From: an uncultured Planctomycetales bacterium
GTDB lineage: Bacteria; Omnitrophota; Gorgyraeia; Zapsychrales; JANLHA01
Direction: 5' to 3'
NCBI GenBank assembly: GCA_964474085.1
Contig: CAYYRJ010000002.1
Span: forward strand, 6,110-70,109
Length of the DNA: 64,000 nt
Shown: positions 1 through 64,000 of the stretch, piece after piece
Position numbering within the stretch: position 1 is the first letter of the stretch
How the letters are laid out: every line of letters begins with the position of its first letter
Notes under the pieces: generated by a model
Told to the model about the DNA's origin: nothing
What the model saw: the letters and a program-made list of their open reading frames with translations, nothing else
Databases searched by the model: none
Program-made: the position numbers and the translations under genes

Positions 1-117
1 GATGTGCGCACACTCGTTGAACAACAACAAGGCACATTTTCTGTTTCAAGTCAAATAGGTCAGGGATCGTCTTTTTCATTTACCATTCCAGTTATCATAA
101 CCGGGTTTGAATACTAA
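1..117 (+). CDS. 3' end of a sensor histidine kinase (C-terminus of HATPase_c domain), partial, truncated by window start
   Basis: Frame-1 translation DVRTLVEQQQGTFSVSSQIGQGSSFSFTIPVIITGFEY* resembles the C-terminal G2-box region of histidine kinase ATPase domains; a receiver-domain gene follows 17 nt downstream. Confidence 0.45.
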   Translation, partial: DVRTLVEQQQGTFSVSSQIGQGSSFSFTIPVIITGFEY

Positions 118-134
118 AAAATAGGGAGAGCAGC

Positions 135-512
135 ATGAAAAAAGTCAAAATTTTAATCATCGACGAAAAAGACATGACAGATCTTTTAGAGCTTGAACTG
201 ACCGAAGAAGGTTACGAAATTATGACAATGACAGAAAATAAACCTACTCTTGAGAGTATAAAGCAATCCCATCCGGACTTGATATTTTTAGAACCGGCTT
301 GCGGGACAGAAACCAATGGCCTGGAAATAGTTCGCAGCTTAAAAGCCGACGCCCAAACAAAAAACATTCCCGTTGTCGTTATCAGCAGCAAAACCTTCGA
401 CGATGAAATACAGGAAGCTTTAGACATCGGAGTTATCGACTACATTACAAAGCCATTTTATACACCGCTTCTGCTTCGGCGTATTCAAAACTACGTTCAA
501 AAGCATAAGTAA
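135..512 (+). CDS. single-domain response regulator receiver (CheY-like) with atypical acceptor residue
   Basis: 125 aa; KILIIDE ... DLIFLE-PACGTETNGLEIV ... VVVISS ... YITKPF aligns to REC fold (conserved Ser/Thr and Lys present) but the phospho-acceptor position aligns to Glu (FLE) rather than Asp. Confidence 0.75.
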   Translation: MKKVKILIIDEKDMTDLLELELTEEGYEIMTMTENKPTLESIKQSHPDLIFLEPACGTETNGLEIVRSLKADAQTKNIPVVVISSKTFDDEIQEALDIGVIDYITKPFYTPLLLRRIQNYVQKHK

Positions 513-530
513 TCCTTTGGCCATGAGTCG

Positions 531-2201
531 ATGTCGATGAAATTTTTGCAATCTACTACAAAAAAACTGTCAAAATCCCTCGAGAATTTTCATTATCTTG
601 ATTGTGTCATTGCATTTATTTTCCTGGGGACAATCGTTACCATAATTCTAATTTTGACAAATTATGCGAATTGTTATCAGGAAGCTGAATCCGTTATAAC
701 GTTTACTCCTGCAACGCTCAAGCACGGAACAAAATTCACACTCCATGATTTTATTAATATTTTTAACGTTTGGGGTTTGGACAATGGCTGGAACCGCCCG
801 CGCTTTTTGTCTTACAGTGCTTATATCCTTGCTATCAAAAGCAGAATTCTTTTATGGAACTTCATGACCCCGCACCCGACGCTGTCGGTCACGTGGATCC
901 TCACGCTATTTTTAGCACCATGGATTTTTTATAAGTATCTTAAACTGATCTTAAAAGAAAAGACCGCGAGCTTGGCCGGGGTAGCGGTTTATATTTCTTC
1001 ATGCGGATATTTGTTCTCGGGAACGATGCTCATGCATCCGGGCAAACCGCTGCTTAATGTTGTTGTGATCGGCATTCTGTATCTTTTAGCCAAAAACCAT
1101 CCCCCGAAATCCAGCAATAAAATCAATCCCGCGTTTAACACAAGCATCATCTTAGGCATTATTCCTTTATTAACAGCGTCGCTTTTTCTTGATGAAATGG
1201 CCACGTTTTGTTTTGTTCTTCTTATCGTTTGGAGCATCCGCTTTTTTTTACCATATCGCTTCACATTTCAAAATATAAAAACCTGCATCCAAAACATTCT
1301 TATATACTGCCTTCCGGCGGTGATTTTGCTGTTGATGGTTCTTGTTGTCACGCCCTATGTCGCCCAACACGCTTTCGGCAAATCGTATGATTTCTTTGGA
1401 TGTATTTCAAAAAATGCGCATGTTTCACAGGTCAACGCGCAACTATTTTCATGGAATACGCTCACACTTTTTTCGGCCTGTTTGTTGCCGTGGCAAATGT
1501 TGCACTTGCGTGTTCCGGTTCCCGAGCCGACAACAGGCGTAAATTATGCGGGAATACAAATATTTTATACGCTTTGTCTGCTTTGCGTGTCCTATCTGTT
1601 TTGGAAAACCCGCGAATACCGCAGCCTCTTACTGAAAGTTATTTTGCTCATCGGACTTTTCATTCTTTTACAATCATTAAATATCAGTTTTCATATCCAA
1701 AAAATTGTGATCAGCGGTTACTATTACGGCGCACCGTTTTCAATCCTTTTTGCGGCCCTGATTGCCATCATCGTCGCTATCCTAAACAAGGAAATCCCGG
1801 GCGGCAAATGGCTCTCACGGATTCTTCTTAGCTATATCGTTATTATTCAATTCGTAAATTTTCTGATGATCAACATTTCCTGGAAAACACACTCTGATTG
1901 GAAAGCAACCGTCGGCGTGCCCAAAGAAAAACTTGATACGCCCCGTGGTCAAATCATCTACCTAATCAAAAAACAACTTAAAAATGAGCTTAAAAGCCAA
2001 TACAAAGTTTATTATCCCGGCAACATCACGCCGATTAATCCGACGCAAAAACTGCAAGCAACCGATGCTTTCTGGAAAGAATGGAAAAATGGTAAGTGTG
2101 ATCTGTTTTCTCAAAAACACGATCTGATGTTTGTCCAAACCATGTGGCTCTATGGCGAATTGTGCCCAGAACAATTTAGAGAGTTTTATGGCACCGACTA
2201 A
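531..2201 (+). CDS. polytopic integral membrane protein, possible GT-C-type glycosyltransferase
   Basis: 556 aa with >10 predicted hydrophobic helices and a C-terminal soluble domain; sits in a glycan-modification gene cluster with a GT2 polyprenyl-phosphate glycosyltransferase. Confidence 0.5.
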   Translation: MSMKFLQSTTKKLSKSLENFHYLDCVIAFIFLGTIVTIILILTNYANCYQEAESVITFTPATLKHGTKFTLHDFINIFNVWGLDNGWNRPRFLSYSAYILAIKSRILLWNFMTPHPTLSVTWILTLFLAPWIFYKYLKLILKEKTASLAGVAVYISSCGYLFSGTMLMHPGKPLLNVVVIGILYLLAKNHPPKSSNKINPAFNTSIILGIIPLLTASLFLDEMATFCFVLLIVWSIRFFLPYRFTFQNIKTCIQNILIYCLPAVILLLMVLVVTPYVAQHAFGKSYDFFGCISKNAHVSQVNAQLFSWNTLTLFSACLLPWQMLHLRVPVPEPTTGVNYAGIQIFYTLCLLCVSYLFWKTREYRSLLLKVILLIGLFILLQSLNISFHIQKIVISGYYYGAPFSILFAALIAIIVAILNKEIPGGKWLSRILLSYIVIIQFVNFLMINISWKTHSDWKATVGVPKEKLDTPRGQIIYLIKKQLKNELKSQYKVYYPGNITPINPTQKLQATDAFWKEWKNGKCDLFSQKHDLMFVQTMWLYGELCPEQFREFYGTD

Positions 2202-3693
2202 AATTGTTCTGATCAATCCTAATCTTGTCGTCCAATACGATGATCCTTTCACGACAGGCATCGTTTATATGCCCATCGGATTAGCTTACGTTGCCAGTGC
2301 TTTGCGCGAACAAAACTTTATGCCGGTCGTGATCGATGCTTTTGCCGAAAAACCAGCCCAAGGCTCTCGATGGAATAATTATTTGCTCTTAGGGCTTTCG
2401 GCAGACGAAATTGTCTCACGCATTCCCGCCGATGCACAAGCGATTTTTGTTTATGCGATTAACCTCAACAATCATCTTTCGACGTTAGAAATCGTGCGCG
2501 CTGCAAAGAAAAATTTTCCATCCGTTCCAATCATTATTTTAGAAAATACCCAGTCAGTGACCGGGTATAGTTTATCGAAAATCAGCCGTCAATTTTATGA
2601 AGCCGGCGCCGATTATATTTTGACCGGGCAAGCCGAAAGCCGCTGCGGCGAAATTCTTGCAGCACTCTGTGCGTCGGATTTCTCGACGTTAAAGAAAATT
2701 CCTGGACTGGGCGCCAAAGATTTTTATAACCCTGTGATTAGCGCCACCCATGACCTTGACGCTTTAAGTTTTCCGGCATGGGACTTATTTCCTTTAAAAA
2801 ATTATTGGCGTTTAGGCTTTGCCCACGGACCTCTGACTTCCAAAAAATATTTACCGCTTTTGACCTCGCGTGGCTGTCCGTATCCTTGCCGTTTTTGTGT
2901 CATCCCATCGACAAACAATCTCAAATGGCAAGCACGTTCGGCCAAAAATGTCGTCGATGAGATTGAACATTCCATACAAAAATATGGCGTCAATGAATTT
3001 CACGTGGAGGACTTAGACCCGACGGTCAACGATGAACGCACTCGCGAGATTTGCCGTGAAATTCTAAAACGACAGCTTAATATTACCTGGAAAATCGTCG
3101 CCGGAACAAAAGCCGAAACGATACGGGATGAAGAAACACTCGCCCTCATGGCCCAATCGGGATGTCGTTATATTTCAATCTCGCCGGAAACCGGATCAGC
3201 GCGCATCCTCAAGGCGATGAACAAGCCTTTTAACGTGGAGCACGCTATAAAATTAATAACCGTAATGAAAAAATTAAAAATTTTTTCGCAAGCATGCTTT
3301 GTTTTAGGCTATCCTAACGAGACTGACGAAGACAGAAACGCAACGCAAAAGCTCATCGAGCGCTTAACGCGTTTGGGCGTCGACGAAATCGCGTTGTTTA
3401 TGATCACACCAGTCCCGGGGTCAGCGATTTATAAAGAATTTTCTGGGTACAAAGACCTTTGGGAATTAACATTTACTCCGGCGTGGCGCGCGGATTTTCA
3501 AAATTTGCAGCGTTGGCGGTTAAAACTGTACCGAATTTTTTTGCTTGGGAAATTATGGTTTTTTCCGTTTCGTGTCATGCGACAAATCGTTAATTTTTTG
3601 ACACGCCACTTTGAAACGAAAATGGAAATGGTTCCATACCGCGCTTTGGTGTGGAGGAAAACGGGAATTTTTGCCCGGCCGTTTAAGAATTAA
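2188..3693 (+). CDS. B12-binding radical SAM enzyme
   Basis: N-terminal B12-binding-like segment (KIVLINPNLVVQYDDPFTTGIVYMPIGLAYVASAL) followed by CX3CX2C radical SAM motif SRGCPYPCRFCVIP; ORF tracker start 2131 overlaps upstream gene, ATG at 2188 (MAPTKIV) more plausible. Confidence 0.8.
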   Translation: MAPTKIVLINPNLVVQYDDPFTTGIVYMPIGLAYVASALREQNFMPVVIDAFAEKPAQGSRWNNYLLLGLSADEIVSRIPADAQAIFVYAINLNNHLSTLEIVRAAKKNFPSVPIIILENTQSVTGYSLSKISRQFYEAGADYILTGQAESRCGEILAALCASDFSTLKKIPGLGAKDFYNPVISATHDLDALSFPAWDLFPLKNYWRLGFAHGPLTSKKYLPLLTSRGCPYPCRFCVIPSTNNLKWQARSAKNVVDEIEHSIQKYGVNEFHVEDLDPTVNDERTREICREILKRQLNITWKIVAGTKAETIRDEETLALMAQSGCRYISISPETGSARILKAMNKPFNVEHAIKLITVMKKLKIFSQACFVLGYPNETDEDRNATQKLIERLTRLGVDEIALFMITPVPGSAIYKEFSGYKDLWELTFTPAWRADFQNLQRWRLKLYRIFLLGKLWFFPFRVMRQIVNFLTRHFETKMEMVPYRALVWRKTGIFARPFKN

Positions 3694-3835
3694 ATAATTA
3701 TAAAAAACCAAAGATAAAAATCTTTTGTCAATTCGGGGAATCTTTTTAGGCGAATTGCGCCATAGAGGCGCCAAACAATTGAGCCGAAAAAGATCTTCCC
3801 GAATTGACAAGAATAAGCATAAAAAAGAACGCCAA

Positions 3836-4735
3836 ATGTCAAATCTACAAAATTTTAAAATTTCCGTCGCCATTCCTTGTTATAACGAAGAAGAAAGCGT
3901 TGGGCAAGTCATCGATGACTTTCGCAAACACCTGCCGCAAGCCGAAATCTTCGTTTTTGACAATGCCTCGACCGACAAAACGCCGCAAATTGCCCAAGAG
4001 CATAAAGCGCACGTCATTTATGTTGGACGCAAAGGTAAAGGTAATGTCATGCGCGCAATTTTTGACCAACTCAGCTATTTTGATGCAGTTATTGTTGTCG
4101 ACGGTGATGGAACGTATAGGGCCATCGACGCACAGGCTCTTGTCGGCCCAATCTGTGAAAAGAAAGCGGATATGACCGTCGGCAACCGCTTAAAAAAATC
4201 GAATGAACATGCCCATTTTTACCTTAATCGCCTGGGAACCCATCTGATTGTTAAAATCATCAATGCGCTTTTTGGGACATCGTTTGTGGATGTGCTTTCC
4301 GGATACCGGGTTTTTAATTCACGTTTTCTTAAGACCGTGCCTTTGCTCACCGGCGGATTTGAAACCGAAACCGAACTGACGATTCAAGCGCTGGAAGAAG
4401 GGTTATCGATTACCGAAATCCCGGTCACCTATCAACCCCGTCCGCTTAATAGCCCGTCAAAACTGCGTCCGTTTCAGGACGGCTGGCGGATTATGCTGAC
4501 AATTGCCATGCTCTTGCGCGATCATTATCCTTTGCGTCTTTACGGCGCTTTAGCCTGCGGGTTTTGGATCAGTTCATTGACTGTTCTTTTACTGGACAAA
4601 ACATCGTCGCTATTTAGCGGATTTTTATTATTTTTGGGCGTTTTGCTTTTAGGCATCGGTTTTATTTTAAGCGCGATTAATACGCGGCTTCGCGAAGTCA
4701 AACAAATCATCTTAAGGAATTCAAAAATCACATGA
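3836..4735 (+). CDS. GT2 polyprenyl-phosphate glycosyltransferase (dolichol-P-mannose synthase / ArnC / GtrB-like)
   Basis: ISVAIPCYNEEESVGQVIDD ... DNASTDKT ... VVDGDGTY GT-A fold motifs plus two C-terminal TM helices typical of GtrB/ArnC; ORF tracker start 3725 gives a basic leader, ATG 3836 (MSNLQNFKISVAIPCYNEE) preferred. Confidence 0.8.
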   Translation: MSNLQNFKISVAIPCYNEEESVGQVIDDFRKHLPQAEIFVFDNASTDKTPQIAQEHKAHVIYVGRKGKGNVMRAIFDQLSYFDAVIVVDGDGTYRAIDAQALVGPICEKKADMTVGNRLKKSNEHAHFYLNRLGTHLIVKIINALFGTSFVDVLSGYRVFNSRFLKTVPLLTGGFETETELTIQALEEGLSITEIPVTYQPRPLNSPSKLRPFQDGWRIMLTIAMLLRDHYPLRLYGALACGFWISSLTVLLLDKTSSLFSGFLLFLGVLLLGIGFILSAINTRLREVKQIILRNSKIT

Positions 4736-5658
4736 GTGCCCCCAGCTATAAAGACCTTTTAGAACACATCGCCTGCAATCTTTGCGGGAGCGATGACTTT
4801 GAAATTATTTATCCGCCCCGTTATGACTTGGCCAAAGTTGAAAAACTTACCGACGTGTTTCGCTCATCCGGTGATGATATTCTTCTTGACCAGATGGTCC
4901 AATGCCGCTCTTGCGGACTGAAATATTTAAACCCGCGCCTTAAATCATCGGTCATTCTCGACGGCTACAGTGCAGGGGAGGACCCGCTTTTTGTTTCGCA
5001 AGCCTTGGCACGAGAAAAAACTTTTGCCCGTGCATGGCGGTCGATTATAGGAAAGAATCACAAGCCCGGACGATTGCTCGACGTAGGAACAGCCTCCGGC
5101 GCATTTTTAAAAGTGGCCAAAGACGCCGGCTGGCAGGTACAAGGCTGCGAGCCTAACCGCTGGTTAACGCAGTGGTGCCAAAAACAATACGGCATTTCTG
5201 TTTTTCCCGGAACCATTTTTGAAATGAAACTCCCCGACAATCACTTTGATGCCGTCAGCCTTTGGGATGTGCTTGAGCACACAACTGATCCTAAGGCCGT
5301 CTTATCCGAATGCCGCCGTGTTTTAAAAAAAGGGGGGCTTTTAATCGTCAATTATCCCGACGTGGGTTCAGCCGTTGCACGGGCCATGGGACGCAAATGG
5401 GTCTTTTTACTCTCGATACATCTGTATTACTTTACCCGCAAAACAATCAAAAAGCTGCTTGGCGACGTCGGGTTTGAAATTAAAACCTACCGTCCGCACT
5501 GGCAGTCGCTAGAACTTGGCTACATTAATATGCGCATGAAACCCTATTTGCCCTGGGTGGTGGAGTTTAGCGGAAAAATCATCGCCGGCTTAAACATGCA
5601 AAACCTTTCTGTTCCTTATTGGATGGGACAAACCTTAGTCGTCGCAAAAAAGATTTAA
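4732..5658 (+). CDS. class I SAM-dependent methyltransferase with N-terminal Cys4 zinc-ribbon
   Basis: CNLCGSDDF...CRSCGLKY zinc ribbon; LLDVGTASGAFLKVAKDAGWQVQGCEPN motif I; LLIVNYPD; ATGA overlap with upstream GT2 stop. Confidence 0.75.
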   Translation: MSAPSYKDLLEHIACNLCGSDDFEIIYPPRYDLAKVEKLTDVFRSSGDDILLDQMVQCRSCGLKYLNPRLKSSVILDGYSAGEDPLFVSQALAREKTFARAWRSIIGKNHKPGRLLDVGTASGAFLKVAKDAGWQVQGCEPNRWLTQWCQKQYGISVFPGTIFEMKLPDNHFDAVSLWDVLEHTTDPKAVLSECRRVLKKGGLLIVNYPDVGSAVARAMGRKWVFLLSIHLYYFTRKTIKKLLGDVGFEIKTYRPHWQSLELGYINMRMKPYLPWVVEFSGKIIAGLNMQNLSVPYWMGQTLVVAKKI

Positions 5659-5660
5659 TC

Positions 5661-7067
5661 ATGAAAGAAAAAGTCGTCATTTTAGGCGCTGGAATTGCCG
5701 GGTTATCCGTCGGGTATTTCCTAAGCCGCAGCGGGCGCTATGAAGTTGTTGTCTTAGAGCAGTCGCAGACCGTCGGAGGATTGTGCGCAAGCTTTCCCTA
5801 TAAAAACTTTACCCTTGATTTTGGCCCGCACAAAATCTATTCGGTGCTGCCGGGAATCCTCGACGATTTGGTTGCGTTGATGGGTGATCGTGCCCTGCGT
5901 GTTGAAAAGAAAAACAAAATTTTTATTAACGGCCATTACTTAGAGTATCCGCTGAAACTAACGAATCTTCTGAACGTTTTAGGTCCTAAACATTTCTTAA
6001 AAATCTTAACCACCTTTGCCTTCCAAAAAATCCATAATCTCGTCAGGAAGAAAAACGCCCAATCCTACGAAGATTTTATGATCCAAACTTTTGGGCAAGC
6101 GACGTATCAGCTGATCTTTGAGCCGCTCGCCGAAAAAGTATGGGGCGCGCCCCAAAGTCTGCACGCGGACATGGCGCGGATTCGCGTCTCATCGCTGAAC
6201 ACTTTTCACCTTATTCTGCGGCTTCTCAAACTTTTGCCCGAGAGCCAAGAGACAAGCGCGAAATATTTTTATTACCCTAAAAAAGGCTTTGGAGATTTTG
6301 CCGAAAAACTCAAAGAAGAAATTCAAGCGACCGGCGGCAAAATTTTGACGAACGCTTTTATTAAAGAATTTCATCATAAGGACAATCAAATTACGGGCAT
6401 AACCGTCGAGATAGGGAAGGGTTCCGCTCAATTTTCCTGCGACACGCTCATTTCCTCGATTGCTTTACCGCAACTTTTAAACTATGTTCTACCCGAAAAA
6501 CAGGATGCAGACGTTCTTTCAGCCCGCCATTTGCTTTTGGTGTATCTCTTTGTCAATAAACCTAAAGTTATAGATGAGCAATGGGTTTTCTTTCCAGAAC
6601 GCAAATTTATTTTTAGCCGCATTAGCGAACAAAAAAATATGTCGGAAGATATCGCGCCCGACGATAAGACAATTGTCTGCTGCGACTTTACTTGCGAAGC
6701 TGATAGCGAAATCTGGTCAACAAACGATGATCTTTTAATCACCCGCTGCGCCCAACAGCTCGCAGAGGCTAAAATAATGAACCTCGCAGATATTCAAAAA
6801 GACGCATGTTTTGTCATCCGCAAAAAGAATTTTTATCCACGCTATGACCTTCAGTATTTGGAAAAAATGGCGCACGTCACAAGCAAACTAAAGAAATTTA
6901 CGAATTTATTGACGACGGGCCGTTTGGGTATGTTTAATTACAATAATTCCGACCATTGTTTTGATATGGGAAAATTTATTGCCCAAGGTTTGTCGGACAA
7001 AAAAACCTGTCCGCAAATATGGGCAGAACTCGAAGAGCGCGTGCGAGAATATAAAATCGTTGATTAA
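5661..7067 (+). CDS. FAD/NAD(P)-binding oxidoreductase (amine oxidase / protoporphyrinogen oxidase-like fold)
   Basis: N-terminal dinucleotide-binding motif VVILGAGIAGLSVGYFLSRSG...VLEQSQTVGG; ATG 5661 preferred over tracker start 5619. Confidence 0.7.
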   Translation: MKEKVVILGAGIAGLSVGYFLSRSGRYEVVVLEQSQTVGGLCASFPYKNFTLDFGPHKIYSVLPGILDDLVALMGDRALRVEKKNKIFINGHYLEYPLKLTNLLNVLGPKHFLKILTTFAFQKIHNLVRKKNAQSYEDFMIQTFGQATYQLIFEPLAEKVWGAPQSLHADMARIRVSSLNTFHLILRLLKLLPESQETSAKYFYYPKKGFGDFAEKLKEEIQATGGKILTNAFIKEFHHKDNQITGITVEIGKGSAQFSCDTLISSIALPQLLNYVLPEKQDADVLSARHLLLVYLFVNKPKVIDEQWVFFPERKFIFSRISEQKNMSEDIAPDDKTIVCCDFTCEADSEIWSTNDDLLITRCAQQLAEAKIMNLADIQKDACFVIRKKNFYPRYDLQYLEKMAHVTSKLKKFTNLLTTGRLGMFNYNNSDHCFDMGKFIAQGLSDKKTCPQIWAELEERVREYKIVD

Positions 7068-7068
7068 A

Positions 7069-8790
7069 ATGCCTGCATTTATAAAAAAAACCAAAGCGTT
7101 ACTTTTTGGAATAATAATTTTAGTTAACGTCATCGTCTATTTCCCATCTTTTTTTGATAGCTGCCGGGGGCCGGATCATCAGATCTTTTTAGGGGAAATT
7201 GCCCACATTGAGTCCTTGCCAGAGTTAATCAGCGAATCGTATTCCTACAACCGCTCCCGCGAGCAAATGACAGGGGACAAAGTCCTTTTTCGCCCTTTGG
7301 TGTATCTTCTTTTAGCCTTTGATCGCTGGTTTTTTGGCTATGACTTTTTTTGGTGGCAGCTGGCAGCTTTTGTTTTGCACATTCTGGCGCAATGGGTCTT
7401 GTTTCGAATCCTCAATACTTTTGTTTCTCAGCGATGGTCGTTTGCTCTCGTTTTGTTGTGTTCTCTGTTGCTTTTGCAGCAAGAGCTCGTCGGACGGCAC
7501 CATATCAGCGGGTACCTTTTTTTCCAAATCTTTGGCATGATGGCCATTTATCAATTCTTTAAATACTGCAAAGATCCCGGGAACCAGGAAAAAGTCTTTT
7601 TAACGACCTTAGTGTGGTTGACGCTTTCGTTTTTTGGGTGTGAATGTGCTCTTATCCTCAATGCACTTTTTATTGGGCTTCTATGGATGCCATGGAAATC
7701 GGTATTTCGCCGTTTCCCCAACCGTCACAAAGTCCTGATTTTTTTGCCGATGGGTATCTACAGCGCTGTCAGCGGTGTAGATTTTCTTTTACGGACAAAA
7801 AATTTTTCTTACGCTCAAGAAGGCTTGACCGGCTCGGCACAGACGAACTCTTTTAGTATCGGTATTTTTTTATCCAACTTTTCCAACATCATCAAAATGA
7901 GTTTTGAAGGATTCTTTTTTCCGGCATTTACAAAAATAAAATTTGTTGGACATCAATATAATTATGAAGCTTTTGATTTTCGTCTTGATAGTATTCCACA
8001 GAAATTAAATGCGCTGTTGGCTGTTTTTTTTGCCGTGTTTTTTATTTTCTGTGTTTACTCGGTAATAAAGAACAGGCCTGCCATTAAATCTTTTTGGAAT
8101 AAAAGAAATTCTGTTTTAGGCCTGACAATGCTTCTTTTTTCGGTACTTTATGCGACCCTCTTGTGTCTGACGCGTTTGCAATTAAGTCCGGACTATCTGC
8201 GAACAGTCCCGCACCACTTTTACTTTATTTATTCTTTTGGTCTTATGGGTTTAACGATTCTAATTGCACCGTTTCTAATGTTTATCGACGGGCATCGACC
8301 AATCATAAAGAATGCTTTTTTGGTTCTGCTGATTTCTTTATCATGCTTGCAAGGATATTATTTGCACCGTTTAAACAATGACCTTAAAAATCTCTGGGAA
8401 CCACAACGGATCTTTTTAAAAGAAGTCGACCGCTTTGTCAAAAGTCATAAAAGCGAACCGGATTTTTCGTTCGGTCTTTTTAAAAGTGAACTGGTTTACA
8501 CGCATCTGATTTATGTCAACAATCAACCGCCAGTCCAAAAGAATTTAGTCGAGATGTTTTTTCCAAATTATTTCAAAACCAATAGCCCGCGATATTATCT
8601 GGTGTATACAAAAAAACAGGGACTCCAGACGTTTAAATCCCCCGCAGATGCCAATCGTTATGTCGATGAAATCACACAAAAAAACGGGAAATGGGATCAA
8701 GAGGTTTATATCGGTACGAGCAAAGTTGATTTTCAAAAGCTCTTTTTACTGCAAAAGTACTTGCCGTTATTTAAACAACAAAAAAAATAA
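7069..8790 (+). CDS. polytopic integral membrane protein (possible GT-C-like), hypothetical
   Basis: about 573 aa from MPAFIKK (ATG 7069 immediately after upstream TAA); many hydrophobic helices, Trp/Phe-rich; last gene of the glycan-modification cluster. Confidence 0.5.
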   Translation: MPAFIKKTKALLFGIIILVNVIVYFPSFFDSCRGPDHQIFLGEIAHIESLPELISESYSYNRSREQMTGDKVLFRPLVYLLLAFDRWFFGYDFFWWQLAAFVLHILAQWVLFRILNTFVSQRWSFALVLLCSLLLLQQELVGRHHISGYLFFQIFGMMAIYQFFKYCKDPGNQEKVFLTTLVWLTLSFFGCECALILNALFIGLLWMPWKSVFRRFPNRHKVLIFLPMGIYSAVSGVDFLLRTKNFSYAQEGLTGSAQTNSFSIGIFLSNFSNIIKMSFEGFFFPAFTKIKFVGHQYNYEAFDFRLDSIPQKLNALLAVFFAVFFIFCVYSVIKNRPAIKSFWNKRNSVLGLTMLLFSVLYATLLCLTRLQLSPDYLRTVPHHFYFIYSFGLMGLTILIAPFLMFIDGHRPIIKNAFLVLLISLSCLQGYYLHRLNNDLKNLWEPQRIFLKEVDRFVKSHKSEPDFSFGLFKSELVYTHLIYVNNQPPVQKNLVEMFFPNYFKTNSPRYYLVYTKKQGLQTFKSPADANRYVDEITQKNGKWDQEVYIGTSKVDFQKLFLLQKYLPLFKQQKK

Positions 8791-8797
8791 CAGCTAA

Positions 8798-8870
8798 CAA
8801 CAAAATTCGTGCTTTACATCCGACGCCAAGTTTGGTCAAATACGGGATTTTTAACGTGCTGGTGCCTTTG
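8798..8870 (+). promoter_or_regulatory. promoter module copy 1 (TTTACA-17nt-TCAAAT) upstream of giant gene 1; near-duplicate of module at 15097
   Basis: aacaaaattcgtgctttacatccgacgccaagtttggtcaaatacg... shares about 45 of 49 leading nt with 15097-15146; -35 TTTACA at 8813-8818, 17-nt spacer, -10-like TCAAAT 8836-8841. Confidence 0.4.
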
Positions 8871-9060
8871 AAAGCTAGACTAGAAATTTCTGTCGTCGAG
8901 GGACAGTAAAATTTCCTTGCTGAGAGTCAATTCATGTAGTATTCTTTAGCTGTGTCCTAACCCATCAAAAGTTCTTGATTCAACTTTCTCAACCCGTATA
9001 TTTTCGTTATTTTGTGAGTCCAAAACGATGTTTATTGGCTCGTGGTCAACTGTGTTTGTT

Positions 9061-9110
9061 GTCATCCTCGTTGTGTTTATTGTCATCCCCGCGAAAGCGG
9101 GGATCCATTT
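9061..9110 (+). repeat. GNRA-hairpin palindromic repeat units in 5' leader of giant gene 1
   Basis: tgtcatcctcg...TGTCATCCCCGCGAAAGCGGGGATCCA immediately before ATG 9111; same unit recurs at 9781 and 26784. Confidence 0.6.
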
Positions 9111-12100
9111 ATGAATACAAAACATAAAAATTTATTTCGCAAAGGCGTTAGCACCCTGATTCTGCTGTGTTTTTTAAGCGGACAGGTCTTTTCGCCGTCG
9201 ATTGTTTCGGCACAAAGTGTCCTTAATCTGCCCATGCCCGGAGCGATGGTCGGCATCAGCCCCAGCTACGTTCCAATTGCCATTAAAGGCCTCAAAGTTT
9301 ATCCTGATAATCCTTTTCGTTTTGACTTTATCCTCGACACCGGCAACTCCCGACTTGAAGGCCAGAAACTCCAAAACGAAACTAATCTTTTAATCAAATA
9401 CTTCCTCGCCGCATTAACTGTTCCCGATGACGATCAATGGGTCAATCTTTCGCCTTATGAAAAAGACCGCGTGATCCCTAAAGAATTTGGGGTGACCGAA
9501 ATGGGCCGCGATTTGTTGGCCCAGGATTATCTGCTTAAGCAATTGACCGCATCATTGATTTATCCGGAACATGAATTAGGCAAGAAATTCTGGGACCGGG
9601 TAAATCAGAAGGCTTATGAAAAGTACGGCGACACAAAGGTCCCGATGAGCACATTCAATAAAGTGTGGATCATGCCCGACCATGCCAAGGTTTATGAAAG
9701 CGGGAGTGTCGCTTTTATCACCGAGAGTCATTTGAAGGTGATGTTGGAAAGTGATTATGTAGCATTGGCTACCCAGCAAATGTCATCCCCGCATGCTTTA
9801 AGCGGGGATCCATTATTAAAAATGGATTCCCGCTTCCGCGGGAATGACAAAGGAGAGCAAACAAACGCATTAGGTTCCCAAATCCTTCGCGAAATCGTCC
9901 TGCCGGAGATCGAAAAAGAAATCAATGAAGGCAAGAATTTTACCAAGCTGCGTCAAATTTATCATTCCATGATCATGGCTGCGTGGTTTAAGCGCAAACT
10001 ACAAGGAGGAATGCTGAGCAAGATTTATGTTGGTGCTAATAAAGTGGCGGGCGTCGATGTTGAAGACAAAGACGTTAAACAAAAAATTTACGACCAGTAT
10101 ATCGTTGCGTTCAAGAGGGGTGTTTATAACTATATCAAAGAAGAAATCGACCCCGTCACTCAAGAAAACACACCACGCAAATATTTTTCCGGCGGGGTCG
10201 TGGCAGGGAAAGCCGTGGCGTATACAACGGTCATTGAAATCGCAAGTTCACCACAGCAATTAAACACCGTTGTCGCTAGCAGCACCACTGGCAATTTAAT
10301 TACGGCTTTTTCGACGTTGGAGCCAACATCCGCTTCCAGTTCTTTGGATGATAAGCGTATCAAAAGAATGCTGGAACTTTCCAAGAGTAAAGATTCTTGG
10401 GACTGGGTTTCTGACGAGTGGGAAATTAGCGAACTCATCTACTCCCCAGGAGGGATTCAGAAGTCCGGTATAATTGGTTCCAACCGGCAACCGATTGCAA
10501 CTGACGAATTCGGAAATCGTCCACACTGGGTTTATATCCTTTACAATTCGCAAACTGACAAAACCGTCTATGTCGGACCCGATGATGTCAAAGCCCTTTT
10601 TGGGAAACGTGATCGATTGGAAACTATCGATCAACTGCGCGCGGAAAAAGAAGCGGAAATTAAGGCCAACAGTGCACGGGTAAAGATAATCGCTGCGCTT
10701 CGACAGCTCTTTGGCGAAACAGAGGGCACAAAGCAACTAGTGTCCGAATTGGCCGGTGATATTGAAAAACCCGGCGATCGCCATATCGAGCTTATTGAAT
10801 CCTCAGAGCAAGAATACGAAGAAATCTGGAAGAATTTTCAATTGCCGGATGTAGCGCTCCAGAGATTCCTAGAAATATTTTATGATGTAAGCAAAGCCGC
10901 CAAAGAGGCCAAAAGATGGGAAAAACTGATTTACCTGTCCGTAGATGACCAAAAGCAGGTTTCCAAAGTGCTCGCCGGCATTAAAGATGGAAAAACTTTG
11001 ACAATTGAGGATATCCGTTTATTGATCAAAGTCCACAAAGTTATCTTGGATTTAAAAAACAGTCTCAAAAAAGAAGCCTTAGTTTGGGCCAGGCGCGGAA
11101 CACAGAAATCTGACGAGCATGTCAATCCAAGGCGGCCCGCTTATCAAGCCAATATTTGGGTCGCATCCTGGCTGGCCGCTGCGAGTCTGACTCATCCACT
11201 AATTTTAGACGTGGGAGCAAATTCAAGCGTCCTGTGGTCAACATTAAAAGGCTTTTCCCCGGAGTTGGCAGATGATGTTGTTGACCTCGAATACGATAAA
11301 GATATTTATGAAGTTGCTCCGAATCCCTTAAAAATTCGCGCTGATATCAGCCGCCTCACGGATGGGATCGAGAGTTCCGATGAAACAACCAAAGAACTGA
11401 TTACAACGCCTCACAGCTTCGATATTCTAACTGTTAACTTTGTTTTAGACCAGCTTGAACCCGCCGATGTCCGAGGCGCTTTAATCGCTTTTGAACATTT
11501 GCTTAAATTGGCTTCCGATCATCCGCGGCTAATTATTTCCATGCCTAAGGGGTCGCCGTTAAAAGGTTCTCGTTTTCATGCCGTTTTGCAAAGACTTGGC
11601 TATAAAACCATTGTTGAAGGCGCGAATTTGAGCAATCAGTTAACAACTGCTGCCAAAGAAAGAATCAGCCAAGAAACAGGAGGCAATGAATATTTGCGCA
11701 CGATTGAAGCGACCTTGACCGAAAAAGTTTTTCACGTTGGGGTTTATGAAAAAACCAGAGACGTTGCCGCTAGCGAATTTGATCAGATCGATCTTTCGGA
11801 TCTTGAAATCCGTAACGGCGACAGCAGGCAATCAAACGGTAACGGAAACGGTAACGGTTTTGATTACCGCTTTACGCCTGACACAGTTGATCTTAACGAT
11901 CTATTTGCCTCGCTCAAGCCGGAAGATTTTCTAACTAAATCCGTAGAAATTGTGACGCTAAATGAATTAAGCACAAACCCACAGTATGCGGCGTTCTATA
12001 AAAATTTAGATGTCTTATTATGGCTCAAGGATATGATTACGAATAGGCCTCAAGTTTTAGAAGCCATCCCACAATTGCGCACCTTAAAGCGCAGTTGGGA

Positions 12101-13904
12101 ATCCGCCGCCAGGGCCAAGGCTTCGATGGATGAAGGAGCTGCTTTTATCCAGGCGGATTTTGTCCGGGATATCATGTGGGCGATGGACAGAACAATATTG
12201 GTTTTAGATCAGGTCGCAGCTATGTCGCCGGATGTCTTTGAACACTTAACCCGCCAAAGAGAAGAGGTTAAAACAGCATGGGATTTTGATAACCGGTTTA
12301 ACGTCGATTTTGACCAAGCCCGGCAGGCGTTCATAAGAAATCTAGAAAAACAGAAATATTCCCTTGAGAACATCTACGACATATACCAGATAATTTACGC
12401 CGAAGCTCTTGGACTTGTAGCTGCCCTTGAACAACCTAAAGCTGTTGTAGAGAATAAGCCATATCAAAAACCGGCTAACCCAAAATTCCTCAATGAGGCT
12501 CTCGGTATTAAAAGTTATGCTGACCCCAAAATTGAGGAACAAATAAAACAAACGGCCGCCCGACTCAAAGAACAAAACGGACGGATGGGAACAGTCAGCG
12601 AGATCGCAAAAGCAATGGACGTCGATGTCCTTTTGCTAAATATGCATCTTAAATTCTTTTATCGCAACGATACTCAATATGTAGCATCATTGAATAATTT
12701 AGGGATGGAGCCGGATGACATTCCTTCAAATAAAATGGCACGACGCAAACTTGTGAGTGAAACAGCGATAAGAATTCTTGAAAAATATGGTTATCTTCCC
12801 ACACCGAAAATGGTTGAACGCGTTCTTGGGTTACGGAATGGAACGCTCAACCGATGGCGAACCAAGGGAGGAATGTTGGAGGAACAAGAAGACTGGGGGA
12901 CATTAGGTCTTTTTGCTTACTATGATCGCACTGATTTCGACTACCACACCATCCCCATCGAATCCCGGCTTGCCGCCGTGCGATATTTAGCCAATATAAT
13001 CCGCACCGATCCAAATCCAAAGCCGCTCATTAAACTATTTTTTGATTATTATCATATCCCACTTCATTCAGCAGCTAGGCTTATGAAATCATTATTTGAA
13101 GACGGTTATACCCTTGATGCGCTGGGGATCGACCCAAAGTTCTATAATCATGCTGAATACTTTAAGCCGCAAAACGCTGCATATACGCTACGCATTTTTC
13201 ATAATAAAGATTACCCTGTCGATAAAAGAGAGCAGGCCATAAAGACAATTATTGGAAACTTGGAAAACCGCGGGATTAAGCCGACCTACAGCGCCGTTCT
13301 AAAAGAAATGAATCTTGATATACCGAATTTCTTGAAATTTATTGCTCCTATTCTTCCAGCGGGAGATAGTTATTATGTAAAATTCGGTATCGAAAATGGT
13401 AGCGTCCCCACAGGTTATGACGAGGCGGCTTATCAAAGACTAGAAAAAACTGTGTCTGCCCTGAACTCCCAAAATATTCCGCTAACATGGCCTAATGTTA
13501 AAAAATGGGTTTTTGAGCATTACCCCGCTACTGAGCTGCACGACGGCTGGCTGCCCGGGCCTATCCGACACGATGAGACCGCAAAAAGAAAGGACGCGCT
13601 GGGAATTGCCGACGGTGAACAAATACCGATCGCCAGTTCCAGTTTAAGTCAAGCAGAAATATCACCTGCGACAAAAACCAGAATGGAAAACAATCTCGGC
13701 GGTATCGACATGAATTCAAAGGCTTTAGATTTGCAAACAGAAGGAGAAGGGATCAAGTTCGACATGCCGTTTGACCCGACACAGTTACAAAACATCAAAA
13801 TCGAAGGTTTCACACCGGTGATTTTACGTATCCTTCCAACCAATTTGCCGCTATTACGCGATCTTAAAGAAAATAAAAAAGAAATAGAAGTTAGTAGCTT
13901 ATAA
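9111..13904 (+). CDS. giant secreted protein 1 (about 1597 aa) with conserved N-module and C-module shared with giants 2 and 3; contains methyltransferase-like segment and GNGNGNG repeat
   Basis: Signal-peptide-like start MNTKHKNLFRKGVSTLILLCFLSGQVFSPSIVSAQS; N-module YFLAALTVPDDDQWVNLSPYEKDRVIPKEFGVTEMGRDLLAQDYLLKQLTASL...VWIMPDHAKVYESG shared with ORFs at 55413 and 58661; the 23 codons upstream of 9111 in the tracker ORF are repeat translation (CHPRESGDP). Confidence 0.8.
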   Translation: MNTKHKNLFRKGVSTLILLCFLSGQVFSPSIVSAQSVLNLPMPGAMVGISPSYVPIAIKGLKVYPDNPFRFDFILDTGNSRLEGQKLQNETNLLIKYFLAALTVPDDDQWVNLSPYEKDRVIPKEFGVTEMGRDLLAQDYLLKQLTASLIYPEHELGKKFWDRVNQKAYEKYGDTKVPMSTFNKVWIMPDHAKVYESGSVAFITESHLKVMLESDYVALATQQMSSPHALSGDPLLKMDSRFRGNDKGEQTNALGSQILREIVLPEIEKEINEGKNFTKLRQIYHSMIMAAWFKRKLQGGMLSKIYVGANKVAGVDVEDKDVKQKIYDQYIVAFKRGVYNYIKEEIDPVTQENTPRKYFSGGVVAGKAVAYTTVIEIASSPQQLNTVVASSTTGNLITAFSTLEPTSASSSLDDKRIKRMLELSKSKDSWDWVSDEWEISELIYSPGGIQKSGIIGSNRQPIATDEFGNRPHWVYILYNSQTDKTVYVGPDDVKALFGKRDRLETIDQLRAEKEAEIKANSARVKIIAALRQLFGETEGTKQLVSELAGDIEKPGDRHIELIESSEQEYEEIWKNFQLPDVALQRFLEIFYDVSKAAKEAKRWEKLIYLSVDDQKQVSKVLAGIKDGKTLTIEDIRLLIKVHKVILDLKNSLKKEALVWARRGTQKSDEHVNPRRPAYQANIWVASWLAAASLTHPLILDVGANSSVLWSTLKGFSPELADDVVDLEYDKDIYEVAPNPLKIRADISRLTDGIESSDETTKELITTPHSFDILTVNFVLDQLEPADVRGALIAFEHLLKLASDHPRLIISMPKGSPLKGSRFHAVLQRLGYKTIVEGANLSNQLTTAAKERISQETGGNEYLRTIEATLTEKVFHVGVYEKTRDVAASEFDQIDLSDLEIRNGDSRQSNGNGNGNGFDYRFTPDTVDLNDLFASLKPEDFLTKSVEIVTLNELSTNPQYAAFYKNLDVLLWLKDMITNRPQVLEAIPQLRTLKRSWESAARAKASMDEGAAFIQADFVRDIMWAMDRTILVLDQVAAMSPDVFEHLTRQREEVKTAWDFDNRFNVDFDQARQAFIRNLEKQKYSLENIYDIYQIIYAEALGLVAALEQPKAVVENKPYQKPANPKFLNEALGIKSYADPKIEEQIKQTAARLKEQNGRMGTVSEIAKAMDVDVLLLNMHLKFFYRNDTQYVASLNNLGMEPDDIPSNKMARRKLVSETAIRILEKYGYLPTPKMVERVLGLRNGTLNRWRTKGGMLEEQEDWGTLGLFAYYDRTDFDYHTIPIESRLAAVRYLANIIRTDPNPKPLIKLFFDYYHIPLHSAARLMKSLFEDGYTLDALGIDPKFYNHAEYFKPQNAAYTLRIFHNKDYPVDKREQAIKTIIGNLENRGIKPTYSAVLKEMNLDIPNFLKFIAPILPAGDSYYVKFGIENGSVPTGYDEAAYQRLEKTVSALNSQNIPLTWPNVKKWVFEHYPATELHDGWLPGPIRHDETAKRKDALGIADGEQIPIASSSLSQAEISPATKTRMENNLGGIDMNSKALDLQTEGEGIKFDMPFDPTQLQNIKIEGFTPVILRILPTNLPLLRDLKENKKEIEVSSL
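9781..9849 (+). repeat. 69-bp composite palindromic element inserted in-frame in giant gene 1
   Basis: TGTCATCCCCGC-atgctttaa-GCGGGGATCCA ttattaaaaa TGGATTCCCGC-ttcc-GCGGGAATGACA; translated in frame as MSSPHALSGDPLLKMDSRFRGND; 69 nt = 23 codons, no stop. Confidence 0.7.
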
Positions 13905-13954
13905 TCGTTTTGATGTTGTTCTCTAACCCACAGCATTTATAGGAGAATTTAAAG

Positions 13955-14344
13955 TTGCGACCCTTTAACATTATTGGATATGTGCTTTTAGCCATCGCAA
14001 TGCTTCTGGTTTCATTTGCATTATATTTTTATCTCACAGAAAGGATCATGCCCGATCCAGAGGGATTCGGTTTGGTGTTTACGATCTTTTGTTTACCGCC
14101 CGGATTTATATTCTTGATCGTGGGGTTATGCTTGATTCCGAACAAAGCTATGTTTCTTAAGTTGTTTGGCGTTGGATTTTTATTGTTCTCGGCATTTTAT
14201 TATTCAGAAGTTTACTTGTCAGCGCAATTGCCACCGAGAAACGATGTTCTTTATTTAAGCACCGAATTTATTAACCCGTTGTTAGGGCTAATCCTTTTGG
14301 GATTAGGTTTTAAATTTGAGCACAAGCAATACGATTCAAACTAA
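13955..14344 (+). CDS. small integral membrane protein, hypothetical (TTG start)
   Basis: 129 aa, four hydrophobic helices; AGGAGAA RBS 7 nt before TTG. Confidence 0.45.
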   Translation: MRPFNIIGYVLLAIAMLLVSFALYFYLTERIMPDPEGFGLVFTIFCLPPGFIFLIVGLCLIPNKAMFLKLFGVGFLLFSAFYYSEVYLSAQLPPRNDVLYLSTEFINPLLGLILLGLGFKFEHKQYDSN

Positions 14345-14389
14345 GTGCAACCAAGCAGTTGAGAGTAAAATACCGGAATTTAAAGAAAA

Positions 14390-14418
14390 TTGACAATCAT
14401 TTCCAAATCAGGTATGCT
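14390..14418 (+). promoter_or_regulatory. sigma70-like promoter TTGACA-17nt-TATGCT for toxin-antitoxin operon, with overlapping ATGCTT..AAGCAT inverted repeat
   Basis: ttgacaatcatttccaaatcaggtatgct at 14390-14418; downstream tatgctttaagcaaaagtaagcat inverted repeat is a candidate autoregulatory operator. Confidence 0.5.
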
Positions 14419-14465
14419 TTAAGCAAAAGTAAGCATGTAAGGAAATAGGAAAAATGGAGGTTGTC

Positions 14466-14729
14466 ATGACGATATTAGAAACTGCAAAAATCACCACCAA
14501 GGGGCAAATCACGATCCCCAATCGTATCCGCAAATTGTTGCACCTCAAAGAAGGCTCTGCGGTTGCTTTTGGCGTCAGCAAAGAGGGTGTTCTTCTTCTT
14601 CCTTGCGAGGTTAATGCCAAATCCCCGTATACCACTAAAGAGTGGACCAAAATCGAGAAGCTCGCCGCAGAGAAGGGTAAAACACATCAAACAACCGCCG
14701 CCGCAAAAGCCCATATTCATAGCTTATGA
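14466..14729 (+). CDS. AbrB/MazE/SpoVT-family antitoxin
   Basis: MTILETAKITTKGQITIPNRIRKLLHLKEGSAVAF swapped-hairpin AbrB motif; GGAGG 5 nt upstream of ATG 14466 (tracker start 14454 also possible); stop overlaps toxin start (ATGA). Confidence 0.75.
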   Translation: MTILETAKITTKGQITIPNRIRKLLHLKEGSAVAFGVSKEGVLLLPCEVNAKSPYTTKEWTKIEKLAAEKGKTHQTTAAAKAHIHSL

Positions 14730-15004
14730 GATTTGAATTTAAGCCTTCCTTTGATCGGTCTGTTAAGAGATTTCATGGCCCCGAGAAAGAAGAAATCAAA
14801 ACAGTGGCTGTCCAGCTAATCAATATGCTTTCTCAAGATCGGGAGATTTATAAGGGAATTGGATTAAAGCGGCTTAAAGGCAATTTTTGGGAAGTCCGCA
14901 AGGGTCTAAAAACAAGAATCTTGTTCCGTTGGGAAGGCGACCTCGTCGAGTTCATTCTTGCTGGGAATCACGACGATGTTAAAAAATTTCTTAAGAGCAG
15001 TTAG
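14726..15004 (+). CDS. RelE/ParE-family type II toxin
   Basis: 92 aa; KGNFWEVRKGLKTRILFRWEGDLVEFILAGNHDDV matches RelE/ParE core (WExRxxxxxRIxF...GxHD); translationally coupled to upstream antitoxin. Confidence 0.7.
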   Translation: MRFEFKPSFDRSVKRFHGPEKEEIKTVAVQLINMLSQDREIYKGIGLKRLKGNFWEVRKGLKTRILFRWEGDLVEFILAGNHDDVKKFLKSS

Positions 15005-15096
15005 CTTGTGGCCTTGTTGGCGCAACGGGTTTAAGCTCAAAGGGAGCTTACGAGACTTCTAAAATTAGGACATTTTTAATTTGGTTGGACAAGAAC

Positions 15097-15165
15097 AAAA
15101 TTCGTGCTTTACATCCGACGCTAAGTTTGGTATAAATACGAAGCTTTTGGCGTGCTGGCGCACTG
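15097..15165 (+). promoter_or_regulatory. promoter module copy 2 (TTTACA-17nt-TATAAAT) driving the tRNA operon
   Basis: -35 TTTACA 15111-15116, 17-nt spacer, -10 TATAAA 15134-15139; near-identical to 8798-8845. Confidence 0.55.
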
Positions 15166-15460
15166 TTTTCTCTAGAGCAAAAGGAGGGAAACAGTACTGG
15201 CAGATCTTTCTGAATGTAGAACTGATAGAAATAATGGTAATCTGCTGGCGTCCCTAAAAAAGGGACTGGAAATTTTTAAATTGCTGGCGCCCTGCTTTTT
15301 CCATAAAAAATTCTTAAAGAAAGCAGGACTGGCAAGCCATTCTAAAGATAAATTTTGTAATTTCAGTGGAAGCTTGCTGGCGTAGCTCAGTCCCGCTACG
15401 CGGGACAAAAACGCTTTAAGCAAAAATTTCCAAGGTAGCAACATTTTCTTTGAAGCAAAA
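15154..15460 (+). repeat. cluster of CTGGCG-hairpin-CTGGCA leader repeats plus a truncated tRNA-Thr 5' fragment
   Basis: units at 15154-15203, 15244-15269, 15283-15338 each begin (T)GCTGGCG, contain an internal inverted repeat and end ACTGGCA/G; 15376-15406 GCTGGCGTAGCTCAGTCCCGCTACGCGGGAC = first 15 nt of tRNA-Thr then a hairpin. Confidence 0.5.
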
Positions 15461-15465
15461 CGTGT

Positions 15466-15538
15466 GCTGGCGTAGCTCAGTTGGTAGAGCAACTGATTTG
15501 TAATCAGTAGGCCGGGGGTTCAATTCCTCTCGCCAGCT
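15466..15538 (+). tRNA. tRNA-Thr (anticodon UGU)
   Basis: 73 nt; acceptor GCTGGCG/CGCCAGC, D-arm GCTC-AGTTGGTA-GAGC, anticodon arm ACTGA-TTTGTAA-TCAGT, T-loop TTCAATT; no encoded CCA. Confidence 0.85.
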
Positions 15539-15592
15539 TAAAGTTAAATTTCAATCTTTCTCAAGTAGGACTGGTAATTTTGATGTAATTAT

Positions 15593-15674
15593 GGGCAGAT
15601 ACCCAAGTGGTCAACGGGGGCAGACTGTAAATCTGCTGGCTTTGCCTTCGTAGGTTCGAATCCTGCTCTGCCCA
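15593..15674 (+). tRNA. tRNA-Tyr (anticodon GUA), long variable arm
   Basis: 82 nt; acceptor GGGCAGA/TCTGCCC, anticodon arm GCAGA-CTGTAAA-TCTGC, variable arm TGGCTTTGCCTTCG, T-arm AGG-TTCGAAT-CCT; close to E. coli tyrU architecture. Confidence 0.85.
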
Positions 15675-15690
15675 TTTTGTCTTCGCGGGA

Positions 15691-15770
15691 GTCCCCAAAA
15701 GGGGACTGGCGATTTTTCTGAAATTAATAAATGAAATCGCTGGCGTAGTTCAGTCCCGAAAACGGAACAC
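15691..15770 (+). repeat. post-tRNA-Tyr hairpin (GTCCCC-aaaa-GGGGAC-TGGCG-ttttt) and second truncated tRNA-Thr 5' fragment
   Basis: 15739-15768 GCTGGCGTAGTTCAGTCCCGAAAACGGAAC; the following 60-nt spacer (gcgctttgagcaaaag...ttaaagcaaaa) is homologous to the spacer preceding tRNA-Thr (15407-15465). Confidence 0.5.
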
Positions 15771-15827
15771 AAGCGCTTTGAGCAAAAGGTTCTAAGAAAC
15801 AAACCTTTACTTTAAAGCAAAATTTCT

Positions 15828-15898
15828 GCGGGAGTAGTTCAGTGGTAGAACGCTAGCCTTCCAAGCTGGTCACGAGGGTTCGATTCCCTTCTCCCGCT
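15828..15898 (+). tRNA. tRNA-Gly (anticodon UCC)
   Basis: 71 nt; acceptor GCGGGAG/CTCCCGC, anticodon arm CTAGC-CTTCCAA-GCTGG, T-loop TTCGATT. Confidence 0.85.
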
Positions 15899-15933
15899 TT
15901 AAATGTTCGCCTCCCAACATCTTTGACTTTTTC

Positions 15934-17772
15934 ATGAGCCTCGTCGCACAGCTAAAAAAACTTTCCCAAAACGATTGGTTGATCGGGCTGGGACTTTTTC
16001 TCATCTTCTTAGCGACCAACGGCTACACATACGCATGGGACGATCAGCATCTTGAAATTCCGCTTCTTAAAAGTCTCATCGACCCAACTCTCTTTGTCGG
16101 CGATTATTACGTCGAGGCGCTTAAAGCCAATTTCACGTCATTTCTTTTTCCACTGCTTGCCAAAATAATCACAACCGACCAAGTGCCAACGGCGTATTTC
16201 ATCCTGTATCTCTTAAGCCGTTTCTTTTTGTTTTTTTACGCCTACAAACTTTGGAAACGGATAACACGCAGCCGGCTTTCTGCATCACTTTGTGTTCTGT
16301 CTTTCTTTTTAGTTTTTCGCGTTGAAGAATTTCTGTATCGAACTTTTTCTCATCAAGAATTTGCCCTAGCCATCATCATGGCTGCGATATATTATTTTTA
16401 TAAAAACCGTTTTATGACCGCCGCAATTCTTTTTGGCGTTGCCGCAAATTTTCATGCACTTTACAGTTTTTTTCCATTCTGCTATATGTCACTTTATCTT
16501 CTTTGGAATGCAAGGGAGGCCCAAGGCAAAACACTTTTAAGATCGATCGGATTATTTGCTCTTTTTAGCAGCCCCTTTATCGTCTGGACCTTTAAACGCG
16601 TATTTTCACATCTCCCCGACGATCCGTCGATTTACCAAAACTGGATCGACTTATACAAAATCGCCTGCCCGCCGACTTTTCTTTTTGACAGTGAAACTTT
16701 AAATCACATCGCCCATAGCTTCCCGTCGTTTTTAAAAGGAACACAAGCCTTTTGGCCGGTCATCGCGATGCTCGCTGTTAACGGTGTTTACAATCCGTCC
16801 TTTCGAAAAGACCAAAAAGCTCATGCATTGATGATCGGCGCTATAATTTTTTTAGCCCTTAGTTTTGTCTTCTCTTATATTGTCCCCAGCCGTTTTTTCC
16901 TCGACCTTAACCTTTCGCGCAATATTCAATTTATGCAGTTTATTTTGATCGGATACACAACGGTTCTTGTTATAGATAAAATAAAAACAAGCTCTTTTGA
17001 AATTTCCGCTTTATTGATCTGTCTTTTTTCATTGATACGTTTTGGAAATTTTGTGGCGGCTCTAACATGTATGGCCATTTTCTTTCTTTTAAAAGAAAAC
17101 AATGGTCTGCCCAAAATGCTATCTTGGTTATTTTTTAGCTTATCGCTTATTGGAATTTATTTTGAGTTTAAGTACAATCATTTTAGCCATTGGGCGATTA
17201 TCACATTTTTTGTCATCTGCGGATTGGCGATAACCCTATTACTAGTAAATTTATTTTTAAAGAATCACCGTACAAAACTTCAAATAATTCTTATTCTTGT
17301 CCCATTTTTGCTTTTGACCGGTAACAATATTTACTACCATTATCTGCGTCTGCACGTCGAAACAAAAGGCCCGGGCTTTTGGCAGCTTCAGCGCAATTGG
17401 ATTGACATGCAAAATTTTGTCCGAGAACATACACCAAAAAATGCTTTGATCCTGACGCCCAATGATATGGAAATGGGCGGTTTTCGTATTTTTTCCGAGA
17501 GAAAAGTCTTGGTCTGTTACCGCGACTGCGGGGTTATTGGGTTTGACTACAAAGCGGCTCTCGAGTGGCAAAAACGCTTAAAAGACGTTGAGCATTTCAA
17601 GGTTTTTATCGATGGCGATATCAAACCTGCTCTGGTTAATGCGCTGACCAAATACAAAGTCAATTACATTGTTTTTATGCGTTATTTCAATCCCGGCAAA
17701 AACGCTATGCTTGACTCTGTTTACGAAAACGAAACTTTCACCCTGTATCGAGTCGTCGCAAATCCAATTTAA
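15934..17772 (+). CDS. polytopic integral membrane protein, hypothetical (possible GT-C-like)
   Basis: 612 aa, more than 12 hydrophobic helices and a C-terminal soluble domain; no recognisable catalytic motif by eye. Confidence 0.5.
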   Translation: MSLVAQLKKLSQNDWLIGLGLFLIFLATNGYTYAWDDQHLEIPLLKSLIDPTLFVGDYYVEALKANFTSFLFPLLAKIITTDQVPTAYFILYLLSRFFLFFYAYKLWKRITRSRLSASLCVLSFFLVFRVEEFLYRTFSHQEFALAIIMAAIYYFYKNRFMTAAILFGVAANFHALYSFFPFCYMSLYLLWNAREAQGKTLLRSIGLFALFSSPFIVWTFKRVFSHLPDDPSIYQNWIDLYKIACPPTFLFDSETLNHIAHSFPSFLKGTQAFWPVIAMLAVNGVYNPSFRKDQKAHALMIGAIIFLALSFVFSYIVPSRFFLDLNLSRNIQFMQFILIGYTTVLVIDKIKTSSFEISALLICLFSLIRFGNFVAALTCMAIFFLLKENNGLPKMLSWLFFSLSLIGIYFEFKYNHFSHWAIITFFVICGLAITLLLVNLFLKNHRTKLQIILILVPFLLLTGNNIYYHYLRLHVETKGPGFWQLQRNWIDMQNFVREHTPKNALILTPNDMEMGGFRIFSERKVLVCYRDCGVIGFDYKAALEWQKRLKDVEHFKVFIDGDIKPALVNALTKYKVNYIVFMRYFNPGKNAMLDSVYENETFTLYRVVANPI

Positions 17773-17814
17773 TACAACCTTGCAACTTGTCTTTGTTTCA
17801 TTATAATAAGCCCC

Positions 17815-18816
17815 ATGCCTAAAATAAAACACAGCATTTCGATTATCGGCGACGGGGGATGGGGGACGACCTTGGCGATTTACCTTGCCAAGAAAGAATA
17901 CCGCGTCAAACTCTGGGGCGCGTTTCCCGAGTACGCCGCGCAAGTCCAGGATACGCGCATCAACCGTAAATTTCTTCCCGGCGTTGAAATTCCAGCAAGC
18001 GTTAAAATCACCAGTGATTTAAATTTAGCGGTCAATGAAAGCGAAATTCTTGTCCTTGCTGTCCCGTCCCAATTTTTGCGTTCAGTTTTAAAAAAAATGA
18101 AATCTTTCAATCTCAAGAATAAAATTATTCTCAGCGTCGTCAAAGGTATCGAAACAAAAACTTTGCTGCGCGTCAGTCAAGTGATTAACGATGTTTTGGG
18201 AAATGTCAATTTAGCCGTTCTTTCCGGCCCGACAATTGCCGGGGAAGTCGTCAAAGGGATTCCGACAACTGCGGTCATCGCCGGAAAAAACAGCAAAACC
18301 ACAAAAATTTTACAAGAAATTTTTAATTCCGAAACTTTCAGGATTTATACCAACACAGATTTGATCGGCGTTGAAATAGGCGGGAGCTTAAAAAACGTCA
18401 TCGCGATTTCCTGCGGTGTTTGCGATGGATTAGGATATGGCACCAACACTAAAGCGGCGATCGTCACACGCGGCCTGGCGGAAATGTCACGGTTAGGCAC
18501 TAGTTTGGGAGCCAAGCCAAAAACTTTTGCCGGGTTGACCGGTTTAGGCGATTTGATTACGACCTGTTTTAGCCCGCAAAGCCGCAACCGTACTGTCGGC
18601 GAACAGTTAGGCAAGGGTATTGCGATCAAAACTATTCTTGGCAACATGAACATGGTGGCCGAAGGGGTCGAAACCGCCAAAGCCGCTTACGCCTTAAGCC
18701 GTAAACATAAAATCCCAATGCCGATTACCAGCGAAGTTTACAATATTCTTTTTAAAGGGAAATCCGCAGAAGCCGCCGTCACGGACCTTATGACCCGCAA
18801 AACAAAAGCTGAATGA
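17815..18816 (+). CDS. gpsA: NAD(P)H-dependent glycerol-3-phosphate dehydrogenase
   Basis: ISIIGDGGWGTTLAIYLAKK Rossmann motif and overall GpsA-like sequence; 333 aa. Confidence 0.9.
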   Translation: MPKIKHSISIIGDGGWGTTLAIYLAKKEYRVKLWGAFPEYAAQVQDTRINRKFLPGVEIPASVKITSDLNLAVNESEILVLAVPSQFLRSVLKKMKSFNLKNKIILSVVKGIETKTLLRVSQVINDVLGNVNLAVLSGPTIAGEVVKGIPTTAVIAGKNSKTTKILQEIFNSETFRIYTNTDLIGVEIGGSLKNVIAISCGVCDGLGYGTNTKAAIVTRGLAEMSRLGTSLGAKPKTFAGLTGLGDLITTCFSPQSRNRTVGEQLGKGIAIKTILGNMNMVAEGVETAKAAYALSRKHKIPMPITSEVYNILFKGKSAEAAVTDLMTRKTKAE

Positions 18817-18974
18817 ACCCGTCGAACTTTTCCTTTGCAGGTTTTGGCGATTATAGTATACTGCTTCTTCTAGAATTTACGAACCATTGATTGGTTTAAG
18901 GAAAACAGTATAATACCCAAACGCAACTTTGTAGTCATTTACGCTCTTTACATAGATCTCATTTGCAAATTTTA

Positions 18975-19048
18975 CGGAGCGTAGCGCAGTTGGCTAGCGC
19001 ACTTGAATGGGGTTCAAGAGGTCGTGAGTTCAAACCTCACCGCTCCGA
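18975..19048 (+). tRNA. tRNA-Pro (anticodon GGG)
   Basis: 74 nt; acceptor CGGAGCG/CGCTCCG, anticodon arm CTTGA-ATGGGGT-TCAAG with G37, T-loop TTCAAAC. Confidence 0.85.
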
Positions 19049-19084
19049 CTTTTACAAAAAGTTACACGTGGAAAGGGGATTCTG

Positions 19085-19462
19085 ATGACCAACGAGCCGT
19101 TCCCAGAAAAGCGAAAATATCCACGCATTGCCAAGCACTTTATGTTGTCGTATTTTGACCTTAATGATCCTCTGGTCAAACATAGTGCTTCGCAACTGAA
19201 AAATATCGGTTTAGGAGGCATGTGTTTGATCACATCCAAATCTTTCTCGACGGGAACGAGACTTGGGATCGAACTAAAAACTCCTTTTCTATCAGAGTTT
19301 ATCCATTTAAAAGGGACCGTTTTAGATTCCAAAGAAAAAATACGTAATATTATTTACGAAACCCGTGTGCAGTTTGATGATATCCCTCTGGCAGCACACG
19401 CGGTACTTTCAAAACTCATTGAGCATTTTAGAAACGAAAAGGCAAACGGACACCATGAATAA
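19085..19462 (+). CDS. PilZ-domain (c-di-GMP-binding) protein
   Basis: RKYPRIAKHF (RxxxR) and NIGLGGMCLITSK (D/NxSxGG) PilZ motifs; 125 aa; 3' end overlaps hom start by 8 nt. Confidence 0.6.
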   Translation: MTNEPFPEKRKYPRIAKHFMLSYFDLNDPLVKHSASQLKNIGLGGMCLITSKSFSTGTRLGIELKTPFLSEFIHLKGTVLDSKEKIRNIIYETRVQFDDIPLAAHAVLSKLIEHFRNEKANGHHE

Positions 19463-20759
19463 GATCACTTTAGGGCTTATTGGCTACGGCAATGTCGGCA
19501 GCGGCGTTGTTAACTTTTTACAAAAACGCAAAAGTTTTTTTAAGGACAAATATAATATCGAGTTTGACCTAAGGGCCATTTGTGACCGCAGCATCAAAAA
19601 AAAGTTACCGACGGGCTTAGACAGCACAACGCTTTTGACCACCGACTATAAAAAAGTGATCAATGACCCCGAAATTGATGCGGTCATCGAACTGATTGGC
19701 GGAATTACTCCGGCCCGCGAAATCGTCCTTGAGGCGCTTAAAAAAGGCAAACACATCGTGACCGCCAACAAAAGTCTTTTGGCCATGCACGGCAAAGAAC
19801 TTTTTCAAGAAGCACATAGCTGCAACCGCAATATATATTTTGAATCCTCGGTTATGGCCGGCGTTCCTTTGATCAAAATGCTCACCGAAGGCTTGGCAGG
19901 GAATAAATTCAAAAGCCTTTATGGAATTATCAATGGGACCTGCAATTATATTTTGACCGAGATGACGCAAAAGGACCTTAATTTTGGCCAAGCGCTCGCC
20001 GCGGCGCAAGCCAAAGGTTTTGCCGAAAGCAATCCCACACTTGACATCAACGGCATGGACTCAGCGTCGAAGCTGGCGATCCTCGTTTCCTTAACGATGG
20101 GAAAATTTATCAGCGCCCAACAAGTTTACACTGAAGGGATTACACAAATTTCGCATCACGATATTGAGCACGCCGAAAGTTTAGGGCTGACAATCAAACT
20201 TTTGGCGATTGCTAAAAAAGCAAATCACGAAATCGAGGCCCGCGTGCATCCGACGCTTATTTCCAAAAAACATCCGCTATCCGACGTTAATGGAATTTTT
20301 AACGCGATGTTTATAAACGCAAGTCCCATGGGTGATGTGCTTTTGTCTGGCGAAGGGGCAGGACAGATGACAGCCGCATCCGGGGTTATCAGTGATCTTT
20401 TTCAATTAGCTTCCCGCGTAGGTTGCCCAGCCGACCAATATTTGGCCAATATTTACCGCGAAGCTCCCGAAACAAAAATCCGTAAAATCGACGATATTTC
20501 GACACGATTTTATATCCGTTTTATGGCCCCTGACAAAGTCGGCGTGCTTTCAAAGATCACCGGAATTTTAAGCAAGCATAAGATCAGTATTAATTCGGTC
20601 ACCCAAAAAGCTCATGATCATTGGGCATCCGCGCTTCCGGTCATTATGTTGACCGACGTCGCACAGGAAAAAATGGTCCGCATCGCACTCGATAAAATTC
20701 ACAAACAAGGCATTGTCAAGTCAAAGCCCGTCGCGATCCGCATGGAAGAGTTAAAGTAA
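19455..20759 (+). CDS. hom: homoserine dehydrogenase with C-terminal ACT domain
   Basis: MNKITLGLIGYGNVGSGVV NAD-binding start, central catalytic domain, ACT domain at C-terminus; ATG 19455 preferred over tracker start 19365. Confidence 0.9.
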   Translation: MNKITLGLIGYGNVGSGVVNFLQKRKSFFKDKYNIEFDLRAICDRSIKKKLPTGLDSTTLLTTDYKKVINDPEIDAVIELIGGITPAREIVLEALKKGKHIVTANKSLLAMHGKELFQEAHSCNRNIYFESSVMAGVPLIKMLTEGLAGNKFKSLYGIINGTCNYILTEMTQKDLNFGQALAAAQAKGFAESNPTLDINGMDSASKLAILVSLTMGKFISAQQVYTEGITQISHHDIEHAESLGLTIKLLAIAKKANHEIEARVHPTLISKKHPLSDVNGIFNAMFINASPMGDVLLSGEGAGQMTAASGVISDLFQLASRVGCPADQYLANIYREAPETKIRKIDDISTRFYIRFMAPDKVGVLSKITGILSKHKISINSVTQKAHDHWASALPVIMLTDVAQEKMVRIALDKIHKQGIVKSKPVAIRMEELK

Positions 20760-21811
20760 TGTTATATAAAGGCCTTATCGAAAAATATCGGGCATTTTTG
20801 CCTGTGAGCGACAAAACACCTGTCGTGACTTTGTGCGAAGGAAACACGCCGCTTATTTTTTCTGAGGATCTTTCCAACGATCTTGGACTTAAGGTCTATC
20901 TTAAATATGAAGGCTTAAACCCGACCGGTTCTTTTAAAGATCGCGGGATGACCATGGCGATTTCCAAGGCCAAAGAAAAAAAGGCGACAACTGTGATGTG
21001 TGCATCGACAGGAAACACGTCCGCGTCCGCCGCTGCCTATGCAGCTAAATGCGGACTTCAATGCGCCGTCCTTATTCCTGACGGGAATATCGCTTTAGGA
21101 AAACTGGCCCAAGCGATGATCCACAATGCTAAAGTCATTGCGATCCGCGGCAATTTTGACGATGCTCTTAATTTAGTCAAAACGATCACCGGAAAATACC
21201 CGATCGAATTGGTCAATTCTTTAAATCCGTTTCGGATTGAAGGCCAAAAAACCGCAGCGTTTGAAATTTGCGACAGCTTAGGTGATGCACCGGAATTTCA
21301 TGCGATTCCCGTCGGCAACGCTGGGAACATCACCGCTTACTGGAAAGGCTATAAAGAATACCAAACAGCCGGCAAGTCAAAAACCTTGCCCAAAATGCTT
21401 GGGTTTCAGGCTGCGGGATCCGCCCCGATTGTTTTAAATCATGTTGTTGAAAACCCTCAAACCCTGGCGACGGCAATTCGTATTGGAAATCCGGCCAGTT
21501 GGAAACAGGCCCTTGAAGCGCGCGATCAGTCCAAGGGCTTAATTGATAGCGTCACCGACGAAGAAATCGTTTGTGCCTATAAGCGTTTAGCCAAAGGCGG
21601 CGTTTTTGCCGAACCGGCATCTGCCGCTTGCGTTGCCGGAATTATTAAATTAGGCGGCCAAGGCTATTTCAAAAATTTTAAAGGCGCCCGTATTGTCTGC
21701 ACTCTGACCGGCCATGGGTTAAAGGATCCGAACATCGCAATAAAAAATGTCGGGCAGCCGGTTGTGCTTAATGCAGATATTAAGGAAATTTTAAAAGAAG
21801 TCGGCCTCTAA
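20759..21811 (+). CDS. thrC: threonine synthase
   Basis: PLP fold-type II with TGSFKDRGMT lysine motif and overall ThrC similarity; overlaps hom stop. Confidence 0.9.
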   Translation: MLYKGLIEKYRAFLPVSDKTPVVTLCEGNTPLIFSEDLSNDLGLKVYLKYEGLNPTGSFKDRGMTMAISKAKEKKATTVMCASTGNTSASAAAYAAKCGLQCAVLIPDGNIALGKLAQAMIHNAKVIAIRGNFDDALNLVKTITGKYPIELVNSLNPFRIEGQKTAAFEICDSLGDAPEFHAIPVGNAGNITAYWKGYKEYQTAGKSKTLPKMLGFQAAGSAPIVLNHVVENPQTLATAIRIGNPASWKQALEARDQSKGLIDSVTDEEIVCAYKRLAKGGVFAEPASAACVAGIIKLGGQGYFKNFKGARIVCTLTGHGLKDPNIAIKNVGQPVVLNADIKEILKEVGL

Positions 21812-22500
21812 TGATTCGTTTAACACAAACAAAAAAATCATTGGCGGGCAAACGCATCTTGATTACCAGTGGGCCCACGGCTGTAGGGCTTGATCCGATG
21901 CGAGTCATCAGCAATCGGGCAACCGGAGAATTAGGACAAAAAATTGCAGTCGCCTTAAGCCAAATCGGGGCTAAGGTCACTTTGTTGCAAGGAGCCGTCG
22001 CGCAACAATTCCAGGCAAAAAGCATCCGGATCAAAAGATTTTATTTTTACGACGAGCTAGCAGCACTTTTAAAAACAGAGCTTAAAAAAAAATATGATGC
22101 GGTCATTCACAATGCCGCAGTTTCGGACTATCAACTCAAAAAACCATTTGCATCAAAACTTGATTCCGACAAAAAAACTTTGACCATAACGCTTGTCCCG
22201 ACGAAAAAACTGATTAGTACAATAAAAGTTCTGGCGCCAAAAACATTTTTAGTCGGATTTAAGCTTGAGGATTTCAAAAACGAAAAAGATGTCGTATCAG
22301 AAGCCCAAAAACTGATCGCAAACTCGCAATGCGATCTGGTTGTGGCCAATACCTTAAAAGGGGGCTACAAAGCCACCGTTTTGGATCGCGACGCTAAAAT
22401 TTGCAGTCATGCGTATTCACGTTCGCAATTAACAAAAAACCTTGTTTGTGCATTGAAGGAAAATTTATCTAAAAATTGGACATGCCTTCCTCCCCATTGA
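21811..22500 (+). CDS. CoaB-like protein (phosphopantothenoylcysteine synthetase / DFP C-terminal domain family)
   Basis: KRILITSGPTAVGLDPMRVISNRATGELGQKIA matches the CoaB domain signature (ITxGPTxEPIDPVRxIxNxSSGKxG); stand-alone, inside the thr-lys operon. Confidence 0.6.
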   Translation: MIRLTQTKKSLAGKRILITSGPTAVGLDPMRVISNRATGELGQKIAVALSQIGAKVTLLQGAVAQQFQAKSIRIKRFYFYDELAALLKTELKKKYDAVIHNAAVSDYQLKKPFASKLDSDKKTLTITLVPTKKLISTIKVLAPKTFLVGFKLEDFKNEKDVVSEAQKLIANSQCDLVVANTLKGGYKATVLDRDAKICSHAYSRSQLTKNLVCALKENLSKNWTCLPPH

Positions 22501-22531
22501 TAGGGGAGGGAAATTTAATTGAAGGAAAATT

Positions 22532-23734
22532 ATGAAGTACATCATCATCGTCCCCGACGGAATGGCAGACAATCCGATTGAAGAACTCAGGGACAAAACG
22601 CCGCTGGAAGCTTGCCGGCGCACGAATATGGATTACCTGGCCAAGCACGGCATGACGGGTTTGATTAAAACCATTCCTGACAATTTTCATCCCGGCTCCG
22701 AAATCGGAAATCTCTCGCTGTTAGGATACAAGCCAGAAAACCACTTCACCGGACGAGCGCCGCTGGAAGCCGCAAATTTGGGTATAAAACTTGCGGACGA
22801 TGAAATTGCCTTTCGATGCAATCTCGTGACCATTGTCGCCGGTAAAATGGCTGATTACAGCGCCGGGCATATTTCGACACAAGAAGCCGCAGAACTCATC
22901 GCCTCGTTAAATGAAAAAATGGCCGAAACTGATATCAAGTTTTATGCCGGGCAAAGCTATCGGCATTTGCTGGTGATGCGAGTGCGGAATATTTCTGATT
23001 TCATGAAAGTCAAGTGCGTGCCGCCGCATGACATTATCAATCAGGATATCGCGAAGTATTTGCCGTCGGGAACATCGGGGACTTTACTTTTAAAATATAT
23101 GGAAAAAGCGTCCCGGATTCTTTCTGAACATCCGATCAATAAAGTCCGCGTAGACCTTAAAGAAAATCCGGGCAGCCACATTTGGCTCTGGGGACAGGGA
23201 ACAAAACCGCATTTGCCGTCGTTTAAAGAAAAATTTAACGTTGAAGGTTCGATTATTTCCGCCGTGGATTTGATCAATGGCATCGGCCGGCTCTCGGGTT
23301 TGGAAGTGATCAAAGTTCCCGGCGCAAACGGCTACTATGACACCAACTACGCCGGCAAAGCACAGGCCGCGATAGACTCGTTAAAAACAAAAGATTTTGT
23401 GTTTGTTCATATCGAAGGCCCCGACGAAGCCGGTCACAATGGCGACTATAAGGCCAAAATCCATTGCATTGAACATATCGACCGCGAAATTGTGGGCCCA
23501 ATCCTTAATCATTTCCAGGGGGTCACCGATATGCGCATGGTCGTTTTGCCGGATCACCCCACACCGGTCAAACTGCGCACGCACACACGCGAACCGGTCG
23601 GGTTTGTGATGTTTGGCAAAGGAATTATCCCCGACGACTCGACAAGCTATTGCGAGTCATCCTGCAAACAGCGGGGTCTTAAGTTTAAAAATGGCGAAGA
23701 ATTTATGGAATATTTTATGCGCAAGAATGTTTAA
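22532..23734 (+). CDS. cofactor-independent phosphoglycerate mutase homolog (ApgM family); probable non-canonical homoserine kinase given operon context
   Basis: MKYIIIVPDGMADNPIEELRDKTPLEA metalloenzyme/ApgM N-terminus; sits between thrC and lysC with no thrB nearby. Confidence 0.75.
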   Translation: MKYIIIVPDGMADNPIEELRDKTPLEACRRTNMDYLAKHGMTGLIKTIPDNFHPGSEIGNLSLLGYKPENHFTGRAPLEAANLGIKLADDEIAFRCNLVTIVAGKMADYSAGHISTQEAAELIASLNEKMAETDIKFYAGQSYRHLLVMRVRNISDFMKVKCVPPHDIINQDIAKYLPSGTSGTLLLKYMEKASRILSEHPINKVRVDLKENPGSHIWLWGQGTKPHLPSFKEKFNVEGSIISAVDLINGIGRLSGLEVIKVPGANGYYDTNYAGKAQAAIDSLKTKDFVFVHIEGPDEAGHNGDYKAKIHCIEHIDREIVGPILNHFQGVTDMRMVVLPDHPTPVKLRTHTREPVGFVMFGKGIIPDDSTSYCESSCKQRGLKFKNGEEFMEYFMRKNV

Positions 23735-23877
23735 CCCGGATTTTGTATTAGCCTCGCTCCTGCGAGGCCAAGCAAAATTCGCCCGAAGGGTCGCATGTCT
23801 TAACAAAGTTAAGACGTGCGAGGTTAATCCTTGCGGTAACCCGCAAGGATTAAGAACAAAAGGAGAAAAGCTAAGAA
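23735..23877 (+). promoter_or_regulatory. structured leader upstream of lysC with 13-bp perfect inverted repeat abutting the RBS
   Basis: gcctcgctcctgcgaggc hairpin, then TTAATCCTTGCGG-taa-CCCGCAAGGATTAA (23822-23853) followed by aaaggagaaaagctaagaaATG; no U-run. Confidence 0.3.
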
Positions 23878-25098
23878 ATGGCCAAACCGATTATTGTACA
23901 AAAATTTGGCGGATCTTCCGTCGCAAATGTTGAACGCATCAAAGCTGTTGCGCAAAGAATCGTTGAAACCAAAACAAAAAGAAATAACGTTGTCGTCGTT
24001 GTTTCCGCTTTAGGTGATACCACCGATGACTTGGTGGACCTTGCCGCAAAAATCTCTGAGCACCCCCCCGAGCGGGAAATGGATATGCTTATGGCAACCG
24101 GTGAGCAAATTTCCTGTGCACTTGTCGCCATGGCGGTCAAGGAGCTTGGACACGACGCTGTTTCTTTTACTGGCGGGCAAGTCGGAATTTTGACCGACGA
24201 CACACACACAAAAGCGAAAATACAAAAAATCAACGCTAAGGCGATCCGCAAAGCGCTTCGCGCAAACAAAATTGTTATCGTCGCCGGTTTTCAAGGCGTG
24301 ACAAAAGATAATGAAATCACAACCTTAGGGCGCGGCGGCTCTGATCTTACGGCTGTTGCTCTGGCCATCGCTATTGAAGCGAAGGTCTGCGAAATTTTTA
24401 CGGATGTCGCTGGGATTTATACGACCGACCCGCGAATTGTACCAGCCGCACAGAAGATCAAAGAAATCACATTCGATGAAATGCTCGAGATGGCTTCATT
24501 GGGCGCGCAGGTCATGCAGCCGCGTTCGATTGAAGTTGCCCGACGATTTAATATTCCACTACATGTTCGTTCAAGCTTCTCTAAGGAGGAAGGGACTATG
24601 ATTATCAAGAATACTCAAAAACTCGAAGACTTGGCCGTCAGCGGTATTACCTGCAACAAGGCGGAAGCCAAGATCACCATTTGCGGGGTTCAGGACAAGC
24701 CGGGGGTCGCGGCAGAAATTTTTACACAAATTTCTAACGCCGGGGTCATGGTTGACACGATCGTCCAAAACGTCGGACATACGCGCCAAACGGATATTTC
24801 CTTTACTGTGCTTAAAACTGATTTAGCCAAAGCACTCAAAGCCACGACGAGTATCGCCGAAAAATTAAAAGCCGGCGAAGTTTTGCACGACAAAAACATT
24901 GCGCGCATTTCCATCGTCGGTTCCGGCATGCGCTCACATCGCGGGGTGGCGGCAAAAATGTTTCAAACCTTGGCCGAAAACGAAGTCAATATCGAAATGA
25001 TCACCACATCCGACATCAGCGTCTCGTGTATCATCGAACAAACGCAGGCAGAAAAAGCAGTCAAAGCCCTGCATAAAGCGTTTGGCTTGGAAGGATAA
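23878..25098 (+). CDS. lysC: aspartate kinase with tandem ACT domains
   Basis: IVQKFGGSSVANVERIKAVA amino-acid kinase N-terminus; C-terminal ACT repeats; 406 aa. Confidence 0.9.
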   Translation: MAKPIIVQKFGGSSVANVERIKAVAQRIVETKTKRNNVVVVVSALGDTTDDLVDLAAKISEHPPEREMDMLMATGEQISCALVAMAVKELGHDAVSFTGGQVGILTDDTHTKAKIQKINAKAIRKALRANKIVIVAGFQGVTKDNEITTLGRGGSDLTAVALAIAIEAKVCEIFTDVAGIYTTDPRIVPAAQKIKEITFDEMLEMASLGAQVMQPRSIEVARRFNIPLHVRSSFSKEEGTMIIKNTQKLEDLAVSGITCNKAEAKITICGVQDKPGVAAEIFTQISNAGVMVDTIVQNVGHTRQTDISFTVLKTDLAKALKATTSIAEKLKAGEVLHDKNIARISIVGSGMRSHRGVAAKMFQTLAENEVNIEMITTSDISVSCIIEQTQAEKAVKALHKAFGLEG

Positions 25099-25104
25099 TT
25101 CTTT

Positions 25105-26673
25105 ATGGCAAAACCCATCACCATTTACGACACAACCCTTCGCGACGGTTCCCAGACCGAAGGGATATCGTTTACGGTCAATGACAAACTTAAAATCACC
25201 GAAAAGCTTGATAGCTTAGGCGTTCATTACATCGAAGGCGGCTGGCCGGGATCCAACCCCAAGGACCGCGATTATTTTCTTGCTGTCAAAGAAAAAAAAC
25301 TTAAGCACGCTAAAATTGCGGCCTTCGGTTCAACCCGACGGGCGAATGTCAAACCCGAGGATGATGCTAACCTGCAGGAGCTTATCAAGTCCGAAACTCC
25401 GACGGTAACGATCTTCGGCAAAAGTTGGGATTTGCATGTCACTGATATTATCAAGACGACTTTAGACGAAAATCTTAAAATGATTTTTGAGTCTGTGGAC
25501 TTTTTAAAGAAAAAGAAAAAGGAAGTCTTTTACGACGCGGAACATTTCTTTGACGGATACAAGCGCAATCCGCAGTATGCGCTTAAAACGATTTTGGCCG
25601 CGCAAAAAGCCAAAGCCGATTGCATCATCCTCTGTGACACCAACGGCGGGACACTGCCGCAAGAGGTGAGCAAAATCGTCGCGCAAGTTAAAAAGAAAAT
25701 CAAAACGCCCTTAGGCATTCACACGCACAATGACCTTGATCTGGCTGTGGCCAATTCGCTTGCGGCAATTGAAATGGGCGCTGTGCAAGTGCAGGGGACT
25801 TTTAACGGTTTAGGCGAGCGCTGCGGCAATGCGGACTTAGGAACCGTCGTCGGGATTTTGCATACCAAATTAAACCGCAAATCGCTTGCTGACAACAAGA
25901 TCAAACTTTTGACCGAAACATCCTATTTCATCAGCGAAATCAGTAATGTCAAACTCGCGGATAATCACGCTTTTGTCGGGCACTCAGCGTTTGCGCACAA
26001 AGGGGGAGTGCATATTGACGCAATGCTCAAAAACCCGCTGGCCTATGAGCATATTGAGCCGTCGATCGTCGGTAATCACCGGCGTTTTGTCACCTCAGAA
26101 TTAGCCGGCAAAATGCCGATTATTTTGCGCGCCAAAAAGATGAATATCGATCTCGACAAAAAGTCCCCGCAGTCGCAGGAACTTTTAAAAAAATTGCAAG
26201 AAATGGAACACGCCGGGTACCAATTTGAAGCGGCCGATGCGTCGTTTGAATTATTTATGAAACGCGCGCTCAATAAATACACGCCGTTTTTTACGCTCGA
26301 AAGCTTTAAAGTCACCACCGAAAAACGTTTTGACGGCCGCACGTTTGCGGAAGGTTCGGTACGTTTAAATGTTAAGGGCCACGAAGAATTTTGTGCGGCC
26401 ACAGGCGACGGGCCGGTAGACGCGCTGGATAAGGCCGCACGCCAAGCGCTGTCTAAATTTTATCCTACCTTAGTCCAAATGCATCTAACGGATTACAAGG
26501 TGCGCGTCCTGGATTCTAAAGAAGGCACAGCAGCACGCGTGAGGGTCTTAATCGAGTCCCAAGATGAGAGCGATTCGTGGACGACGATGGGAGTCCATGA
26601 AAACATCATCGAAGCCTCCTGGGAAGCCTTGACGGATTCGATTGAGTATAAATTGTTGAAGGATAAAAAATAA
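25105..26673 (+). CDS. cimA: (R)-citramalate synthase / 2-isopropylmalate synthase family enzyme with C-terminal LeuA-dimer regulatory domain
   Basis: PITIYDTTLRDGSQTEGISFTVNDKLKITEKLDSLGVHYIEGGWPGSNPKD DRE-TIM barrel motifs; 522 aa typical of CimA/LeuA type 2. Confidence 0.8.
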   Translation: MAKPITIYDTTLRDGSQTEGISFTVNDKLKITEKLDSLGVHYIEGGWPGSNPKDRDYFLAVKEKKLKHAKIAAFGSTRRANVKPEDDANLQELIKSETPTVTIFGKSWDLHVTDIIKTTLDENLKMIFESVDFLKKKKKEVFYDAEHFFDGYKRNPQYALKTILAAQKAKADCIILCDTNGGTLPQEVSKIVAQVKKKIKTPLGIHTHNDLDLAVANSLAAIEMGAVQVQGTFNGLGERCGNADLGTVVGILHTKLNRKSLADNKIKLLTETSYFISEISNVKLADNHAFVGHSAFAHKGGVHIDAMLKNPLAYEHIEPSIVGNHRRFVTSELAGKMPIILRAKKMNIDLDKKSPQSQELLKKLQEMEHAGYQFEAADASFELFMKRALNKYTPFFTLESFKVTTEKRFDGRTFAEGSVRLNVKGHEEFCAATGDGPVDALDKAARQALSKFYPTLVQMHLTDYKVRVLDSKEGTAARVRVLIESQDESDSWTTMGVHENIIEASWEALTDSIEYKLLKDKK

Positions 26674-26692
26674 TTAAACCTGACCATTTTAT

Positions 26693-26923
26693 CCCCCTCT
26701 TAAGTTACAGACTGGGTCAGATGCAGGGGCATTCTGAAAAGTGGATTCCCGCTTTCGCGGGAATGACAAAAGAGGTAGTGTCATCCCTGCGAAAGCAGGG
26801 ATCCAGGGTTTTAGTGGCACATAATTAAAAAATTTTATGTTCTCGACGACAAGCTATAATTCATCGTCGACAAATATCATTAAATCTCTCCCCATCTGAC
26901 CCAGCCTGAAGTTAAAGAGGGGG
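26693..26923. mobile_element. MITE-like non-autonomous element with 31-bp imperfect terminal inverted repeats carrying GNRA-hairpin repeat units
   Basis: Left end CCCCCTCTTAAGTTACAGACTGGGTCAGATG vs right end CATCTGACCCAGCCTGAAGTTAAAGAGGGGG (about 26 of 31 complementary); interior holds TGGATTCCCGC-tttc-GCGGGAATGACA and TGTCATCCCTGC-gaaa-GCAGGGATCCA plus TCGACGA...TCGTCGA; no ORF. Confidence 0.55.
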
Positions 26924-26953
26924 CAGCGGGGGAGTTCTAAAAAAATAAAATTT

Positions 26954-27454
26954 ATGTCCGAACTTTCTCCTTTTAGAAGGAAAAAAGTAATGAGCCAAAA
27001 GAAACCACTATCTGTTTTTTTAAGTGCAATTGAATTAATGCTTCTCGGCGGAGGTGGAGTATTTTTATATTCATCAGGTCTATTTCAAATACTGTCAAAT
27101 GACGTGGTTAAAGATCCAAAGTTTTTCATGTTTCTTATTGAATTCGCAGTAAGAATCATTTTTTATCTTACGTTCATTATTACTGGAATATTTCTTTTTA
27201 ATTTCAAGAAAAAGGCCCAAAAGACAGCCATTGTTTTATTAGTACTTCAATCTCTTGTCTTTTTTCATTTCTTTTCAGAATATCAATTTGCTGGTTCATG
27301 TCGAGAATTTGCAGACTGTTCAACAAAATATTACCAATTCTTTAATTTATCTAAATTACTTTTTTCGCTACCTTATTTATTGCCCGTCTTAGTTTTAACA
27401 CTTTTGCCAATCTATTACTTAACTCGACCAAAAATAAAAGAACTTTTCCAATAA
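26954..27454 (+). CDS. small membrane protein, hypothetical; first codons duplicate valS start
   Basis: 166 aa with four hydrophobic helices; ATGTCCGAACTTTCTCC at 26954 vs ATGTCTGAACTATCTCC at valS 27457; alternative start ATG 26993 (MSQKKPLSVF). Confidence 0.4.
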   Translation: MSELSPFRRKKVMSQKKPLSVFLSAIELMLLGGGGVFLYSSGLFQILSNDVVKDPKFFMFLIEFAVRIIFYLTFIITGIFLFNFKKKAQKTAIVLLVLQSLVFFHFFSEYQFAGSCREFADCSTKYYQFFNLSKLLFSLPYLLPVLVLTLLPIYYLTRPKIKELFQ

Positions 27455-27456
27455 CT

Positions 27457-30246
27457 ATGTCTGAACTATCTCCACGTTTTGATTTTGCTGCTGTCGAGGC
27501 CAAATGGTGTAAGTACTGGGAAGATAACAAAACTTTCCACGCTAAACCAAACCCCGACAAAAAGCCATACACGATCGTGATTCCACCGCCGAATGTCACG
27601 GGTATTTTGCACATGGGCCATGGCCTGAATAATACTTTGCAGGATATTATGGCGCGTTACAAGCGAATGAACGGTTTTGAAACCTGCTGGTTAGCTGGCA
27701 CCGATCACGCCGGGATTGCAACCCAAAACGTCGTCGAAAAACAACTGGCCAAAGAGGGAAAAACGCGCCACGATATCGGCCGAGAAGAGATGCTCAAACG
27801 TCTCTGGCAATGGAAAGAGCAATACGGCGGCACGATCATCAATCAATTAAAAAAACTGGGCAGCTCGTGCGACTGGCAGCGTTTGCGTTTTACGATGGAC
27901 GAAGGTTACAGCGAAGCGGTCAAAGAAGTTTTTATCCGACTTTACGAAAAAGATTTGATTTACAGAGGTAAACGAATCATCAACTGGTGCCCACGCTGTC
28001 AAACAGCATTGTCCGACGAAGAAGCGGAGCATCGCGAAAAGCAGGGCGCTCTGTATCACATCAAGTATCCCTTAAAAGATTTTCCTGACCAACATATCAT
28101 CGTCGCAACTACACGACCTGAGACGATGTTGGGCGACACAGCGGTTGCGGTCAATCCAACCGATGAACGCTATAAAAGTTTGATTGGCAAAATTCTTATT
28201 CTGCCAATCGTCAACCGCGAAATAAAAATCATCGCCGATGAGCTGGTTGATATCAGCTTTGGCAGCGGGGCTGTCAAAGTCACCCCAGCGCATGATCCCA
28301 ATGACTTTACGATGGGAACACGCCACAAGTTGGATTTCATAAATATTTTGGAACCCGACGCGAAACTCAATACCAATGCCGGTGAATTTGCCGGCATGGA
28401 CCGTTTTGAAGCCCGTGAAGCGATTATCGAAACTCTCAAGAACTTAAAACTTCTCGATAAAGTGGAGCCGCACACCCACGCGGTTGGCCATTGCTATCGA
28501 TGCAATACCGTCGTCGAACCCTATTTGTCTTGGCAGTGGTTTGTGAAGATGCAGCCATTAGCCGCACCAGCACTCAAAGCTGTCAAAGAGGGGACGATCA
28601 AATTTTATCCTGACCGCTGGACAAAAGTTTATTTAAACTGGATGGAAAACATTCAAGACTGGTGCATTTCGCGGCAAATCTGGTGGGGCCATCAAATCCC
28701 AGTTTGGTACGATGGGCATCTTCATGTTGCCGCAAAAGACAAGGAAGAAGCACTCATCAAGATTAAAGCAAAATATTTAGCGCAAGCAAAACTGCTCGGA
28801 AAATCAACTATTCTGTCTGATGATGAAATATTAAAAAGTCTCAAACAAGATGAAGATGTTTTAGACACATGGTTCTCGTCGTGGCTTTGGCCGTTTGCTA
28901 CCTTCGGCTGGCCCGCCCAAATCCCGGCAGCTTCGACGGCTTTCGATTTGACCCTTCAAAATCGAGGGACTACTACTCATCAGGCGGGCAAGCCCACTAA
29001 CGTCCAGCGTCCAGCGTCTAACGATCTAGACTACTTCTATCCGACTAATTCACTGTTTACCGCTTCCGAAATTATTTTCTTCTGGGTCGCGCGGATGATC
29101 ATGGCCGGCTACGAATTTATGGGAGAGGCGCCATTTAAAGACGTTTACATTCACGGCACGGTACGCGACGCTAAAGGACGCAAAATGTCCAAATCGCTGG
29201 GCAATGCGCTTGATCCGCTGGAAATCATCAATGAATATGGGGCTGATGCGCTGCGCTTTAGCCTCATCATAAACTCCGGCCAAGACCTTTTTATTTCCAA
29301 AGAAAAATTTGAAGGCGGCCGCAACTTTGCCAACAAAATCTGGAACGCTTCGCGCTTAGTATTGCTCAACACAAAACCAGAAAACAAAACTAACCCCCAA
29401 CCCCTAAACCCTAATCACCCTGACCTTGCGTCCCAATGGATCATTTCCAAATTTTATTCGACAGTCGCTTTAGTCAGTGATGCGATCGAAAACTACCGCT
29501 TCTCGGAAGCCGAAAACTTGATTTATGATTTCTTCTGGAAAAATTATTGCGACTGGTATTTGGAAATCATAAAAAATAAATTCTCCGACGATAATATCCA
29601 GCAAACAGCCTTTTTTATTCTCAAGGAATCTCTGAGGATGTTGCATCCTTTTATGCCGTTTGTCACTGAAGAGTTATGGCAAAATATTACGGGCGACACA
29701 AAACCGCTTTCCCTAGAGAGTTGGCCAGAATCCAAAAAAGAGTTCCTCAACATCGGCGCTGTTGACCAAATGGACACTCTGATCCAATTAGTCACCACGA
29801 TTCGCAACCTCAAAAGCCAATTAAATATTAAACCGCAAGAGCAAATCGATTGTCATTTAAGCGCCTCTGACCCTTCTGGAAAAATGATTATCAATAACAA
29901 CCAGGAAACAATACGCTTTCTTTTAAAAATCAAAAACTTAAACATCCACAACGCACTTCCTGATCTTAAGAATGCCGTCTGTGGTGTTATTAGCGTGACG
30001 GGTGGCCAACCGATCAAAGTCACAATTCCTTTAGACGGACTTGTGGACACGGCGAAAGCAAAAGAAAAAATTCAAAAAGAAATCACCCAGAAAGAAAATT
30101 CGGCATCAGCAATTACGCAACGCTTAAACAATGAAGGGTTTGTGAGCAAAGCTCCGGCGGATGTCATCGAAAAAGAACGCGCACGCGCGATGGCTTTAAG
30201 CGTAGAGGCCAAAGAACTCCAAAGCCTTTTAAAAAATTTGACATGA
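27457..30246 (+). CDS. valS: valyl-tRNA synthetase
   Basis: HIGH-class motif ILHMGHGLNNTLQD, KMSKS motif RKMSKSLGN, editing domain, C-terminal coiled coil; 929 aa. Confidence 0.95.
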   Translation: MSELSPRFDFAAVEAKWCKYWEDNKTFHAKPNPDKKPYTIVIPPPNVTGILHMGHGLNNTLQDIMARYKRMNGFETCWLAGTDHAGIATQNVVEKQLAKEGKTRHDIGREEMLKRLWQWKEQYGGTIINQLKKLGSSCDWQRLRFTMDEGYSEAVKEVFIRLYEKDLIYRGKRIINWCPRCQTALSDEEAEHREKQGALYHIKYPLKDFPDQHIIVATTRPETMLGDTAVAVNPTDERYKSLIGKILILPIVNREIKIIADELVDISFGSGAVKVTPAHDPNDFTMGTRHKLDFINILEPDAKLNTNAGEFAGMDRFEAREAIIETLKNLKLLDKVEPHTHAVGHCYRCNTVVEPYLSWQWFVKMQPLAAPALKAVKEGTIKFYPDRWTKVYLNWMENIQDWCISRQIWWGHQIPVWYDGHLHVAAKDKEEALIKIKAKYLAQAKLLGKSTILSDDEILKSLKQDEDVLDTWFSSWLWPFATFGWPAQIPAASTAFDLTLQNRGTTTHQAGKPTNVQRPASNDLDYFYPTNSLFTASEIIFFWVARMIMAGYEFMGEAPFKDVYIHGTVRDAKGRKMSKSLGNALDPLEIINEYGADALRFSLIINSGQDLFISKEKFEGGRNFANKIWNASRLVLLNTKPENKTNPQPLNPNHPDLASQWIISKFYSTVALVSDAIENYRFSEAENLIYDFFWKNYCDWYLEIIKNKFSDDNIQQTAFFILKESLRMLHPFMPFVTEELWQNITGDTKPLSLESWPESKKEFLNIGAVDQMDTLIQLVTTIRNLKSQLNIKPQEQIDCHLSASDPSGKMIINNNQETIRFLLKIKNLNIHNALPDLKNAVCGVISVTGGQPIKVTIPLDGLVDTAKAKEKIQKEITQKENSASAITQRLNNEGFVSKAPADVIEKERARAMALSVEAKELQSLLKNLT

Positions 30247-31094
30247 AAAATATCAACAACACCATCGACCGCATCATCCAAATAGCCATGGACGAGGATT
30301 TTGTCGATCGAGATGTCACAACGCAAAATCTCGTCGACAAAAATCAAATTTCGCAAGCCTACATTCTCAGCCGGGAAGATGCCGTCATTTGCGGCAACGA
30401 CATCGTCAAAAAGATCTTTAAAAAAATCGACACGCAGGTTAAAGTTTTTTCATATCATAAGGATGGGGAAGATATTAAAAAAAACGAACCTGTCATTTTT
30501 CTCAAAGGGCCGACGAGATCAATTCTTTCCTGCGAACGGGTTGCATTAAATTTTTTGGGGCATCTTTCCGGCATTTCAACATTGACCGCAGAATTTGTTA
30601 AACTCGTTTCCGGTACCAGTGTCAAAATTCTTGATACCCGAAAGACAACCCCGGGCTTGCGCGATCTTGAAAAATACGCAGTCCGCTGCGCCAAGGGCGA
30701 GAATCATCGCCGGGATTTAAGCGATATGGTGTTGATCAAAGATAATCATCTTTTGGCCAAAGCTCAAAACCTTTCGATGGCCACAATCATTGCACGCTTG
30801 CGCGCCAAGACAAAAAAGAAAATTGAGCTCGAGGTTGATACACTCTCCCAATACAGGGAAGCTCTTTTGGCTAAACCGGACATTATCTTATTGGACAATA
30901 TGACGCTTTCCCAAATCAAACAAGCGGTGAACATTAAAAAAAAGGCGGGAAGCAAAATCCTTTTAGAAGTTTCTGGAGGCATAAATCTTCAGAGCATCGT
31001 CAAAATTTCGAAAACCGGCATCGACCGGATCTCAATTGGCGCCCTGACGCATTCGGCAAAAAGCGTCAATTTTTCTATGGAGTTTGTCCGATGA
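30243..31094 (+). CDS. nadC: nicotinate-nucleotide pyrophosphorylase (quinolinate phosphoribosyltransferase)
   Basis: ILDTRKTTPGLRDLEKYAVRCAKGENHRRDLSDMVLIKDNH QPRTase signature; ATGA overlap with valS. Confidence 0.9.
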   Translation: MKNINNTIDRIIQIAMDEDFVDRDVTTQNLVDKNQISQAYILSREDAVICGNDIVKKIFKKIDTQVKVFSYHKDGEDIKKNEPVIFLKGPTRSILSCERVALNFLGHLSGISTLTAEFVKLVSGTSVKILDTRKTTPGLRDLEKYAVRCAKGENHRRDLSDMVLIKDNHLLAKAQNLSMATIIARLRAKTKKKIELEVDTLSQYREALLAKPDIILLDNMTLSQIKQAVNIKKKAGSKILLEVSGGINLQSIVKISKTGIDRISIGALTHSAKSVNFSMEFVR

Positions 31095-31762
31095 AAAATC
31101 GCAATAAAATATTTTCCCTGATCGTTTTTATTTGTCTTTTGGCCCTCAACCCAAGGGCAAACGCCCAGTCGCCTGAAAATCAAGGCGTTTACGACGATGC
31201 CAAAATTCTCGCCGGGTACGCCGGTCAATATTTAACGGAGGCGAAGTATTCTATCGTTGGGCGGATCAATGACGATACGCTTAATTTCTATCAAACGGCC
31301 GCCGCAATCCGCGTTTTTAAAGAAAAATTTGGGACAATTGTCGTCGGACGCGAAAAGCTTCGCATCGAAGAAGACCTGATCCGGCGCATCAACCGGACTA
31401 ATTCTGCGTTTATCGAAGTCGAGATCATGCACACCTTGTGTGTGCTGGACCGTTACAAATATTTTGACGCCATGGTCCCAGCGCTTATTTTGAAACTTGA
31501 TCATTACAATGTTACCGTTAATGAAATGGCCGAAAAAGCGCTGGACGATATCATCGCGAAAGGCAAAAACAGCAGCCGGGATGCGCGAATCATGTTTAAT
31601 ACATTGCGCAATGTGCTTTTTTTATCACGCAATACGCTAAAAAAAACAACTGTGCCCGACAGCCGTTTGGAGAGAAAACTAAAATTTCTTCGATGGTCGA
31701 TTAAAATTTTAGGCGCACACGAACTTAAGCGCCTACCCAAAGAACTTCTGCATCTTTTATAA
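31091..31762 (+). CDS. secreted hypothetical protein
   Basis: Signal peptide MKNRNKIFSLIVFICLLALNPRANAQ; helical, no recognisable catalytic motifs. Confidence 0.5.
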   Translation: MKNRNKIFSLIVFICLLALNPRANAQSPENQGVYDDAKILAGYAGQYLTEAKYSIVGRINDDTLNFYQTAAAIRVFKEKFGTIVVGREKLRIEEDLIRRINRTNSAFIEVEIMHTLCVLDRYKYFDAMVPALILKLDHYNVTVNEMAEKALDDIIAKGKNSSRDARIMFNTLRNVLFLSRNTLKKTTVPDSRLERKLKFLRWSIKILGAHELKRLPKELLHLL

Positions 31763-31766
31763 AATT

Positions 31767-33617
31767 ATGGCCGTGATATCAAAAAGGTCGTGGATCACAT
31801 TTATCACTCTGAGCTTTTTTTCCATCCTTGCATGGGAAATCTTTACCGCTCCCCAACTGTCTTTTATTAACCTTTCCGTCGGGCGTTCTTCCGCACTTAA
31901 AATTGCTTCCCAATATATGATCAAGGAAGTCGGCTTGTCCACAGCTCAACTGGCCACGTATGATCATGCGATTATTTTTAGCTCACGTGATAGCGCCGAT
32001 CGCTATTTACAAAAAGCCATCGGGTTTAAAAAAGAATTGGAATTCTTTAAAAAGTTCGACTTTGAACTCTTTTTCTGGTCTGTGCGTTTTTTTAAAGAAA
32101 ACCAAAAAGAAGAGTACAGCGTTGCCTTAAGTGCCGCAACCGGACAGGTGACCAGCTACACACATACCATTGACAACAGCGCTTACCGCCTACCCCAAAC
32201 CGAAGAGCAAGCCCGCCAAAAAGCGGTTGAATTTTTAAAAACGAAATTCAAATTTGATCCTCGCCTTTACTCTGAACAGACGAGCAACTCGCAAAAATAT
32301 GAGAAACGGGTCAATTATTCTTTTTCCTGGGAACACAATGACTCCAAAATCCCCTGGAGCAGTGATCCTGCAAGCGGCTGGGCCATCATGCATACCGGAG
32401 CGACTGTCAGCGGCAATGAAATCCTGGGCTTTTACAAAAATGGCCTAAAAATCCCGGATCAATATTCCCGTTATGTCGAAAGCAAACAAAATGTCGGCTG
32501 GAATATTTCTGTCTTGTTTCGAATCTTTTTTTATATCATTTTAACCGCCGCCATTTTTCATGTGATTATCCGGCGCAATAATTTGATAATGCATTCGGTA
32601 AAAAACTTTGCCGTCACTCTGACCGCGGTCATCTTTGTGTTCTATCTGGCATCGTATGCCAATAATTTTCAAAATATACTCTTCGGTTACCCGACGACAA
32701 CCTCTATGGCCTCCTACCTGTGGCGCAGTATCAGCTCGACGGTCATGAATACCTTTATCGCCGTTTTAGGAATTCTTATGCCATGTTTGGCCGGCGAATC
32801 CCTGCACCCAGAAGCTTTTCCAAAAAGAAAAGAGGGCACGTTTCTCTATTATCTTCGCACTTCATTTCTATCCCGGGATGTCGCCAGCGCAATTTTAATC
32901 GGGACATTCAGCGCCATCATCATGATCGGCATCCAGTCGATAGCTTTCGAAATCGGCCAGCGTTACTTTGGCGTTTGGATCGAATACAGCTGGATGACAG
33001 AACTATCCGCAAATTATTTTCCTTTTCTTGCCGCTTTTATCGTCGGGATAACAGCCGGATTTTCGGAAGAAATTTGTTTTCGCCTCTTTGGCATCAACAT
33101 CGGGAAAAAGTTCTTCAAAAGTACGTTTCTAGCCTGTTTGATTGCGTCGATCATTTGGGGTTATGGCCACAGCGGTTATCCGGTGTTTCCGATGTGGTTT
33201 CGAGGACTCGAAGTTACTTGTCTTGGCTTATTTCTTTCTTATATTTATCTGCGTTTTGGCATTATCGCCGTTATTACGGCGCATTATCTGTTTGACGTCT
33301 TCTGGGAATCCTGCGCGTATCTTTCTGGGAAAGCGCCTGCAAGTGATTTTTACAGCTGCTTAGGAGCTTTGCTTTTACCGCTGTTTTTGGCGGCCATTGC
33401 CTTTGTTGTTAACAAAAAAGTGCCCGAGCGGCGCTTGGCATGGAAATTAAGTGTGCATCAGCTTTTTAATCTTCAAATCCTCAAGGAGTATCTTGAGCGT
33501 CATCGATTGCTGGACTCAAAACCAGCTGACCAGCTCAAACACGAAATCGCTTCCCACGGCTGGGACTTGGCGGTTGTTGAAATAGCTATTGAAGATTTGA
33601 CAAAAAAGAAAGATTGA
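31767..33617 (+). CDS. CPBP-family (CAAX/Abi) intramembrane metalloprotease with large N-terminal extracytoplasmic domain
   Basis: GFSEEICFRLFG (EExxxR), IWGYGHSGYP (FxxxH) and AHYLFDVFWE (HxxxD) motifs in the C-terminal membrane region. Confidence 0.7.
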   Translation: MAVISKRSWITFITLSFFSILAWEIFTAPQLSFINLSVGRSSALKIASQYMIKEVGLSTAQLATYDHAIIFSSRDSADRYLQKAIGFKKELEFFKKFDFELFFWSVRFFKENQKEEYSVALSAATGQVTSYTHTIDNSAYRLPQTEEQARQKAVEFLKTKFKFDPRLYSEQTSNSQKYEKRVNYSFSWEHNDSKIPWSSDPASGWAIMHTGATVSGNEILGFYKNGLKIPDQYSRYVESKQNVGWNISVLFRIFFYIILTAAIFHVIIRRNNLIMHSVKNFAVTLTAVIFVFYLASYANNFQNILFGYPTTTSMASYLWRSISSTVMNTFIAVLGILMPCLAGESLHPEAFPKRKEGTFLYYLRTSFLSRDVASAILIGTFSAIIMIGIQSIAFEIGQRYFGVWIEYSWMTELSANYFPFLAAFIVGITAGFSEEICFRLFGINIGKKFFKSTFLACLIASIIWGYGHSGYPVFPMWFRGLEVTCLGLFLSYIYLRFGIIAVITAHYLFDVFWESCAYLSGKAPASDFYSCLGALLLPLFLAAIAFVVNKKVPERRLAWKLSVHQLFNLQILKEYLERHRLLDSKPADQLKHEIASHGWDLAVVEIAIEDLTKKKD

Positions 33618-33650
33618 CGGCACAAAAAATCTGGCTAGTATAAAAACACT

Positions 33651-34508
33651 ATGTTACTCAGACCTTTTACTTTACATGCACCGACAACGATAGTAGAAGC
33701 TGCCAAACTGCAAGCGACACTAGAGGACGCCCGCATTTTGGCAGGGGGGACGTTTCTTTTAAACAGCCTTAAACTTATGAAACGCAAGGGCTCCAAAACG
33801 CCGGCGCATGTGATCAGTCTGCGTAAAATTAAGGAACTCAAAAACATCCGCATCGAGAATAACACGCTGCTAATTGGGGCGATGACGATCGTCAATGACC
33901 TGTATGATTCGCCGCTTTTGACTCATAACACGGCGATTTTGCGCAGCGTTTGTAAAAATATTTCGACAAATCCGATCCGCAATATGGCGACCGTCGGCGG
34001 AAATTTAACTTGCCGTTATACGTGGACCGAATTTGGCTCTGTCATGGTCGCTTTAGAAGCGAATATGCATTTTATTGACCAAGACGGCCAAAAAGAAATC
34101 GTGTCCGCCGAGAATTTCTTTACGAATGCGGCAAAGTCGGACAAAATCTTTTCCCATGTTTCGATCAAGATTGATAACAGCGCTTCTGTCGCTTACCAGC
34201 GCGTCAAAAAATCTGCCAATGTCGATATTCCTTTGCTAGCTGTTTGTGTCAAAACCAACCTTGTCGAAAAAAAATTTACGAATACCCGCGTAACTGTCAA
34301 CAGCGGCAGTGCTTTTGCCCAGCGCGATCAAAAACTTGAAAACTTCCTAGACACACAAACTGCGCATCCGGGCCTTGAAATTGAAGCTCTTGACCATTTA
34401 GAAAGTGAAATTTATGATAAACGCAGCGACGATTACAAAAAACACATATTTCGGATCAGTTTAAAAAATGCAATAAAAGAAATTTATGACCAAACTCATC
34501 ATCAATAA
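33651..34508 (+). CDS. molybdenum hydroxylase FAD-binding (medium) subunit, CoxM/XdhB-like
   Basis: FAD_binding_5-like N-terminus RPFTLHAPTTIVEAAKLQATLEDARILAGGTFLLNSLKL, CO-dehydrogenase flavoprotein C-terminal region. Confidence 0.8.
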   Translation: MLLRPFTLHAPTTIVEAAKLQATLEDARILAGGTFLLNSLKLMKRKGSKTPAHVISLRKIKELKNIRIENNTLLIGAMTIVNDLYDSPLLTHNTAILRSVCKNISTNPIRNMATVGGNLTCRYTWTEFGSVMVALEANMHFIDQDGQKEIVSAENFFTNAAKSDKIFSHVSIKIDNSASVAYQRVKKSANVDIPLLAVCVKTNLVEKKFTNTRVTVNSGSAFAQRDQKLENFLDTQTAHPGLEIEALDHLESEIYDKRSDDYKKHIFRISLKNAIKEIYDQTHHQ

Positions 34509-35046
34509 AAAAGAGTACGATCTTAATTTAAAAGGCCACGAAACGCTTCTTGAAGTGTTGCGCGATCAGCTTTCGCTAACCGGGACAAAAACCGCCTGCG
34601 AAGAAAGCGAATGCGGCACATGTACGGTAACTATCGACGGAAAAGCCGTCTTGTCCTGCATTACACTGGCTGCCGACTTAGAGGGGGAAGAAATCACCAC
34701 AATCGAAGGCTTGGCCGATGGAGACAATCTTCATCCCGTCCAGCAAGCCTATGTTGATTATGGCGCTGTCCAATGCGGATTTTGCATTCCCGGGATGATC
34801 ATGTCCTCTAAGGCGCTATTGGATAAAAACCCTGACCCCACTCAAGAAGAAATCGAGTATGCTTTAGACGGTAATATTTGCCGATGCGCCGGGTACCCTA
34901 AAATTTTTGATGCGGTCCGAAAAGCCGGCGAGTGTATCAAAAACGGCGGGACAAAAACAGAAGAACAGATCGACAAAAAAGAAAAATTTAAAAACACAAT
35001 GGCCAAAGGCATAACGTACGAAGAATTTCTTAAACTTCAAAAATAA
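34486..35046 (+). CDS. molybdenum hydroxylase [2Fe-2S] (small) subunit, CoxS/XdhA-like
   Basis: CEESECGTCTV plant-type ferredoxin cluster and CGFCIPGMIMS...CRCAGY second cluster. Confidence 0.85.
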   Translation: MTKLIINKKEYDLNLKGHETLLEVLRDQLSLTGTKTACEESECGTCTVTIDGKAVLSCITLAADLEGEEITTIEGLADGDNLHPVQQAYVDYGAVQCGFCIPGMIMSSKALLDKNPDPTQEEIEYALDGNICRCAGYPKIFDAVRKAGECIKNGGTKTEEQIDKKEKFKNTMAKGITYEEFLKLQK

Positions 35047-35078
35047 CCACTAACCACCAACGACTAACCATTGCTTTT

Positions 35079-37436
35079 ATGAGCGTATCGATCAATTCTT
35101 CCCACGACCCCATACACCTTAACCCCGTCGGAAAAAGTGTGCCGCGTATTGAAGGCAAGGGGATCGTGACGGGTCAGACAAAATATGTTTTTGATGTGTC
35201 GTTCCCCAATATGTTAGTGGGCAAAATGATCCGCAGCCCCTATCCGCATGCTAAGATTTTAAAAATCGATACGACCAAGGCAGAACAACTGCCGGGTGTG
35301 CGCGCGATTATTACGGCCAAAGACACGTACAATATCAAGTTTGGATCCAATGAATATTTCTTTCCCCACACCGTCGACCAAATGGCCCTGGAGTCCGAAA
35401 AGGTGCGTTATATCGGCGATGAAATCGGTGCCGTGGCCGCAGTCGATGAAGAAACCGCTCTGGCCGCCCTTGATCTTATTGACGTTGAATACGAACAGTT
35501 GCCGTCGGTCACAGATGTTTTGGACGCGATGAAGCCGGGTGCCCCGCAGATTCATGAAGCGATGAACAATATCGGCGTTATTTTACCGGTTAACTTTGGA
35601 AATCCCGACCGTGCGCTTAAAGAATCTTTTCATGTTCGCGAAGACAAATTTTATGCCTCGGCAGCTGCCATGGCGGCGCTCGAACCGCATGTTTGCGTAG
35701 GCCAGTGGGAAACTTTTTCGAACAAAATCACTTTATGGGCTTCAAGCCAGGCGCCGTTTAAGTGCCGCGAAGCACTCGCCAAGACTTTGAAAATGGACCT
35801 CAACAATATCCGCGTCATTAAGCTTGCCGTCGGCGGCGGCTTTGGGGGAAAACTCGAAATGCTTCCGATGGATTTTGCGGCGTGTCTTTTGTCAAAAAAA
35901 GCCGGTGGCCTTCCGGTCAAAATTTGCTATAACCGTGAAGAAGAATTTTCTTTTTCCCGTCGCAAGCACGCGATGTATTACAAAGTCAAAACCGGTGTCA
36001 CCAAAGAAGGCTTGCTGACTGCGATGACCGGTGAGGTCATTGCCGACGGTGGCGCTTATTGCAGCTATGGCCCGACGGTCATGGCCGCAGCGATCATGCG
36101 GATTTTTATGGTTTATAAAATCCAGCATTTTCGCATCAACGGTTATCGTGTTTACACCAATACGCCGATCAGTGGCGCGATGCGCGGATTTGGCGGGGTC
36201 CAATCGGGATTTGCCATCGAGTCGCACATGGATTTATTAGCCAAAGATATCGGACTTGACCCGATCGAATTTCGGCTTAAAAATATTACGACCCCCAATA
36301 TGGTGACCGTCAACAAAATGATTTTGACAACCAATGGCCTTAAAGAGTGTATTGAAAAAGCTGCGGCAGCCGCAGAGTGGACAAAAAAGCGCGGGAATAA
36401 AGATTACTTTAAGACCGGCATTCTTCGTCGGGGAGTGGGAATTGGGATCGCGGCAGATGTTATGGGGTCAAAGATGTATAAGTCGCATGAAAGCGCAGGG
36501 GCGATTGTCAAAGTCGAAGAAGACGGGTCTGTTTATCTTTTTACAGGGGCAGCCGACACCGGACAGGGATCAAACACCGCACTTTCGCAAATTGCCGCGC
36601 ACGCTTTAGGTGTTAAATATGAACGGATCAAATGCACCTCCGGCGACACCGAAACAACGCCTTTTGACACCGGAAGCTTTGCCAGCCGCGTTACGTTTAT
36701 TTCCGGTAATTCGGCTTTACGCGCCGGGCAGGATGCCAAAATGCAAATTTTAGAAATCGTCGCGCAGGAATACAAAATTGATATCCATGATCTTGATCTT
36801 GTCGCCGAGCAAGTTATTAATAAAAAAACGAATGCCGTGCTTATGAATTTTGACAAAGCCCTCGAGCTTTGCTATTCATTTAATTACGGCAAACAGATTA
36901 TCGGCCGCGGCAGCTATAATCCGACGACAACGCCAATCGATTTTCGGACCGGCGAGGGAAATGTTTCCGGTAGTTATGGCTTTGAAGCGCAAATCGCAGA
37001 AGTTGAAGTCAACACCGAAACCGGCGAAGTCAAAATATTAAGCATGTGGGATGCGCATGATATCGGTAAGGCGATTAACCCGCAGTCTGTCGAAGCACAA
37101 ATCGAAGGGTCGCTGGCCATGGGAATCGGCTACACATTTACCGAAGACTTGCGTTTTAAAAATGGGCGTGTGGTCAATCCCAATTTTGCCAATTACCGGG
37201 TGCCGCGCTCGATTGGAATTCCGCAAATGCACTCGATTCTCGTCGAAACAAACGACCCTGAAGGCCCCTATGGGGCAAAGGGGATGGGGGAGGCTTCACT
37301 TTTGCCAACATCCGCGGCCATTGCCAACGCTATTGAAGATGCCTGCGGGGTTCGTATCAAGGAACTTCCGATTACGCCGGCTAAGATCATTGCCGGATTA
37401 AAAGCTTTAGACAATCTTTCACAAAATCATTCTTAG
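35079..37436 (+). CDS. molybdenum hydroxylase molybdopterin-binding (large) subunit (xanthine dehydrogenase / aldehyde oxidoreductase family)
   Basis: 785 aa; Ald_Xan_dh_C hammerhead N-terminus and MoCo-binding domains (GGGFGGK, AHDIGKAINP, EASLLPTSAAIANAI). Confidence 0.85.
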   Translation: MSVSINSSHDPIHLNPVGKSVPRIEGKGIVTGQTKYVFDVSFPNMLVGKMIRSPYPHAKILKIDTTKAEQLPGVRAIITAKDTYNIKFGSNEYFFPHTVDQMALESEKVRYIGDEIGAVAAVDEETALAALDLIDVEYEQLPSVTDVLDAMKPGAPQIHEAMNNIGVILPVNFGNPDRALKESFHVREDKFYASAAAMAALEPHVCVGQWETFSNKITLWASSQAPFKCREALAKTLKMDLNNIRVIKLAVGGGFGGKLEMLPMDFAACLLSKKAGGLPVKICYNREEEFSFSRRKHAMYYKVKTGVTKEGLLTAMTGEVIADGGAYCSYGPTVMAAAIMRIFMVYKIQHFRINGYRVYTNTPISGAMRGFGGVQSGFAIESHMDLLAKDIGLDPIEFRLKNITTPNMVTVNKMILTTNGLKECIEKAAAAAEWTKKRGNKDYFKTGILRRGVGIGIAADVMGSKMYKSHESAGAIVKVEEDGSVYLFTGAADTGQGSNTALSQIAAHALGVKYERIKCTSGDTETTPFDTGSFASRVTFISGNSALRAGQDAKMQILEIVAQEYKIDIHDLDLVAEQVINKKTNAVLMNFDKALELCYSFNYGKQIIGRGSYNPTTTPIDFRTGEGNVSGSYGFEAQIAEVEVNTETGEVKILSMWDAHDIGKAINPQSVEAQIEGSLAMGIGYTFTEDLRFKNGRVVNPNFANYRVPRSIGIPQMHSILVETNDPEGPYGAKGMGEASLLPTSAAIANAIEDACGVRIKELPITPAKIIAGLKALDNLSQNHS

Positions 37437-37451
37437 GGAGAGACAAACGCC

Positions 37452-37868
37452 ATGAAAAAAACAAGCCTTTTAATCTTAGCTCTTATCATCTTGACTGCCG
37501 GATGCACTTTTTATGGTGTCGATGCGCAAGAAATCATGATCGCCCCGTCAGATAAAACAACAAATTGGAAGGAAGTCCAATACCTTGAAACGGTAACTGT
37601 TCCCTACGAGGTTATCGGTCATGTGACGGTCAATACCGAACGGCGCAATAGCATGGAAGAAGTCATTGAAAAAATGAAACGACAGGTCGCTGTGCTAGGC
37701 GGAGATGCGATCACAAACATCGTCCAGACGGATAAACCAAGCCCCATCACTCACGTGCGTACCATTTATACCGGGACGGTCATTGTCTTTAAAACCGCTC
37801 CCGAAAAAACAGCTCCGGCGCAAGCTTCGACGGAAAGTACCGCACCGGCAGGAGAAAACCTTAAATAA
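37452..37868 (+). CDS. lipoprotein, hypothetical
   Basis: Lipobox LILALIILTAGC; 138 aa. Confidence 0.5.
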   Translation: MKKTSLLILALIILTAGCTFYGVDAQEIMIAPSDKTTNWKEVQYLETVTVPYEVIGHVTVNTERRNSMEEVIEKMKRQVAVLGGDAITNIVQTDKPSPITHVRTIYTGTVIVFKTAPEKTAPAQASTESTAPAGENLK

Positions 37869-37971
37869 CACTATCAATTCTCTGTTCGGTTAATCGATAA
37901 TTTTGATTTTTGTAATTTGTGTTATTTATATTTTTAAAAAGCTGAAAAACAACTATTGCTAAATTACAAAA

Positions 37972-39276
37972 ATGAGAAATAAACCAAACTATCTAATTCT
38001 TTTAATACTATCTCTACTGACAATAGTAAGCGGTCTTCCAGGTATTTTTAATTTCAATCGCTCAGTAAATATCGTTCTATTTATATTAGGCGCAGCGGGA
38101 GCGATATACTCTACGTTTTCCTCAGAGATGGAAAGAATTAGCGCCAATGAGCAGATGGATGAATTAGCCACTATATTAGCCACGAATGGTTTAGGAAACA
38201 AGTATTTAAATCGACTTAAACGAGAGATTAAGAATAAAGGATGGTATGATTTTAATAAAGCCGTTAAGCTTTTATATGAAGCATTGGCACTAAATCCCAA
38301 GGATTTAGAGGCATTAATATTGCTATCGGCAATTTTAACTTTAAATCTCTGCTTTAAGCGTTTCTGCTGTCAGAATAGAAAATTAAGTGGTTCCGTCAAT
38401 GAGGTGAAGCAATTACTTAAGGCAGGATATAAAATTGACCCCAAAAATAATGAGCTATACATTCTATCCGGGATGCTCGCTGACGTGAACTCTCAACATG
38501 AAGCCGCCCGTCAGTTATTTAGAAAATCAGCTCAGTATAATGATGGCTATGCTTGGAATTTAGCAATGTCAACTTCATATGGCATATCTGGACAATATTG
38601 GCATTCTTTGGCTGAGATGAAAACTGCAATACAAAAGGGAGCGACGGGAGCCATGGTAGATTTTTATTACGGGAGGGCACTTCTTGATACGGGGGAATAT
38701 GAAAAATCCATTTTTTATCTTAAAAAAGCTCATGAAGCATATCCTAATAATCCCGAAATATTGGCCTTTTATATAGATGCTTTTTACTATCAAGGATACT
38801 TAATGCACGTAGCACTATTAAATTTACGGATGGCTTTTTTGTTGCTTTTTATTAATCCTTCACAATCATTCAGAAGATTTACGGAAGTAATAACAACAAT
38901 TACTATGGTTTCAATATCCGGACTTTCCAGGTTGCTTTGGAACGTTTCACAATGTTTTCCGTGGCTGGCAAAATTTCACTTGGATATAATGCCTCCTAAT
39001 GAACCAGAAACAGCTTTGGGCCTTCAAATGCTTAAAAAAGAGCATTTCTACGCGGCAGAAAAGCTTCTTAAAAAGGCAGTTACTTTCTGTCCTGAACATG
39101 TACCAACTTTAAATAATCTCGCAGTTTCATTGGTGCGGACAGGACGGTATAGCGATGCAATAAGGGTTCTAGATCAGGTGCTTACCATTGATCCAGTTAA
39201 TAAATTGGCATTGTTAAATAAGGGCAATCTTCAAAAAATGCTAGAAGCTCAAAGCAAATCTATGGAAGTCTTTTAG
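37972..39276 (+). CDS. TPR-repeat protein with N-terminal membrane anchor
   Basis: Two N-terminal hydrophobic helices then multiple TPR-like repeats (AxxYxxxG...NP). Confidence 0.55.
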   Translation: MRNKPNYLILLILSLLTIVSGLPGIFNFNRSVNIVLFILGAAGAIYSTFSSEMERISANEQMDELATILATNGLGNKYLNRLKREIKNKGWYDFNKAVKLLYEALALNPKDLEALILLSAILTLNLCFKRFCCQNRKLSGSVNEVKQLLKAGYKIDPKNNELYILSGMLADVNSQHEAARQLFRKSAQYNDGYAWNLAMSTSYGISGQYWHSLAEMKTAIQKGATGAMVDFYYGRALLDTGEYEKSIFYLKKAHEAYPNNPEILAFYIDAFYYQGYLMHVALLNLRMAFLLLFINPSQSFRRFTEVITTITMVSISGLSRLLWNVSQCFPWLAKFHLDIMPPNEPETALGLQMLKKEHFYAAEKLLKKAVTFCPEHVPTLNNLAVSLVRTGRYSDAIRVLDQVLTIDPVNKLALLNKGNLQKMLEAQSKSMEVF

Positions 39277-39387
39277 AACCTTTTAAGTAAATTCATGAAG
39301 CGATATTAAAATGTCTGCCATCACGAGAATCCCAAATCGGACAGGCCACGATTAAATGACATGAGTTTTAACTTAAGATAAAAATTT

Positions 39388-40410
39388 ATGAAAGAAAAAA
39401 ATCTGCAAATACGTAACAGCACAGCGGAATTCCTGATCTTCACAGGTCAGTCGGGCGATAAAAGCATTGAGGCGCGGTATGAAGACGAAACGATCTGGCT
39501 GACACAAAAATTAATGGCTGAATTGTTTGATGTCGCTATCCCAACAATTAACGAGCATCTCAAGAACGTCTTTTCAAGCAAAGAGGTCGACGAGAAGTCA
39601 GGTATTAGGAAATTCCTAACAACTGCCGCGGACGGCAAAAAATACCATACGAATTTCTATAATCTGGACACGATCATTTCAGTCGGATATCGGGTGAATT
39701 CTTTACGTGCCACTCAATTCCGGCAATGGGCAACCCGTATTTTGAAAGACTTCGCCATCAAAGGGTATGTGCTGGATAAGAAACGGCTGGAGAATGGCGC
39801 TTTTCTTGGTGAGGATTACTACGAACGGGTATTGGAAGAAATCCGTGAAATACGCTTGAGTGAACGGCGTTTTTATCAAAAAATTACGGATATTTACTCG
39901 ACGAGCATGGATTATAACCCTCAGTCTTCTATCACCCAAGAATTTTTTGCAAAAGTGCAAAATAAATTACATTTCGCGATCCACGGATATACGGCCGCAG
40001 AATTGATTGTGCAGCGGGCGGACAGCCAAAAAAAACACATGGGATTAACGTCATGGGAAAAAAGCCCCACTGGTAAGGTATTAAAGAGTGATGTTAGCGT
40101 GGCAAAGAATTATCTGACCAAAGACGAAGTAGAATCGCTGGGACGCATTGTTAACGCGTACCTGGATTTGGCTGAAGACCGGGCGCGTCGAAGAATGCCA
40201 ATGACAATGGAAGATTGGTCAAAGCGTCTGGACATGTTCTTGCAGGTCGCAGACAGAGATATTTTAAAAGACAGCGGGAAGATAACGGCTCAGATTGCCA
40301 AAGAACATGCTGAAAATGAGTTTGAAAAATACCGTATTGTTCAGGATCGTTTATTTCAAAATGATTTTGATCGTGAAATAAAATATCTTAAAAATAAAAA
40401 AAACAAATAA
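39388..40410 (+). CDS. RhuM-family virulence/accessory protein
   Basis: WLTQKLMAELFDV...TINEHLKNVFSSKEVDEKSGIRKFLTTAADGKKYHTNFYNLDTIISVGYRVNSLRATQFRQWATRILKDFAIKGY is a close match to the RhuM family core. Confidence 0.75.
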   Translation: MKEKNLQIRNSTAEFLIFTGQSGDKSIEARYEDETIWLTQKLMAELFDVAIPTINEHLKNVFSSKEVDEKSGIRKFLTTAADGKKYHTNFYNLDTIISVGYRVNSLRATQFRQWATRILKDFAIKGYVLDKKRLENGAFLGEDYYERVLEEIREIRLSERRFYQKITDIYSTSMDYNPQSSITQEFFAKVQNKLHFAIHGYTAAELIVQRADSQKKHMGLTSWEKSPTGKVLKSDVSVAKNYLTKDEVESLGRIVNAYLDLAEDRARRRMPMTMEDWSKRLDMFLQVADRDILKDSGKITAQIAKEHAENEFEKYRIVQDRLFQNDFDREIKYLKNKKNK

Positions 40411-40439
40411 AAATCTTAATGCAAAATGCAAAATCCGGA

Positions 40440-41030
40440 TTAAATAACTTTTTTATGAATCGATTGCAATTCTTGCACGGTATTAAAGGATAGAAGCACA
40501 CCATTATCATCAACACGCAGAGTTTTAACATCCATCGGATGGTTATATAAAATTGAATTAAGCCCACGATCATCCGGCATGTTAAGAATTTCCTCGCGCA
40601 AAGCAAGACCAAAAAAAGGAGGATGACCTTTTTTATCCTCAAACGTCGGAACAAGTATTAAAGGCTGCGTGCGCAAAAATTCTTCAACGATAATATTTAA
40701 TGTTTGTATTTGGATCAACGGAAAATCCACCGGCAAAAGACCGACAGCTTGTCCCGACGGCAAAACATTTTGTAATCCTGCCTTAAAAGAAGATGTCTGC
40801 CCTAATTTATAATCTTTATTATAGACAACCTTAATCTTGTTATGCTTTAATAGAAACGGTTTGATTTGGTCAGCATACGCTCCAAGAACAACAATAATCT
40901 CGTCGAGATTGGTCGACAAAAGTGTATTTTGCAAATGCACGATTAGAGGGACACCGCGCCAGGACGCCAACGCTTTAGGAGAACCAAAGCGCGTGCTTAA
41001 ACCGCCACTTAACAGAATTAAACTGACCAT
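40440..41030 (-). CDS. MobA-like NTP transferase (molybdenum cofactor cytidylyl/guanylyltransferase, MocA/MobA-like)
   Basis: LILLSGGLSTRFGSPKALASWRGVPLI N-terminal nucleotide-binding motif; probable maturation factor for the molybdenum hydroxylase at 33651-37436. Confidence 0.7.
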   Translation of the reverse strand: MVSLILLSGGLSTRFGSPKALASWRGVPLIVHLQNTLLSTNLDEIIVVLGAYADQIKPFLLKHNKIKVVYNKDYKLGQTSSFKAGLQNVLPSGQAVGLLPVDFPLIQIQTLNIIVEEFLRTQPLILVPTFEDKKGHPPFFGLALREEILNMPDDRGLNSILYNHPMDVKTLRVDDNGVLLSFNTVQELQSIHKKVI

Positions 41031-41090
41031 GCGGGATATTATATAGCTGGCTTTTAAAAACCTTAAAAAAATTTTAAGAGGTTTTAAACA

Positions 41091-42119
41091 ATGACGTTAT
41101 TTTATATTTTAGTTCTGATTATGTTAACCGGCGCGGGAGCGATTGCCTGGATTTTGATCGCTGAAAAAAAGAAAGAATCCCCGTCAGAAAAGCCCCTGAA
41201 AACCAGCGAGCCGCAACTTTCCCCCAAAGACCTTCTGGACCGGCTTGGCCTTGAAAAACCGCTGTCAACGACACCTGCTGCCGGACAACCAACGGCCATT
41301 TTGGCATCGGCAAAAGCCGAAAGCGAACTGTCACTCAAATATGATGAGCTTCTGATGGAACATAATGAGCTCACCGCTAAATATGCCAAAATTGAAACTC
41401 TTTTTGCCGAAAAAAGTCTAGCTCTGGAAAAATCTGAAAAAACCTTAACCAATGAATTAAAAAACCAAAAAGAATTTAATAAAGTTAAGGACATTTTGGA
41501 AAAAGAAATCAAAGACTCTAAAGACAAAATAAACAGCCTGCAAGCGGATGTCTCAGGCGCCGAAACAGAAACTCAAACCCAATTAAAGCGTGTCCAACAG
41601 CTCGAGGAAAAAGTCAAAAAGCTGGAAATGGAAGTTTTGACTTCCGAAGCCGCGATCAATGATGCCCAGGCGTTAACCCAACTAGCGCGAAAACACTCTT
41701 CCGAACTTGAAGAAAAGCTGCGCACTTTAGAAAACCAGATTTTGGAAAAAAATCAAAAAATTGAAGATCTTGTCAGCCGGCTTAAAGATTTGCCAAATAT
41801 TTTCCCCAGCAACACACTCAAAAACTCTGACTTGGCGCAACCGCCCGATTCTTTGAATGTCGACGAGAAGGGGGGGCAACAAGAAGAAGATCTCCCTTCC
41901 CCCGTCTCTGTAGAACCCCAAAGGGAGGAGCCTGCTGTTGATGAAAATTCAACATTATTAAAGAATATTCCCGCTCCAGAAATTTTGCCCCATTTAGAAA
42001 AGCAATCTTCCCAAAACACAGTCATCGAAAAACCTGCTGATGGTGCGCTGACTTTACGCCCCGATATTTTAGCCAACCAACAAAATACCCCAGAATCTAA
42101 AGAAAAAACAGATACTTAA
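41091..42119 (+). CDS. membrane-anchored coiled-coil protein, hypothetical
   Basis: N-terminal TM helix then about 200 aa of heptad-rich K/E sequence and a Pro/Glu-rich tail. Confidence 0.45.
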   Translation: MTLFYILVLIMLTGAGAIAWILIAEKKKESPSEKPLKTSEPQLSPKDLLDRLGLEKPLSTTPAAGQPTAILASAKAESELSLKYDELLMEHNELTAKYAKIETLFAEKSLALEKSEKTLTNELKNQKEFNKVKDILEKEIKDSKDKINSLQADVSGAETETQTQLKRVQQLEEKVKKLEMEVLTSEAAINDAQALTQLARKHSSELEEKLRTLENQILEKNQKIEDLVSRLKDLPNIFPSNTLKNSDLAQPPDSLNVDEKGGQQEEDLPSPVSVEPQREEPAVDENSTLLKNIPAPEILPHLEKQSSQNTVIEKPADGALTLRPDILANQQNTPESKEKTDT

Positions 42120-42142
42120 TTAAAACAAAGGAGAACCCAAAG

Positions 42143-42703
42143 ATGTATTCATTAAAAATCCTTACCCTTATTGCGAGTTTGACTTTAATCTGTGCTTGCG
42201 GGGCAAACGCCCAAAGCAAAAAATCCGAACAGATTGTCTTTTTGCTTACGAATCAAGGAACCATCCAGATCAAACTTTATCCGAATATTGCGCCTAAAAC
42301 CTGCGAAAATTTCATCGGCCTGATCAATAAAGGGTATTACAATGGCCTAATTTTTCATCGTGTAATTCCAGGATTTATGATTCAAGGCGGCGATCCGACA
42401 GGAACTGGCATGGGCGGGGAGAGTGTTTGGGGCGGAAAGTTTGAAGACGAATTTTCACCCAAAGCAGAATTTAACAAACCTGGAATTCTCGCGATGGCCA
42501 ACTCCGGACCCGGCACCAATGGCAGCCAATTTTTTATTACGGTAGCCCAAACGCCGTGGCTCAATGGCCGTCATACAATTTTTGGCGAAGTTGTCGAAGG
42601 CATGGATGTTGTTGAAAAAATCGTCAATACCCCGCGCGGGACCAATGACCGGCCCAATGAAGAACAAAAAATCATCAAAGCCTATTTGCCTGAGAATGAA
42701 TAA
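42143..42703 (+). CDS. cyclophilin-type peptidyl-prolyl cis-trans isomerase, exported
   Basis: Signal peptide; GYYNGLIFHRVIPGFMIQGGDPTGTGMGG ... LAMANSGPGTNGSQFFIT cyclophilin signatures. Confidence 0.9.
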   Translation: MYSLKILTLIASLTLICACGANAQSKKSEQIVFLLTNQGTIQIKLYPNIAPKTCENFIGLINKGYYNGLIFHRVIPGFMIQGGDPTGTGMGGESVWGGKFEDEFSPKAEFNKPGILAMANSGPGTNGSQFFITVAQTPWLNGRHTIFGEVVEGMDVVEKIVNTPRGTNDRPNEEQKIIKAYLPENE

Positions 42704-42715
42704 AACATAATTGAA

Positions 42716-43540
42716 ATGAATCCTGTAATCAAAAAAGCGTTTGAAGCTGCGCAAAAAGGGCAAAGTTTTGCCTTTGCGACAATTATCAAAGCAACGGCTA
42801 AAGGCACACCGCGCAAGGCCGGCGCCAAAATGGTCGTTTTTTCCGACGGAACAATCGACGGAACAATCGGCGGCGGACGCAATGAGAAAGCGGCGATCGC
42901 GCAGTGCTGCAAAGCGCTACAAACCGGACAGGCCACAACCGTCACGTACAATTATTTTGGAAACGAAGGAGAATCTGTTTGCGGCGGGCAAATGGACGTT
43001 TTTATCGAGCCGTTTGCCGGACAAAAACACCTGATTATCTGCGGCGGCGGACATATTGCTTTGCCGTTGTCATTTTTGGGGAAACTGCTTAATTTTAAAG
43101 TCACCATCATTGATAATCGCAAAGAATTTGCCAACAAAAAACGTTTTGCTTACGTCGATAAAGTGATTTTGGGCGATCATCCTATTGATTTAGACAAACA
43201 AAAAACCGACGAGAATACCTATATTGTTATTGTCACGCAAGGCAATGAATATGATTACGCGTGCCTTAAAACCGCGATCAAAAAAAACTTTGCGTATCTT
43301 GGGGTGATCTCCAGCAAAGCCAAACGGATCAAATTTTTTAGCCGGCTTAAAAAAGATGGCATTTCTGAAAAATTATTCAGGAAAGTCCACATTCCAACCG
43401 GCTTAGACATCGGAAGCCAAACACCCGAAGAAATCGCCATTTCCATTGCTGCTGAAATCATCCAAACGACAAATAAAAACTTTATAAAATCTGCCAAATT
43501 TGCGGAAAAATCGAAACAACCCTACAAAGGAGCTCTTTAA
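42716..43540 (+). CDS. XdhC/CoxI-family molybdenum hydroxylase maturation factor
   Basis: XdhC_CoxI N-domain (FAFATIIKATAKGTPRKAGAKMVV) and Rossmann C-domain HLIICGGGHIALPLSFLGKLLNFKVTIIDNR. Confidence 0.8.
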   Translation: MNPVIKKAFEAAQKGQSFAFATIIKATAKGTPRKAGAKMVVFSDGTIDGTIGGGRNEKAAIAQCCKALQTGQATTVTYNYFGNEGESVCGGQMDVFIEPFAGQKHLIICGGGHIALPLSFLGKLLNFKVTIIDNRKEFANKKRFAYVDKVILGDHPIDLDKQKTDENTYIVIVTQGNEYDYACLKTAIKKNFAYLGVISSKAKRIKFFSRLKKDGISEKLFRKVHIPTGLDIGSQTPEEIAISIAAEIIQTTNKNFIKSAKFAEKSKQPYKGAL

Positions 43541-43541
43541 A

Positions 43542-43952
43542 ATGACAAAGCAAGAAGTCATCGACTTAATCAAAGACGCCGGCTATGGCGTGCTGTGCAC
43601 CACAGAAGCTGACCAACCTAAAGCCAGGCCGATGATGCCATATTTAGATGAAGATGGCAATTTATTACTCGCGGTTTTAAGCCATTCACGAACGATTGGC
43701 CAAGTGAAAGCCAATCCTAAGATTGAATTTTGCTTTATCGACCGAAAAATGAGTTTTGCCAGAATCAGTGGTTTGGCCAAAGTATCAAACGATTTGGAAA
43801 AAAAGGAAAAGGTTTGGAATTATATTCCGATGCTGCGCCAATACTTTAGCGGACCAGAAGATACAAAATTTGTTTTACTAGAGATTGAAACAACGCATGT
43901 CGAAGCGATGACACCGCACCAAAAAGCACCAGATGTTTTATCCTTAAAATAA
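43542..43952 (+). CDS. pyridoxamine 5'-phosphate oxidase-like FMN-binding split-barrel protein (general stress protein 26 family)
   Basis: MTKQEVIDLIKDAGYGVLCTTEADQPKARPMMPYLDEDGNLLLAV; AAGGAG RBS before ATG 43542. Confidence 0.55.
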   Translation: MTKQEVIDLIKDAGYGVLCTTEADQPKARPMMPYLDEDGNLLLAVLSHSRTIGQVKANPKIEFCFIDRKMSFARISGLAKVSNDLEKKEKVWNYIPMLRQYFSGPEDTKFVLLEIETTHVEAMTPHQKAPDVLSLK

Positions 43953-43973
43953 TTCTTTGAGAAACAAAATACG

Positions 43974-44006
43974 AGGTTGGCCTCAAAACCAACCTCTCTC
44001 TTTTTA
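43974..44006 (+). terminator. rho-independent terminator
   Basis: GAGGTTGG-cctcaaaa-CCAACCTC followed by tctctttttaa. Confidence 0.5.
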
Positions 44007-44116
44007 ACCTATCGTACTTTACATAACATATATTATAGGAAGTTGTTAATAATAAAAATATACAAGATTTTAAACGATGGTAATAACCTGTGAAATTCCC
44101 TAACTTTCTTTGGTTT

Positions 44117-44527
44117 TTATAGCGAACTTGGACTGGGTATGCCTTTGACAAGATGGGCGACATTCTCCGAAACAAGACTTTCCTTGCGCGCCGCAACAGC
44201 AGAATCTTTCGTTGCCACACGTTGGCGAACGCCAATCTGGGCATCCCCCATCTGAATCTTGATAATTTTTCCATTAACAAGCGCATCTGCAATCTTTCGA
44301 CGCGCCTGACGAACCGCTCTGCCAAAGCTTGCCCGAGAAAGCTTCATTGCCAGAGCTCCTTGAGTCTGGCTAAACATTTGGAAGTCAGCCAACTTGAATG
44401 CCTCAAATTCATCGATGAACAAAACAACTTCCTCTGGTCGGCCAGGCTTGCCCCGAGGACTAAATTGCCGCACCGCCGGCATTTTTTGAATGTAGCGGAC
44501 CTTTTTGGGACGTCCTTGCTGCGCCAT
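44117..44527 (-). CDS. DUF134 / UPF0251-family DNA-binding protein
   Basis: MAQQGRPKKVRYIQKMPAVRQFSPRGKPGRPEEVVLFIDEFEAFKLADFQ...SRASFGRAVRQARRKIADALVNGKIIKI matches the UPF0251 pattern (GRPKKxR...F.P.G...E.v.L..DE.EA.rL.D...lsQ..aA..M.VSR.Tf.R.l..AR.KiA.ALv.Gk); GGGAGG RBS before ATG 44527. Confidence 0.7.
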   Translation of the reverse strand: MAQQGRPKKVRYIQKMPAVRQFSPRGKPGRPEEVVLFIDEFEAFKLADFQMFSQTQGALAMKLSRASFGRAVRQARRKIADALVNGKIIKIQMGDAQIGVRQRVATKDSAVAARKESLVSENVAHLVKGIPSPSSL

Positions 44528-44741
44528 GCGCGCCCTCCCTTTTAAATGTTGAAAATCCAGCAAATCATCAAATGCCAGGATATTTGGATTCACATGCTCA
44601 AAATAACCGGCAGGTACTTTTAAGCATATGCTCATAAGTACTATAGTGTTCTTTTGAGCATTTGTAAAATAATATCATGGGGATTTTTAATTCGTTTTTT
44701 CCGACGAGATTTTTACAAAACAACGATTAGCTATGGAGAGA

Positions 44742-45800
44742 TTACAAACTCTGGAGGGCTATTGAGATAAAGCGAGACAGCTGCTGGACATCGCGAACGA
44801 TGTGCTCAATTCCAGCGGCAGCATCATGCTCGTGACTTTTTGTGCACAGGTTAAGCACACCTATAACCTTCTCTTCTACAATCAGAGGAATCACAATGGA
44901 GTGCTTAATTTCGGGGCGTTTTAGAAATGGCCGCAAGGATGCGTTACTTTCTGTACCCTTTATAAAAAGTGGGGTTTTTTCCTTGGCTGCAAACCCGGCA
45001 ATCCCTTCCCCAATTTTTATACGCGACTGCAGAATGTTTTTCTTGTTTTCAAGTCCGCGCGAAACCCGGATACTAAATTCCCCGGTTTGCGGATCTAAAA
45101 GCATAATCGACCCTCCCTGCGCATGCGACATTTTGATTGCGCTGTCAAGAATCGAGACCAAAAGTTCATCTTCTTGAATCGTCGCAAAAATATCTTGGGC
45201 CGCATCAATAATTTCAGGGCGGACAATTTGACTTGCCGATTGCATAGAATGCAATTTCGTTTTTTCTGATTCAAGCTCCAAAACATCCCTGACCACTTCA
45301 GCCAATAAATCCAAAATCGCATTGGCTGCCGAACTGGACATCTGCGGGACACAATGAATATCTTTCAAAAAATCATCAGCAAGAATACCTAGCTGATCCG
45401 CCAAAGCCAAATATTTTGCATCCGGCCACGGCTTATTCATCACAATCGGTCCAGCAATTAAATAAAGTTTTGCCTCGTCATTTTCAATAACTACGGGAAC
45501 GGCAAAAACATGTAGATCAAAAGGGTCAACCATCTGCAACAAACTGTCACTTTGAGTAAAATTTGCCAAAAGAATACCCTTCTCTTGATTGACCTCAAAA
45601 GCAAAAGTTTTTTTCAAAAGCGAAACGCCAAAATCCCCTTTTTGCCCTGAAGGACTCAACGCAACGATCAGCTGACCGCTGGGATCAACAGCAAAAATAC
45701 TAAGGCCAAGAACATCTTCAAATTGGTTAAGGAGATTACGCCACTTTTGCGGCTGTGACATCATTACACGAACCGAAGCGTTGACGGCGGGATTTTCCAT
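44742..45800 (-). CDS. sensor-domain protein (PocR-like N-terminal region plus C-terminal GAF domain), no output domain
   Basis: C-terminal GAF-like region GGSIMLLDPQTGEFSIRVSRGLE...KIGEGIAGFAAKEKTPLFI...GVLNL; N-terminal 180 aa resembles PocR-type ligand-sensing domains. Confidence 0.5.
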   Translation of the reverse strand: MENPAVNASVRVMMSQPQKWRNLLNQFEDVLGLSIFAVDPSGQLIVALSPSGQKGDFGVSLLKKTFAFEVNQEKGILLANFTQSDSLLQMVDPFDLHVFAVPVVIENDEAKLYLIAGPIVMNKPWPDAKYLALADQLGILADDFLKDIHCVPQMSSSAANAILDLLAEVVRDVLELESEKTKLHSMQSASQIVRPEIIDAAQDIFATIQEDELLVSILDSAIKMSHAQGGSIMLLDPQTGEFSIRVSRGLENKKNILQSRIKIGEGIAGFAAKEKTPLFIKGTESNASLRPFLKRPEIKHSIVIPLIVEEKVIGVLNLCTKSHEHDAAAGIEHIVRDVQQLSRFISIALQSL

Positions 45801-45857
45801 TTGGGCTTATTATATACCCATTAGATTTTTTAAAAATAATTTTTGGTTAAATTTTGA

Positions 45858-46838
45858 CTAGATATCCCAATCAAACTGGTTAGATTTACGTCGATCCGCT
45901 TTATTACGCATAATCAACTGATTTTCTTCGTAAACCACCAAAGAATTTGCAGGGACGCTGTGCATAATAAAAACATTGGCGCCGATTGTGGAGTTAGCGC
46001 CAACAACGGTATCACCGCCTAAGATTGTTGAGTTGGGATATATGGTGACATTACTTTGAACATCCGGATGGCGCTTGCCGCCTTTGACAATATGGCCGCT
46101 GTCATCTTTTGCAAAACTTCGTGCGCCCAAAGTGACCCCATGGTAGAGCTTGACGCGCTCTGCGATGCGGCATGTTTCACCGATAACTACACCAGTCCCA
46201 TGGTCTATAAAAAAATACCGCCCTATTTCGGCGCCCGGATGTATATCAATCCCGCTACGGCTATGCGCCCATTCAGTCATCATTCGGGGAATAATCGGGG
46301 CGCCCGACTTATATAAGACATGCGCCACGCGTTGTATGGCCATAACTTCTATAAAAGGATACGCCAAAATAATCTCTTCACGAAGCCGAACAGCGGGATC
46401 ACCTTCAAAAGCGGCTTCGATATCAGTTTGCAAAAGCTCGCGGATACTAGCAAGAGCGCAGCAAAACTCTTTTAAAATCGGCGGAGTTCGCCCGGTAGGT
46501 TTATGTGGATCACCGACTCGAACAGCTTTTCGGACTTGATCTTCGAGCTTTTTTGCGACACGTTCAAAACGGCTCGAGGTAATTTCTGCTAAAGTTGAAT
46601 GCGAAAGAGCATCATTGTCATGAAAACCCGGAAAAATAATTTGAAGCAAATCCTCACAGATCTGACCGACCGCACGCTTTGAGGGCATATTGTGGACGTC
46701 GCGGTGATTAAGCCCGCCGACCTTTTCATACGATTCTAAAAGGCTGGGGACATAAATTTGATACGCTCCATCCGAAGGCTGTGCTTCAAGAAGTTCTTTA
46801 AGCGAATCTTTAAGTGGAGAAAAATTTTTGTCCGACAT
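45858..46838 (-). CDS. cysE: serine O-acetyltransferase, long form with N-terminal extension
   Basis: SATase_N-like helix region then hexapeptide LbH DIHPGAEIGRYFFIDHGTGVVIGETCRIAERVKLYHGVTLG. Confidence 0.85.
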   Translation of the reverse strand: MSDKNFSPLKDSLKELLEAQPSDGAYQIYVPSLLESYEKVGGLNHRDVHNMPSKRAVGQICEDLLQIIFPGFHDNDALSHSTLAEITSSRFERVAKKLEDQVRKAVRVGDPHKPTGRTPPILKEFCCALASIRELLQTDIEAAFEGDPAVRLREEIILAYPFIEVMAIQRVAHVLYKSGAPIIPRMMTEWAHSRSGIDIHPGAEIGRYFFIDHGTGVVIGETCRIAERVKLYHGVTLGARSFAKDDSGHIVKGGKRHPDVQSNVTIYPNSTILGGDTVVGANSTIGANVFIMHSVPANSLVVYEENQLIMRNKADRRKSNQFDWDI

Positions 46839-46844
46839 GGCATT

Positions 46845-48590
46845 TTATTTTGTTTTTCGCGGCAATTTTTCCAAAGCTCGAATCAAAACATCGACTTCTT
46901 CTCTGGTATTATAAAAAGCTAAAGACGGTCTGACTGTTGTGTCTAAACCAAATCGCCGCAATGAAGGTTGCGCGCAATGATGACCCGCGCGCACGGCAAT
47001 CCCATGTTCGTCTAAATACTTTCCGATTTCTACCGGCGTATACCCTTCCCTAACAAATGATAAAACGCCAGCCTTGTTTACCGCTGTGCCTATCAAACGC
47101 AATCCGGGAATAGTTTCCAAGCCCGCCGTCGCGTACTCTAAAAGCTCATGCTCATACGCCGCGATAGCCGCTAAACCGGTGCGCATCAAATATTCAACAG
47201 CAGCACCTAAACCAACAACGCCGGCAATATTTGGCGTGCCAGCTTCAAATTTATTGGGCAGACCTTCAAAAGTTGTTTTTGTAAACGTAACTTCTTTAAT
47301 CATATTGCCCCCGCCCTGCCACGGCGGCATACTTTCCAATAAAGCCTTTTTCCCGTACAAAACACCAATTCCCGTCGGGCCAAAAATTTTATGTCCTGAA
47401 AATGTAAAGAAATCTGCGTCCATCGCCTGAACATTGACCGGCATGTGCGGGGTCGATTGCGCGCCGTCAACGAGAACAGGGACGCCATGCGCGTGAGACA
47501 AAGCAATGATCTCTTCAACAGGATTAACCGTGCCCAAAGCATTAGCAACTTGTGTAATAGAAACGAACTTTGTCCGCGAACTAAAAAGCGCAGCAAATTG
47601 TTCTAAAAGCAACTCCCCTTTATCATTGATTGGCGCAACCCGAATGACAGCCCCCGTCTGTTTCGCAAGCATTTGCCACGGGACAATATTCGCGTGATGT
47701 TCCATGGTCGTAATAATAATTTCGTCGCCTGCGCCAATATTTTCGCGGCCATAGGATTGAGCAACAAGATTAATAGCTTCCGTCGTGCCGCGCACAAAAA
47801 TAATCTCTTGCGGCAAAGCCGCCCCCAAGAATTGACGGACTTTTTCTCTGGCTCCCTCATAAAGGTCAGTCGCCCTCGCTGCTAAAGCGTGCGCAGCGCG
47901 GTGAATATTAGAATTGTCGCGACCATAAAAACGGGATGTCGCTTCAATAACACATAAGGGCTTATGCGTTGTTGCGGCATTATCTAACCAAATGAGCGGT
48001 TTACCATTAACGCTTTGGTGTAAAGCCGGAAAATCGCGGCGCACCGACTGAACATCAAAATTCGTTTTAGCCACCGGCGGCTTAAGCGGCCATTGCGTCG
48101 AGGAAACAACTGGGTCAACATCTTCTTGATTAAGAAAATACAATGAATGCGCATCCTGTTTTTCGGCTTTAGTCTTAAAAGTTTCGCTGTGGCGCGAAAC
48201 TTCGTGCGTCCCTTCTTCTTCAAGACGCGGTTCGCCGAATTGATACGAGTCAACTGCGCCGGGCGAATATTCGCCGGAGTCAACAGATTTCGCATCAGAA
48301 AATTCTTCAGCAGCCGGATGAACCGGCGGCGCATAGGCCTCGGTTTTAGCCGGATAAACACCAGCCAGACCATTATCTTTTGCCACTGACCTTCCATCAA
48401 CACTCTGGGTGCTAATGGGTGCCGAGACATTCATAAATTCTGAATAAAACTCATTTGCCAAACGCGTGATCAATTTTGTGTCAAACGGATCCTCTCTGGA
48501 CGCCAGAGCTTGTGATTGATTCGGATTAGGATTTGTCATAGCTATGATAATTGTTGATCTCAACATTTTGAAGTTGCGCAATCGCGTCAT
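46845..48590 (-). CDS. SufS/CsdA-type cysteine desulfurase with about 190-aa intrinsically disordered N-terminal extension (candidate encapsulin cargo-loading domain)
   Basis: PLP-lysine motif SGHKIFGPTGIGVLYGK, TTMEHHANIVPWQ, active-site Cys RAGHHCAQPSLRRFGL; N-terminal 190 aa is Pro/Ser/Glu/Ala-rich low complexity; start ambiguous (48590, 48566 or 48539), all overlapping the upstream shell gene. Confidence 0.85.
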   Translation of the reverse strand: MTRLRNFKMLRSTIIIAMTNPNPNQSQALASREDPFDTKLITRLANEFYSEFMNVSAPISTQSVDGRSVAKDNGLAGVYPAKTEAYAPPVHPAAEEFSDAKSVDSGEYSPGAVDSYQFGEPRLEEEGTHEVSRHSETFKTKAEKQDAHSLYFLNQEDVDPVVSSTQWPLKPPVAKTNFDVQSVRRDFPALHQSVNGKPLIWLDNAATTHKPLCVIEATSRFYGRDNSNIHRAAHALAARATDLYEGAREKVRQFLGAALPQEIIFVRGTTEAINLVAQSYGRENIGAGDEIIITTMEHHANIVPWQMLAKQTGAVIRVAPINDKGELLLEQFAALFSSRTKFVSITQVANALGTVNPVEEIIALSHAHGVPVLVDGAQSTPHMPVNVQAMDADFFTFSGHKIFGPTGIGVLYGKKALLESMPPWQGGGNMIKEVTFTKTTFEGLPNKFEAGTPNIAGVVGLGAAVEYLMRTGLAAIAAYEHELLEYATAGLETIPGLRLIGTAVNKAGVLSFVREGYTPVEIGKYLDEHGIAVRAGHHCAQPSLRRFGLDTTVRPSLAFYNTREEVDVLIRALEKLPRKTK

Positions 48591-49503
48591 CTGTTAATAC
48601 TGCCGCCGAAAAATAACGGGTAACCAAATGCGAAGCGATCGAATATTCATTAGTGCTCATATACCGGACGGAAAGACCGTCTTCAATTTCACCGGCCACA
48701 CCCGCCTTTTGCAAACCAACGACGCCTTGTTCGTTTTCACCGACGCGTAACAATAAAATACTTGTCGTGGCGGTATTTTTGTTGACTTTAAGCGCCAATT
48801 TATCGCTGGGCACCAAGGGAACCCCGCGCCAAGTTAAAAACGGAACCCCAAAAAGCTGCACTGTCGGCGGAGGAACTCCGCGTCGGGTACATTCCCGGCC
48901 AAAAGCCGCTATCGCCTTAGGATGAGCCAAAAAGAAAGCCGGTTTTTTCCAAACTAAACTTAAAAGTTCATCCAAATCATCAGGCGTAGGCGATCCTTTT
49001 CGGGTGCTGATTGTCTGGTCGGAAGAAATCTCACGAATAAGTCCAAAATCCGGATTGTTGATCAGCTCCCACTCTTCTCTTTCCTTAAGAGCTTCGATAA
49101 TCAAGCGGATCTGCTCGCGCAATTGGTCAATCTTATTGCTGTAAAGATCCGTGACGCGCGTATGCGTATGAACGACGGTTTGAATCGTGCTCAAATGAAT
49201 TTCTCGGGGATGTTTTTCATAATTGACAAAAGTCGTCGGCAATTTGGGTTCGCCGCTTTCAACCGTCAAGAGATCAACCTTGGCCTCGCCATGTCCGCCC
49301 GGACTATTGTCATCTTTAGATTTTGAAACACGATTCAAACGGTAAACACCGCCATCAATATGCACATACGGCAAAAGACGCAACAGCCAACGCGGGGTAA
49401 TCTGCGCCATTTGCGGGACCGTAACCGTCGCGGTCGCGAGATTGCGCGCAACAAAAGCGCTTAAACTTAATTGTGGATGGGATTGATCTGATGACTTTAC
49501 CAT
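48526..49503 (-). CDS. candidate Family 2A encapsulin shell protein (HK97-fold nanocompartment), context-based call
   Basis: 325-aa soluble protein immediately upstream of and overlapping a cysteine desulfurase with a long disordered N-terminal domain, followed by a long-form CysE. This gene order matches the described Family 2A encapsulin sulfur-storage operons; no domain recognisable by eye. Confidence 0.5.
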   Translation of the reverse strand: MVKSSDQSHPQLSLSAFVARNLATATVTVPQMAQITPRWLLRLLPYVHIDGGVYRLNRVSKSKDDNSPGGHGEAKVDLLTVESGEPKLPTTFVNYEKHPREIHLSTIQTVVHTHTRVTDLYSNKIDQLREQIRLIIEALKEREEWELINNPDFGLIREISSDQTISTRKGSPTPDDLDELLSLVWKKPAFFLAHPKAIAAFGRECTRRGVPPPTVQLFGVPFLTWRGVPLVPSDKLALKVNKNTATTSILLLRVGENEQGVVGLQKAGVAGEIEDGLSVRYMSTNEYSIASHLVTRYFSAAVLTDDAIAQLQNVEINNYHSYDKS

Positions 49504-49830
49504 AACGTTTCCTTTTCTGTTAAAAACTGCTAATAATAAAATAAAAAACCCACTGCCGTGTAAATTCGGTAGTGGGTTGTCCCATCCTACAAAACTATTT
49601 AAATTATGACCTGCAGAAAAAAATATTGGACATTGGTGTTTCCAGCCGTCCTGTAGTCTCGTGACTTAGGGACTTTATAACACAGACAATTAGTAAACGT
49701 CAAATATTATTTCAGAATGCCCTCACAAAAATACACTCATGAAAAGTCAACTGCAACTTATCGTGCCACAAAAATTTGACTTTCCCAAAAAACTATCGTA
49801 TTTGATCTTCTGATTTCATTTAACGCTAAA

Positions 49831-50727
49831 CTACAACCAACAATCTGACTCGTGCTCAACATCAAATTTATAAATCAACTGGATTCGTTTTTTTATCTCG
49901 ATCAATTTGGGGTCAGTTCTTATTCTTGGTCTTGGCAGAGCAACAGGAATGGTGTTACGGATCGATCCTGGCGCCCTTGAAAATACAATAATCTCATCTG
50001 ATAGATAGACAGCTTCGTCCAAATCGTGTGTCACAAGAACAATAGTCTTACCAGTTAAACTCCAAATTTTTAAAAGGTCATCCTGAAGATCCTCTCGACT
50101 TTGAGTATCGACCGCGGCAAATGGTTCATCCATTAATATAATTTCAGGCTCAAAGGATATTGCTCTTGCCAGCGCAAGTCTCTGACGCATTCCACCCGAA
50201 AGCTGAGATGGATACTTATTTCTTGATGCCTCAAGTCCAACCCCCCTCAAATATTGTCGAGCCAAATATTCGCGTTCAGAAACCGAAACCCCACGCATAC
50301 GCAATGTAAAAGTAACATTTTCAAGCGCTGTCATCCACGGGAACACAGCATAATCTTGAAAGATCATGGCAATATCGTGGCGTGACCGATCTTTTACCAA
50401 ACTATTGGATATAGGAGAAAGAAACCGATACTTCTTGCGATAAGCCTCAATTTCATCTCTTGATGCAGGCAACGGTTCGAGAACCAGCTTGCCATTGATA
50501 TAAACTTGTCCGTCCGACGGCGCCTGAAGCCCCGCCAAAATTTCCAAAAACGTTGATTTCCCGCACCCGCTAGGGCCAACCAAGGAAACAATTTTTCCCT
50601 TAGGAATAGAAAGCGAAACAGAATGGACAGCCGTTAATCCTTCCGCTGTCCGGTCGGGATTCACAATAGAAAAAAATTTCGTAATTCCACGCGCTTCAAT
50701 CATACAAATTACCGACCCACTTTCCAA
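49831..50727 (-). CDS. ABC transporter ATP-binding protein, NitT/TauT (sulfonate/nitrate/taurine) family
   Basis: Walker A GPSGCGKST, signature LSGGMRQR, Walker B IILMDEPF; alternative start at 50703 (MIEARGITKFF). Confidence 0.85.
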   Translation of the reverse strand: MESGSVICMIEARGITKFFSIVNPDRTAEGLTAVHSVSLSIPKGKIVSLVGPSGCGKSTFLEILAGLQAPSDGQVYINGKLVLEPLPASRDEIEAYRKKYRFLSPISNSLVKDRSRHDIAMIFQDYAVFPWMTALENVTFTLRMRGVSVSEREYLARQYLRGVGLEASRNKYPSQLSGGMRQRLALARAISFEPEIILMDEPFAAVDTQSREDLQDDLLKIWSLTGKTIVLVTHDLDEAVYLSDEIIVFSRAPGSIRNTIPVALPRPRIRTDPKLIEIKKRIQLIYKFDVEHESDCWL

Positions 50728-51554
50728 ACAGCCAGTTTTAACTCAATAAATTTCATGATTTCAATCAGAAACCACCCGAACGCGCCCAGGACAATCATGC
50801 ATACAACCATACGGCTTATCAAAAAGAAATCCTTGGATTCAACCAATAAAAACCCTATTCCGGTCCGGCCCCCGTTCATTTCTGCAATCACAAGCATCAC
50901 TAAACCAAGTGCAATGCCGATCTTGATCCCCATGATAATCGAACTAAGCGCATGCGGCAAATAGACATACCGTATTAACGTTAATTCGCTAGCCCCAAAT
51001 ACTCTTGCTGAAGCTACATAACGAGGGTCCGTATCTTTAACACCCTGATAAGTATTAAACAGCACCGGATAAAAGACACCAAGAAAAATAAGAAATGTCT
51101 GCATCGGCAATCCAACACCAAAAATGATAATGGTCAAAGGCACCCAAGCTGGCGGCGGTATCGGAGCTAACAATTGAAAAAGAGGCAAGCAATGCTTACG
51201 GATATACAAATTCCAGCCCATAGCTGTTCCGATTGGGAGAGCCAACAACAACGCAAAGAAAAATCCAAAGAAGAATCTTTTCAAACTGTCCGCCAAATGA
51301 CCAAGTAAATTTTTATGCAGTAGCATATCTACAAATGTTTTAGCAACTTCAGACGGGGGAGGAACAAGCGACCGAGGGACAACTCCTATCGAGGGCAAAA
51401 TTTCCCAAAGAATCAAAAGAGGAATAATAACTTTCAAAAACTCTCGTGTCACGAGGCTACCAGCTGAATTCTTCAAAAACAAGAATAATTCACTGCGCAC
51501 CTTGTCGACAAGACGAATTTCGTGTTGGTTATCATCTTTTTTAATATTATCCAT
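50709..51554 (-). CDS. ABC transporter permease, NitT/TauT family (SsuC/TauC-like)
   Basis: 281 aa, six TM helices, conserved permease EAA-like loop region (ARVFGASELTLIRYVYLP). Confidence 0.8.
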   Translation of the reverse strand: MDNIKKDDNQHEIRLVDKVRSELFLFLKNSAGSLVTREFLKVIIPLLILWEILPSIGVVPRSLVPPPSEVAKTFVDMLLHKNLLGHLADSLKRFFFGFFFALLLALPIGTAMGWNLYIRKHCLPLFQLLAPIPPPAWVPLTIIIFGVGLPMQTFLIFLGVFYPVLFNTYQGVKDTDPRYVASARVFGASELTLIRYVYLPHALSSIIMGIKIGIALGLVMLVIAEMNGGRTGIGFLLVESKDFFLISRMVVCMIVLGAFGWFLIEIMKFIELKLAVWKVGR

Positions 51555-51568
51555 GTCTTACAATCCCG

Positions 51569-52489
51569 CTATTTATTTTCATGGCCATGATGATCTTCAC
51601 CTGCAGAATGACGATGTCCCCTTATTGCGTCTAGCATCGCTTGCGTGACATCAGTATATGAAGACAACGGCAACTGCGATAAAGCAGAATCAGGGTAACC
51701 CAAATTCCGGGCAACAGATTTTCTAACGAGTTCAGGCGAAACAGTCTCCGCCAACTTCAAGTCAGCAATCAACTGATCAAATCGTCTGTCCCCCTTTTTT
51801 ACCACAAAAAGCCATTCGATCTGGGCGATGATCGCTGGGCAACATTCATCTCCGGCGGCCACATCCCAATTCTGATACAACAACGAATGGCCCTGTAATT
51901 CTGCCAGTGCCGCATAAGACCCTTTGACCAAAATGGCATCGACCACCCGCGCTTCCAGCGCAGGTAACATCGTGTCAAAAGTCAAAACCGTTGTTTGTAA
52001 GGAATCCACGTTCAGCCCGAGCCTCTTTGCATCCCTACGGAACTGTTTCCAAAGAACACATGACGGACCTGACACCGCAATTTTCTTCCCGACAAGCTCC
52101 GGTAATCTTAAATGAAAATCTTTGCGCATAACCAATGCCGCACCATAAGGGAAAGTGATCGCCCCTTTAAACTCAAACTGCCCCTCCCCACCACGCTCAA
52201 TAAATGCAAAAGTTGTTTTGTCAACAAATCCTGCAGGAATTGATCCCGACAAAAGAGCGATGCCAACATCACTGCTTGACGAAAACCTCTTAGGGGCGAC
52301 CCTTCCGTCTGCTTTCTCTTTTGCCATATCAAGGGCGATGAAAAAAGGTGCTAAAAGAGGGGTGGCGACATATCCAACAACTGGCAACTGCGGACTTTGT
52401 AATGCCTTAATTGCGATCAAAGTCGTAATCAAGACAATAAAGGTCATTAGAAAGACTAGAACTTTGTTTTGATAATATGACGCCACCAC
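51569..52489 (-). CDS. NMT1/THI5-like (SsuA-like) substrate-binding protein with N-terminal membrane anchor
   Basis: N-terminal TM helix, then periplasmic-binding-protein-like sequence; adjacent to the NitT/TauT permease and ATPase. Confidence 0.6.
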   Translation of the reverse strand: MVASYYQNKVLVFLMTFIVLITTLIAIKALQSPQLPVVGYVATPLLAPFFIALDMAKEKADGRVAPKRFSSSSDVGIALLSGSIPAGFVDKTTFAFIERGGEGQFEFKGAITFPYGAALVMRKDFHLRLPELVGKKIAVSGPSCVLWKQFRRDAKRLGLNVDSLQTTVLTFDTMLPALEARVVDAILVKGSYAALAELQGHSLLYQNWDVAAGDECCPAIIAQIEWLFVVKKGDRRFDQLIADLKLAETVSPELVRKSVARNLGYPDSALSQLPLSSYTDVTQAMLDAIRGHRHSAGEDHHGHENK

Positions 52490-52514
52490 GCCTCCACTTA
52501 ATTAGATAACCTTA

Positions 52515-53459
52515 TTACCAAGTCACGTTTTTAAACTCCTCAGCATAAAGCTTGTCACCAGGATTTTCCTTGATCGTACCGATGGCAACTAATTCATCGG
52601 CTAAAGCACCCAAGCCTTCGCGGTCAAGATTCGTCTGAAACTTGAGACGTCCATTACCATGAGCAATGGCATCTTTGGGCGCACCGGTAAATTGCTGGGC
52701 GATCGTAAGGATCTCCTCGGACGTTGGATCGTTTAAAATCAACTCGTTGGCTTTTTGAATTGCTTGAATAAATTTCTTTACCGCGTCGGGATTTTGCTTA
52801 ACGAACGCCTTACGCGCATTGATCGTGCGGCAAGGAATATTGGAAGAAGCATCCTTGAGAATAACCTTGAACCCTTTGAGCTCGGCAATACTGACATGTG
52901 GCTCCTCAAGGATCGCGCCATCGACCTTGCCAGCTTCAAGAGCGGCAATAGCCGGTCCACCAGCCAGTTTTTCAAGATTGAAACTTCCGCCAGCCTCACG
53001 CACTTTCCTGGTATAAGAAATGACCGCTTCGCACGTCGGAGATATTCCGGCGATTTTTTTACCGATCAAATCGCTGTAACTGCGGATCGGAGATCCTTGC
53101 GGAACAACGAGGACTGATGTGCAGGGCTTTTTGACTTGTGCGATAAGGCAGATTGGAGCGCCGTTGGCAGCCGCGCTAATTGCCGCTGTCGGGCAGGTAA
53201 AATAAATATCCGCTGATCCTGAAACCACCAGATCGCGTGACGCCGCGGCGTCCACAACAGGCACAACCGTTACGTCGAGACCTAACTCGGAGAAATACCC
53301 TTTTTCCTTTGCAACGTAAAGATTTAGGTGATGCGTTGTTTTTGCATCAGCTACATAAATCTTCACCGAACCCTGACCCGCTTGTGCACCCGCAGGGACA
53401 GTCGAAAAAAGCAAAGATGCCCCTAAAATAAATGATGTTATTTGATTTGTTTTTTTCAT
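52515..53459 (-). CDS. NMT1/THI5-like (SsuA-like) ABC substrate-binding protein, secreted
   Basis: Signal peptide MKKTNQITSFILGASLLFSTVPAGAQA; KIYVADAKTTHHLNLYVAKEKGYFSELGLDVTVV typical of SsuA/TauA/NMT1 binding proteins. Confidence 0.75.
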   Translation of the reverse strand: MKKTNQITSFILGASLLFSTVPAGAQAGQGSVKIYVADAKTTHHLNLYVAKEKGYFSELGLDVTVVPVVDAAASRDLVVSGSADIYFTCPTAAISAAANGAPICLIAQVKKPCTSVLVVPQGSPIRSYSDLIGKKIAGISPTCEAVISYTRKVREAGGSFNLEKLAGGPAIAALEAGKVDGAILEEPHVSIAELKGFKVILKDASSNIPCRTINARKAFVKQNPDAVKKFIQAIQKANELILNDPTSEEILTIAQQFTGAPKDAIAHGNGRLKFQTNLDREGLGALADELVAIGTIKENPGDKLYAEEFKNVTW

Positions 53460-53533
53460 AAATTTCCCTTTCTTAGATTGATTCTACATAAGAAGCCTTT
53501 ACCAAAAAAATAGAAGGATATATTTGCATCTGT

Positions 53534-54823
53534 TTAAAACTTATACAGGAATGTCGTTTGAACGCGATGAGCATCCGCTTTCTGTTTATCAAACCACTTG
53601 GTATTAAAAGTTTGATACTCAAGAGCCACAAGAATATCCTTGCTTAAGCTGTATTTCACGTTGGTATAGTACGTTTTATTAACATCCCAAAGAGCACTTT
53701 TATCGGCGTTTGAATAAGCAGAATTATCTTTTACATCATCAATACCGATACCAAAGTTAGCTTCGACGTTGTTAACCGGGATGTAAGACAATTCAGCAAA
53801 ACCACCTTTGACTTCAATGGGTTTGCGATTGGCTTCTCCGGTGCGAGAGTCTAGCGTTTGCGCAGGCCCCCCACTGAATTTGTTTAAACCTTTTCCAACG
53901 AAACCTTCACTCTTAAAGGAAAGCCAATCCGTTAATTTAAGCGTCAAACTTACGGTTGTCGCCGCAAGCTCTTCGCTTCCAAGTCCCTTGCCAATAGTGT
54001 TAAACCGACCATAAAGACCGCCAACCCCTAATGTCGATTTAATCCCATAAACTGTTTTATCATATTGGGCATAGGCACCCAAAACCGGCAAACCGGAATC
54101 TTCCTGAACGGAATCATCAGAGTCTAGGGCGCCGACTTTGGTTGTCACAACTCCGCCTAAGGCCTCGCCCCACTTATTAGTGAGCGTAATCTGCGCATGC
54201 CGGACACCGATATTCCCGGATCTAAATAAGTACCCCGGATTCACCAGATTAGGCATTAAAGGGGCTACGAAATCCCAATCCTGCCCCGCCCGTAAACTCC
54301 ATTTCTGAAAAGATAAATCGGCATAGGCTAAACGCAAACGTGGCGTATATGTGCCGACCGTACTCCCACCAAAAAAATCAAATTCTACCTTCCCTGACAA
54401 TTTCCCACCGTTAAATAAATCAGGCGCTTTAAGATTTAAGCCCAACCGTGTATCCTGAGCTGAAAACTGTGTTTCAGGGTCATCTGATACGCTTGGACGA
54501 CTTGCATTGGTTTGAAGTGTTGAATTGACACCATTTCCTCCAGCATCACCACTAGAAAAAACCAAGTCCGTTTTAACCTGACCGTATAACTCAATTTCCC
54601 CCTTTGATTTGACAAAATTTCCTGCGCTAGGATTAGGTTTAGCCTTAAATTCTGATAACTCGTTTTTCTGCACAGCGTTTTCTCTTTCAAGCGAATCAAC
54701 ACGTGACGTAAGAGTCTTTATCTGTGTCACTAAGTCCTCCGTCTGATCTGCTGATGCTGGCATAGCAACACCGACCACCACAAATACGGCAGACCAAAAT
54801 CCTAATAAGTATTTCCTAGTCAT
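53534..54823 (-). CDS. outer-membrane beta-barrel porin-like protein with N-terminal coiled-coil segment
   Basis: Signal peptide (MTRKYLLGFWSAVFVVVGVAMPASA), alternating amphipathic beta-strands, C-terminal aromatic beta-signal ...TTFLYKF; strong RBS AAGGAG before ATG 54823 (tracker start 54883 less likely). Confidence 0.6.
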   Translation of the reverse strand: MTRKYLLGFWSAVFVVVGVAMPASADQTEDLVTQIKTLTSRVDSLERENAVQKNELSEFKAKPNPSAGNFVKSKGEIELYGQVKTDLVFSSGDAGGNGVNSTLQTNASRPSVSDDPETQFSAQDTRLGLNLKAPDLFNGGKLSGKVEFDFFGGSTVGTYTPRLRLAYADLSFQKWSLRAGQDWDFVAPLMPNLVNPGYLFRSGNIGVRHAQITLTNKWGEALGGVVTTKVGALDSDDSVQEDSGLPVLGAYAQYDKTVYGIKSTLGVGGLYGRFNTIGKGLGSEELAATTVSLTLKLTDWLSFKSEGFVGKGLNKFSGGPAQTLDSRTGEANRKPIEVKGGFAELSYIPVNNVEANFGIGIDDVKDNSAYSNADKSALWDVNKTYYTNVKYSLSKDILVALEYQTFNTKWFDKQKADAHRVQTTFLYKF

Positions 54824-55412
54824 TATCTTCTCCTTTTTTTTGTGTTTGACTAATTCACCATTTTGTATGTAATCGCCTAACAAAATGCATTAAGCGTCAT
54901 ATCTCCCCAGAACCAGACCTTAATAAAAAAAGTCCTTATTAAATACCTTTGGGCTCGCAGAGCTTATTGCTCCGTAGTCAATTCAAAAGTTATTTGCCAA
55001 TAATTTTTGGCAAATAAAAAGGCCCAAAACACATTCGGGTTGAACCGAAAATATTTTGAGCCTCCAGATGTCTGGTGAGCCTGTTTATTAATGAAGCTTC
55101 AACACAACAACTTGCCAACTTAAATCACACACGACAAAAACAATTTTTCACAACTCAAACCACAATGCCTACTATCCCTATAGTCTTTATAGGCTTATAA
55201 TTTAGCATAAAAAATTTTCTTGTCAACATTTTTTATTTCCTATTACATTTCAAGAGTAAAAGATATTAAACACAATAACTTACAACTCAAACCGCTTCCT
55301 AAGAAATCTATTAAAAATACACTTAAAACTCCTTGATGAACCTTCTTCGAAAACTTTACGACACAAATCTACAAAAACCCTCAAAATTTCTTTCGCCTCT
55401 CACGATCTAAAT

Positions 55413-58400
55413 CTAGTTAGTTATTTCGCTTAATATTGGTACGGTCTGGACATTAATCGGCATAATATTAAGGATAACCGGATAAAAACCATTTACATGA
55501 ATATCCTCTAAATCTTTTTGCGAGAAAGACAGATGCCCACGACTCCGATCTTCATCACCCTCGATCTGCAAGTTGAGTTTAGAAGGATCAAAGTTAATAC
55601 CACCGAGATTTTTATGGACCGCTGGAAAAAAAGCAGCTTCATGTCCATTAACTGCGTTTAAAACGACACCGTCTTTTTGTTTATCTAAAACGTTTTTCTC
55701 TACCCGTCTAGATAATTCGTTTCGTGCCCATGCAAAAATAAGTTCATACATCTTGTCCCCCGCAGAAACACCACTGGCTTTAGCGAACACTTCTCCCTCA
55801 TTGAAAGCAAGAACTCTTTTCCAAGAAGATCGAAACCAATACTTAATCGCAAATGGCCGAAAAAGCACACTTTCCGACGATCCTTTTGCCCAATATTCGA
55901 GATATTCCTTATCCAATGCAGCAAAATATGTTTGAAAAAAAGTTTGTATCATTTCGGCGGAAGACGGCAAAATATATTTTTGATCAGGCTCAGTGTATCT
56001 AACAATGTCTTTTATATCCTCGAGCACAGAAAGCATACCTGCCGTGCTAATTCTATACTTGCGCAATGTTTCGATATCTTTTTCAGTAGCTTTTCCTTTT
56101 TCAACATAAACAACAAAATCATTGTAGGAAAGAAATTCTTCATTGTCTGATTCTTGAAAAAACGGGAAAACGATATCTTGAGGATGTATCGTTTTTTTGA
56201 ATAATTGCTTATTTTGTTTTTCTGCTTCAGCCAAAGCTCTTTTTTCGACTCCTGCTAAGATCAATTCTTTAACTGACAAAATCTTCCCCGCAGGCAACAT
56301 GTTTAACTCCACCATTCTTCTCGATATTCTTCGACGCAATCGCTCGAATCCCGGATCGCCATTAAGAATTTGACGAAACTTGGTTAATCGCTGCGGGTAT
56401 ACTACTCGATTAAATATGAGGACAGGAATAAACTTCGACCCATCCTCATCTTGAAAAAGATCCAGATTTTTTACGGAAACTAGATTGCCATTCCCGTCGG
56501 GTATCTCATTTAAATATTGATACCCCAAAATTTCGACAAACAAACCTTTTGTATTCTCTAAGATTTTACTAGCAGCCATGGCCGCCTTGGCTTCTTTTTC
56601 AGAGGCTAATCCCCAGTTTCTCGAAGATGCTAATTCCGGGTTTCTTAATAGTTCAGGCATACTTTTCACTGAGAAAAAAGGAGGTTTATCCTCATATACG
56701 TACTGACCTGATCCTTTTATACTAAACCAAGAAGAGGCATAGGCCTGCCTCCCATTGGCGACTCTAAATCCGGGGCTAAAAGTTTCATCCGCCGAACTAA
56801 ATCGATCGGTGATCCCAATAAATATTTTAGTTTCCGGGTTTTGACGTAATGCCCTAAGAGCAACCTCTGCATTGCCAATTAGAAAACCGCGATGTTCTTT
56901 TATATAATCCCGTATCGGCTTACCATCAATATACTCAACAGCCCTATTATTATTGACGACCATATCACCAACACTATGATCGGGCAATGATTGCAAAAAT
57001 TGCGGCCTCAAGGAAGGGTCATCTAATAAAATTTGTTTAACTTCCAAAGTAAACAAATCTAAAAGTGGTTGATAATGATGTTCCTTGTGTTCAAAGTCAG
57101 GGAAGATAGAATCTTGCCTCGTTAAATAAGCTCGCCATTTACTCTTAAATTCTTCTGGGGATAAATCTTCTGCCAAATTTACTTCCTGGGTCTTCGCGAT
57201 ATTAACGAAACCATCCTCGGCAGGATTAACTTTTCTGGCGTGGTGACTTTCCGAAACACGGGAAGAAACAAGCACGACTTGGTTTTCCTGCAAATCGCTA
57301 ATCGCGCGCACAGCCAGATCACGTCCGCGATCATCAATGACGGTTAATGAACTCGAAGCAAAGCTCATCACTTCTCCACCCGAGAAATATTTTCGAGGAA
57401 TCATTTCCCCATCGGGGCCGTCTTCTTCCTTGATAAGGTTATATGCGCCGTTTTTGAATGCTTCCAAATACTTCTCATAAACTTCTTGCTTAATATCTTG
57501 AACATCGCTTTCAAGACCTGCGACTTTCGATTTGTCGGTGTAAATTCTGCTAAACAAAGAGTCTTTAAGCGCCTTTTTATACCAAGCCGCTAAAATGACG
57601 CTTTGATAAACTTGGCGGGTCGCGGCAAAATTCTTGCCCGTGTTGACTTCTTCAATAAGCTTAGGCAAGATCAGCTCGCGAAAAACCGCGGTGGAAATGG
57701 AAACGACAGAAGAACCCCTATTTATCTGTAGGGGCGTATTGCAATACGCCCCTACGGCATTATTTTCATATTCCTCATCTAACATCACCTTTAATTTACT
57801 TTCCGTAATGTAAGCAAAGCCGTCCTTTTCGACAACTGTTGCGCCGTCGGGAACGATCCAGACTTTATTCTGTAGGGGTGTATTACAATACGCCCCTACG
57901 GCAATGCTTCGTTCATTAACTGTATCCCAGAATCTTTTCCCCAAATCCGTATCCGGATTGGTCAAAGACGCAGCCAACTGCTTTAAAACATAATCCTGTT
58001 CAAGCATTTGTCGACCCATTTCGGTTTGTCCGAGAGCATCAGGAACGATACGATCTTTCTCATACGGTGATAGATTAACCCACGCGTCCTTATCAGGAAT
58101 AGTGATGGAAGCTAAAAAGTATTTTATGAGTTTTGTGCTTTCGTTTTTGAGGGTCGCATTATCGATCCTCTCCTGCCCGCGATCGACGATAAAATCAAAC
58201 AAAAACGGATTTTCAGGATGAACCGTCATCCCTCTTAATACGGGCGGTTGAAAAGCGACCGAAGTCGCAAAGTCTAAAGGGATACCGATCCGACCCGCGG
58301 CGAGGCCAGAGGTAAGCCAAACCATCTGCCCTACCAAAAACGCCAGCAGAATAAAGCCGCTCATAGCTTTGCGAAACCCAAATTTATCTTTAACAAGCAT
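55413..58400 (-). CDS. giant secreted protein 2 (about 995 aa); N-module and C-module shared with giants 1 and 3; unknown core
   Basis: N-module LIKYFLASITIPDKDAWVNLSPYEKDRIVPDALGQTEMGRQMLEQDYVLKQLAASL...VWIVPDGATVVEKDG; C-module KNLGGINFDPSKLNLQIEGD...VNGFYPVILNIMPINV; start ATG 58400 (MLVKDKFGFRKAMSGFILLAFLVG, signal-peptide-like) preferred over 58481, which would overlap the small ORF at 58403-58630. Confidence 0.75.
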   Translation of the reverse strand: MLVKDKFGFRKAMSGFILLAFLVGQMVWLTSGLAAGRIGIPLDFATSVAFQPPVLRGMTVHPENPFLFDFIVDRGQERIDNATLKNESTKLIKYFLASITIPDKDAWVNLSPYEKDRIVPDALGQTEMGRQMLEQDYVLKQLAASLTNPDTDLGKRFWDTVNERSIAVGAYCNTPLQNKVWIVPDGATVVEKDGFAYITESKLKVMLDEEYENNAVGAYCNTPLQINRGSSVVSISTAVFRELILPKLIEEVNTGKNFAATRQVYQSVILAAWYKKALKDSLFSRIYTDKSKVAGLESDVQDIKQEVYEKYLEAFKNGAYNLIKEEDGPDGEMIPRKYFSGGEVMSFASSSLTVIDDRGRDLAVRAISDLQENQVVLVSSRVSESHHARKVNPAEDGFVNIAKTQEVNLAEDLSPEEFKSKWRAYLTRQDSIFPDFEHKEHHYQPLLDLFTLEVKQILLDDPSLRPQFLQSLPDHSVGDMVVNNNRAVEYIDGKPIRDYIKEHRGFLIGNAEVALRALRQNPETKIFIGITDRFSSADETFSPGFRVANGRQAYASSWFSIKGSGQYVYEDKPPFFSVKSMPELLRNPELASSRNWGLASEKEAKAAMAASKILENTKGLFVEILGYQYLNEIPDGNGNLVSVKNLDLFQDEDGSKFIPVLIFNRVVYPQRLTKFRQILNGDPGFERLRRRISRRMVELNMLPAGKILSVKELILAGVEKRALAEAEKQNKQLFKKTIHPQDIVFPFFQESDNEEFLSYNDFVVYVEKGKATEKDIETLRKYRISTAGMLSVLEDIKDIVRYTEPDQKYILPSSAEMIQTFFQTYFAALDKEYLEYWAKGSSESVLFRPFAIKYWFRSSWKRVLAFNEGEVFAKASGVSAGDKMYELIFAWARNELSRRVEKNVLDKQKDGVVLNAVNGHEAAFFPAVHKNLGGINFDPSKLNLQIEGDEDRSRGHLSFSQKDLEDIHVNGFYPVILNIMPINVQTVPILSEITN
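57728..57755. repeat. 28-bp perfect palindrome inserted in-frame in giant gene 2 (copy 1)
   Basis: GTAGGGGCGTATTGCAATACGCCCCTAC; translated on the minus strand as AVGAYCNTPLQ. Confidence 0.7.
57872..57899. repeat. 28-bp palindrome inserted in-frame in giant gene 2 (copy 2, two mismatches)
   Basis: GTAGGGGTGTATTACAATACGCCCCTAC; also translated as AVGAYCNTPLQ; the two copies flank the conserved VWIVPD...ITESKLKVMLDEEY segment. Confidence 0.7.
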
Positions 58401-58402
58401 AT

Positions 58403-58630
58403 TTAAAGAGTGTCCCCGCGAACCAACAAACGGCGTTTTCGGGTTCCAACTGTCTTTCGTTTCCGATAACGGGCGATCCAAGCCATCGCGTATCTCTTAA
58501 GCCACTGCGCAGATCCCTGCTCAAAACTTATTTCATGTCCGGCCTTTTCGCTTTCGATCCAAATATAGCGGTCGATCTCGGCTAAGACTTTTTTGTTTTT
58601 CAATAACTGTGAATAATAAATACTGGCCAT
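58403..58630 (-). CDS. small hypothetical protein (75 aa) between giant genes 3 and 2
   Basis: MASIYYSQLLKNKKVLAEIDRYIWIESEKAGHEISFEQGSAQWLKRYAMAWIARYRKRK; compact, non-low-complexity; stop 2 nt before the preferred start of giant gene 2. Confidence 0.4.
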   Translation of the reverse strand: MASIYYSQLLKNKKVLAEIDRYIWIESEKAGHEISFEQGSAQWLKRYAMAWIARYRKRKTVGTRKRRLLVRGDTL

Positions 58631-58660
58631 TTTGTCTCCAACACATACTTTTCCTTTACT

Positions 58661-61600
58661 TTAAACGTCTGAATGCTCCAACTGCGATTTAAACCCCAAA
58701 AAAATCGGCATATTTACCGGCGTCATCGGCGAGATATTTCTAATAACAGGCACAAGCCCCGGGATATCAAGCAATGCCGGATCCTGAAACTGCACAGGTA
58801 ACACGAACCCTTTATCATCAACTTTGACATTGATCTTTAAATTATTCGCATCAAGGTCAATACCGCCAACCGGCGCTGAGGCAACACTTGCGGCGGCATC
58901 TGAATCCGGCAAAAGATAATACGGAAACAAATGCGGCAAAATAACCTCTCCTGCTTGACGAGAAGCAATCGAATTATAATTGCGATGATTCCCTATGCCG
59001 GTGACATCCGCCTGCGGCACAATCAGAACACCAGCCACACTTTCTTCGCCGTCTCTGACATCCAAAACAGTGATATCCGCGCCGTCTGAAAGCGGATGAT
59101 CGCCGCGCTTTATCCCTTGTGTGTTGATCCATGCAACTTTTGCATTAAACGCGTTTCCTTTAATGGATCCGATAACTCGCCTGCTTTCTAAACCCTGCTC
59201 ATCAACTAAGACATAATCGGTATCTTTGTCAAAAGCCGCAGACCTTAAAAAGTTTTGCTCGTCGGGACTGACCGTCGTAAATTTGACGCGTTGTTGTCCC
59301 GAAATTTCAAAAAGATGTCCATCGTTTTCTTGAAACTGCTGGATTAACTTATCCGCCGAGGAATCTTTTTTTGTCACAACCACAATGTTGATGGGTTTAC
59401 CGTTTGGTTTTGCGGCCGTGTCAAAAACCCAATGTTTCAACAGAAGATTAACCGCCCCGGCAAATGACGGCGCGGAAATTCCCTGAACTTCCTGACTAAA
59501 GGCCTTTGCGGCACCGGCTTCAGCTGTCGCTAAAAGTAGCTGCGCTGTTGCGCTCGCCGGATTTCCAAAACGTCCATATGTCCGGTAAGATCCCTGAGCA
59601 GGAAAAGAACCACTGCTAGGATCCCCCGCCTTGCCATTCCAACCAAAACCAGTTTTAAGATCATCCGGGTCATCCGCGCGAAAAGCGTTTGATGGATTGC
59701 CGCCGCTGGCAACCAGCGAGCGATGGTCTCCGCTTAACAATCCCCAAATGGACGTATGATGTATAAACAATGTGTGCGGATTATATTTTGTGATCAGCGT
59801 CGCATCGTTGATCAGCTGCGCTGTTTGTTTAAGAGGATTTTCCGAGATAATAAAATAGTCCCGAACCCGGTCAAGTTCGGCAATTGACGCATTGATATCC
59901 GGTTCCACGCCGTAGGCGCCTTTTGTGTCACGCTTGACGACTGGATACTTGCGCAACGCGTAGCCTGTTTTTCCGTCGACATTTGTTGTCGGCTGCATAA
60001 AAATAGTGTCGAGCTGCGCGAACGGAATTTTTTCAAACTTGCCATCGTATATTTTAAGAATCTCAAAAATAGCGTCTAATTCACGCAAAACATCCTTTGG
60101 ATCCTCAATTCCCACAGCCCAGCGAATACCCCCACGCGTGACCCCGCCTTGGCGCAGTTCTTCGTCACTTAATCCCGATAGCGCGCCATAACCGGGCATT
60201 TGCATGAGGTTACGAACATCACCTAGGCTCACAGCGTGTTCAATAGTTCGAAAATACCGTAAAAGCGCCATAAACGCTTTCGCGCGCTCTTCTGTTTTCA
60301 AATCAAAATAAATCATATGTCCCGGGTTATCCATCTGCTTTTGCGCTAAACCATATTGTGGATGCGTTTGATCGCCGGGATAACGCACAAACTCAACCTG
60401 AGGATTCTTTTTTAACCACTCGACATAAAATCGGGCGTTTTCCTGCTGCCGAAAAAATCTTCTTTCCAAATTCGGCAATCCGTAACGCAAAAGTTTAATC
60501 GCATCATCCCTATTGATCGGCTCGGCCCGAGAATTTCGCAATTCTTGCGCGATCTCTTTTTGGGCAACAATGACCGCGCCAAAAACATTTCCGTCGCCGG
60601 AAAGCCCTTTGGTCACAACCTGAACAACCGCGTCAACACCAAAATCTAGCGGCTGTTGGCCTAAGGATGTTGCAAATGATCCGTCGAAAATAATAAACGC
60701 TTGCGGTGAAACAGAACTGCGCACCGCGTCAACTGTCCGCTTAATACTAATAATCGGCAAGGAAGGATTAGCCGGAGTTTCAAAAATCAAAGCCGCTGTA
60801 TTTCGAGATAACTCCTGCGCAAGTTGATTTTCCGGATCAGTCACAATCTTAACCTTAAGGCCATATTTCCTATATAATTCAACATCGCCTTCTGTCCCGC
60901 CGTAAGCCGGACGAATTAAAATTATTTCAGGAACCAAAGCAGGATTTTGTTCAGTAAATTTTTTTAACGCGTATCGCAGCGGCAAATGCACACCAGCAAC
61001 ACCGGAAGCAACACTAACACCGGCATATTGCTCTGTTACTAAATTTCGTGTCTCAAGCGCTGTGATCGCCTGCTCAACTTGTTCGACAGGATTCAAAACG
61101 ATTTGAGGTGTATTCCCAGAACCATTATTCCCGCCAGAGCCGGCTTTATTTGCGATTGGAGGTTTTCTTGGTGCTCGGGCTTTTGCCACAGGCTTTTGTC
61201 CCAAAGCTTCTTGCGCAACCACAACCCGAAGCTCATCTAAAGTCTCTGTTTTTGCGGCAATGGGACTGATGCTATCCGATATAAATCCCTGTGCTGTCCC
61301 GACGCTAATTCCTTCATCTTCCAAAACAACATCTGGTTTATTTTCTGATGTATTAACAGGAAGAATTCGGTTTGTATCAACAACGGTCTGATCTGCTAAA
61401 ACTGTTTTTGTAACCGTAGCGTTAGCTCCAATTTGAGCCCCTTTACCGACGGTGATCGGTCCTATGATCTGTGCTCCGGCGCCTAAAGTGACATCATCTT
61501 CAACAATGGGGTGTCGGCGACCGTCAATCGTATTTTTATTTGCGCCAAGGGTCACGCCATGCAAAATATAAACATTGTTTCCAACGACAGCTGTCTGCCC

Positions 61601-63973
61601 TATAACAACACCTGTCGCATGATCAAACAATACGCCATCGCCAATTGTCGCGCCTGGATGAATATCCACCCCGAAATTGTTCGTGATCGCATTTTGTAAA
61701 GCTAAAGCCAAATCCTGCCTGTCATTAAGCCACAGCCAATGTGCGATGCGATAAGCCGCAAGCGCGTGGAACCCTTTAAAATTAAGGAATGGATTAGAAA
61801 TATCCCCGGACGCAGGATCACGTTCAAGCACAGCCAAAAGATCGCGGCTAACTGAGTTAAGAATATCCGGCGATGCGTTTAACACTTGCAATATTCCCTG
61901 CTTTAGCTTATCAACATCAAATACGTCTGAGCGGAGTTTACTTGCTAATAAATTAGCAAGCGCCGTTTTAAAATCTGGTGCGGAAAGGATCGTTTTTTCA
62001 AGAGGCGCAGAAAGAAGCGGCTCTTGTTTGGCAACACGGCCAGCATTTTCTTTTAAACGATTCCAGAGAGAATCCAATTGCGCCGAATCAGAACTGCTAT
62101 CTGCCTTACCGCTAGTATCTCCAACAACTTTTAATGCTGGTTTTTTTGTCGACGTTTTTGCGGCTTTTTCTGCCCGCTTTAAATTTGTTGAACTTTCCGT
62201 CTTCGCGTAAACTCTTTTTAATTGCGCTAAACGTTCCCATGCTTCTTCTGGATCAATCGAATCAATCTGGCGATCATCTCGATGGGCTCTTAAACTTTCG
62301 GCAATTGCTTTTTCGGAAACAACGATCAACCCTTTTGAATTTTGCTGCGCAAGCGTTGTGGTTGCCTTATTTAAACGTGCCCCGCTGAAAGCAACAAGCG
62401 CTTGCGGATTTTTAGCATTGACCGTCTGGATAAATTGCTGCGAACTTTCTGATTTCGCAAATGGGAACAATACAATAGCAGTTTGTTTTGTCAAAACTTC
62501 GGTTAACTGTTCAATATTCTTAACAATGTGCACTTGCTGTGAATTACGACGAGCATATTCGCCAATAACGCTATCTTGCGGCGTATCTTCAGGGATATAA
62601 AATACTACTTGGCCGGCTTGGCCGGTAAATTCAGGTTTTGTTTTTGCAAAATCGATCAGATGACCTACAGCTGAGAATTGATCCGCATAACTGACACCGT
62701 CAAAATCGCCTTTTTCTCCTGAAAAATGCACACGCGCAGTCAAATGCTCAACGGACCGCACCTTTTGATCGACTCCCAAATCCGAAAAATCATTGTAAGC
62801 TGATCGTATCGCATTGACCAAATCCGTATCAACTATATCCGGTGATTTGCCGTTTAAAAGTCGGTTCACCGAGCTTGAGGATACATTAGTGTTAATAATC
62901 GTCGGGTCAACGCCCAGCATCCCGCCGGAAAAATATTTACGAGGCAAAGTCTCATGCGTTAGCGGATCTTCTTCTTCCTTAATATAGTTAAACACCCCGA
63001 CCTTAAAAGCCTGCAAATATTGTTCATAAATTTTTTCTTTAGCCTGCGGGTCATCAACCTGCACACCCGCGACTTTATTCTTATCCGTGTAAACTTGCGC
63101 TAAAAGTGTTTCCTTGAGTGTTTTTTTATACCATGTCGCGAGAATCATTGAATTGTAGATCTGGCGAAGCGGCGCAAAGTTTTTGCCCTCGTTGACTTCC
63201 TTTTCGATGATCGGGATAATAATTTCGCGTACCGCGTTTAAAGTATATTCCTGATTTTCTGTGGAACTTTCAGGTTGCACCGTCTGTCCGCCGGAAGCCA
63301 AAACTTTGCTGTTTTCTTTTTCGGCCAGATAATCTTTTTCGAGCATGACTTTCAAATGGCTTTTTACCAAAAACGCAGTGCCGTCTTTTTGATAAATATC
63401 TGCCTGATCGGCACGAATCCAAATTTTATTAAATGTATTAATAGGGATATCTGTCGTCTTAAATTTTTCATATGCCTGACTATACACTTTTTGCCAAAAT
63501 CCACGACCAATATCCTCTTCTGGATACATCAAAGAGGCTGTAAATTGTTTTAGAATATAATCCTGTGCTAAAAGTTCTTTTCCGGTGTTCGTTTGCTCAA
63601 GATTTTTGCCAATGATCCGATTAGACTCATAAGGCGAAAGATTAACCCACATGTCTTTATTGGCAACCGTCAAAGATGCAAGAAAATGCTTAATGAGTTT
63701 TGTGTACTGTTCTTTCTGCTGATTGGCACTCAAAAGCTCATCGCCCTTGTCCATCACAAAGTAAAAGTGGAAAGGGTTTTGCGGGTCGATCTTTAAACCG
63801 ATCATCTGCGCCGGAGTAAAAATGCCGGTCGGCTGCAACATTTGCCCGATGGGAGAAAGCAAAGGCACAGCTTGCGCATAACCCGACTGCGCAGGCAACG
63901 CGCTTAGCATAAACACAATAAGTGCAATCGCGATTGGACGAAACAAAGATTTTTTCTTAATTTGCTGAAACAT
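58661..63973 (-). CDS. giant secreted multidomain protein 3 (1770 aa): shared N-module, complete CysE-like serine acetyltransferase, complete PLP-dependent Cys/Met-metabolism (CGS/OAS-OAH sulfhydrylase family) domain, shared C-module
   Basis: Signal peptide MFQQIKKKSLFRPIAIALIVFMLSALPAQSGYAQA. N-module HFLASLTVANKDMWVNLSPYESNRIIGKNLEQTNTGKELLAQDYILKQFTASL. Residues about 700-860: GFHALAAYRIAHWLW...DIHPGATIGDGVLFDHATGVVIGQTAVVGNNVYILHGVTLG (SAT). Residues about 955-1305: ASGVAGV...YGGT...ETPANP...FDGSFATS...GVDAVVQVVTKGLSGDGNVFGAVIV...GIRWAVGIEDPKDVLRELDAI (PF01053-type, PLP lysine K1122 at nt 60608-60610). Confidence 0.8.
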   Translation of the reverse strand: MFQQIKKKSLFRPIAIALIVFMLSALPAQSGYAQAVPLLSPIGQMLQPTGIFTPAQMIGLKIDPQNPFHFYFVMDKGDELLSANQQKEQYTKLIKHFLASLTVANKDMWVNLSPYESNRIIGKNLEQTNTGKELLAQDYILKQFTASLMYPEEDIGRGFWQKVYSQAYEKFKTTDIPINTFNKIWIRADQADIYQKDGTAFLVKSHLKVMLEKDYLAEKENSKVLASGGQTVQPESSTENQEYTLNAVREIIIPIIEKEVNEGKNFAPLRQIYNSMILATWYKKTLKETLLAQVYTDKNKVAGVQVDDPQAKEKIYEQYLQAFKVGVFNYIKEEEDPLTHETLPRKYFSGGMLGVDPTIINTNVSSSSVNRLLNGKSPDIVDTDLVNAIRSAYNDFSDLGVDQKVRSVEHLTARVHFSGEKGDFDGVSYADQFSAVGHLIDFAKTKPEFTGQAGQVVFYIPEDTPQDSVIGEYARRNSQQVHIVKNIEQLTEVLTKQTAIVLFPFAKSESSQQFIQTVNAKNPQALVAFSGARLNKATTTLAQQNSKGLIVVSEKAIAESLRAHRDDRQIDSIDPEEAWERLAQLKRVYAKTESSTNLKRAEKAAKTSTKKPALKVVGDTSGKADSSSDSAQLDSLWNRLKENAGRVAKQEPLLSAPLEKTILSAPDFKTALANLLASKLRSDVFDVDKLKQGILQVLNASPDILNSVSRDLLAVLERDPASGDISNPFLNFKGFHALAAYRIAHWLWLNDRQDLALALQNAITNNFGVDIHPGATIGDGVLFDHATGVVIGQTAVVGNNVYILHGVTLGANKNTIDGRRHPIVEDDVTLGAGAQIIGPITVGKGAQIGANATVTKTVLADQTVVDTNRILPVNTSENKPDVVLEDEGISVGTAQGFISDSISPIAAKTETLDELRVVVAQEALGQKPVAKARAPRKPPIANKAGSGGNNGSGNTPQIVLNPVEQVEQAITALETRNLVTEQYAGVSVASGVAGVHLPLRYALKKFTEQNPALVPEIILIRPAYGGTEGDVELYRKYGLKVKIVTDPENQLAQELSRNTAALIFETPANPSLPIISIKRTVDAVRSSVSPQAFIIFDGSFATSLGQQPLDFGVDAVVQVVTKGLSGDGNVFGAVIVAQKEIAQELRNSRAEPINRDDAIKLLRYGLPNLERRFFRQQENARFYVEWLKKNPQVEFVRYPGDQTHPQYGLAQKQMDNPGHMIYFDLKTEERAKAFMALLRYFRTIEHAVSLGDVRNLMQMPGYGALSGLSDEELRQGGVTRGGIRWAVGIEDPKDVLRELDAIFEILKIYDGKFEKIPFAQLDTIFMQPTTNVDGKTGYALRKYPVVKRDTKGAYGVEPDINASIAELDRVRDYFIISENPLKQTAQLINDATLITKYNPHTLFIHHTSIWGLLSGDHRSLVASGGNPSNAFRADDPDDLKTGFGWNGKAGDPSSGSFPAQGSYRTYGRFGNPASATAQLLLATAEAGAAKAFSQEVQGISAPSFAGAVNLLLKHWVFDTAAKPNGKPINIVVVTKKDSSADKLIQQFQENDGHLFEISGQQRVKFTTVSPDEQNFLRSAAFDKDTDYVLVDEQGLESRRVIGSIKGNAFNAKVAWINTQGIKRGDHPLSDGADITVLDVRDGEESVAGVLIVPQADVTGIGNHRNYNSIASRQAGEVILPHLFPYYLLPDSDAAASVASAPVGGIDLDANNLKINVKVDDKGFVLPVQFQDPALLDIPGLVPVIRNISPMTPVNMPIFLGFKSQLEHSDV

Positions 63974-64000
63974 ATTCGCTCCTGTTTTGATGATACCTGA

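Follow-up and report, generated by a model that had tools for sequence, protein, structure and literature searches.

Palindromic units resembling CGTC-1 repeats in an Omnitrophota genome segment, with an inverted dimer in frame in a large gene

The locus and its palindromic units

The 64-kb stretch of Omnitrophota DNA analysed here, referred to below as the window, encodes a large protein, the product of gene 1, which carries an Omnitrophota-specific N-terminal domain of about 360 amino acids that recurs in two further genes, paralogues 2 and 3 (Table 1). Five units of the form TGTC-ATYCCYGC-loop-GCRGGRAT-CCA occur at three places in the 64 kb. Their sequences and coordinates had been given in the original prediction, together with their placement, a composite lying in frame within the large gene, a single unit in the leader of that gene and a further pair between genes, and all of this was borne out when the window was reread; that they constitute a family of palindromic elements was also confirmed. 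Searching the window with the 12-mer TGTCATYCCYGC, and allowing at most one mismatch, yielded five matches against 0.86 expected, a number reached in none of 100 shuffles.

Table 1. Positions of the repeat units, related features and host genes in the window
Feature	Position	Strand	Remarks
Truncated 5' half-unit TGTCATCCTCG	9061–9071	+	20 nt upstream of the full leader unit
Leader unit TGTCATCCCCGC-GAAA-GCGGGGATCCA, CGTC-1-type REP	9081–9107	+	TGTC tag, CCA tail
Large gene 1, 1597 aa	9111–13904	+	Signal-peptide-like N-terminus; no Pfam hit
Whole inverted dimer, 69 nt	9781–9849	+	Tags outward, CCA tails inward; residues 224–246
Left dimer unit, TGTC-ATCCCCGC-ATGCTTTAA-GCGGGGAT-CCA	9781–9812	+	9-nt loop ATGCTTTAA
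Dimer spacer TTATTAAAAA, 10 nt	9813–9822		Separates the two in-gene units
Right dimer unit, TGTC-ATTCCCGC-GGAA-GCGGGAAT-CCA	9823–9849	-	Fits ATTCCC(N8)GGGAAT
Imperfect inverted repeat (putative MITE of the original prediction)	26693–26923		31-nt arms, 84%; encloses the intergenic dimer
Intergenic REP unit TGGATTCCCGCTTTCGCGGGAATGACA	26742–26768	-	Tag/stem/loop/tail pattern
Intergenic REP unit with compensated stem ATCCCTGC/GCAGGGAT	26779–26805	+	Pairs with 26742–26768 as a tags-inward dimer
Paralogue 3	55413–58400	-	Probable start ATG at 58400; N-terminal domain as in gene 1
Perfect 28-nt palindrome GTAGGGGCGTATTGCAATACGCCCCTAC, second family	57728–57755	-	In frame in paralogue 3 (AVGAYCNTPLQ)
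Second GTAG-type copy, 2 substitutions	57872–57899	-	In frame (AVGAYCNTPLQ) at another site of paralogue 3
Paralogue 2, 1770 aa	58661–63973	-	N-terminal domain as in gene 1

All five carry the TGTC tag, each is followed by CCA, and in each the 8-bp stem ATYCCYGC/GCRGGRAT has complementary A and T at its first and second positions, as in the leader unit where ATCCCCGC pairs with GCGGGGAT around a GAAA loop. Four units have a 4-nt loop, reading GAAA, GGAA, GAAA and GAAA on their own strands, and the left unit of the in-gene dimer has a loop of 9 nt. Their original description as GNRA hairpins holds for the leader unit and for the intergenic unit at 26779, which carry GAAA on the plus strand, and fails for the in-gene loops, which read AUGCUUUAA and UUCC in the mRNA sense. 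A GNRA loop is not a defining feature of these elements; the loops vary and include GAAA, GCAG, GAAG and the 9-nt form.

As predicted, the in-gene composite spans 23 codons and is read through without a stop as MSSPHALSGDPLLKMDSRFRGND; only one of its three sense frames is open, namely that used by gene 1. It is predicted to fold as RNA into a single long hairpin rather than two (-39.5 kcal/mol, z -6.1), and stable folds are also predicted for the intergenic dimer (-39.9 kcal/mol, z -7.3) and for the leader region (-23.6 kcal/mol, z -5.2), where the unit ends 3 nt before the ATG of gene 1. The start of the upstream ORF (...CHPRCVYCHPRESGDP...) and the antisense peptide SFPRKRESI are likewise translations of the units, in agreement with the original prediction. 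For the 231-bp putative MITE around the intergenic dimer, neither the window nor 358 fetched loci contained a second copy of its terminal repeat, and no related transposon was found.

Distribution and class of the units

Many more copies had been expected elsewhere, and pattern and 25-mer searches of IMG/VR, GTDB genomes and metagenomes recovered them. The exact 25-mer GTCATYCCYGCGAAAGCRGGRATCC occurs in 113 IMG/VR stretches and in at least 120 GTDB genome stretches from many phyla, Omnitrophota among them, the chance expectation for the GTDB search being, by our own estimate, about 0.02. Inverted dimers with short spacers are present in at least 120 metagenome stretches. Fifty-seven complete metagenomic dimers of 59–73 nt lie mostly outside long ORFs, and division of their lengths by three leaves remainders of 0, 1 and 2 in 27, 15 and 15 cases, respectively, an excess that derives from a master length of 66 nt among copies that are mostly intergenic and is therefore uninformative on selection in genes. 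Stem pairing is strongly conserved, with fully Watson-Crick stems in 283 of 293 pattern matches (96.6%) against 68% expected from the marginals, and with compensatory double changes in 46. The base preceding GTC is C in 66% and T in 30% of 429 oriented units from other genomes, and the third tail position in units of other genomes is A in 92%. An Omnitrophota metagenome-assembled genome (L167) carries up to eight units within 8 kb of one contig; L167 has a unit with the 9-nt loop of the left in-gene unit, and the same hetero-dimer, combining a GAAA-loop unit with a TTAAAGCAT-loop unit, at two places.

In many genomes, half-units comparable to that upstream of the leader unit precede full units at a distance of 17–24 nt, in about 35 of 615 cases, and they are rarely found downstream. 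Interpretation of the repeats as a CRISPR array was considered and dropped, since both the spacing and the units are wrong for one.

The CGTC-1 family of tagged REPs was described by Di Nocera, De Gregorio and Rocco (2013, BMC Genomics 14:522; PMC3733652) and is defined by a CGTC tag, for which TGTC or CCTC is allowed, an 8-bp stem beginning with AT, a 4-nt loop and a CCA tail (PMC3733652). Judged by their sequences, the window units match this class in tag, stem, loop and tail. The same study equated CGTC-1 with the dRS3 elements of Neisseria and RPE-6 of Rickettsia conorii, reported that inverted dimers are frequent and able to fold into one large stem-loop, recorded other loop lengths in Bradyrhizobium, and had already documented in-frame intragenic singles and dimers encoding 20–30 amino acids; CGTC REPs were found to have no dedicated transposase (PMC3733652). 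The kind of element is, in other words, already known, a CGTC-type REP that is very widespread in bacteria. The window units resemble the published ones in tag, AT stem start, CCA tail, inverted dimers, in-frame copies and the lack of a nearby transposase. They differ in that the Omnitrophota host lies outside the phyla listed in 2013, which were Proteobacteria, Chlorobi, Bacteroidetes, Spirochaetes and Thermotogae (PMC3733652), in that one unit has a noncanonical 9-nt loop and in that one protein loop has been struck repeatedly, by different families in different species. The published class, and with it dRS3 and RPE-6, had not been recognised in the original prediction.

The dRS3 pattern ATTCCC(N8)GGGAAT fits positions 9826–9845 and 26745–26764 only, the other three units being ATCCCC or ATCCCT variants. 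The GTC...CCA flanks are common to the window units and the Neisseria master sequence ATTCCCGCGCAGGCGGGAATC, whereas the loop is GAAA in the window and GCAG in Neisseria, and the window lacks a link to filamentous phage; nor does it show, between its units, the arrays or RS-like sequences of a NIME-type organisation. The in-gene dimer is like the Rickettsia RPE in being a palindrome in frame in the gene of an apparently functional protein, where it encodes a short peptide in a tolerant region, leaves the ORF intact and is absent from homologues. However, the host phylum differs and the likeness to RPE-6 rests on its equation with CGTC-1 (PMC3733652). Three exact matches to the unit pattern were found in the genome of a Rickettsia endosymbiont (L194). 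Classical RPE-1 elements are longer, at about 100–150 bp.

In the REPIN-RAYT system of Bertels and Rainey, a REPIN consists of two inverted REPs that are separated by less than 130 bp and can pair as a hairpin, and in Neisseria the REPIN master sequence is that of dRS3. Both dimers in the window have this spacing and orientation, with the folds of -39.5 and -39.9 kcal/mol given above. Nevertheless, REPINs are described as almost exclusively extragenic, whereas the focal dimer lies in frame inside a coding sequence; as lineage-specific and vertically inherited, whereas an identical 25-mer is common here to many phyla; and as having a cognate, single-copy RAYT gene flanked by the REP, whereas no RAYT was found here, either in the window or beside the units of 234 loci. 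Pfam scans of the large ORFs of the 64-kb window, and of three small ORFs adjoining gene 1, detected no transposase or recombinase. No recurrent transposase accompanies the units among 1,897 clustered ORFs lying within 400 nt of units in the 234 loci, the only recurrent ORFs being phage structural proteins and spurious translations of the repeats. A scan for RAYT motifs was also empty, the regular expression being approximate and the result hence weak.

The host loop and competing readings

The dimer sits in a variable loop of the N-terminal domain, and the loop sequences of homologues are unalignable. In a structure model of gene 1 the pLDDT is 58–67 over the insert, between segments of 85–96, and short helices are placed in part of the 23-residue segment; a PDB fold search with the model of the N-terminal domain gave no match at an E value below 0.001. 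The original prediction had proposed a comparison with homologues lacking the insert. The closest homologue (L114; 71% amino acid identity and about 80% nucleotide identity in the flanks) is without the encoded peptide, having neither the loop dimer nor the leader unit. Paralogue 2 also lacks an insert at this site and, since its loop is free of palindromes, serves as an internal "empty" reference. Target-site duplications were sought by comparing the window with L114, and L359 with L366, and neither their presence nor their absence could be read, the flanks being too diverged; for the same pairs the divergence of the loop among homologues leaves the insertion junctions undefinable. In its alignment with L366, L359 has gained a net 24 and 27 nt at its two sites.

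The loop of paralogue 3 that corresponds to the dimer site of gene 1 is occupied by the 28-nt palindrome of a second family. It starts with GTAG, but these four bases are paired, as part of a 12-bp stem, with a CTAC at the opposite end, whereas the published GTAG tag is unpaired. The exact 28-mer was found in five IMG/VR stretches, and no RAYT was found for this GTAG-type family, which was absent from the original prediction.

We consider it probable, at roughly 0.8, that the units are CGTC-1 REPs and that the in-gene composite is an inverted dimer which landed in frame in a tolerant loop, its encoded residues being a by-product. The units would be short non-autonomous DNA repeats that have spread within genomes of many phyla. 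Their mobilisation may proceed through single-stranded hairpin DNA, with a transposase supplied in trans, whether a RAYT, an IS200-like enzyme or another. The in-gene dimer would be a REPIN-like doublet that inserted into the gene of a secreted-type protein, within the part encoding a hypervariable and probably exposed loop, and the leader copy and intergenic dimer would be ordinary extragenic members of the same CGTC-1 family. We propose that the dimer persists in gene 1 because its length is a multiple of three, its open frame is in register and the loop tolerates the extra residues, which would not be an ancestral part of the protein.

That the 23 residues are instead native and conserved, with the palindrome in the DNA coincidental, is hardly credible: the intact reading frame and the short helices of the model would accord with it, but copies of this DNA lie outside coding sequence both in the window and in unrelated genomes, neither the closest homologue nor one of the paralogues has the segment, and the homologue loops cannot be aligned. 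More weight attaches to the possibility, which we still regard as less likely than not, that the loop is a preferred site of landing or retention, either because the machinery targets it or because there is selection for the hairpin or peptide. The insert might, for instance, pause or stabilise the mRNA between the regions encoding two sub-domains, or diversify a surface loop, and would then be more than a passenger that the protein tolerates. Palindromes of other families, or a single CGTC unit, lie in frame in the same loop in at least six other genomes, although the loci examined at the DNA level were chosen for long or odd loops and the frequency is therefore biased. They include a GTAG-type dimer (L355/P0091; -69 kcal/mol, z -9), an in-frame palindrome with z -7.7 (L358/P0056), palindromes in L356/P0067, L357/P0089 and L360/P0031, that of L360 being a CGTC-like dimer, and a single family-A unit read as VIPAKAGIH (L359/P0100), besides the GTAG palindrome at the same loop of paralogue 3. 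Three of the five insertion events in the window fall in N-domain paralogues, about 5% of the sequence, and 35 of 123 homologue loops exceed 38 amino acids, against modes of 30 and 37, many of them with repeat peptide signatures. Tolerance alone could nevertheless suffice, the loop being hypervariable, paralogues numerous in each genome and constraint relaxed; units are also found elsewhere in the domain (near residue 77 of P0100, and at the second site in paralogue 3). It is doubtful, in our view, that the loop, which follows an LKVML(E)xDY motif, is a genuine hotspot where unrelated REP families (CGTC, GTAG and others) insert in frame by targeting or selection.

The hairpins may influence mRNA stability or translation, and a reading of the units as mainly RNA elements would have the leader hairpin control translation initiation of gene 1 and the intergenic dimer act as a terminator or mRNA stabiliser after leuA. 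The leader fold of -23.6 kcal/mol, whose outer helix includes the AUG, and the -39.9 kcal/mol fold of the intergenic dimer are in keeping with this, as is a weak promoter-like site at 8975–9002 that would place the leader unit in a 5' UTR; REPs downstream of ORFs are, moreover, thought to be transcribed and 5' copies have been suggested to be post-transcriptional control elements (PMC3733652). The reading is unlikely, however, since the promoter-like match is at chance level, the homologous leader of L114 has no such hairpin and, few window genes using a Shine-Dalgarno sequence, the leader hairpin masks nothing specific. No terminator-like T run follows either the leader or the intergenic structure, and the terminator reading was dropped on this account. 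An Rfam scan of the whole window gave four tRNAs and no family at the units. Still less probable is that the units are not mobile repeats at all but recombination targets used by an IS110/Piv-type integrase of a phage or IS, with copies in paralogous genes promoting domain shuffling among the N-domain fusion proteins. In favour of it, the filamentous phage Nf1 integrates at dRS3, which has been proposed to mediate rearrangements (PMC3898611), the unit occurs in numerous contigs of viral or prophage origin, the enzymes to which the N-domain is fused at its C-terminal side are very different from one another and IS110-family transposases have been reported beside Omnitrophota giant genes. Against this, the window yielded neither an integrase nor an IS110 element nor phage genes, the points of fusion are situated a long way downstream of the repeat-bearing loop and no rearrangement breakpoint was seen at a unit.

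Significance for Omnitrophota and CGTC-type repeats

One practical consequence concerns annotation, in Omnitrophota and in many other uncultured lineages, where such units give rise to spurious N-terminal extensions and antisense ORFs and to odd peptides of low complexity, among them SFPRKRES, VIPAKAGIQ, DSRFRGND and VGAYCNTPL. The CGTC-type class now extends well past the five phyla of 2013, into Omnitrophota, lineages of the candidate phyla radiation and Chloroflexota, and an identical 25-mer across phyla fits badly with lineage-specific inheritance of REPs by vertical descent only.

What is new is that a loop of one Omnitrophota-specific domain collects different palindromic families across related species. 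Because different REP families are found at one loop in different species, many independent filled and empty sites are available from which the mechanism of CGTC insertion could be read. Were the loop to prove a true hotspot, it would provide a natural system for studying target choice by REPs, and it could be asked whether in-frame REPs diversify the surface proteins of host-dependent bacteria.

Palindromic units and their affiliation

Five units of the form TGTC-ATYCCYGC-loop-GCRGGRAT-CCA are present in the window, and their description in the original prediction was confirmed on re-reading the DNA. With up to one mismatch allowed, the left-arm 12-mer yields five matches in the window against 0.86 expected. 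Of the three sense frames of the composite element within gene 1 (69 nt, translated as MSSPHALSGDPLLKMDSRFRGND), just one is open, the one actually used. Peptides encoded by the units in the extension of an upstream ORF and in antisense direction had been correctly attributed.

The units agree point by point with the architecture of the CGTC-1 tagged REP family, which carries a terminal CGTC (often TGTC), an AT-initial 8-bp stem, a 4-nt loop and a CCA tail (PMC3733652), and which the same study equates with the Neisseria dRS3 repeat and with RPE-6 of R. conorii. The dRS3 pattern, ATTCCC(N8)GGGAAT (PMC3898611), is satisfied by two of the five window units. The Neisseria REPIN master sequence ATTCCCGCGCAGGCGGGAATC (preprint 10.1101/2021.07.10.451892) differs only in its loop. 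The composite is a new member, from a new phylum, of an already known kind of repeat, and there is direct precedent for an in-frame dimer. The core of the earlier interpretation was right; the label GNRA fails for the in-gene loops, which in mRNA sense read AUGCUUUAA and UUCC.

Folded as RNA, the in-gene dimer forms a single extended hairpin (-39.5 kcal/mol, z -6.1), and the intergenic dimer has a folding energy of -39.9 kcal/mol (z -7.3); for the leader region, whose outer helix takes in the AUG, it is -23.6 kcal/mol. Few window genes carry a Shine-Dalgarno-like sequence, no T run of the terminator type lies 3' of the unit hairpins in the window, and the sole promoter-like site scores at chance level. 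A perfect palindrome with a 13-bp stem, TTAATCCTTGCGG-TAAC-CCGCAAGGATTAA, lies between two genes at 23824-23853 and bears no relation to either REP family.

Distribution among genomes and metagenomes

The exact pattern GTCATYCCYGCGAAAGCRGGRATCC, which leaves four stem positions unconstrained, was found in 113 IMG/VR stretches and in at least 120 stretches of species-representative genomes; chance alone, by our own estimate, would yield about 0.02 matches in 596 Gb. Among the matches listed, hosts include Alpha-, Beta- and Gammaproteobacteria, Desulfobacterota, Bacteroidota, Chloroflexota, Planctomycetota, Nitrospirota, Acidobacteriota, candidate-phyla-radiation lineages, a Rickettsia endosymbiont, three Omnitrophota MAGs and one MAG labelled Nanoarchaeota. 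Stems are fully Watson-Crick in 283 of the 293 pattern matches listed, where 68% would be expected; 46 variants show double compensatory changes, and conservation extends to flanks beyond the pattern (C/T 5' of GTC; A then G 3' of ATCC).

The commonest arrangement among the matches listed is the tags-outward inverted dimer (67 pairs, against 13 tags-inward), which is also that of the in-gene composite. Short-spacer dimers occur in at least 120 metagenome stretches, and the 57 complete ones among the matches listed measure 59-73 nt (mode 66). Long ORFs run across only a few of these 57, in each case in contigs of high GC content, which often show spurious ORFs. The window-type hetero-dimer, a GAAA-loop unit joined to a TTAAAGCAT-loop unit, occurs twice in another Omnitrophota MAG (L167, JAHFHD010000044.1) besides an array of related dimers. 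The same locus carries three near-identical REP dimers in tandem at 6687-6990, spaced by 108-119 nt and built of 9-nt-loop units (ATGCCGTTA), and a fourth beyond the array at 7558-7630.

The Nanoarchaeota-labelled MAG carries a tags-inward dimer of CGTC-type REPs (JAHIPG010000372.1, 1510-1583) on a 3.8-kb contig binned as archaeal. REPINs are said to be absent from archaea, so that the contig has either been mis-binned or is an exception. Many of the IMG/VR loci (L019, L029, L049, L056, L057 and others) hold arrays typical of dRS3, in which spacers of about 52 nt recur and units start about 77 nt apart. Since we take these to be Neisseria prophage regions, part of the apparently viral distribution may represent host DNA at prophage borders.

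A protein loop with recurrent insertions

Residues 1-400 of gene 1 gave 1,472 homologue matches, nearly all from Candidatus Omnitrophota, and no Pfam domain was found in this region. An N-terminal domain (N-domain) of about 360 residues is common to three window paralogues. It belongs to a very large, Omnitrophota-specific family for which neither a Pfam model nor a PDB fold match was found.

Window features (window positions) and in-frame insertions in N-domain loops of other genomes
Feature	Position	Strand	Remarks
Gene 1	9111-13904	+	N-domain paralogue (N-domain 9111-10200)
Paralogue 2	58661-63973	-	N-domain paralogue (N-domain 62870-63973)
Paralogue 3	55413-58400	-	N-domain paralogue (N-domain 57300-58400)
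Truncated 5' arm near leader unit	9061-9071		Upstream of the full unit at 9081-9107
Leader unit	9081-9107		Ends 3 nt 5' of ATG at 9111
In-gene pair	9781-9812, 9823-9849		Mutually opposite orientation, 10-nt gap
Intergenic pair	26742-26768, 26779-26805		Gap between leuA and next gene
Loop of L355			GTAG-type dimer, in frame; z -9.2
Loop of L358			G/C-rich dimer, in frame; z -7.7
Loops of L356 and L357			Other palindromic families, in frame
Loop of L360			CGTC-like dimer, in frame
Loop of L359			Single family-A (CGTC-type) unit, VIPAKAGIH, in frame; second unit near residue 77

The composite lies in a loop that follows the conserved LKVML-E-x-DY motif and that defies alignment among paralogues and homologues. 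In the AlphaFold model of the N-domain (mean pLDDT 77) confidence dips to 58-67 over the inserted residues, while flanking segments are well predicted. Paralogue 3 carries in the same loop a perfect 28-nt palindrome, GTAGGGGCGTATTGCAATACGCCCCTAC, translated as AVGAYCNTPLQ. A slightly decayed second copy, also in frame, lies about 140 nt away; their initial GTAG, here paired with CTAC, is the tag of the other REP super-family. The paralogue 2 loop lacks a palindrome, and its DNA is no more stably folded than shuffled sequence (z -0.3); shuffle-like folding was likewise seen in the L114 homologue, which has no long insert. The N-domain paralogues make up about 5% of the window sequence and account for three of its five insertion events.

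Among 123 aligned N-domain loops, length modes are 37 and 30 residues and 35 loops exceed 38, many of these with peptides typical of translated palindromic repeats. Every loop fetched as DNA on this suspicion, a hand-picked and biased sample, contained an in-frame palindromic element. The recurrence may need no further explanation than that the loop is hypervariable, belongs to a large family of paralogues and simply tolerates insertions. We found no description in the literature of recurrent REP landing in one protein loop, and neither of two preprints devoted to giant genes and long proteins of Omnitrophota mentions palindromic repeats.

Other features of these proteins and their surroundings were recorded. 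All three N-domain proteins of the window end in a similar GGID/N...GF.PVI..I.P module; paralogue 2 has a C-terminal fusion of serine acetyltransferase and a Cys/Met PLP enzyme, and other matches carry NUDIX, ankyrin or HAD domains C-terminally, one being labelled RecJ by its source. Paralogue 3 is probably over-extended by its annotated TTG start (58481), the signal-peptide-like start being ATG 58400, and the 260-nt gap to paralogue 2 (58400-58660, minus strand) seemingly holds a small basic ORF (about 58402-58629, read by eye). A direct repeat of about 75 nt (8796-8870 and 15091-15170; 41-nt core at 95%) adjoins a tRNA cluster. Between its two copies lie gene 1, a small membrane ORF, and a MazE-like antitoxin followed by a partner ORF; the repeat may represent the borders of an island or a duplicated promoter/leader. 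At 46845-49503 (minus strand) a type 2A encapsulin shell gene (SrpI-like) adjoins a cysteine desulfurase whose N-terminus is extended by about 200 residues; desulfurase encapsulin systems have this layout.

Insertion and possible mobility

The closest homologue of gene 1 (P0001, locus L114; 71% identity) shows about 80% nucleotide identity on both sides of the loop and lacks both the loop dimer and the leader unit. This sequence comparison argues that the dimer and the leader unit are insertions rather than ancestral. The loop is too diverged between the two genes for junctions to be placed, so that target-site duplication is unreadable. In a second filled and empty pair, L359 with two in-frame single units and L366, the filled sites are longer by a net 24 and 27 nt, and junctions are likewise unplaceable.

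The best supported reading is that the units are non-autonomous REP-type repeats and that the in-gene copy is a passenger that has passed selection on its length, its frame and the tolerance of the loop. Published work and the parallel with GTAG REPs and IS200/IS605 elements make a tyrosine HUH transposase acting on hairpins of single-stranded DNA the leading candidate for the mover; no HUH-type transposase gene was found in the 64-kb window or near units in 234 loci elsewhere. Of 615 full units, about 35, the leader unit of the window among them, are preceded at a distance of 17-24 nt by a truncated 5' arm (YGTCATYCCCG...), which almost never lies downstream; this occurs in many phyla (for example L359 at 4683-4731, L212, L205 and L250). 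Such upstream-only arms may reflect the way in which the units are copied. The identity of the units across phyla, and the recurrence of several repeat families in one protein loop, are the points that deserve follow-up.

Follow-up and report, generated by a model that had tools for sequence, protein, structure and literature searches.

The inverted repeat located directly downstream of cimA in the analysed DNA (the window, meaning the whole stretch of 64,000 nucleotides, or 64 kb) is, on balance, best read as a non-autonomous, non-coding mosaic repeat of 201 bp (26708-26908), that entered the loop of a post-cimA hairpin, with duplication of the hexamer AAGTTA, in an uncultured member of the Omnitrophota; this reading is held with modest confidence. 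The preliminary description had presented all of 26693-26923 as a 231-bp MITE-like element with 31-bp terminal inverted repeats. That class holds in so far as the insertion is short, non-coding, bounded by inverted repeats and part of a dispersed family, but the ends had been misplaced and lie at 26708 and 26908. Junk-DNA insertions of this sort are ordinary in bacteria, but the family has not been described before.

Both 31-nt strings were found at exactly the positions reported (26693-26723 and 26893-26923), separated by 169 nt and complementary at 26 of 31 positions. When the 280-nt cimA-distal spacer was shuffled (200 Markov shuffles), the best 31-nt inverted repeat reached a mean of 17.8 and a maximum of 22/31 complementary positions. 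Folding of the region gave -106 kcal/mol as RNA (z = -7.6 against shuffles) and -53 kcal/mol as DNA (z = -8.9). A second copy of either arm was not detected within the 64-kb window, with up to 3 mismatches allowed on 16- and 18-mers and up to 8 on the 31-mer. As had been described, the interior carries no genuine reading frame; the ORFs crossing the element are spurious, 20-43 aa in length, and composed of hairpin-encoded peptides.

Inspection of the mismatches between the arms revealed that four of the five (arm positions 10, 12, 13 and 15) fall within a single 6-nt block, and that this block is a perfect direct repeat, AAGTTA, which identifies the 31-nt arms as composite. Each apparent 31-nt terminal repeat consists of a 9-bp outer stem, the AAGTTA direct repeat and a 16-bp inverted repeat matching at 15 of 16 positions. 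The 16-bp ends of the element are CAGRCTGGGTCAGATG. Between them, two inverted hairpins of the NTS (Neisseria Transformation Sequence) type, about 10 nt apart, are followed by a 100-nt module with a small palindrome. The two hairpin units, a and b, form an inverted doublet whose 27-nt arms are 85% complementary, with 10 nt between them. Both units and the palindrome TCGACGA-n14-TCGTCGA were present as reported, as were members of the same unit family beside and inside giant gene 1 (ORF 9111-13904, 1597 aa). The coordinates are collected in Table 1.

Table 1. Positions of the repeat element, its parts, related hairpin units and neighbouring genes in the window.
Feature	Coordinates	Strand	Basis
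Repeat element proper, 201 bp	26708..26908	.	BLASTN match with L017 begins exactly at 26908; full-length copy in L018; flanks non-homologous
Left terminal inverted repeat, CAGACTGGGTCAGATG	26708..26723	+	15/16 complementary to 26893-26908; 13/16 identical in L018
Right terminal inverted repeat, CATCTGACCCAGCCTG	26893..26908	+	15/16 with left end; BLASTN and L018 comparison
NTS / Ssn-related-motif (SRM) hairpin unit b, TGTCATTCCCGCGAAAGCGGGAATCCAC	26741..26768	-	26/28 to NTS consensus; matches SRM pattern; 28/28 in L018
NTS-like hairpin unit a, TGTCATCCCTGCGAAAGCAGGGATCCAG	26779..26806	+	27/28 in L018; 24/28 to NTS consensus (by eye); fails strict SRM pattern
Small palindrome TCGACGA-n14-TCGTCGA	26843..26870	.	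Stems 7/7 and 7/7, loop 10/14 kept in L018
5' arm of older local hairpin 3' of cimA, CCCCCTCTT	26693..26701	+	Pairs 9/9 with 26915-26923; outer 9 nt of left 31-nt arm
AAGTTA, left copy, candidate target-site duplication	26702..26707	+	Sequence read; opposite loop AATTAA of L009 hairpin
AAGTTA, right copy	26909..26914	+	Sequence read
3' arm of older local hairpin, AAGAGGGGG	26915..26923	+	Window AAAGAGGGGGCAGCGGGGGAGTT resembles L013 AAAGAAGGGGAAGGGGAGTT
Solo NTS unit	9081..9108	+	2 nt upstream of giant gene 1 ATG (9111); no terminal repeats nearby
NTS doublet in open frame of ORF 9111-13904	9780..9851	.	Without 16-bp ends; 83% over 72 nt to L017 1218-1283
cimA (citramalate synthase)	25105..26673	+	TIGR00977, 746.7 bits against cut-off 450; upstream neighbour
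AT-rich orphan ORF	26954..27454	+	166 aa from ATG 26954, 154 aa from ATG 26990; second, separate insertion
valS (valine--tRNA ligase)	27457..30246	+	NF004349, 1187.5 bits; N-terminus aligns from residue 1 with relatives' ValS

Further copies of the element were found, in the DNA of contigs L018, L019, L020 and L017 and in the public protein records P0122 and P0126. The copy at L018 2019-2241 is full-length, with 176 of 201 positions identical (87.6%) to 26708-26908 plus one 22-nt indel; in L018, L019 and L020 it sits between a gene of 230 aa and an aminotransferase gene, at a locus unrelated to cimA. DNA is thus available for at least two distinct loci, the window and that of L018/L019/L020. 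The strain of the window (L016, L001) is present in the two assemblies from which L018 and L019 derive; with similar coverage (2.6x and 3.6x) and a tetranucleotide correlation of r = 0.95, both copies are probably in the same genome. Over 156 nt, L017 is 85% identical to the window (BLASTN). It is the same as L018 from the right end through unit b, after which it carries a third hairpin unit, c, and a different downstream gene, acpP. There the third NTS unit takes the place of one element end, as a variant at the L018 locus, a modular reshuffling that speaks against the favoured reading; L017 is a metagenome contig of 1.7 kb and may have been misassembled as a chimera across the repeat.

The protein-derived copies were obtained by translating the longest open stretch of the element on its minus strand, which led to P0122. 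This 58-aa record is colinear, without indels, with window positions 26706-26879, covers the two hairpin-encoded peptides and terminates where the element does on the left; one arm of the palindrome at 26843-26870 is apparently changed in it. A profile search of 1.84 billion representatives returned 342 matches, mostly generic arrays of hairpin-encoded peptides (WIPAFAGMT, SFPRKRES). The element-specific matches were P0126 (117 aa) and P0136, and a cluster look-up of P0136 yielded P0274. P0126 is colinear with the element and departs from the window sequence immediately beyond the left end. P0122 and P0126 are spurious public ORFs, and these two copies are known only as ORF artefacts. After the shared residues SDP(V/I/A)(C/S), the window continues with NLRGG and a stop, L018 with AARGKF, P0122 with a stop and P0126 with GFNSGNK. 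Since the four copies diverge at this point, homology ends at the 16-bp repeat and not at the 31-nt arm. P0124 had been considered as a single-base right-end variant; the contig that carries it, L016, shows no difference from the window (100% identity), and the record was therefore attributed to read-through of a TGA. Taken together, the copies point to a dispersed repeat family at unrelated loci whose homology ends at the 16-bp ends.

Further scans were negative for the element. An exact scan for CCCTCTTN10CTGGGTCAGATG gave one hit in genome_contigs and three in metagenome_contigs, all four by chance, in unrelated coding DNA of mostly high GC content; neither scan returned the window's own arms, the source genome being in neither collection. 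A viral_contigs scan with an element-specific 30-mer gave no match.

Comparison of the two full-length copies showed uneven divergence. The NTS units are identical at 55 of 56 positions, the remainder at 95 of 113 (about 84%) and the ends at 26 of 32; the non-hairpin parts of L018 differ from the window by about 16-19%. Because the units are so much better conserved than the rest, the comparison suggests that NTS units alone may be under constraint, for instance as Ssn nuclease sites, or that they may be homogenised by gene conversion. The L018 ends are complementary at 10 of 16 positions, without compensatory changes. Just beyond the 16-bp ends, each copy is bordered by a C-rich block at one end and a G-rich block at the other, so the true termini may extend further or the target may be specific. 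Such blocks could mean that hairpins are the preferred targets or that the termini are longer and degenerate, and the orthology seen at the cimA locus favours hairpin targets. Homology between the flanks of the two copies, suggestive by eye (GGGGGAG...TATGTC), was rejected, as the alignment scores lay within those of shuffles.

The preliminary description had proposed a search for target-site duplications. AAGTTA is repeated at 6 of 6 positions in the window, but the L018 copy has no 6-bp duplication, its flanks being GCAGCA and CAAGGG (2/6, at most a shared CA). The target duplication, which we infer, is therefore seen in one of the two fully sequenced copies. If the L018 copy is old, loss by decay could explain its absence there (rough binomial estimate, p ~0.07).

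Evidence for the state before insertion comes from the cimA locus itself. When 26708-26914 is deleted in silico, CCCCCTCTT-AAGTTA-AAGAGGGGG remains, a hairpin of -16.3 kcal/mol. The reconstructed 79-nt empty-site spacer aligned with L009 at a score of 15, compared with a shuffle mean of 5.5 (sd 1.9, maximum 11.5), with L013 at 12.5, equal to the shuffle maximum, and with L006 at 7, which was not significant. In the L009 alignment, AAGTTA of the window stands opposite the L009 loop AATTAA. In L013, the cimA stop is followed directly by a hairpin, CCCCTTCTTT-n23-AAAGAAGGGG, and then AAGGGGAGTT; its counterpart in the window is CCCCCTCTT ... AAAGAGGGGG CAGCGGGGGAGTT. A hairpin also stands at this post-cimA spot in L006 and L009, with different stem sequences. 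Every relative that has a spacer shows a hairpin there, and L013, L006 and L009 lack the element; the outer 9 bp of the 31-nt arm is therefore the stem of an older local hairpin, orthologous in the relatives. This is the pattern classically expected when an element enters a hairpin loop and duplicates a 6-bp target.

By its CimA homologues the organism belongs to Candidatus Omnitrophota, and relatives with 86-95% identical CimA are without the element. The comparison of the cimA-valS region that the preliminary description had suggested returned element-free loci throughout L006-L011. The spacer measures 62 nt in L006, L007 and L008 (CimA 92% identical), 64 nt in L009 and L010 (92%) and 6 nt in L011 (95%); in L013, CimA identity is 89%. 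In the window, the distance from cimA to the codon at 26954 where valS formerly started is 280 nt. The public contigs L001, L012 and L016, all of them short, are 100% identical to the window and therefore belong to the same strain. These comparisons indicate a presence/absence polymorphism with an identifiable empty site.

The position between cimA and valS had been given without the orphan ORF. The element does follow cimA, but this ORF (starting at 26954 or 26990) separates it from valS. The first 21 nt of the orphan ORF duplicate the 5' end of valS (ATGTCCGAACTTTCTCCTTTT compared with ATGTCTGAACTATCTCCACGTTTT in valS), and its GC content is 0.29-0.32 against about 0.47 in the flanks. It matched no family, and among 5.8 billion proteins it returned only self-matches, all from this strain. 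The ORF is absent from L006, L009 and L011. Because the other element copies lack it and it has its own junction, the valS-start duplication, the ORF is placed outside the element, as a second, separate insertion. L014 and L015 have a 180-aa ORF at the same position, with a sequence that is clearly different by eye.

The hairpin units themselves are not new and correspond to the NTS / Ssn-related motif published in 2025 (PMC11893778). NTS was described as an extension of dRS3 with the 28-nt consensus CGTCATTCCCGCGMAVGCGGGAATCYRG and as the site that SsnA, a 94-aa GIY-YIG single-strand DNA nuclease, binds and cleaves (PMC11893778, Nat Commun 2025). In that study, ssn genes were flanked by Ssn-related motifs across phyla, the NTS-ssnA-NTS layout was noted to resemble an insertion sequence, and the authors drew an analogy with REP / BIME and IS200/IS605; Omnitrophota are mentioned nowhere in it (PMC11893778). 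The published SRM pattern has three matches in the window (9081, 9781 and 26741), with 0.11 expected in shuffles, and the other two units in the window are near-misses; the NTS consensus is that of Neisseria and the host here belongs to the Omnitrophota. The units are semi-palindromic hairpins with stems of at least 8 bp, oriented by a GTCAT...GGATCC asymmetry.

The hairpins had been thought to travel as part of a larger element and, by this route, to have reached coding sequence. The first part is borne out by the doublet, which is present in all four element copies, so the element does carry hairpins; but units are also found free of the arms, at 9081, in the doublet at 9780-9851 and in L013, where no 16-bp ends were found with up to 3 mismatches. 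The second part was not supported. The doublet inside giant gene 1 lacks the 16-bp ends and matches the doublet of units b and c in L017 (83%, 72 nt), a module that replaces the very end which would bear the 16-bp repeat. Because units and doublets occur without the carrier and the giant-gene doublet resembles the L017 module, the element does not explain the units in coding sequence. On the same grounds, the hairpin unit or doublet is itself the module that disperses, with the 201-bp element as one carrier of it.

No evidence of a host function for the 201-bp element was seen, given that L018 has not kept the outer arms, promoter and terminator signals are lacking and no RNA family matched; it probably has no dedicated function. 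There was no terminator-like site in 26400-27600, where the stem is followed by CAGCGGGGGAG and the GC stem with T-run of an intrinsic terminator is absent, and a plus-strand promoter/terminator scan found nothing in or beside the element. A perfect TATAAT at 26855-26860 was considered as an outward promoter and dropped, as L018 has GCTAAT there (by eye). Rfam 15, searched at a permissive E-value, gave only noise and nothing at gathering score (a plant miRNA at 24.9 bits against 64, FtrB at 24 against 66). The weak FtrB matches arise from an NTS-like hairpin present in FtrB, a Francisella sRNA. A T-box leader for valS was also considered and dropped in view of the same Rfam result.

For the favoured reading, insertion of the 201-bp element into a hairpin loop, the following course is proposed. 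An older 9-bp hairpin would have stood just downstream of cimA, and the element would have inserted into its loop, duplicating the loop hexamer AAGTTA and turning the 9-bp hairpin into an apparent 31-nt inverted repeat. The element would move as a unit by means of an enzyme supplied in trans, most plausibly a transposase with the 16-bp ends as its recognition sites and a cut staggered by 6 bp. A likely side effect would be a very stable stem of about 230 nt, both in single-stranded DNA and in the co-directional transcript of cimA, the ORF and valS. The cognate transposase sought in the preliminary description was not among the genes of the 64-kb window; Pfam and NCBIfam searches of window ORFs of at least 150 aa found no transposase, RAYT, integrase or Ssn, and the 64-kb window contains no GIY..YIG motif in six frames and no GIY-YIG Pfam match. 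IS110, IS5 and IS1634 family transposases have been reported from Omnitrophota; elements of the IS1634/IS4 type generate target duplications of 5-6 bp.

Possible, though rather doubtful, is an NTS-driven mosaic comparable to the NIMEs of Neisseria or the BIMEs of E. coli, assembled and spread by whatever scatters NTS hairpins (a single-strand transposase or a GIY-YIG nuclease of the Ssn type) together with recombination between NTS units. No transposase would then recognise the 16-bp ends, and the inverted ends and AAGTTA would be incidental. The contrast between near-identical NTS units (55/56) and a remainder drifted to about 84% speaks for this, as do the missing duplication in L018, the recurrence of the NTS doublet with its TTTTAAT spacer alone inside giant gene 1, an alignment by eye of the left-end sequence with a decayed NTS unit, and the IS-like NTS-ssnA-NTS architecture and BIME analogy of the Ssn paper (PMC11893778). 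L017 and L018, identical as far as unit b and then continuing with a wholly different module and downstream gene, would fit as well, but L017 may be chimeric at the repeat. Against a mosaic, non-NTS modules of at least 100 nt are colinear at unrelated loci, homology stops precisely at the inverted 16-mers in two DNA and two ORF-derived copies, the window copy combines a 15/16 inverted repeat with a 6/6 flanking repeat, and the 64-kb window has no ssn gene. A bolder version, to which we give only an outside chance, makes the NTS hairpins the active parts. An Ssn-family GIY-YIG single-strand nuclease or a partner would mobilise units, doublets and NTS-bounded blocks through single-stranded hairpins, placing them in the loops of hairpins and also, with the frame preserved, within giant genes. 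The original 231-bp reading, in which the full 31-nt arms including CCCCCTCTT are the termini, is unlikely. The L018 copy is also bracketed by complementary blocks, TCCCTCT and AGGGGGA, which pair when it is folded with its flanks, and the left flanks are identical at 10 of 20 positions; but the flank alignments are no better than shuffles, the right flanks agree at 3 of 20, and the spacing differs between copies (6 + 6 nt compared with 6 + 2 nt). Moreover, the outer stem, the loop hexamer and the downstream sequence have counterparts in element-free relatives.

Two structural explanations carry little weight. That the repeat is a one-off local structure serving a cimA-valS operon, be it as a large terminator, an attenuator or a structured regulatory RNA, was the possibility the preliminary description had tied to a lack of further copies. 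The fold is very stable and a hairpin is conserved at the spot in relatives, yet copies at unrelated loci refute uniqueness and close relatives lack the structure; with no Rfam match, no terminator-like or plus-strand promoter-like site and outer arms not kept complementary in L018, this explanation is highly improbable, although the element may have a regulatory side effect. An integron attC site forming a gene cassette with the adjacent orphan ORF is barely credible. Its appeal lies in the long, imperfect inverted repeat and a neighbouring orphan ORF, AT-rich and without a promoter, which is missing in relatives, but RYYYAAC / GTTRRRY core sites are absent, the ends reading CAGACTGG...CCAGCCTG, and the nearest GTT motif, GTTAAAG, has G where Y is required. 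Furthermore, attC sites measure 57-141 bp, a size exceeded by the 201-231 bp found here, the 64-kb window holds no integrase, the other element copies are not beside such an ORF, and the ORF has its own junction in the valS-start duplication.

The 201-bp element, as favoured here, is assembled from known kinds of component (NTS / Ssn-related motifs, MITEs and mosaic intergenic elements), and what is new is this family and its host. In the literature searched, no prior description was found of the hairpin-encoded peptides, of the 16-bp ends, or of MITEs or hairpin repeats in Omnitrophota. The units agree with NTS / Ssn-related motifs in the match of unit b to the consensus (26/28) and to the SRM pattern, and in being hairpin-forming, oriented, multi-copy and enriched over shuffles. 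They differ in their Omnitrophota host, in the absence of ssn (cd10448 GIY-YIG) from the 64-kb window, and in lying inside a larger repeat with inverted ends, with one doublet inside an ORF. With bacterial MITEs, among which are the Correia elements of Neisseria, Nezha and RUP, the element shares its length of 201 bp, its non-coding, AT-rich interior, terminal inverted repeats, strong fold, dispersed copies, insertion polymorphism between close relatives and, in the window copy, a flanking direct repeat. It departs from them in showing the duplication in one of two copies and in drawing its interior from an independently dispersed hairpin family. Its ends are unlike the 26-bp Correia repeats, and there is no TA duplication; we know of no parent insertion sequence with the same ends.

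Modules bounded by palindromic hairpin units, and swapped as in L017 compared with L018, recall NIMEs and BIMEs / REPINs, and inverted doublets forming long hairpins are likewise a REPIN trait. To our knowledge, NIMEs and BIMEs have no defined terminal inverted repeats and no target duplications. A further difference from BIMEs / REPINs is that no RAYT (IS200/IS605-like Y1 transposase) occurs among the ORFs of the 64-kb window and that the unit is of the NTS type, not the E. coli / Pseudomonas REP type. IS1397, ISKpn1 and the REP-targeting IS110 / IS1111 elements are autonomous, with known transposases and hairpin-loop or REP targets. The 201-bp element resembles them in lying within the loop of a short, pre-existing GC-rich hairpin, its second copy being bracketed by complementary C- and G-rich blocks; the hairpin-loop preference here is drawn from two loci and lacks statistical support. 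As with Rickettsia palindromic elements, palindromic units lie inside ORFs without breaking them (the doublet at 9780-9851 in giant gene 1); this likeness concerns the hairpin doublet, not the 201-bp element, and involves no sequence relationship.

Several practical consequences follow for genome analysis. NTS-type units break short-read assemblies, with contigs L012 and L013 ending at them, and they yield spurious "hypothetical proteins" in public databases, such as P0122, P0126, P0136, P0274 and P0124. The cimA-valS spacer has received two independent insertions that are missing in the closest relatives, which makes it a useful strain marker. Regarding the biology of the family, NTS / Ssn-related repeats, experimentally characterised only in Neisseria (2025), are extended here to Omnitrophota, where the units are packaged in a larger repeat with the hallmarks of a MITE and also lie inside an open reading frame. 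If the NTS hairpins were the active parts, the Ssn-NTS pair would be a new kind of mobile system, beyond a modulator of transformation, and the near-identity of NTS units beside decaying carried modules would be explained. The 201-bp consensus, the 16-bp ends and the two insertion sites provide concrete sequences for deciding between an Ssn nuclease and a transposase.

The contig with the full-length second copy of the 201-bp element (L018) and the contig with a variant copy at the same locus (L017) are identical from a 230-aa gene through hairpin unit b, beyond which the two sequences are wholly different (comparison of L017 1213-1300 with L018 2174-2261). Past this unit, L017 presents a third NTS (Neisseria Transformation Sequence/Ssn-related-motif) unit followed by acpP, while L018 carries the other end of the element and an aminotransferase gene. 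Either the genome was rearranged at an NTS unit, or one of these metagenome contigs is chimeric. Contig ends also coincide with these units in two public short-read data sets: L012, identical to the window, begins exactly at an NTS unit (position 1 = window 26778), and L013, from a relative, terminates exactly at one (4334-4361). These breaks are consistent with multi-copy units or with palindrome-induced assembly breaks.

NTS units were also identified just before and inside giant gene 1 (1597 aa). The doublet within its open frame codes for ...MSSPHALSGDPLLKMDSRFRGNDK... and is reminiscent, in its in-gene location, of the Rickettsia palindromic elements. A solo unit (window 9055-9110 region) stops 2 nt short of the ATG of this ORF, and ~22 nt upstream of the unit its 5' half is incompletely repeated as TTGTCATCC. 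This layout of a half-unit and a full unit recurs in L017 and L018 (75% over 57 nt). Since the ORF and the ORF-poor 2-kb stretch that follows it (13905-15933) are bracketed by direct repeats, the entire ~6.3-kb block between these repeats is possibly an insertion.

Repeats and genes located in the window
Feature	Window coordinates	Description
Direct repeats	8796-8836 and 15091-15131	41 nt, 95% identical
NTS hairpin doublet	9780-9851	~72 nt, within open frame of ORF 9111-13904 (1597 aa)
RhuM-family gene	39388-40410	PF13310, E = 1e-109
Type 2A encapsulin shell gene, SrpI-like	48526-49503	minus strand
Different hairpin repeat, TCTGTAGGGGCGTATTGCAATACGCCCCTACGGCA	57725-57759 and 57869-57903	two copies

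Adjoining the element, a second, independent insertion was observed, the orphan ORF (window 26954-27480), which is found in this strain only. It is AT-rich (GC 0.29-0.32, against ~0.47 in the flanks) and encodes a hydrophobic product of 154-166 aa. The opening 21 nt of the ORF, ATGTCCGAACTTTCTCCTTTT, are a duplicate of the valS 5' end, ATGTCTGAACTATCTCCACGTTTT at 27457. The insertion thus interrupted valS at its start and restored that start ~500 bp downstream, so that the orphan ORF is an in-frame fusion with the six initial codons of valS. A public annotation (GCA_020049755.1) describes a 205-aa protein, P0124 (L016 391-1008 = window 26837-27454), that crosses the right end of the element and continues into the orphan ORF, with the TGA at window 26897-26899 read through as Trp. 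We rejected P0124 as a genuine protein and consider it an annotation artefact, because the DNA of L016 is identical to the window.

Elsewhere in the window, the two copies of the TCTGTAGGGGCGTATTGCAATACGCCCCTACGGCA hairpin (94% identical, 144 nt apart) are both located within a 1022-aa ORF (55413-58481, minus strand) with no Pfam match. The RhuM family is frequent on mobile islands, and its member here is the sole mobile-element-associated marker seen within the 64 kb. The encapsulin shell gene adjoins a 581-aa class-V aminotransferase/cysteine desulfurase-like gene (within window 46845-49503, minus strand), and farther on, a serine acetyltransferase domain and a Cys/Met-metabolism PLP enzyme domain are joined in one 1770-aa ORF (58661-63973, minus strand). 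This set of genes suggests a sulfur-metabolism encapsulin locus.

Follow-up and report, generated by a model that had tools for sequence, protein, structure and literature searches.

Three minus-strand genes in the 64-kb stretch of DNA analysed here (the window) very probably constitute a Family 2A desulfurase encapsulin operon on a chromosome, most likely of Candidatus Omnitrophota, with shell, desulfurase and acetyltransferase genes but no gene for a rhodanese. The gene set is that of a well-described bacterial sulfur-storage system, of which this is another member in a compact three-gene variant: described operons combine shell and desulfurase genes, with or without rhodanese and acetyltransferase genes, are switched on by sulfur starvation and keep sulfur in elemental form. 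The initial annotation had proposed a Family 2A encapsulin operon, and the shell profile, the cargo profile, the loading motifs and the conserved gene set all agree on this assignment. The five minus-strand open reading frames (ORFs) that it listed are present where it placed them, and the Pfam and NCBIfam matches (E 1e-105 to 1e-243) lie far beyond chance. The operon and its surroundings comprise the following features, in window coordinates:

48526..49503, minus strand: Family 2A encapsulin shell, SrpI-like, without cNMP-binding domain (NF041162, PF19307, PDB matches)
46845..48539, minus strand: cargo SufS-type (type II) cysteine desulfurase, 564 aa from M18 (NF041166, TIGR01979, 8KG1)
48060..48539, minus strand: predicted cargo-loading domain, the disordered N-terminal 160 aa of the desulfurase (relatives' profile and five motifs)
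45858..46838, minus strand: accessory L-serine O-acetyltransferase, 326 aa, with a long N-terminal extension (TIGR01172, NF041874, Hexapep)
49536..49578, minus strand: terminator-like hairpin and U-run in the 327-nt leader, of uncertain function (custom scan)
49831..53459, minus strand: Ssu/Tau-type ABC importer, context and not core (Pfam ABC_tran, BPD_transp_1, NMT1)
50727..49831, minus strand: importer ATPase
51554..50709, minus strand: importer permease
52489..51569, minus strand: weak SsuA-like 306-aa ORF
53459..52515, minus strand: SsuA-family binding protein
44742..45800, minus strand: PocR and GAF sensor-type protein, context and not core (PocR E 1.1e-10, GAF_2 E 7e-14)
44117..44527, minus strand: DUF134 putative DNA-binding protein, context and not core (PF02001 E 6.8e-23 from residue 37)

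The shell and its desulfurase cargo

The 325-aa protein matches the NCBI model for Family 2A shells (NF041162, encap_f2a) at 448.9 bits, the curated cutoff being 380 bits, with its residues 15-322 aligned to model positions 2-295 of 295. PF19307 (SrpI-like) is the sole Pfam family matched (E 2.8e-105, 351.4 bits, cutoff 22.8) and the closest named database relatives are annotated Family 2A shell proteins; the protein stands above the curated cutoffs of the Family 2A shell profiles, in line with its earlier reading as an encapsulin shell. It also matches the solved shells 8T6R (E 1.9e-108, 56.9% identity) and 6X8M (E 1.9e-107, 58.3% identity) over about 300 aligned residues, as well as the mycobacterial Mmp1 (E about 1e-101). 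Given 57-58% identity to solved Family 2A shells, the protein is predicted to adopt an HK97-type fold with an extended N-arm: the alignment with these HK97-fold structures runs nearly end to end, from residue 3 to 323, and includes the N-arm segment ITPRWL...GGVYRLNRV. AlphaFold2, with a shallow alignment of 42 homologs at 72-79% identity, returned a mean pLDDT of 45.6 and a pTM of 0.37 for the shell, values too low for a usable model. The genome collection searched contained no shell more than 78% identical to it.

Family 2B shells (9BJE, 9BIX, 9BHU) have a homologous HK97-fold core, which aligns at E 1e-83 to 1e-89 over residues about 67-317, but with the 2B model and 2B structures the best stretch covers only the C-terminal 250 residues or so of the shell. 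It is an internal cNMP-binding domain that separates 2B from 2A (Andreas and Giessen 2021), and solved 2B examples are 470-477 aa long; the shell in the window is not a Family 2B protein because it has 325 aa and no cNMP-binding domain, the Pfam scan giving no PF00027 match in it.

The second gene encodes the SufS-type desulfurase expected from the initial annotation, with both of the motifs named there intact: SGHK, carrying the PLP lysine, at residue 398 and RAGHHCAQP, carrying the catalytic cysteine, at residue 534 (numbering of the longest ORF, 48590..46845, 581 aa). The protein passes the cutoffs of TIGR01979 (sufS, 557 bits, cutoff 475) and of NF041166 (f2_encap_cargo1, 808.8 bits), in the latter case by a margin of only 9 bits over the curated value of 800. 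Its best solved match is 8KG1, the encapsulated desulfurase of M. smegmatis (E 1e-176, residues 176-576), ahead of free SufS structures at about E 1e-135.

M18 is the supported start of this desulfurase: it is the residue at which the first position of a profile built on relatives' N-termini falls, and the one at which the independent gene call for an identical contig (L081) begins. With this start (ATG at 48539), the cargo gene overlaps the shell stop by 14 nt, which settles an overlap previously given as 14-65 nt depending on start choice, and the N-terminal extension measures 160 aa. The earlier description of a Pro/Ser/Glu-rich extension of about 190 aa was thus too long, while roughly right in composition: the extension contains 10.7% Ser, 10.1% Ala, 9.4% Glu and 8.8% Pro, as compared with 3.7%, 11.6%, 6.7% and 4.9% in the catalytic domain.

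From its sequence, we predict that this 160-aa, low-complexity region is a disordered cargo-loading domain. A profile that combines the N-terminal domains of more than 70 relatives, with the window sequence left out, detects it at E 1.5e-26 (88.5 bits); its mean hydropathy (0.415) falls below the Uversky boundary of 0.438, that is, on the disordered side; and it is 27% identical to its relatives, versus 71% for the catalytic domain. All five short conserved motifs that encapsulin-associated desulfurases have in common are found in the extension (DPFDTKLITRLANEFYSE, GLAGVYPA, APPVHP, SGEYSPGAVDSYQFGEPR and SLYFLN), including both published loading motifs, LARLANEFFS and AASPYYFLDG, which appear here as LITRLANEFYS and AHSLYFLNQ. 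The extension, whose loss from relatives with the same operon had been put forward as an argument against the assignment, is instead present in 75 of the 75 relatives examined that keep the shell-cargo pair. A second cargo was also sought with the loading-domain profile among all 711 open frames of the window, and nothing scored better than E 4.4.

The gene order (shell, desulfurase, acetyltransferase) can be set beside 80 related loci, in essentially all of which the cargo gene directly follows the shell gene and in most of which an acetyltransferase lies near the pair. The shell-desulfurase pairing is kept across phyla, and the overlap of start and stop is kept in the nearest clade.

Accessory gene, leader and neighbourhood

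The acetyltransferase begins 6 nt after the cargo stop. It matches TIGR01172 (cysE) at E 5e-45 and 153 bits, under the equivalog cutoff of 210, and NF041874 (EpsC) at 151.3 bits (cutoff 150); there is also a Pfam Hexapep match, and the catalytic stretch DIHPGAEIG...DHGTGVVIG is found in the translation. Homologs stand beside related shell-cargo pairs, at 56-75% identity in most Verrucomicrobiota loci and at about 40% in Nitrospira loci, so that the long-form serine acetyltransferase proposed as third gene holds, the literature describing this enzyme as an accessory component of such operons. A second, canonical CysE is encoded 10 kb from the operon.

In relatives, a rhodanese with a YgaP-type membrane segment sits between cargo and acetyltransferase. 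There is no room for it at this place in the operon; tblastn finds no rhodanese homolog anywhere in the 64-kb window (best E 0.43) and Pfam scans of window ORFs of at least 90 aa reveal no Rhodanese domain. Rhodanese has been proposed as the partner that remobilises stored sulfur, but it is optional, being present in about 50% of described operons, and membership in the Family 2A operons therefore stands without it.

Immediately upstream of the operon lie a porin-like gene and an Ssu/Tau-type organosulfur importer, whose NCBIfam matches (SsuA_fam at 104.6 bits, SaoP/TauC-like and SaoA/TauB-like) are all under cutoffs. Such a setting is in keeping with a gene island for sulfur scavenging or sulfur starvation. 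At a related locus (L083, shell 76% identical), the operon has a CysTWA sulfate transporter and a CysK-like gene on one side and a rhodanese on the other. Giant, Omnitrophota-specific modular genes with lineage-specific N- and C-terminal modules in common flank the operon, both in the window and at L083; one of the flanking giant proteins contains a complete CysE fused to a Cys/Met-family PLP enzyme. The probable Omnitrophota origin is deduced from three paralogs, and not from marker genes: almost every named member of their family comes from that phylum.

The leader hairpin, with a free energy of -15.7 kcal/mol, is followed by TTTTTTATTTT and precedes the ribosome-binding site of the shell gene (AAAGGAAAcgttATG) by about 33 nt; of the terminator-like elements that a custom scan detected between 43.9 and 50 kb on the minus strand, it is the strongest. 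It corresponds to no Rfam family, a permissive leader scan gave chance-level matches only, and among 85 related loci searched for conservation of the leader DNA, only the identical short contig L081 matched. At Rfam gathering thresholds, the whole window yields four tRNAs only. A 9-codon leader ORF (MSNIFFCRS, one cysteine codon) makes too weak a case for an attenuation peptide to be claimed.

Two putative regulator genes follow on the same strand. The PocR and GAF protein has no recognisable output domain. For the DUF134 gene (longest ORF 44635..44117), M37 (44527) is most likely the start because a GGGAGG ribosome-binding site precedes it and the Pfam domain begins at residue 37; the gene has its own promoter-like site at 44668..44640 and a terminator-like site at 43996..43973. 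The initial annotation had noted both regulators after the operon; there is no support for counting them as part of the system, given that none of the 80 related loci has a homolog of either.

Proposed function and alternatives

Judging from homologs at 57-65% identity, the system would assemble, load its cargo and deposit sulfur as its relatives do. In this scheme, 60 shell subunits would form a T=1 icosahedron of about 24 nm, as in the homologs of S. elongatus, A. baumannii and M. smegmatis; the desulfurase dimer would be held inside by its N-terminal motifs, which would bind the inner shell surface discontinuously, and would convert L-cysteine to L-alanine and a persulfide, the sulfur then building up as shell-protected elemental sulfur. 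The co-encoded serine acetyltransferase could supply O-acetylserine, a cysteine precursor. The homologs for which encapsulation has been demonstrated to depend on the N-terminal domain are solely those of S. elongatus, A. baumannii and M. smegmatis.

Alternatively, the compartment might be real but not chiefly a store for starvation: it might serve to break down cysteine in a controlled way, to detoxify, or to supply persulfide in protected form under redox or anaerobic conditions, with the PocR/GAF and DUF134 proteins as its regulators. Such a role is suggested by the lack of a rhodanese to remobilise the sulfur and by two lineage-specific sensor/regulator genes coming next on the same strand, where no terminator-like element before 43996 equals the leader hairpin in strength; the M. 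smegmatis study also stresses protection of the desulfurase by the shell against oxidation, and the canonical CysE encoded 10 kb away may render the operon acetyltransferase dispensable for bulk cysteine synthesis. Yet about half of the described operons also lack the rhodanese, the regulators are absent from 80 of 80 related loci (and DUF134 apparently has a promoter of its own), and sulfur scavenging is in keeping with both the Ssu/Tau-type importer upstream and the sulfate transporter beside the operon at L083. We therefore consider a non-storage role unlikely.

It is very improbable that the desulfurase is instead a housekeeping SufS for iron-sulfur cluster assembly, next to an unrelated 325-aa protein and with no compartment at all. 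The catalytic domain does match the sufS model and free SufS structures, but no sufBCDE genes are found among the scanned window ORFs of at least 90 aa, and the reading is effectively refuted by the 160-aa encapsulin-cargo domain, the cargo model that the protein passes, a best structural relative that is itself encapsulated, and a neighbour that passes curated shell models. That a degraded HK97-type prophage could have left the 325-aa protein as its major capsid protein deserves almost no credence: encapsulins and phage capsids have the HK97 fold in common, some homologs are named 'Phage capsid-like protein' by JGI and there is a weak match to an unannotated PHROG family (23.8 bits), but the PHROGs scan and the gene context effectively refute it, with 449 bits to the encapsulin model versus no match to any phage capsid family, no portal, terminase, protease or integrase among the scanned window ORFs, metabolic and housekeeping genes as neighbours, and a pairing with the desulfurase that is kept across phyla.

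Within the sulfur-storage reading, one could further imagine that the operon is a module of an Omnitrophota-specific sulfur island, in which the hairpin (49578..49536) would be a sulfur-responsive attenuator gating shell transcription and the flanking giant proteins would cooperate with the compartment; we regard this as a quite unlikely extension of the model.

Relation to known systems and significance

The closest parallels are three characterized systems. In A. baumannii 118362 (8T6R; PMC10836720), the shell has 56.9% identity to the one here across 304 aligned residues, the cargo is likewise of SufS type with a long disordered N-terminal loading domain and short conserved motifs, and a serine acetyltransferase is also part of the operon; for this system, storage of elemental sulfur and an induction of about 10-fold when sulfur is limiting have been shown (Benisch et al. 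2024, PMC10836720). There are nevertheless several differences: (i), the A. baumannii order is rhodanese, acetyltransferase, shell, desulfurase, whereas the window has shell, desulfurase, acetyltransferase and no rhodanese; (ii), the loading domain is about 160 aa long here and about 225 aa in A. baumannii; (iii), the shell in the window has an extra loop of about 11 residues (about 62-72), which it has in common with its Verrucomicrobiota and Nitrospira relatives. Synechococcus elongatus SrpI/CyD (6X8M, 6X8T; Nichols et al. 2021, PMC8049743) resembles the window system by a 58.3% identical shell and by a cargo of which both published N-terminal motifs have versions here, but it is plasmid-borne and cyanobacterial, while the window system is chromosomal, probably from Omnitrophota, and adjoins an Ssu/Tau-type importer. 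Finally, M. smegmatis Mmp1/Enc-CD (8WOL, 8WON, 8KG1; Tang et al. 2024, PMC11659603) provides the best solved cargo match (8KG1), and its disordered N-terminal domain (M1-I155) is nearly of the same length as the 160 aa found here, although it comes from an actinobacterial lineage.

The operon is a well-supported example of a sulfur-storing desulfurase encapsulin in an apparent member of Candidatus Omnitrophota, and we found no report of an encapsulin for this group in the searchable literature. Candidatus Omnitrophota are known almost entirely from metagenome-assembled genomes. The example leaves the understanding of how such compartments work unchanged; as a three-gene, rhodanese-free variant beside an organosulfur importer, it could be a small test case for sulfur recovery without rhodanese.

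The encapsulin shell and its desulfurase cargo

Five ORFs had been described between 49503 and 44117 on the minus strand, and all five are present at those coordinates:

49503-48526, minus strand: shell gene, 325 aa
48539-46845, minus strand: cargo gene, a SufS-type cysteine desulfurase, started at M18 of its longest ORF (581 aa, from 48590)
46838-45858, minus strand: acetyltransferase gene
45800-44742, minus strand: PocR/GAF gene
44527-44117, minus strand: DUF134 gene, probably starting at M37 (44527), behind a GGGAGG site

The initial annotation had correctly named a known system from raw sequence: a Family 2A encapsulin with its desulfurase and an acetyltransferase. Its proposal that the 325-aa protein belongs with Family 2 encapsulins is borne out by profile searches: the sole Pfam family of the shell is PF19307, 'Type 2A encapsulin shell protein SrpI-like' (351 bits, E 2.8e-105), and NF041162, the NCBI equivalog model for Family 2A shells, is matched over its full length at 448.9 bits (cutoff 380). 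The Family 2B model also scores, its best stretch being its C-terminal half only (model positions 203-449), and Pfam and NCBIfam scans detected no cNMP-binding domain in the shell, the trait that sets Family 2A apart from 2B (Andreas and Giessen, 2021). A scan of phage protein families returned only a 23.8-bit match, to an unannotated family. The top PDB matches are experimentally solved Family 2A shells, aligned over residues ~3-323: 8T6R from A. baumannii (E 1.9e-108, 56.9% identity over ~300 residues) and 6X8M, SrpI of S. elongatus (E 1.9e-107, 58.3% identity over ~300 residues), with the mycobacterial Mmp1 entries also among the best. Given this 57-58% identity to solved shells, an HK97-type fold is predicted by homology; an AlphaFold2 model, built on an alignment of 42 sequences all 72-79% identical, had a mean pLDDT of 45.6 and was discarded. 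The window shell differs from 8T6R and 6X8M in an extra loop of ~11 residues (residues ~62-72; 49287-49319), near the point where Family 2B shell alignments resume after the 2B cNMP-binding domain. The nearest relatives (Verrucomicrobiota, Nitrospira) share this loop, there as 'KPANEFGE', and it is thus a clade marker.

The desulfurase has both motifs that had been claimed for it, SGHK and RAGHHCAQP, starting from residues 398 and 534 of its longest ORF. It narrowly passes the cargo-specific NCBIfam model NF041166 (808.8 bits, cutoff 800) and also passes the cutoff of the SufS subfamily model; its top match among solved structures is 8KG1, an N-terminally truncated form of the encapsulated M. 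smegmatis desulfurase (E 1e-176), ahead of free SufS and CsdB enzymes (~1e-135 to 1e-143). Residues 1-175 are covered by no solved chain in the PDB search. Two motifs, LARLANEFFS and AASPYYFLDG, occur in most SrpI-associated desulfurases (Nichols et al., 2021, PMC8049743), and five short, partly conserved motifs have been reported for the cargo (Benisch et al., 2024, PMC10836720). A loading-domain profile was built from the N-terminal domains of cargo genes in 74 related loci, leaving out the window sequence, and searched against the window's 711 open frames. It matches the window cargo at 88.5 bits (E 1.5e-26) and aligns five conserved blocks in the extension, where cargo-loading motifs had been anticipated: DPFDTKLITRLANEFYSE, GLAGVYPA, APPVHP, SGEYSPGAVDSYQFGEPR and SLYFLN. 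No other open frame matches better than E 4.4, which gives no hint of a further cargo in the window.

Profile position 1 falls at M18, where an independent gene call on L081, a short metagenome contig identical to that of the window, also puts the cargo start. With this start the extension, first estimated at ~190 aa, shortens to 160 aa, close in length to that of the M. smegmatis enzyme (155 aa). Of the overlaps with the shell gene that had been proposed, 65 nt would follow from the ATG at 48590 (longest ORF), and 14 nt follows from the ATG at 48539 (M18). The extension is rich in Ser, Ala, Glu and Pro and, in contrast to the catalytic domain, lies on the disordered side of the charge-hydropathy plot (0.415 against a boundary of 0.438); its identity to relatives is 27%, against 71% for the catalytic domain.

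Gene set in relatives, neighbours and leader

Shell relatives were sought in 185,579 species genomes, yielding 531 loci, and the gene set was compared in 80 fetched loci. The closest shells are 75-78% identical, mostly from Verrucomicrobiota and Nitrospira MAGs. The desulfurase directly follows the shell gene in essentially all of the 80, and most have an acetyltransferase homolog within a few kb (56-75% identity in Verrucomicrobiota, ~40% in Nitrospira). Close relatives keep the extension: an N-terminal domain is present in 75/75 cargo proteins, the window's own included (67-271 aa, median 180). The cargo start overlaps the shell stop in most Verrucomicrobiota loci, typically by 20 nt, and a 4-5-nt gap separates the genes in Nitrospira loci; the overlap kept in Verrucomicrobiota supports the suggested translational coupling, as a putative clade trait. 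Between cargo and acetyltransferase, many relatives carry a ~180-aa gene for a rhodanese whose C-terminal membrane segment is of YgaP type and whose active-site loop reads CRSGQRA, for example:

10672-11208 of related locus L005: rhodanese gene
10685-11209 of related locus L009: rhodanese gene
7634-8167 of L083, a 13.8-kb contig: rhodanese gene

No rhodanese homolog was found anywhere in the 64-kb window, and the spacer between cargo and acetyltransferase is only 6 nt. Four operon types have been described, all containing shell and desulfurase and differing in whether rhodanese and acetyltransferase are present (Benisch et al., 2024, PMC10836720); the window operon fits the type with acetyltransferase and without rhodanese.

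The PocR/GAF and DUF134 genes, which had been listed as putative regulators following on the same strand, are without homologs in all 80 related loci and are treated here as neighbours outside the system. The PocR/GAF protein of this minus-strand pair (44117-45800) has no recognisable output or DNA-binding domain, and the DUF134 gene has its own promoter-like site.

Upstream of the operon and on the same strand lie genes for an ABC ATPase and a permease, then a weak SsuA-like ORF and the gene for an SsuA-family binding protein, preceded by a further ORF:

51569-52489, minus strand: 306-aa weak SsuA-like ORF, between the binding protein and permease genes
53534-54883, minus strand: 449-aa ORF, directly upstream of the Ssu/Tau-type importer

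In the 306-aa ORF, a transmembrane segment at the N-terminus is combined with a C-terminal tail rich in His, HRHSAGEDHHGHENK, and the match to the SsuA family is very weak (E 3e-4); the product may be a divergent second binding protein anchored in the membrane. The 449-aa ORF has no family match; an N-terminal hydrophobic segment and a coiled-coil-like stretch are followed by a Gly/Ser/Thr-rich remainder ending ...TTFLYKF, which by eye looks like an outer-membrane porin of coiled coil plus beta-barrel.

The leader (49504-49830), which separates the ATPase stop at 49831 from the shell start at 49503, contains a hairpin followed by a U-run (49578..49536, minus strand, -15.7 kcal/mol), the strongest terminator-like element found in a minus-strand scan of 43.9-50 kb. 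It lies 250 nt after the ABC ATPase stop and ~33 nt upstream of the shell ribosome-binding site, leaving no space for a promoter before the shell gene, so that shell transcription must run through it. The transcript could come from read-through of the transporter genes or from a promoter at ~49703..49674, a site picked by eye and not listed under the stricter rule of the promoter scan. The hairpin may act as an attenuator or as a read-through terminator; it has no match in Rfam, no conservation among related loci and a fold z-score of only -2.5, and we record it as unexplained. A 9-codon ORF (MSNIFFCRS) lies upstream of it.

Giant modular genes and the rest of the window

Three giant ORFs share terminal modules:

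58661-63973, minus strand: 1770-aa ORF with a canonical CysE and a Cys/Met-family PLP domain, frame open to the window end
55413-58481, minus strand: 1022-aa ORF, neighbour of the 1770-aa ORF
9042-13904, plus strand: 1620-aa ORF with the same N- and C-modules

An N-module of ~300 aa is common to the 1620-, 1022- and 1770-aa ORFs (E 3e-101 and 2e-83; 46% identity between the 1770- and 1022-aa ORFs), as is a weaker C-module of ~70 aa (GGI[DN][LF]D ... PVIxNIxP); the central regions differ. Neither module has a match in Pfam, NCBIfam or the PDB. The 1770-aa ORF opens with a segment like a signal peptide or transmembrane helix. Within it, a complete canonical serine acetyltransferase (residues ~628-897; E 3.7e-62 against PDB 3GVD) is joined to a PLP domain similar to methionine gamma-lyase (residues ~963-1304), and no family match covers the ~580 N-terminal and ~470 C-terminal residues. 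Its CysE is a second acetyltransferase, less than 13 kb from the encapsulin operon and on the same strand.

A database search with the N-module found 1102 proteins, many cut off at contig ends; the named ones are nearly all hypothetical proteins of Candidatus Omnitrophota/Omnitrophica. This points to an Omnitrophota genome as the probable source of the window. A shell protein identical to that of the window is recorded on a 149-kb NCBI contig. On L083, whose shell is 76% identical to that of the window, the order is sulfate ABC transporter, CysK-like gene, shell, desulfurase, rhodanese and then two N-module ORFs (together 8311-13813): directly after the rhodanese a 1435-aa ORF with the same N- and C-modules around an FAD/DAO-type centre, and another starting at the contig end. 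L083 is accordingly a second Omnitrophota-like example, and its context is one of sulfur assimilation. The closest N-module relative (75% identity; L086, positions 1-11222 of a contig from Omnitrophota MAG GCA_037141995.1) adjoins a methionine/cysteine metabolism cluster of MetX/MetW, two Cys/Met PLP enzymes and a CBS-type PALP gene. This family may be truly tied to sulfur amino-acid loci, or its high density may account for the pattern.

The remaining ORFs scanned in the window are ordinary chromosomal genes. They include a xanthine-dehydrogenase-family molybdenum hydroxylase set (FAD, 2Fe-2S and MoCo subunits) with XdhC and MobA-like maturation genes nearby (33651-37436, 40440-41030 and 42716-43540, mixed strands). 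Further features are:

39388-40410: RhuM-family gene
15466-15898 and 18975-19048, plus strand: four tRNA genes; Rfam gathering thresholds yield no other match in the window

Proposed working of the compartment

Shell and cargo family membership, intact catalytic residues, the loading-domain motifs and the conserved linkage and overlap of the genes can be read directly from the sequence. By analogy with three characterised homologs, 60 shell subunits would form a T=1 assembly holding the desulfurase inside via its N-terminal motifs; the enzyme would convert cysteine to alanine and lay down elemental sulfur in the lumen, and the operon would be induced under sulfur limitation. The acetyltransferase would provide O-acetylserine for cysteine synthesis. 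The encapsulin system itself is known, here probably in a phylum, Omnitrophota, for which the literature searched contains no discussion of it; less usual are the leader hairpin and the family of giant modular Omnitrophota genes, including the CysE-PLP fusion.
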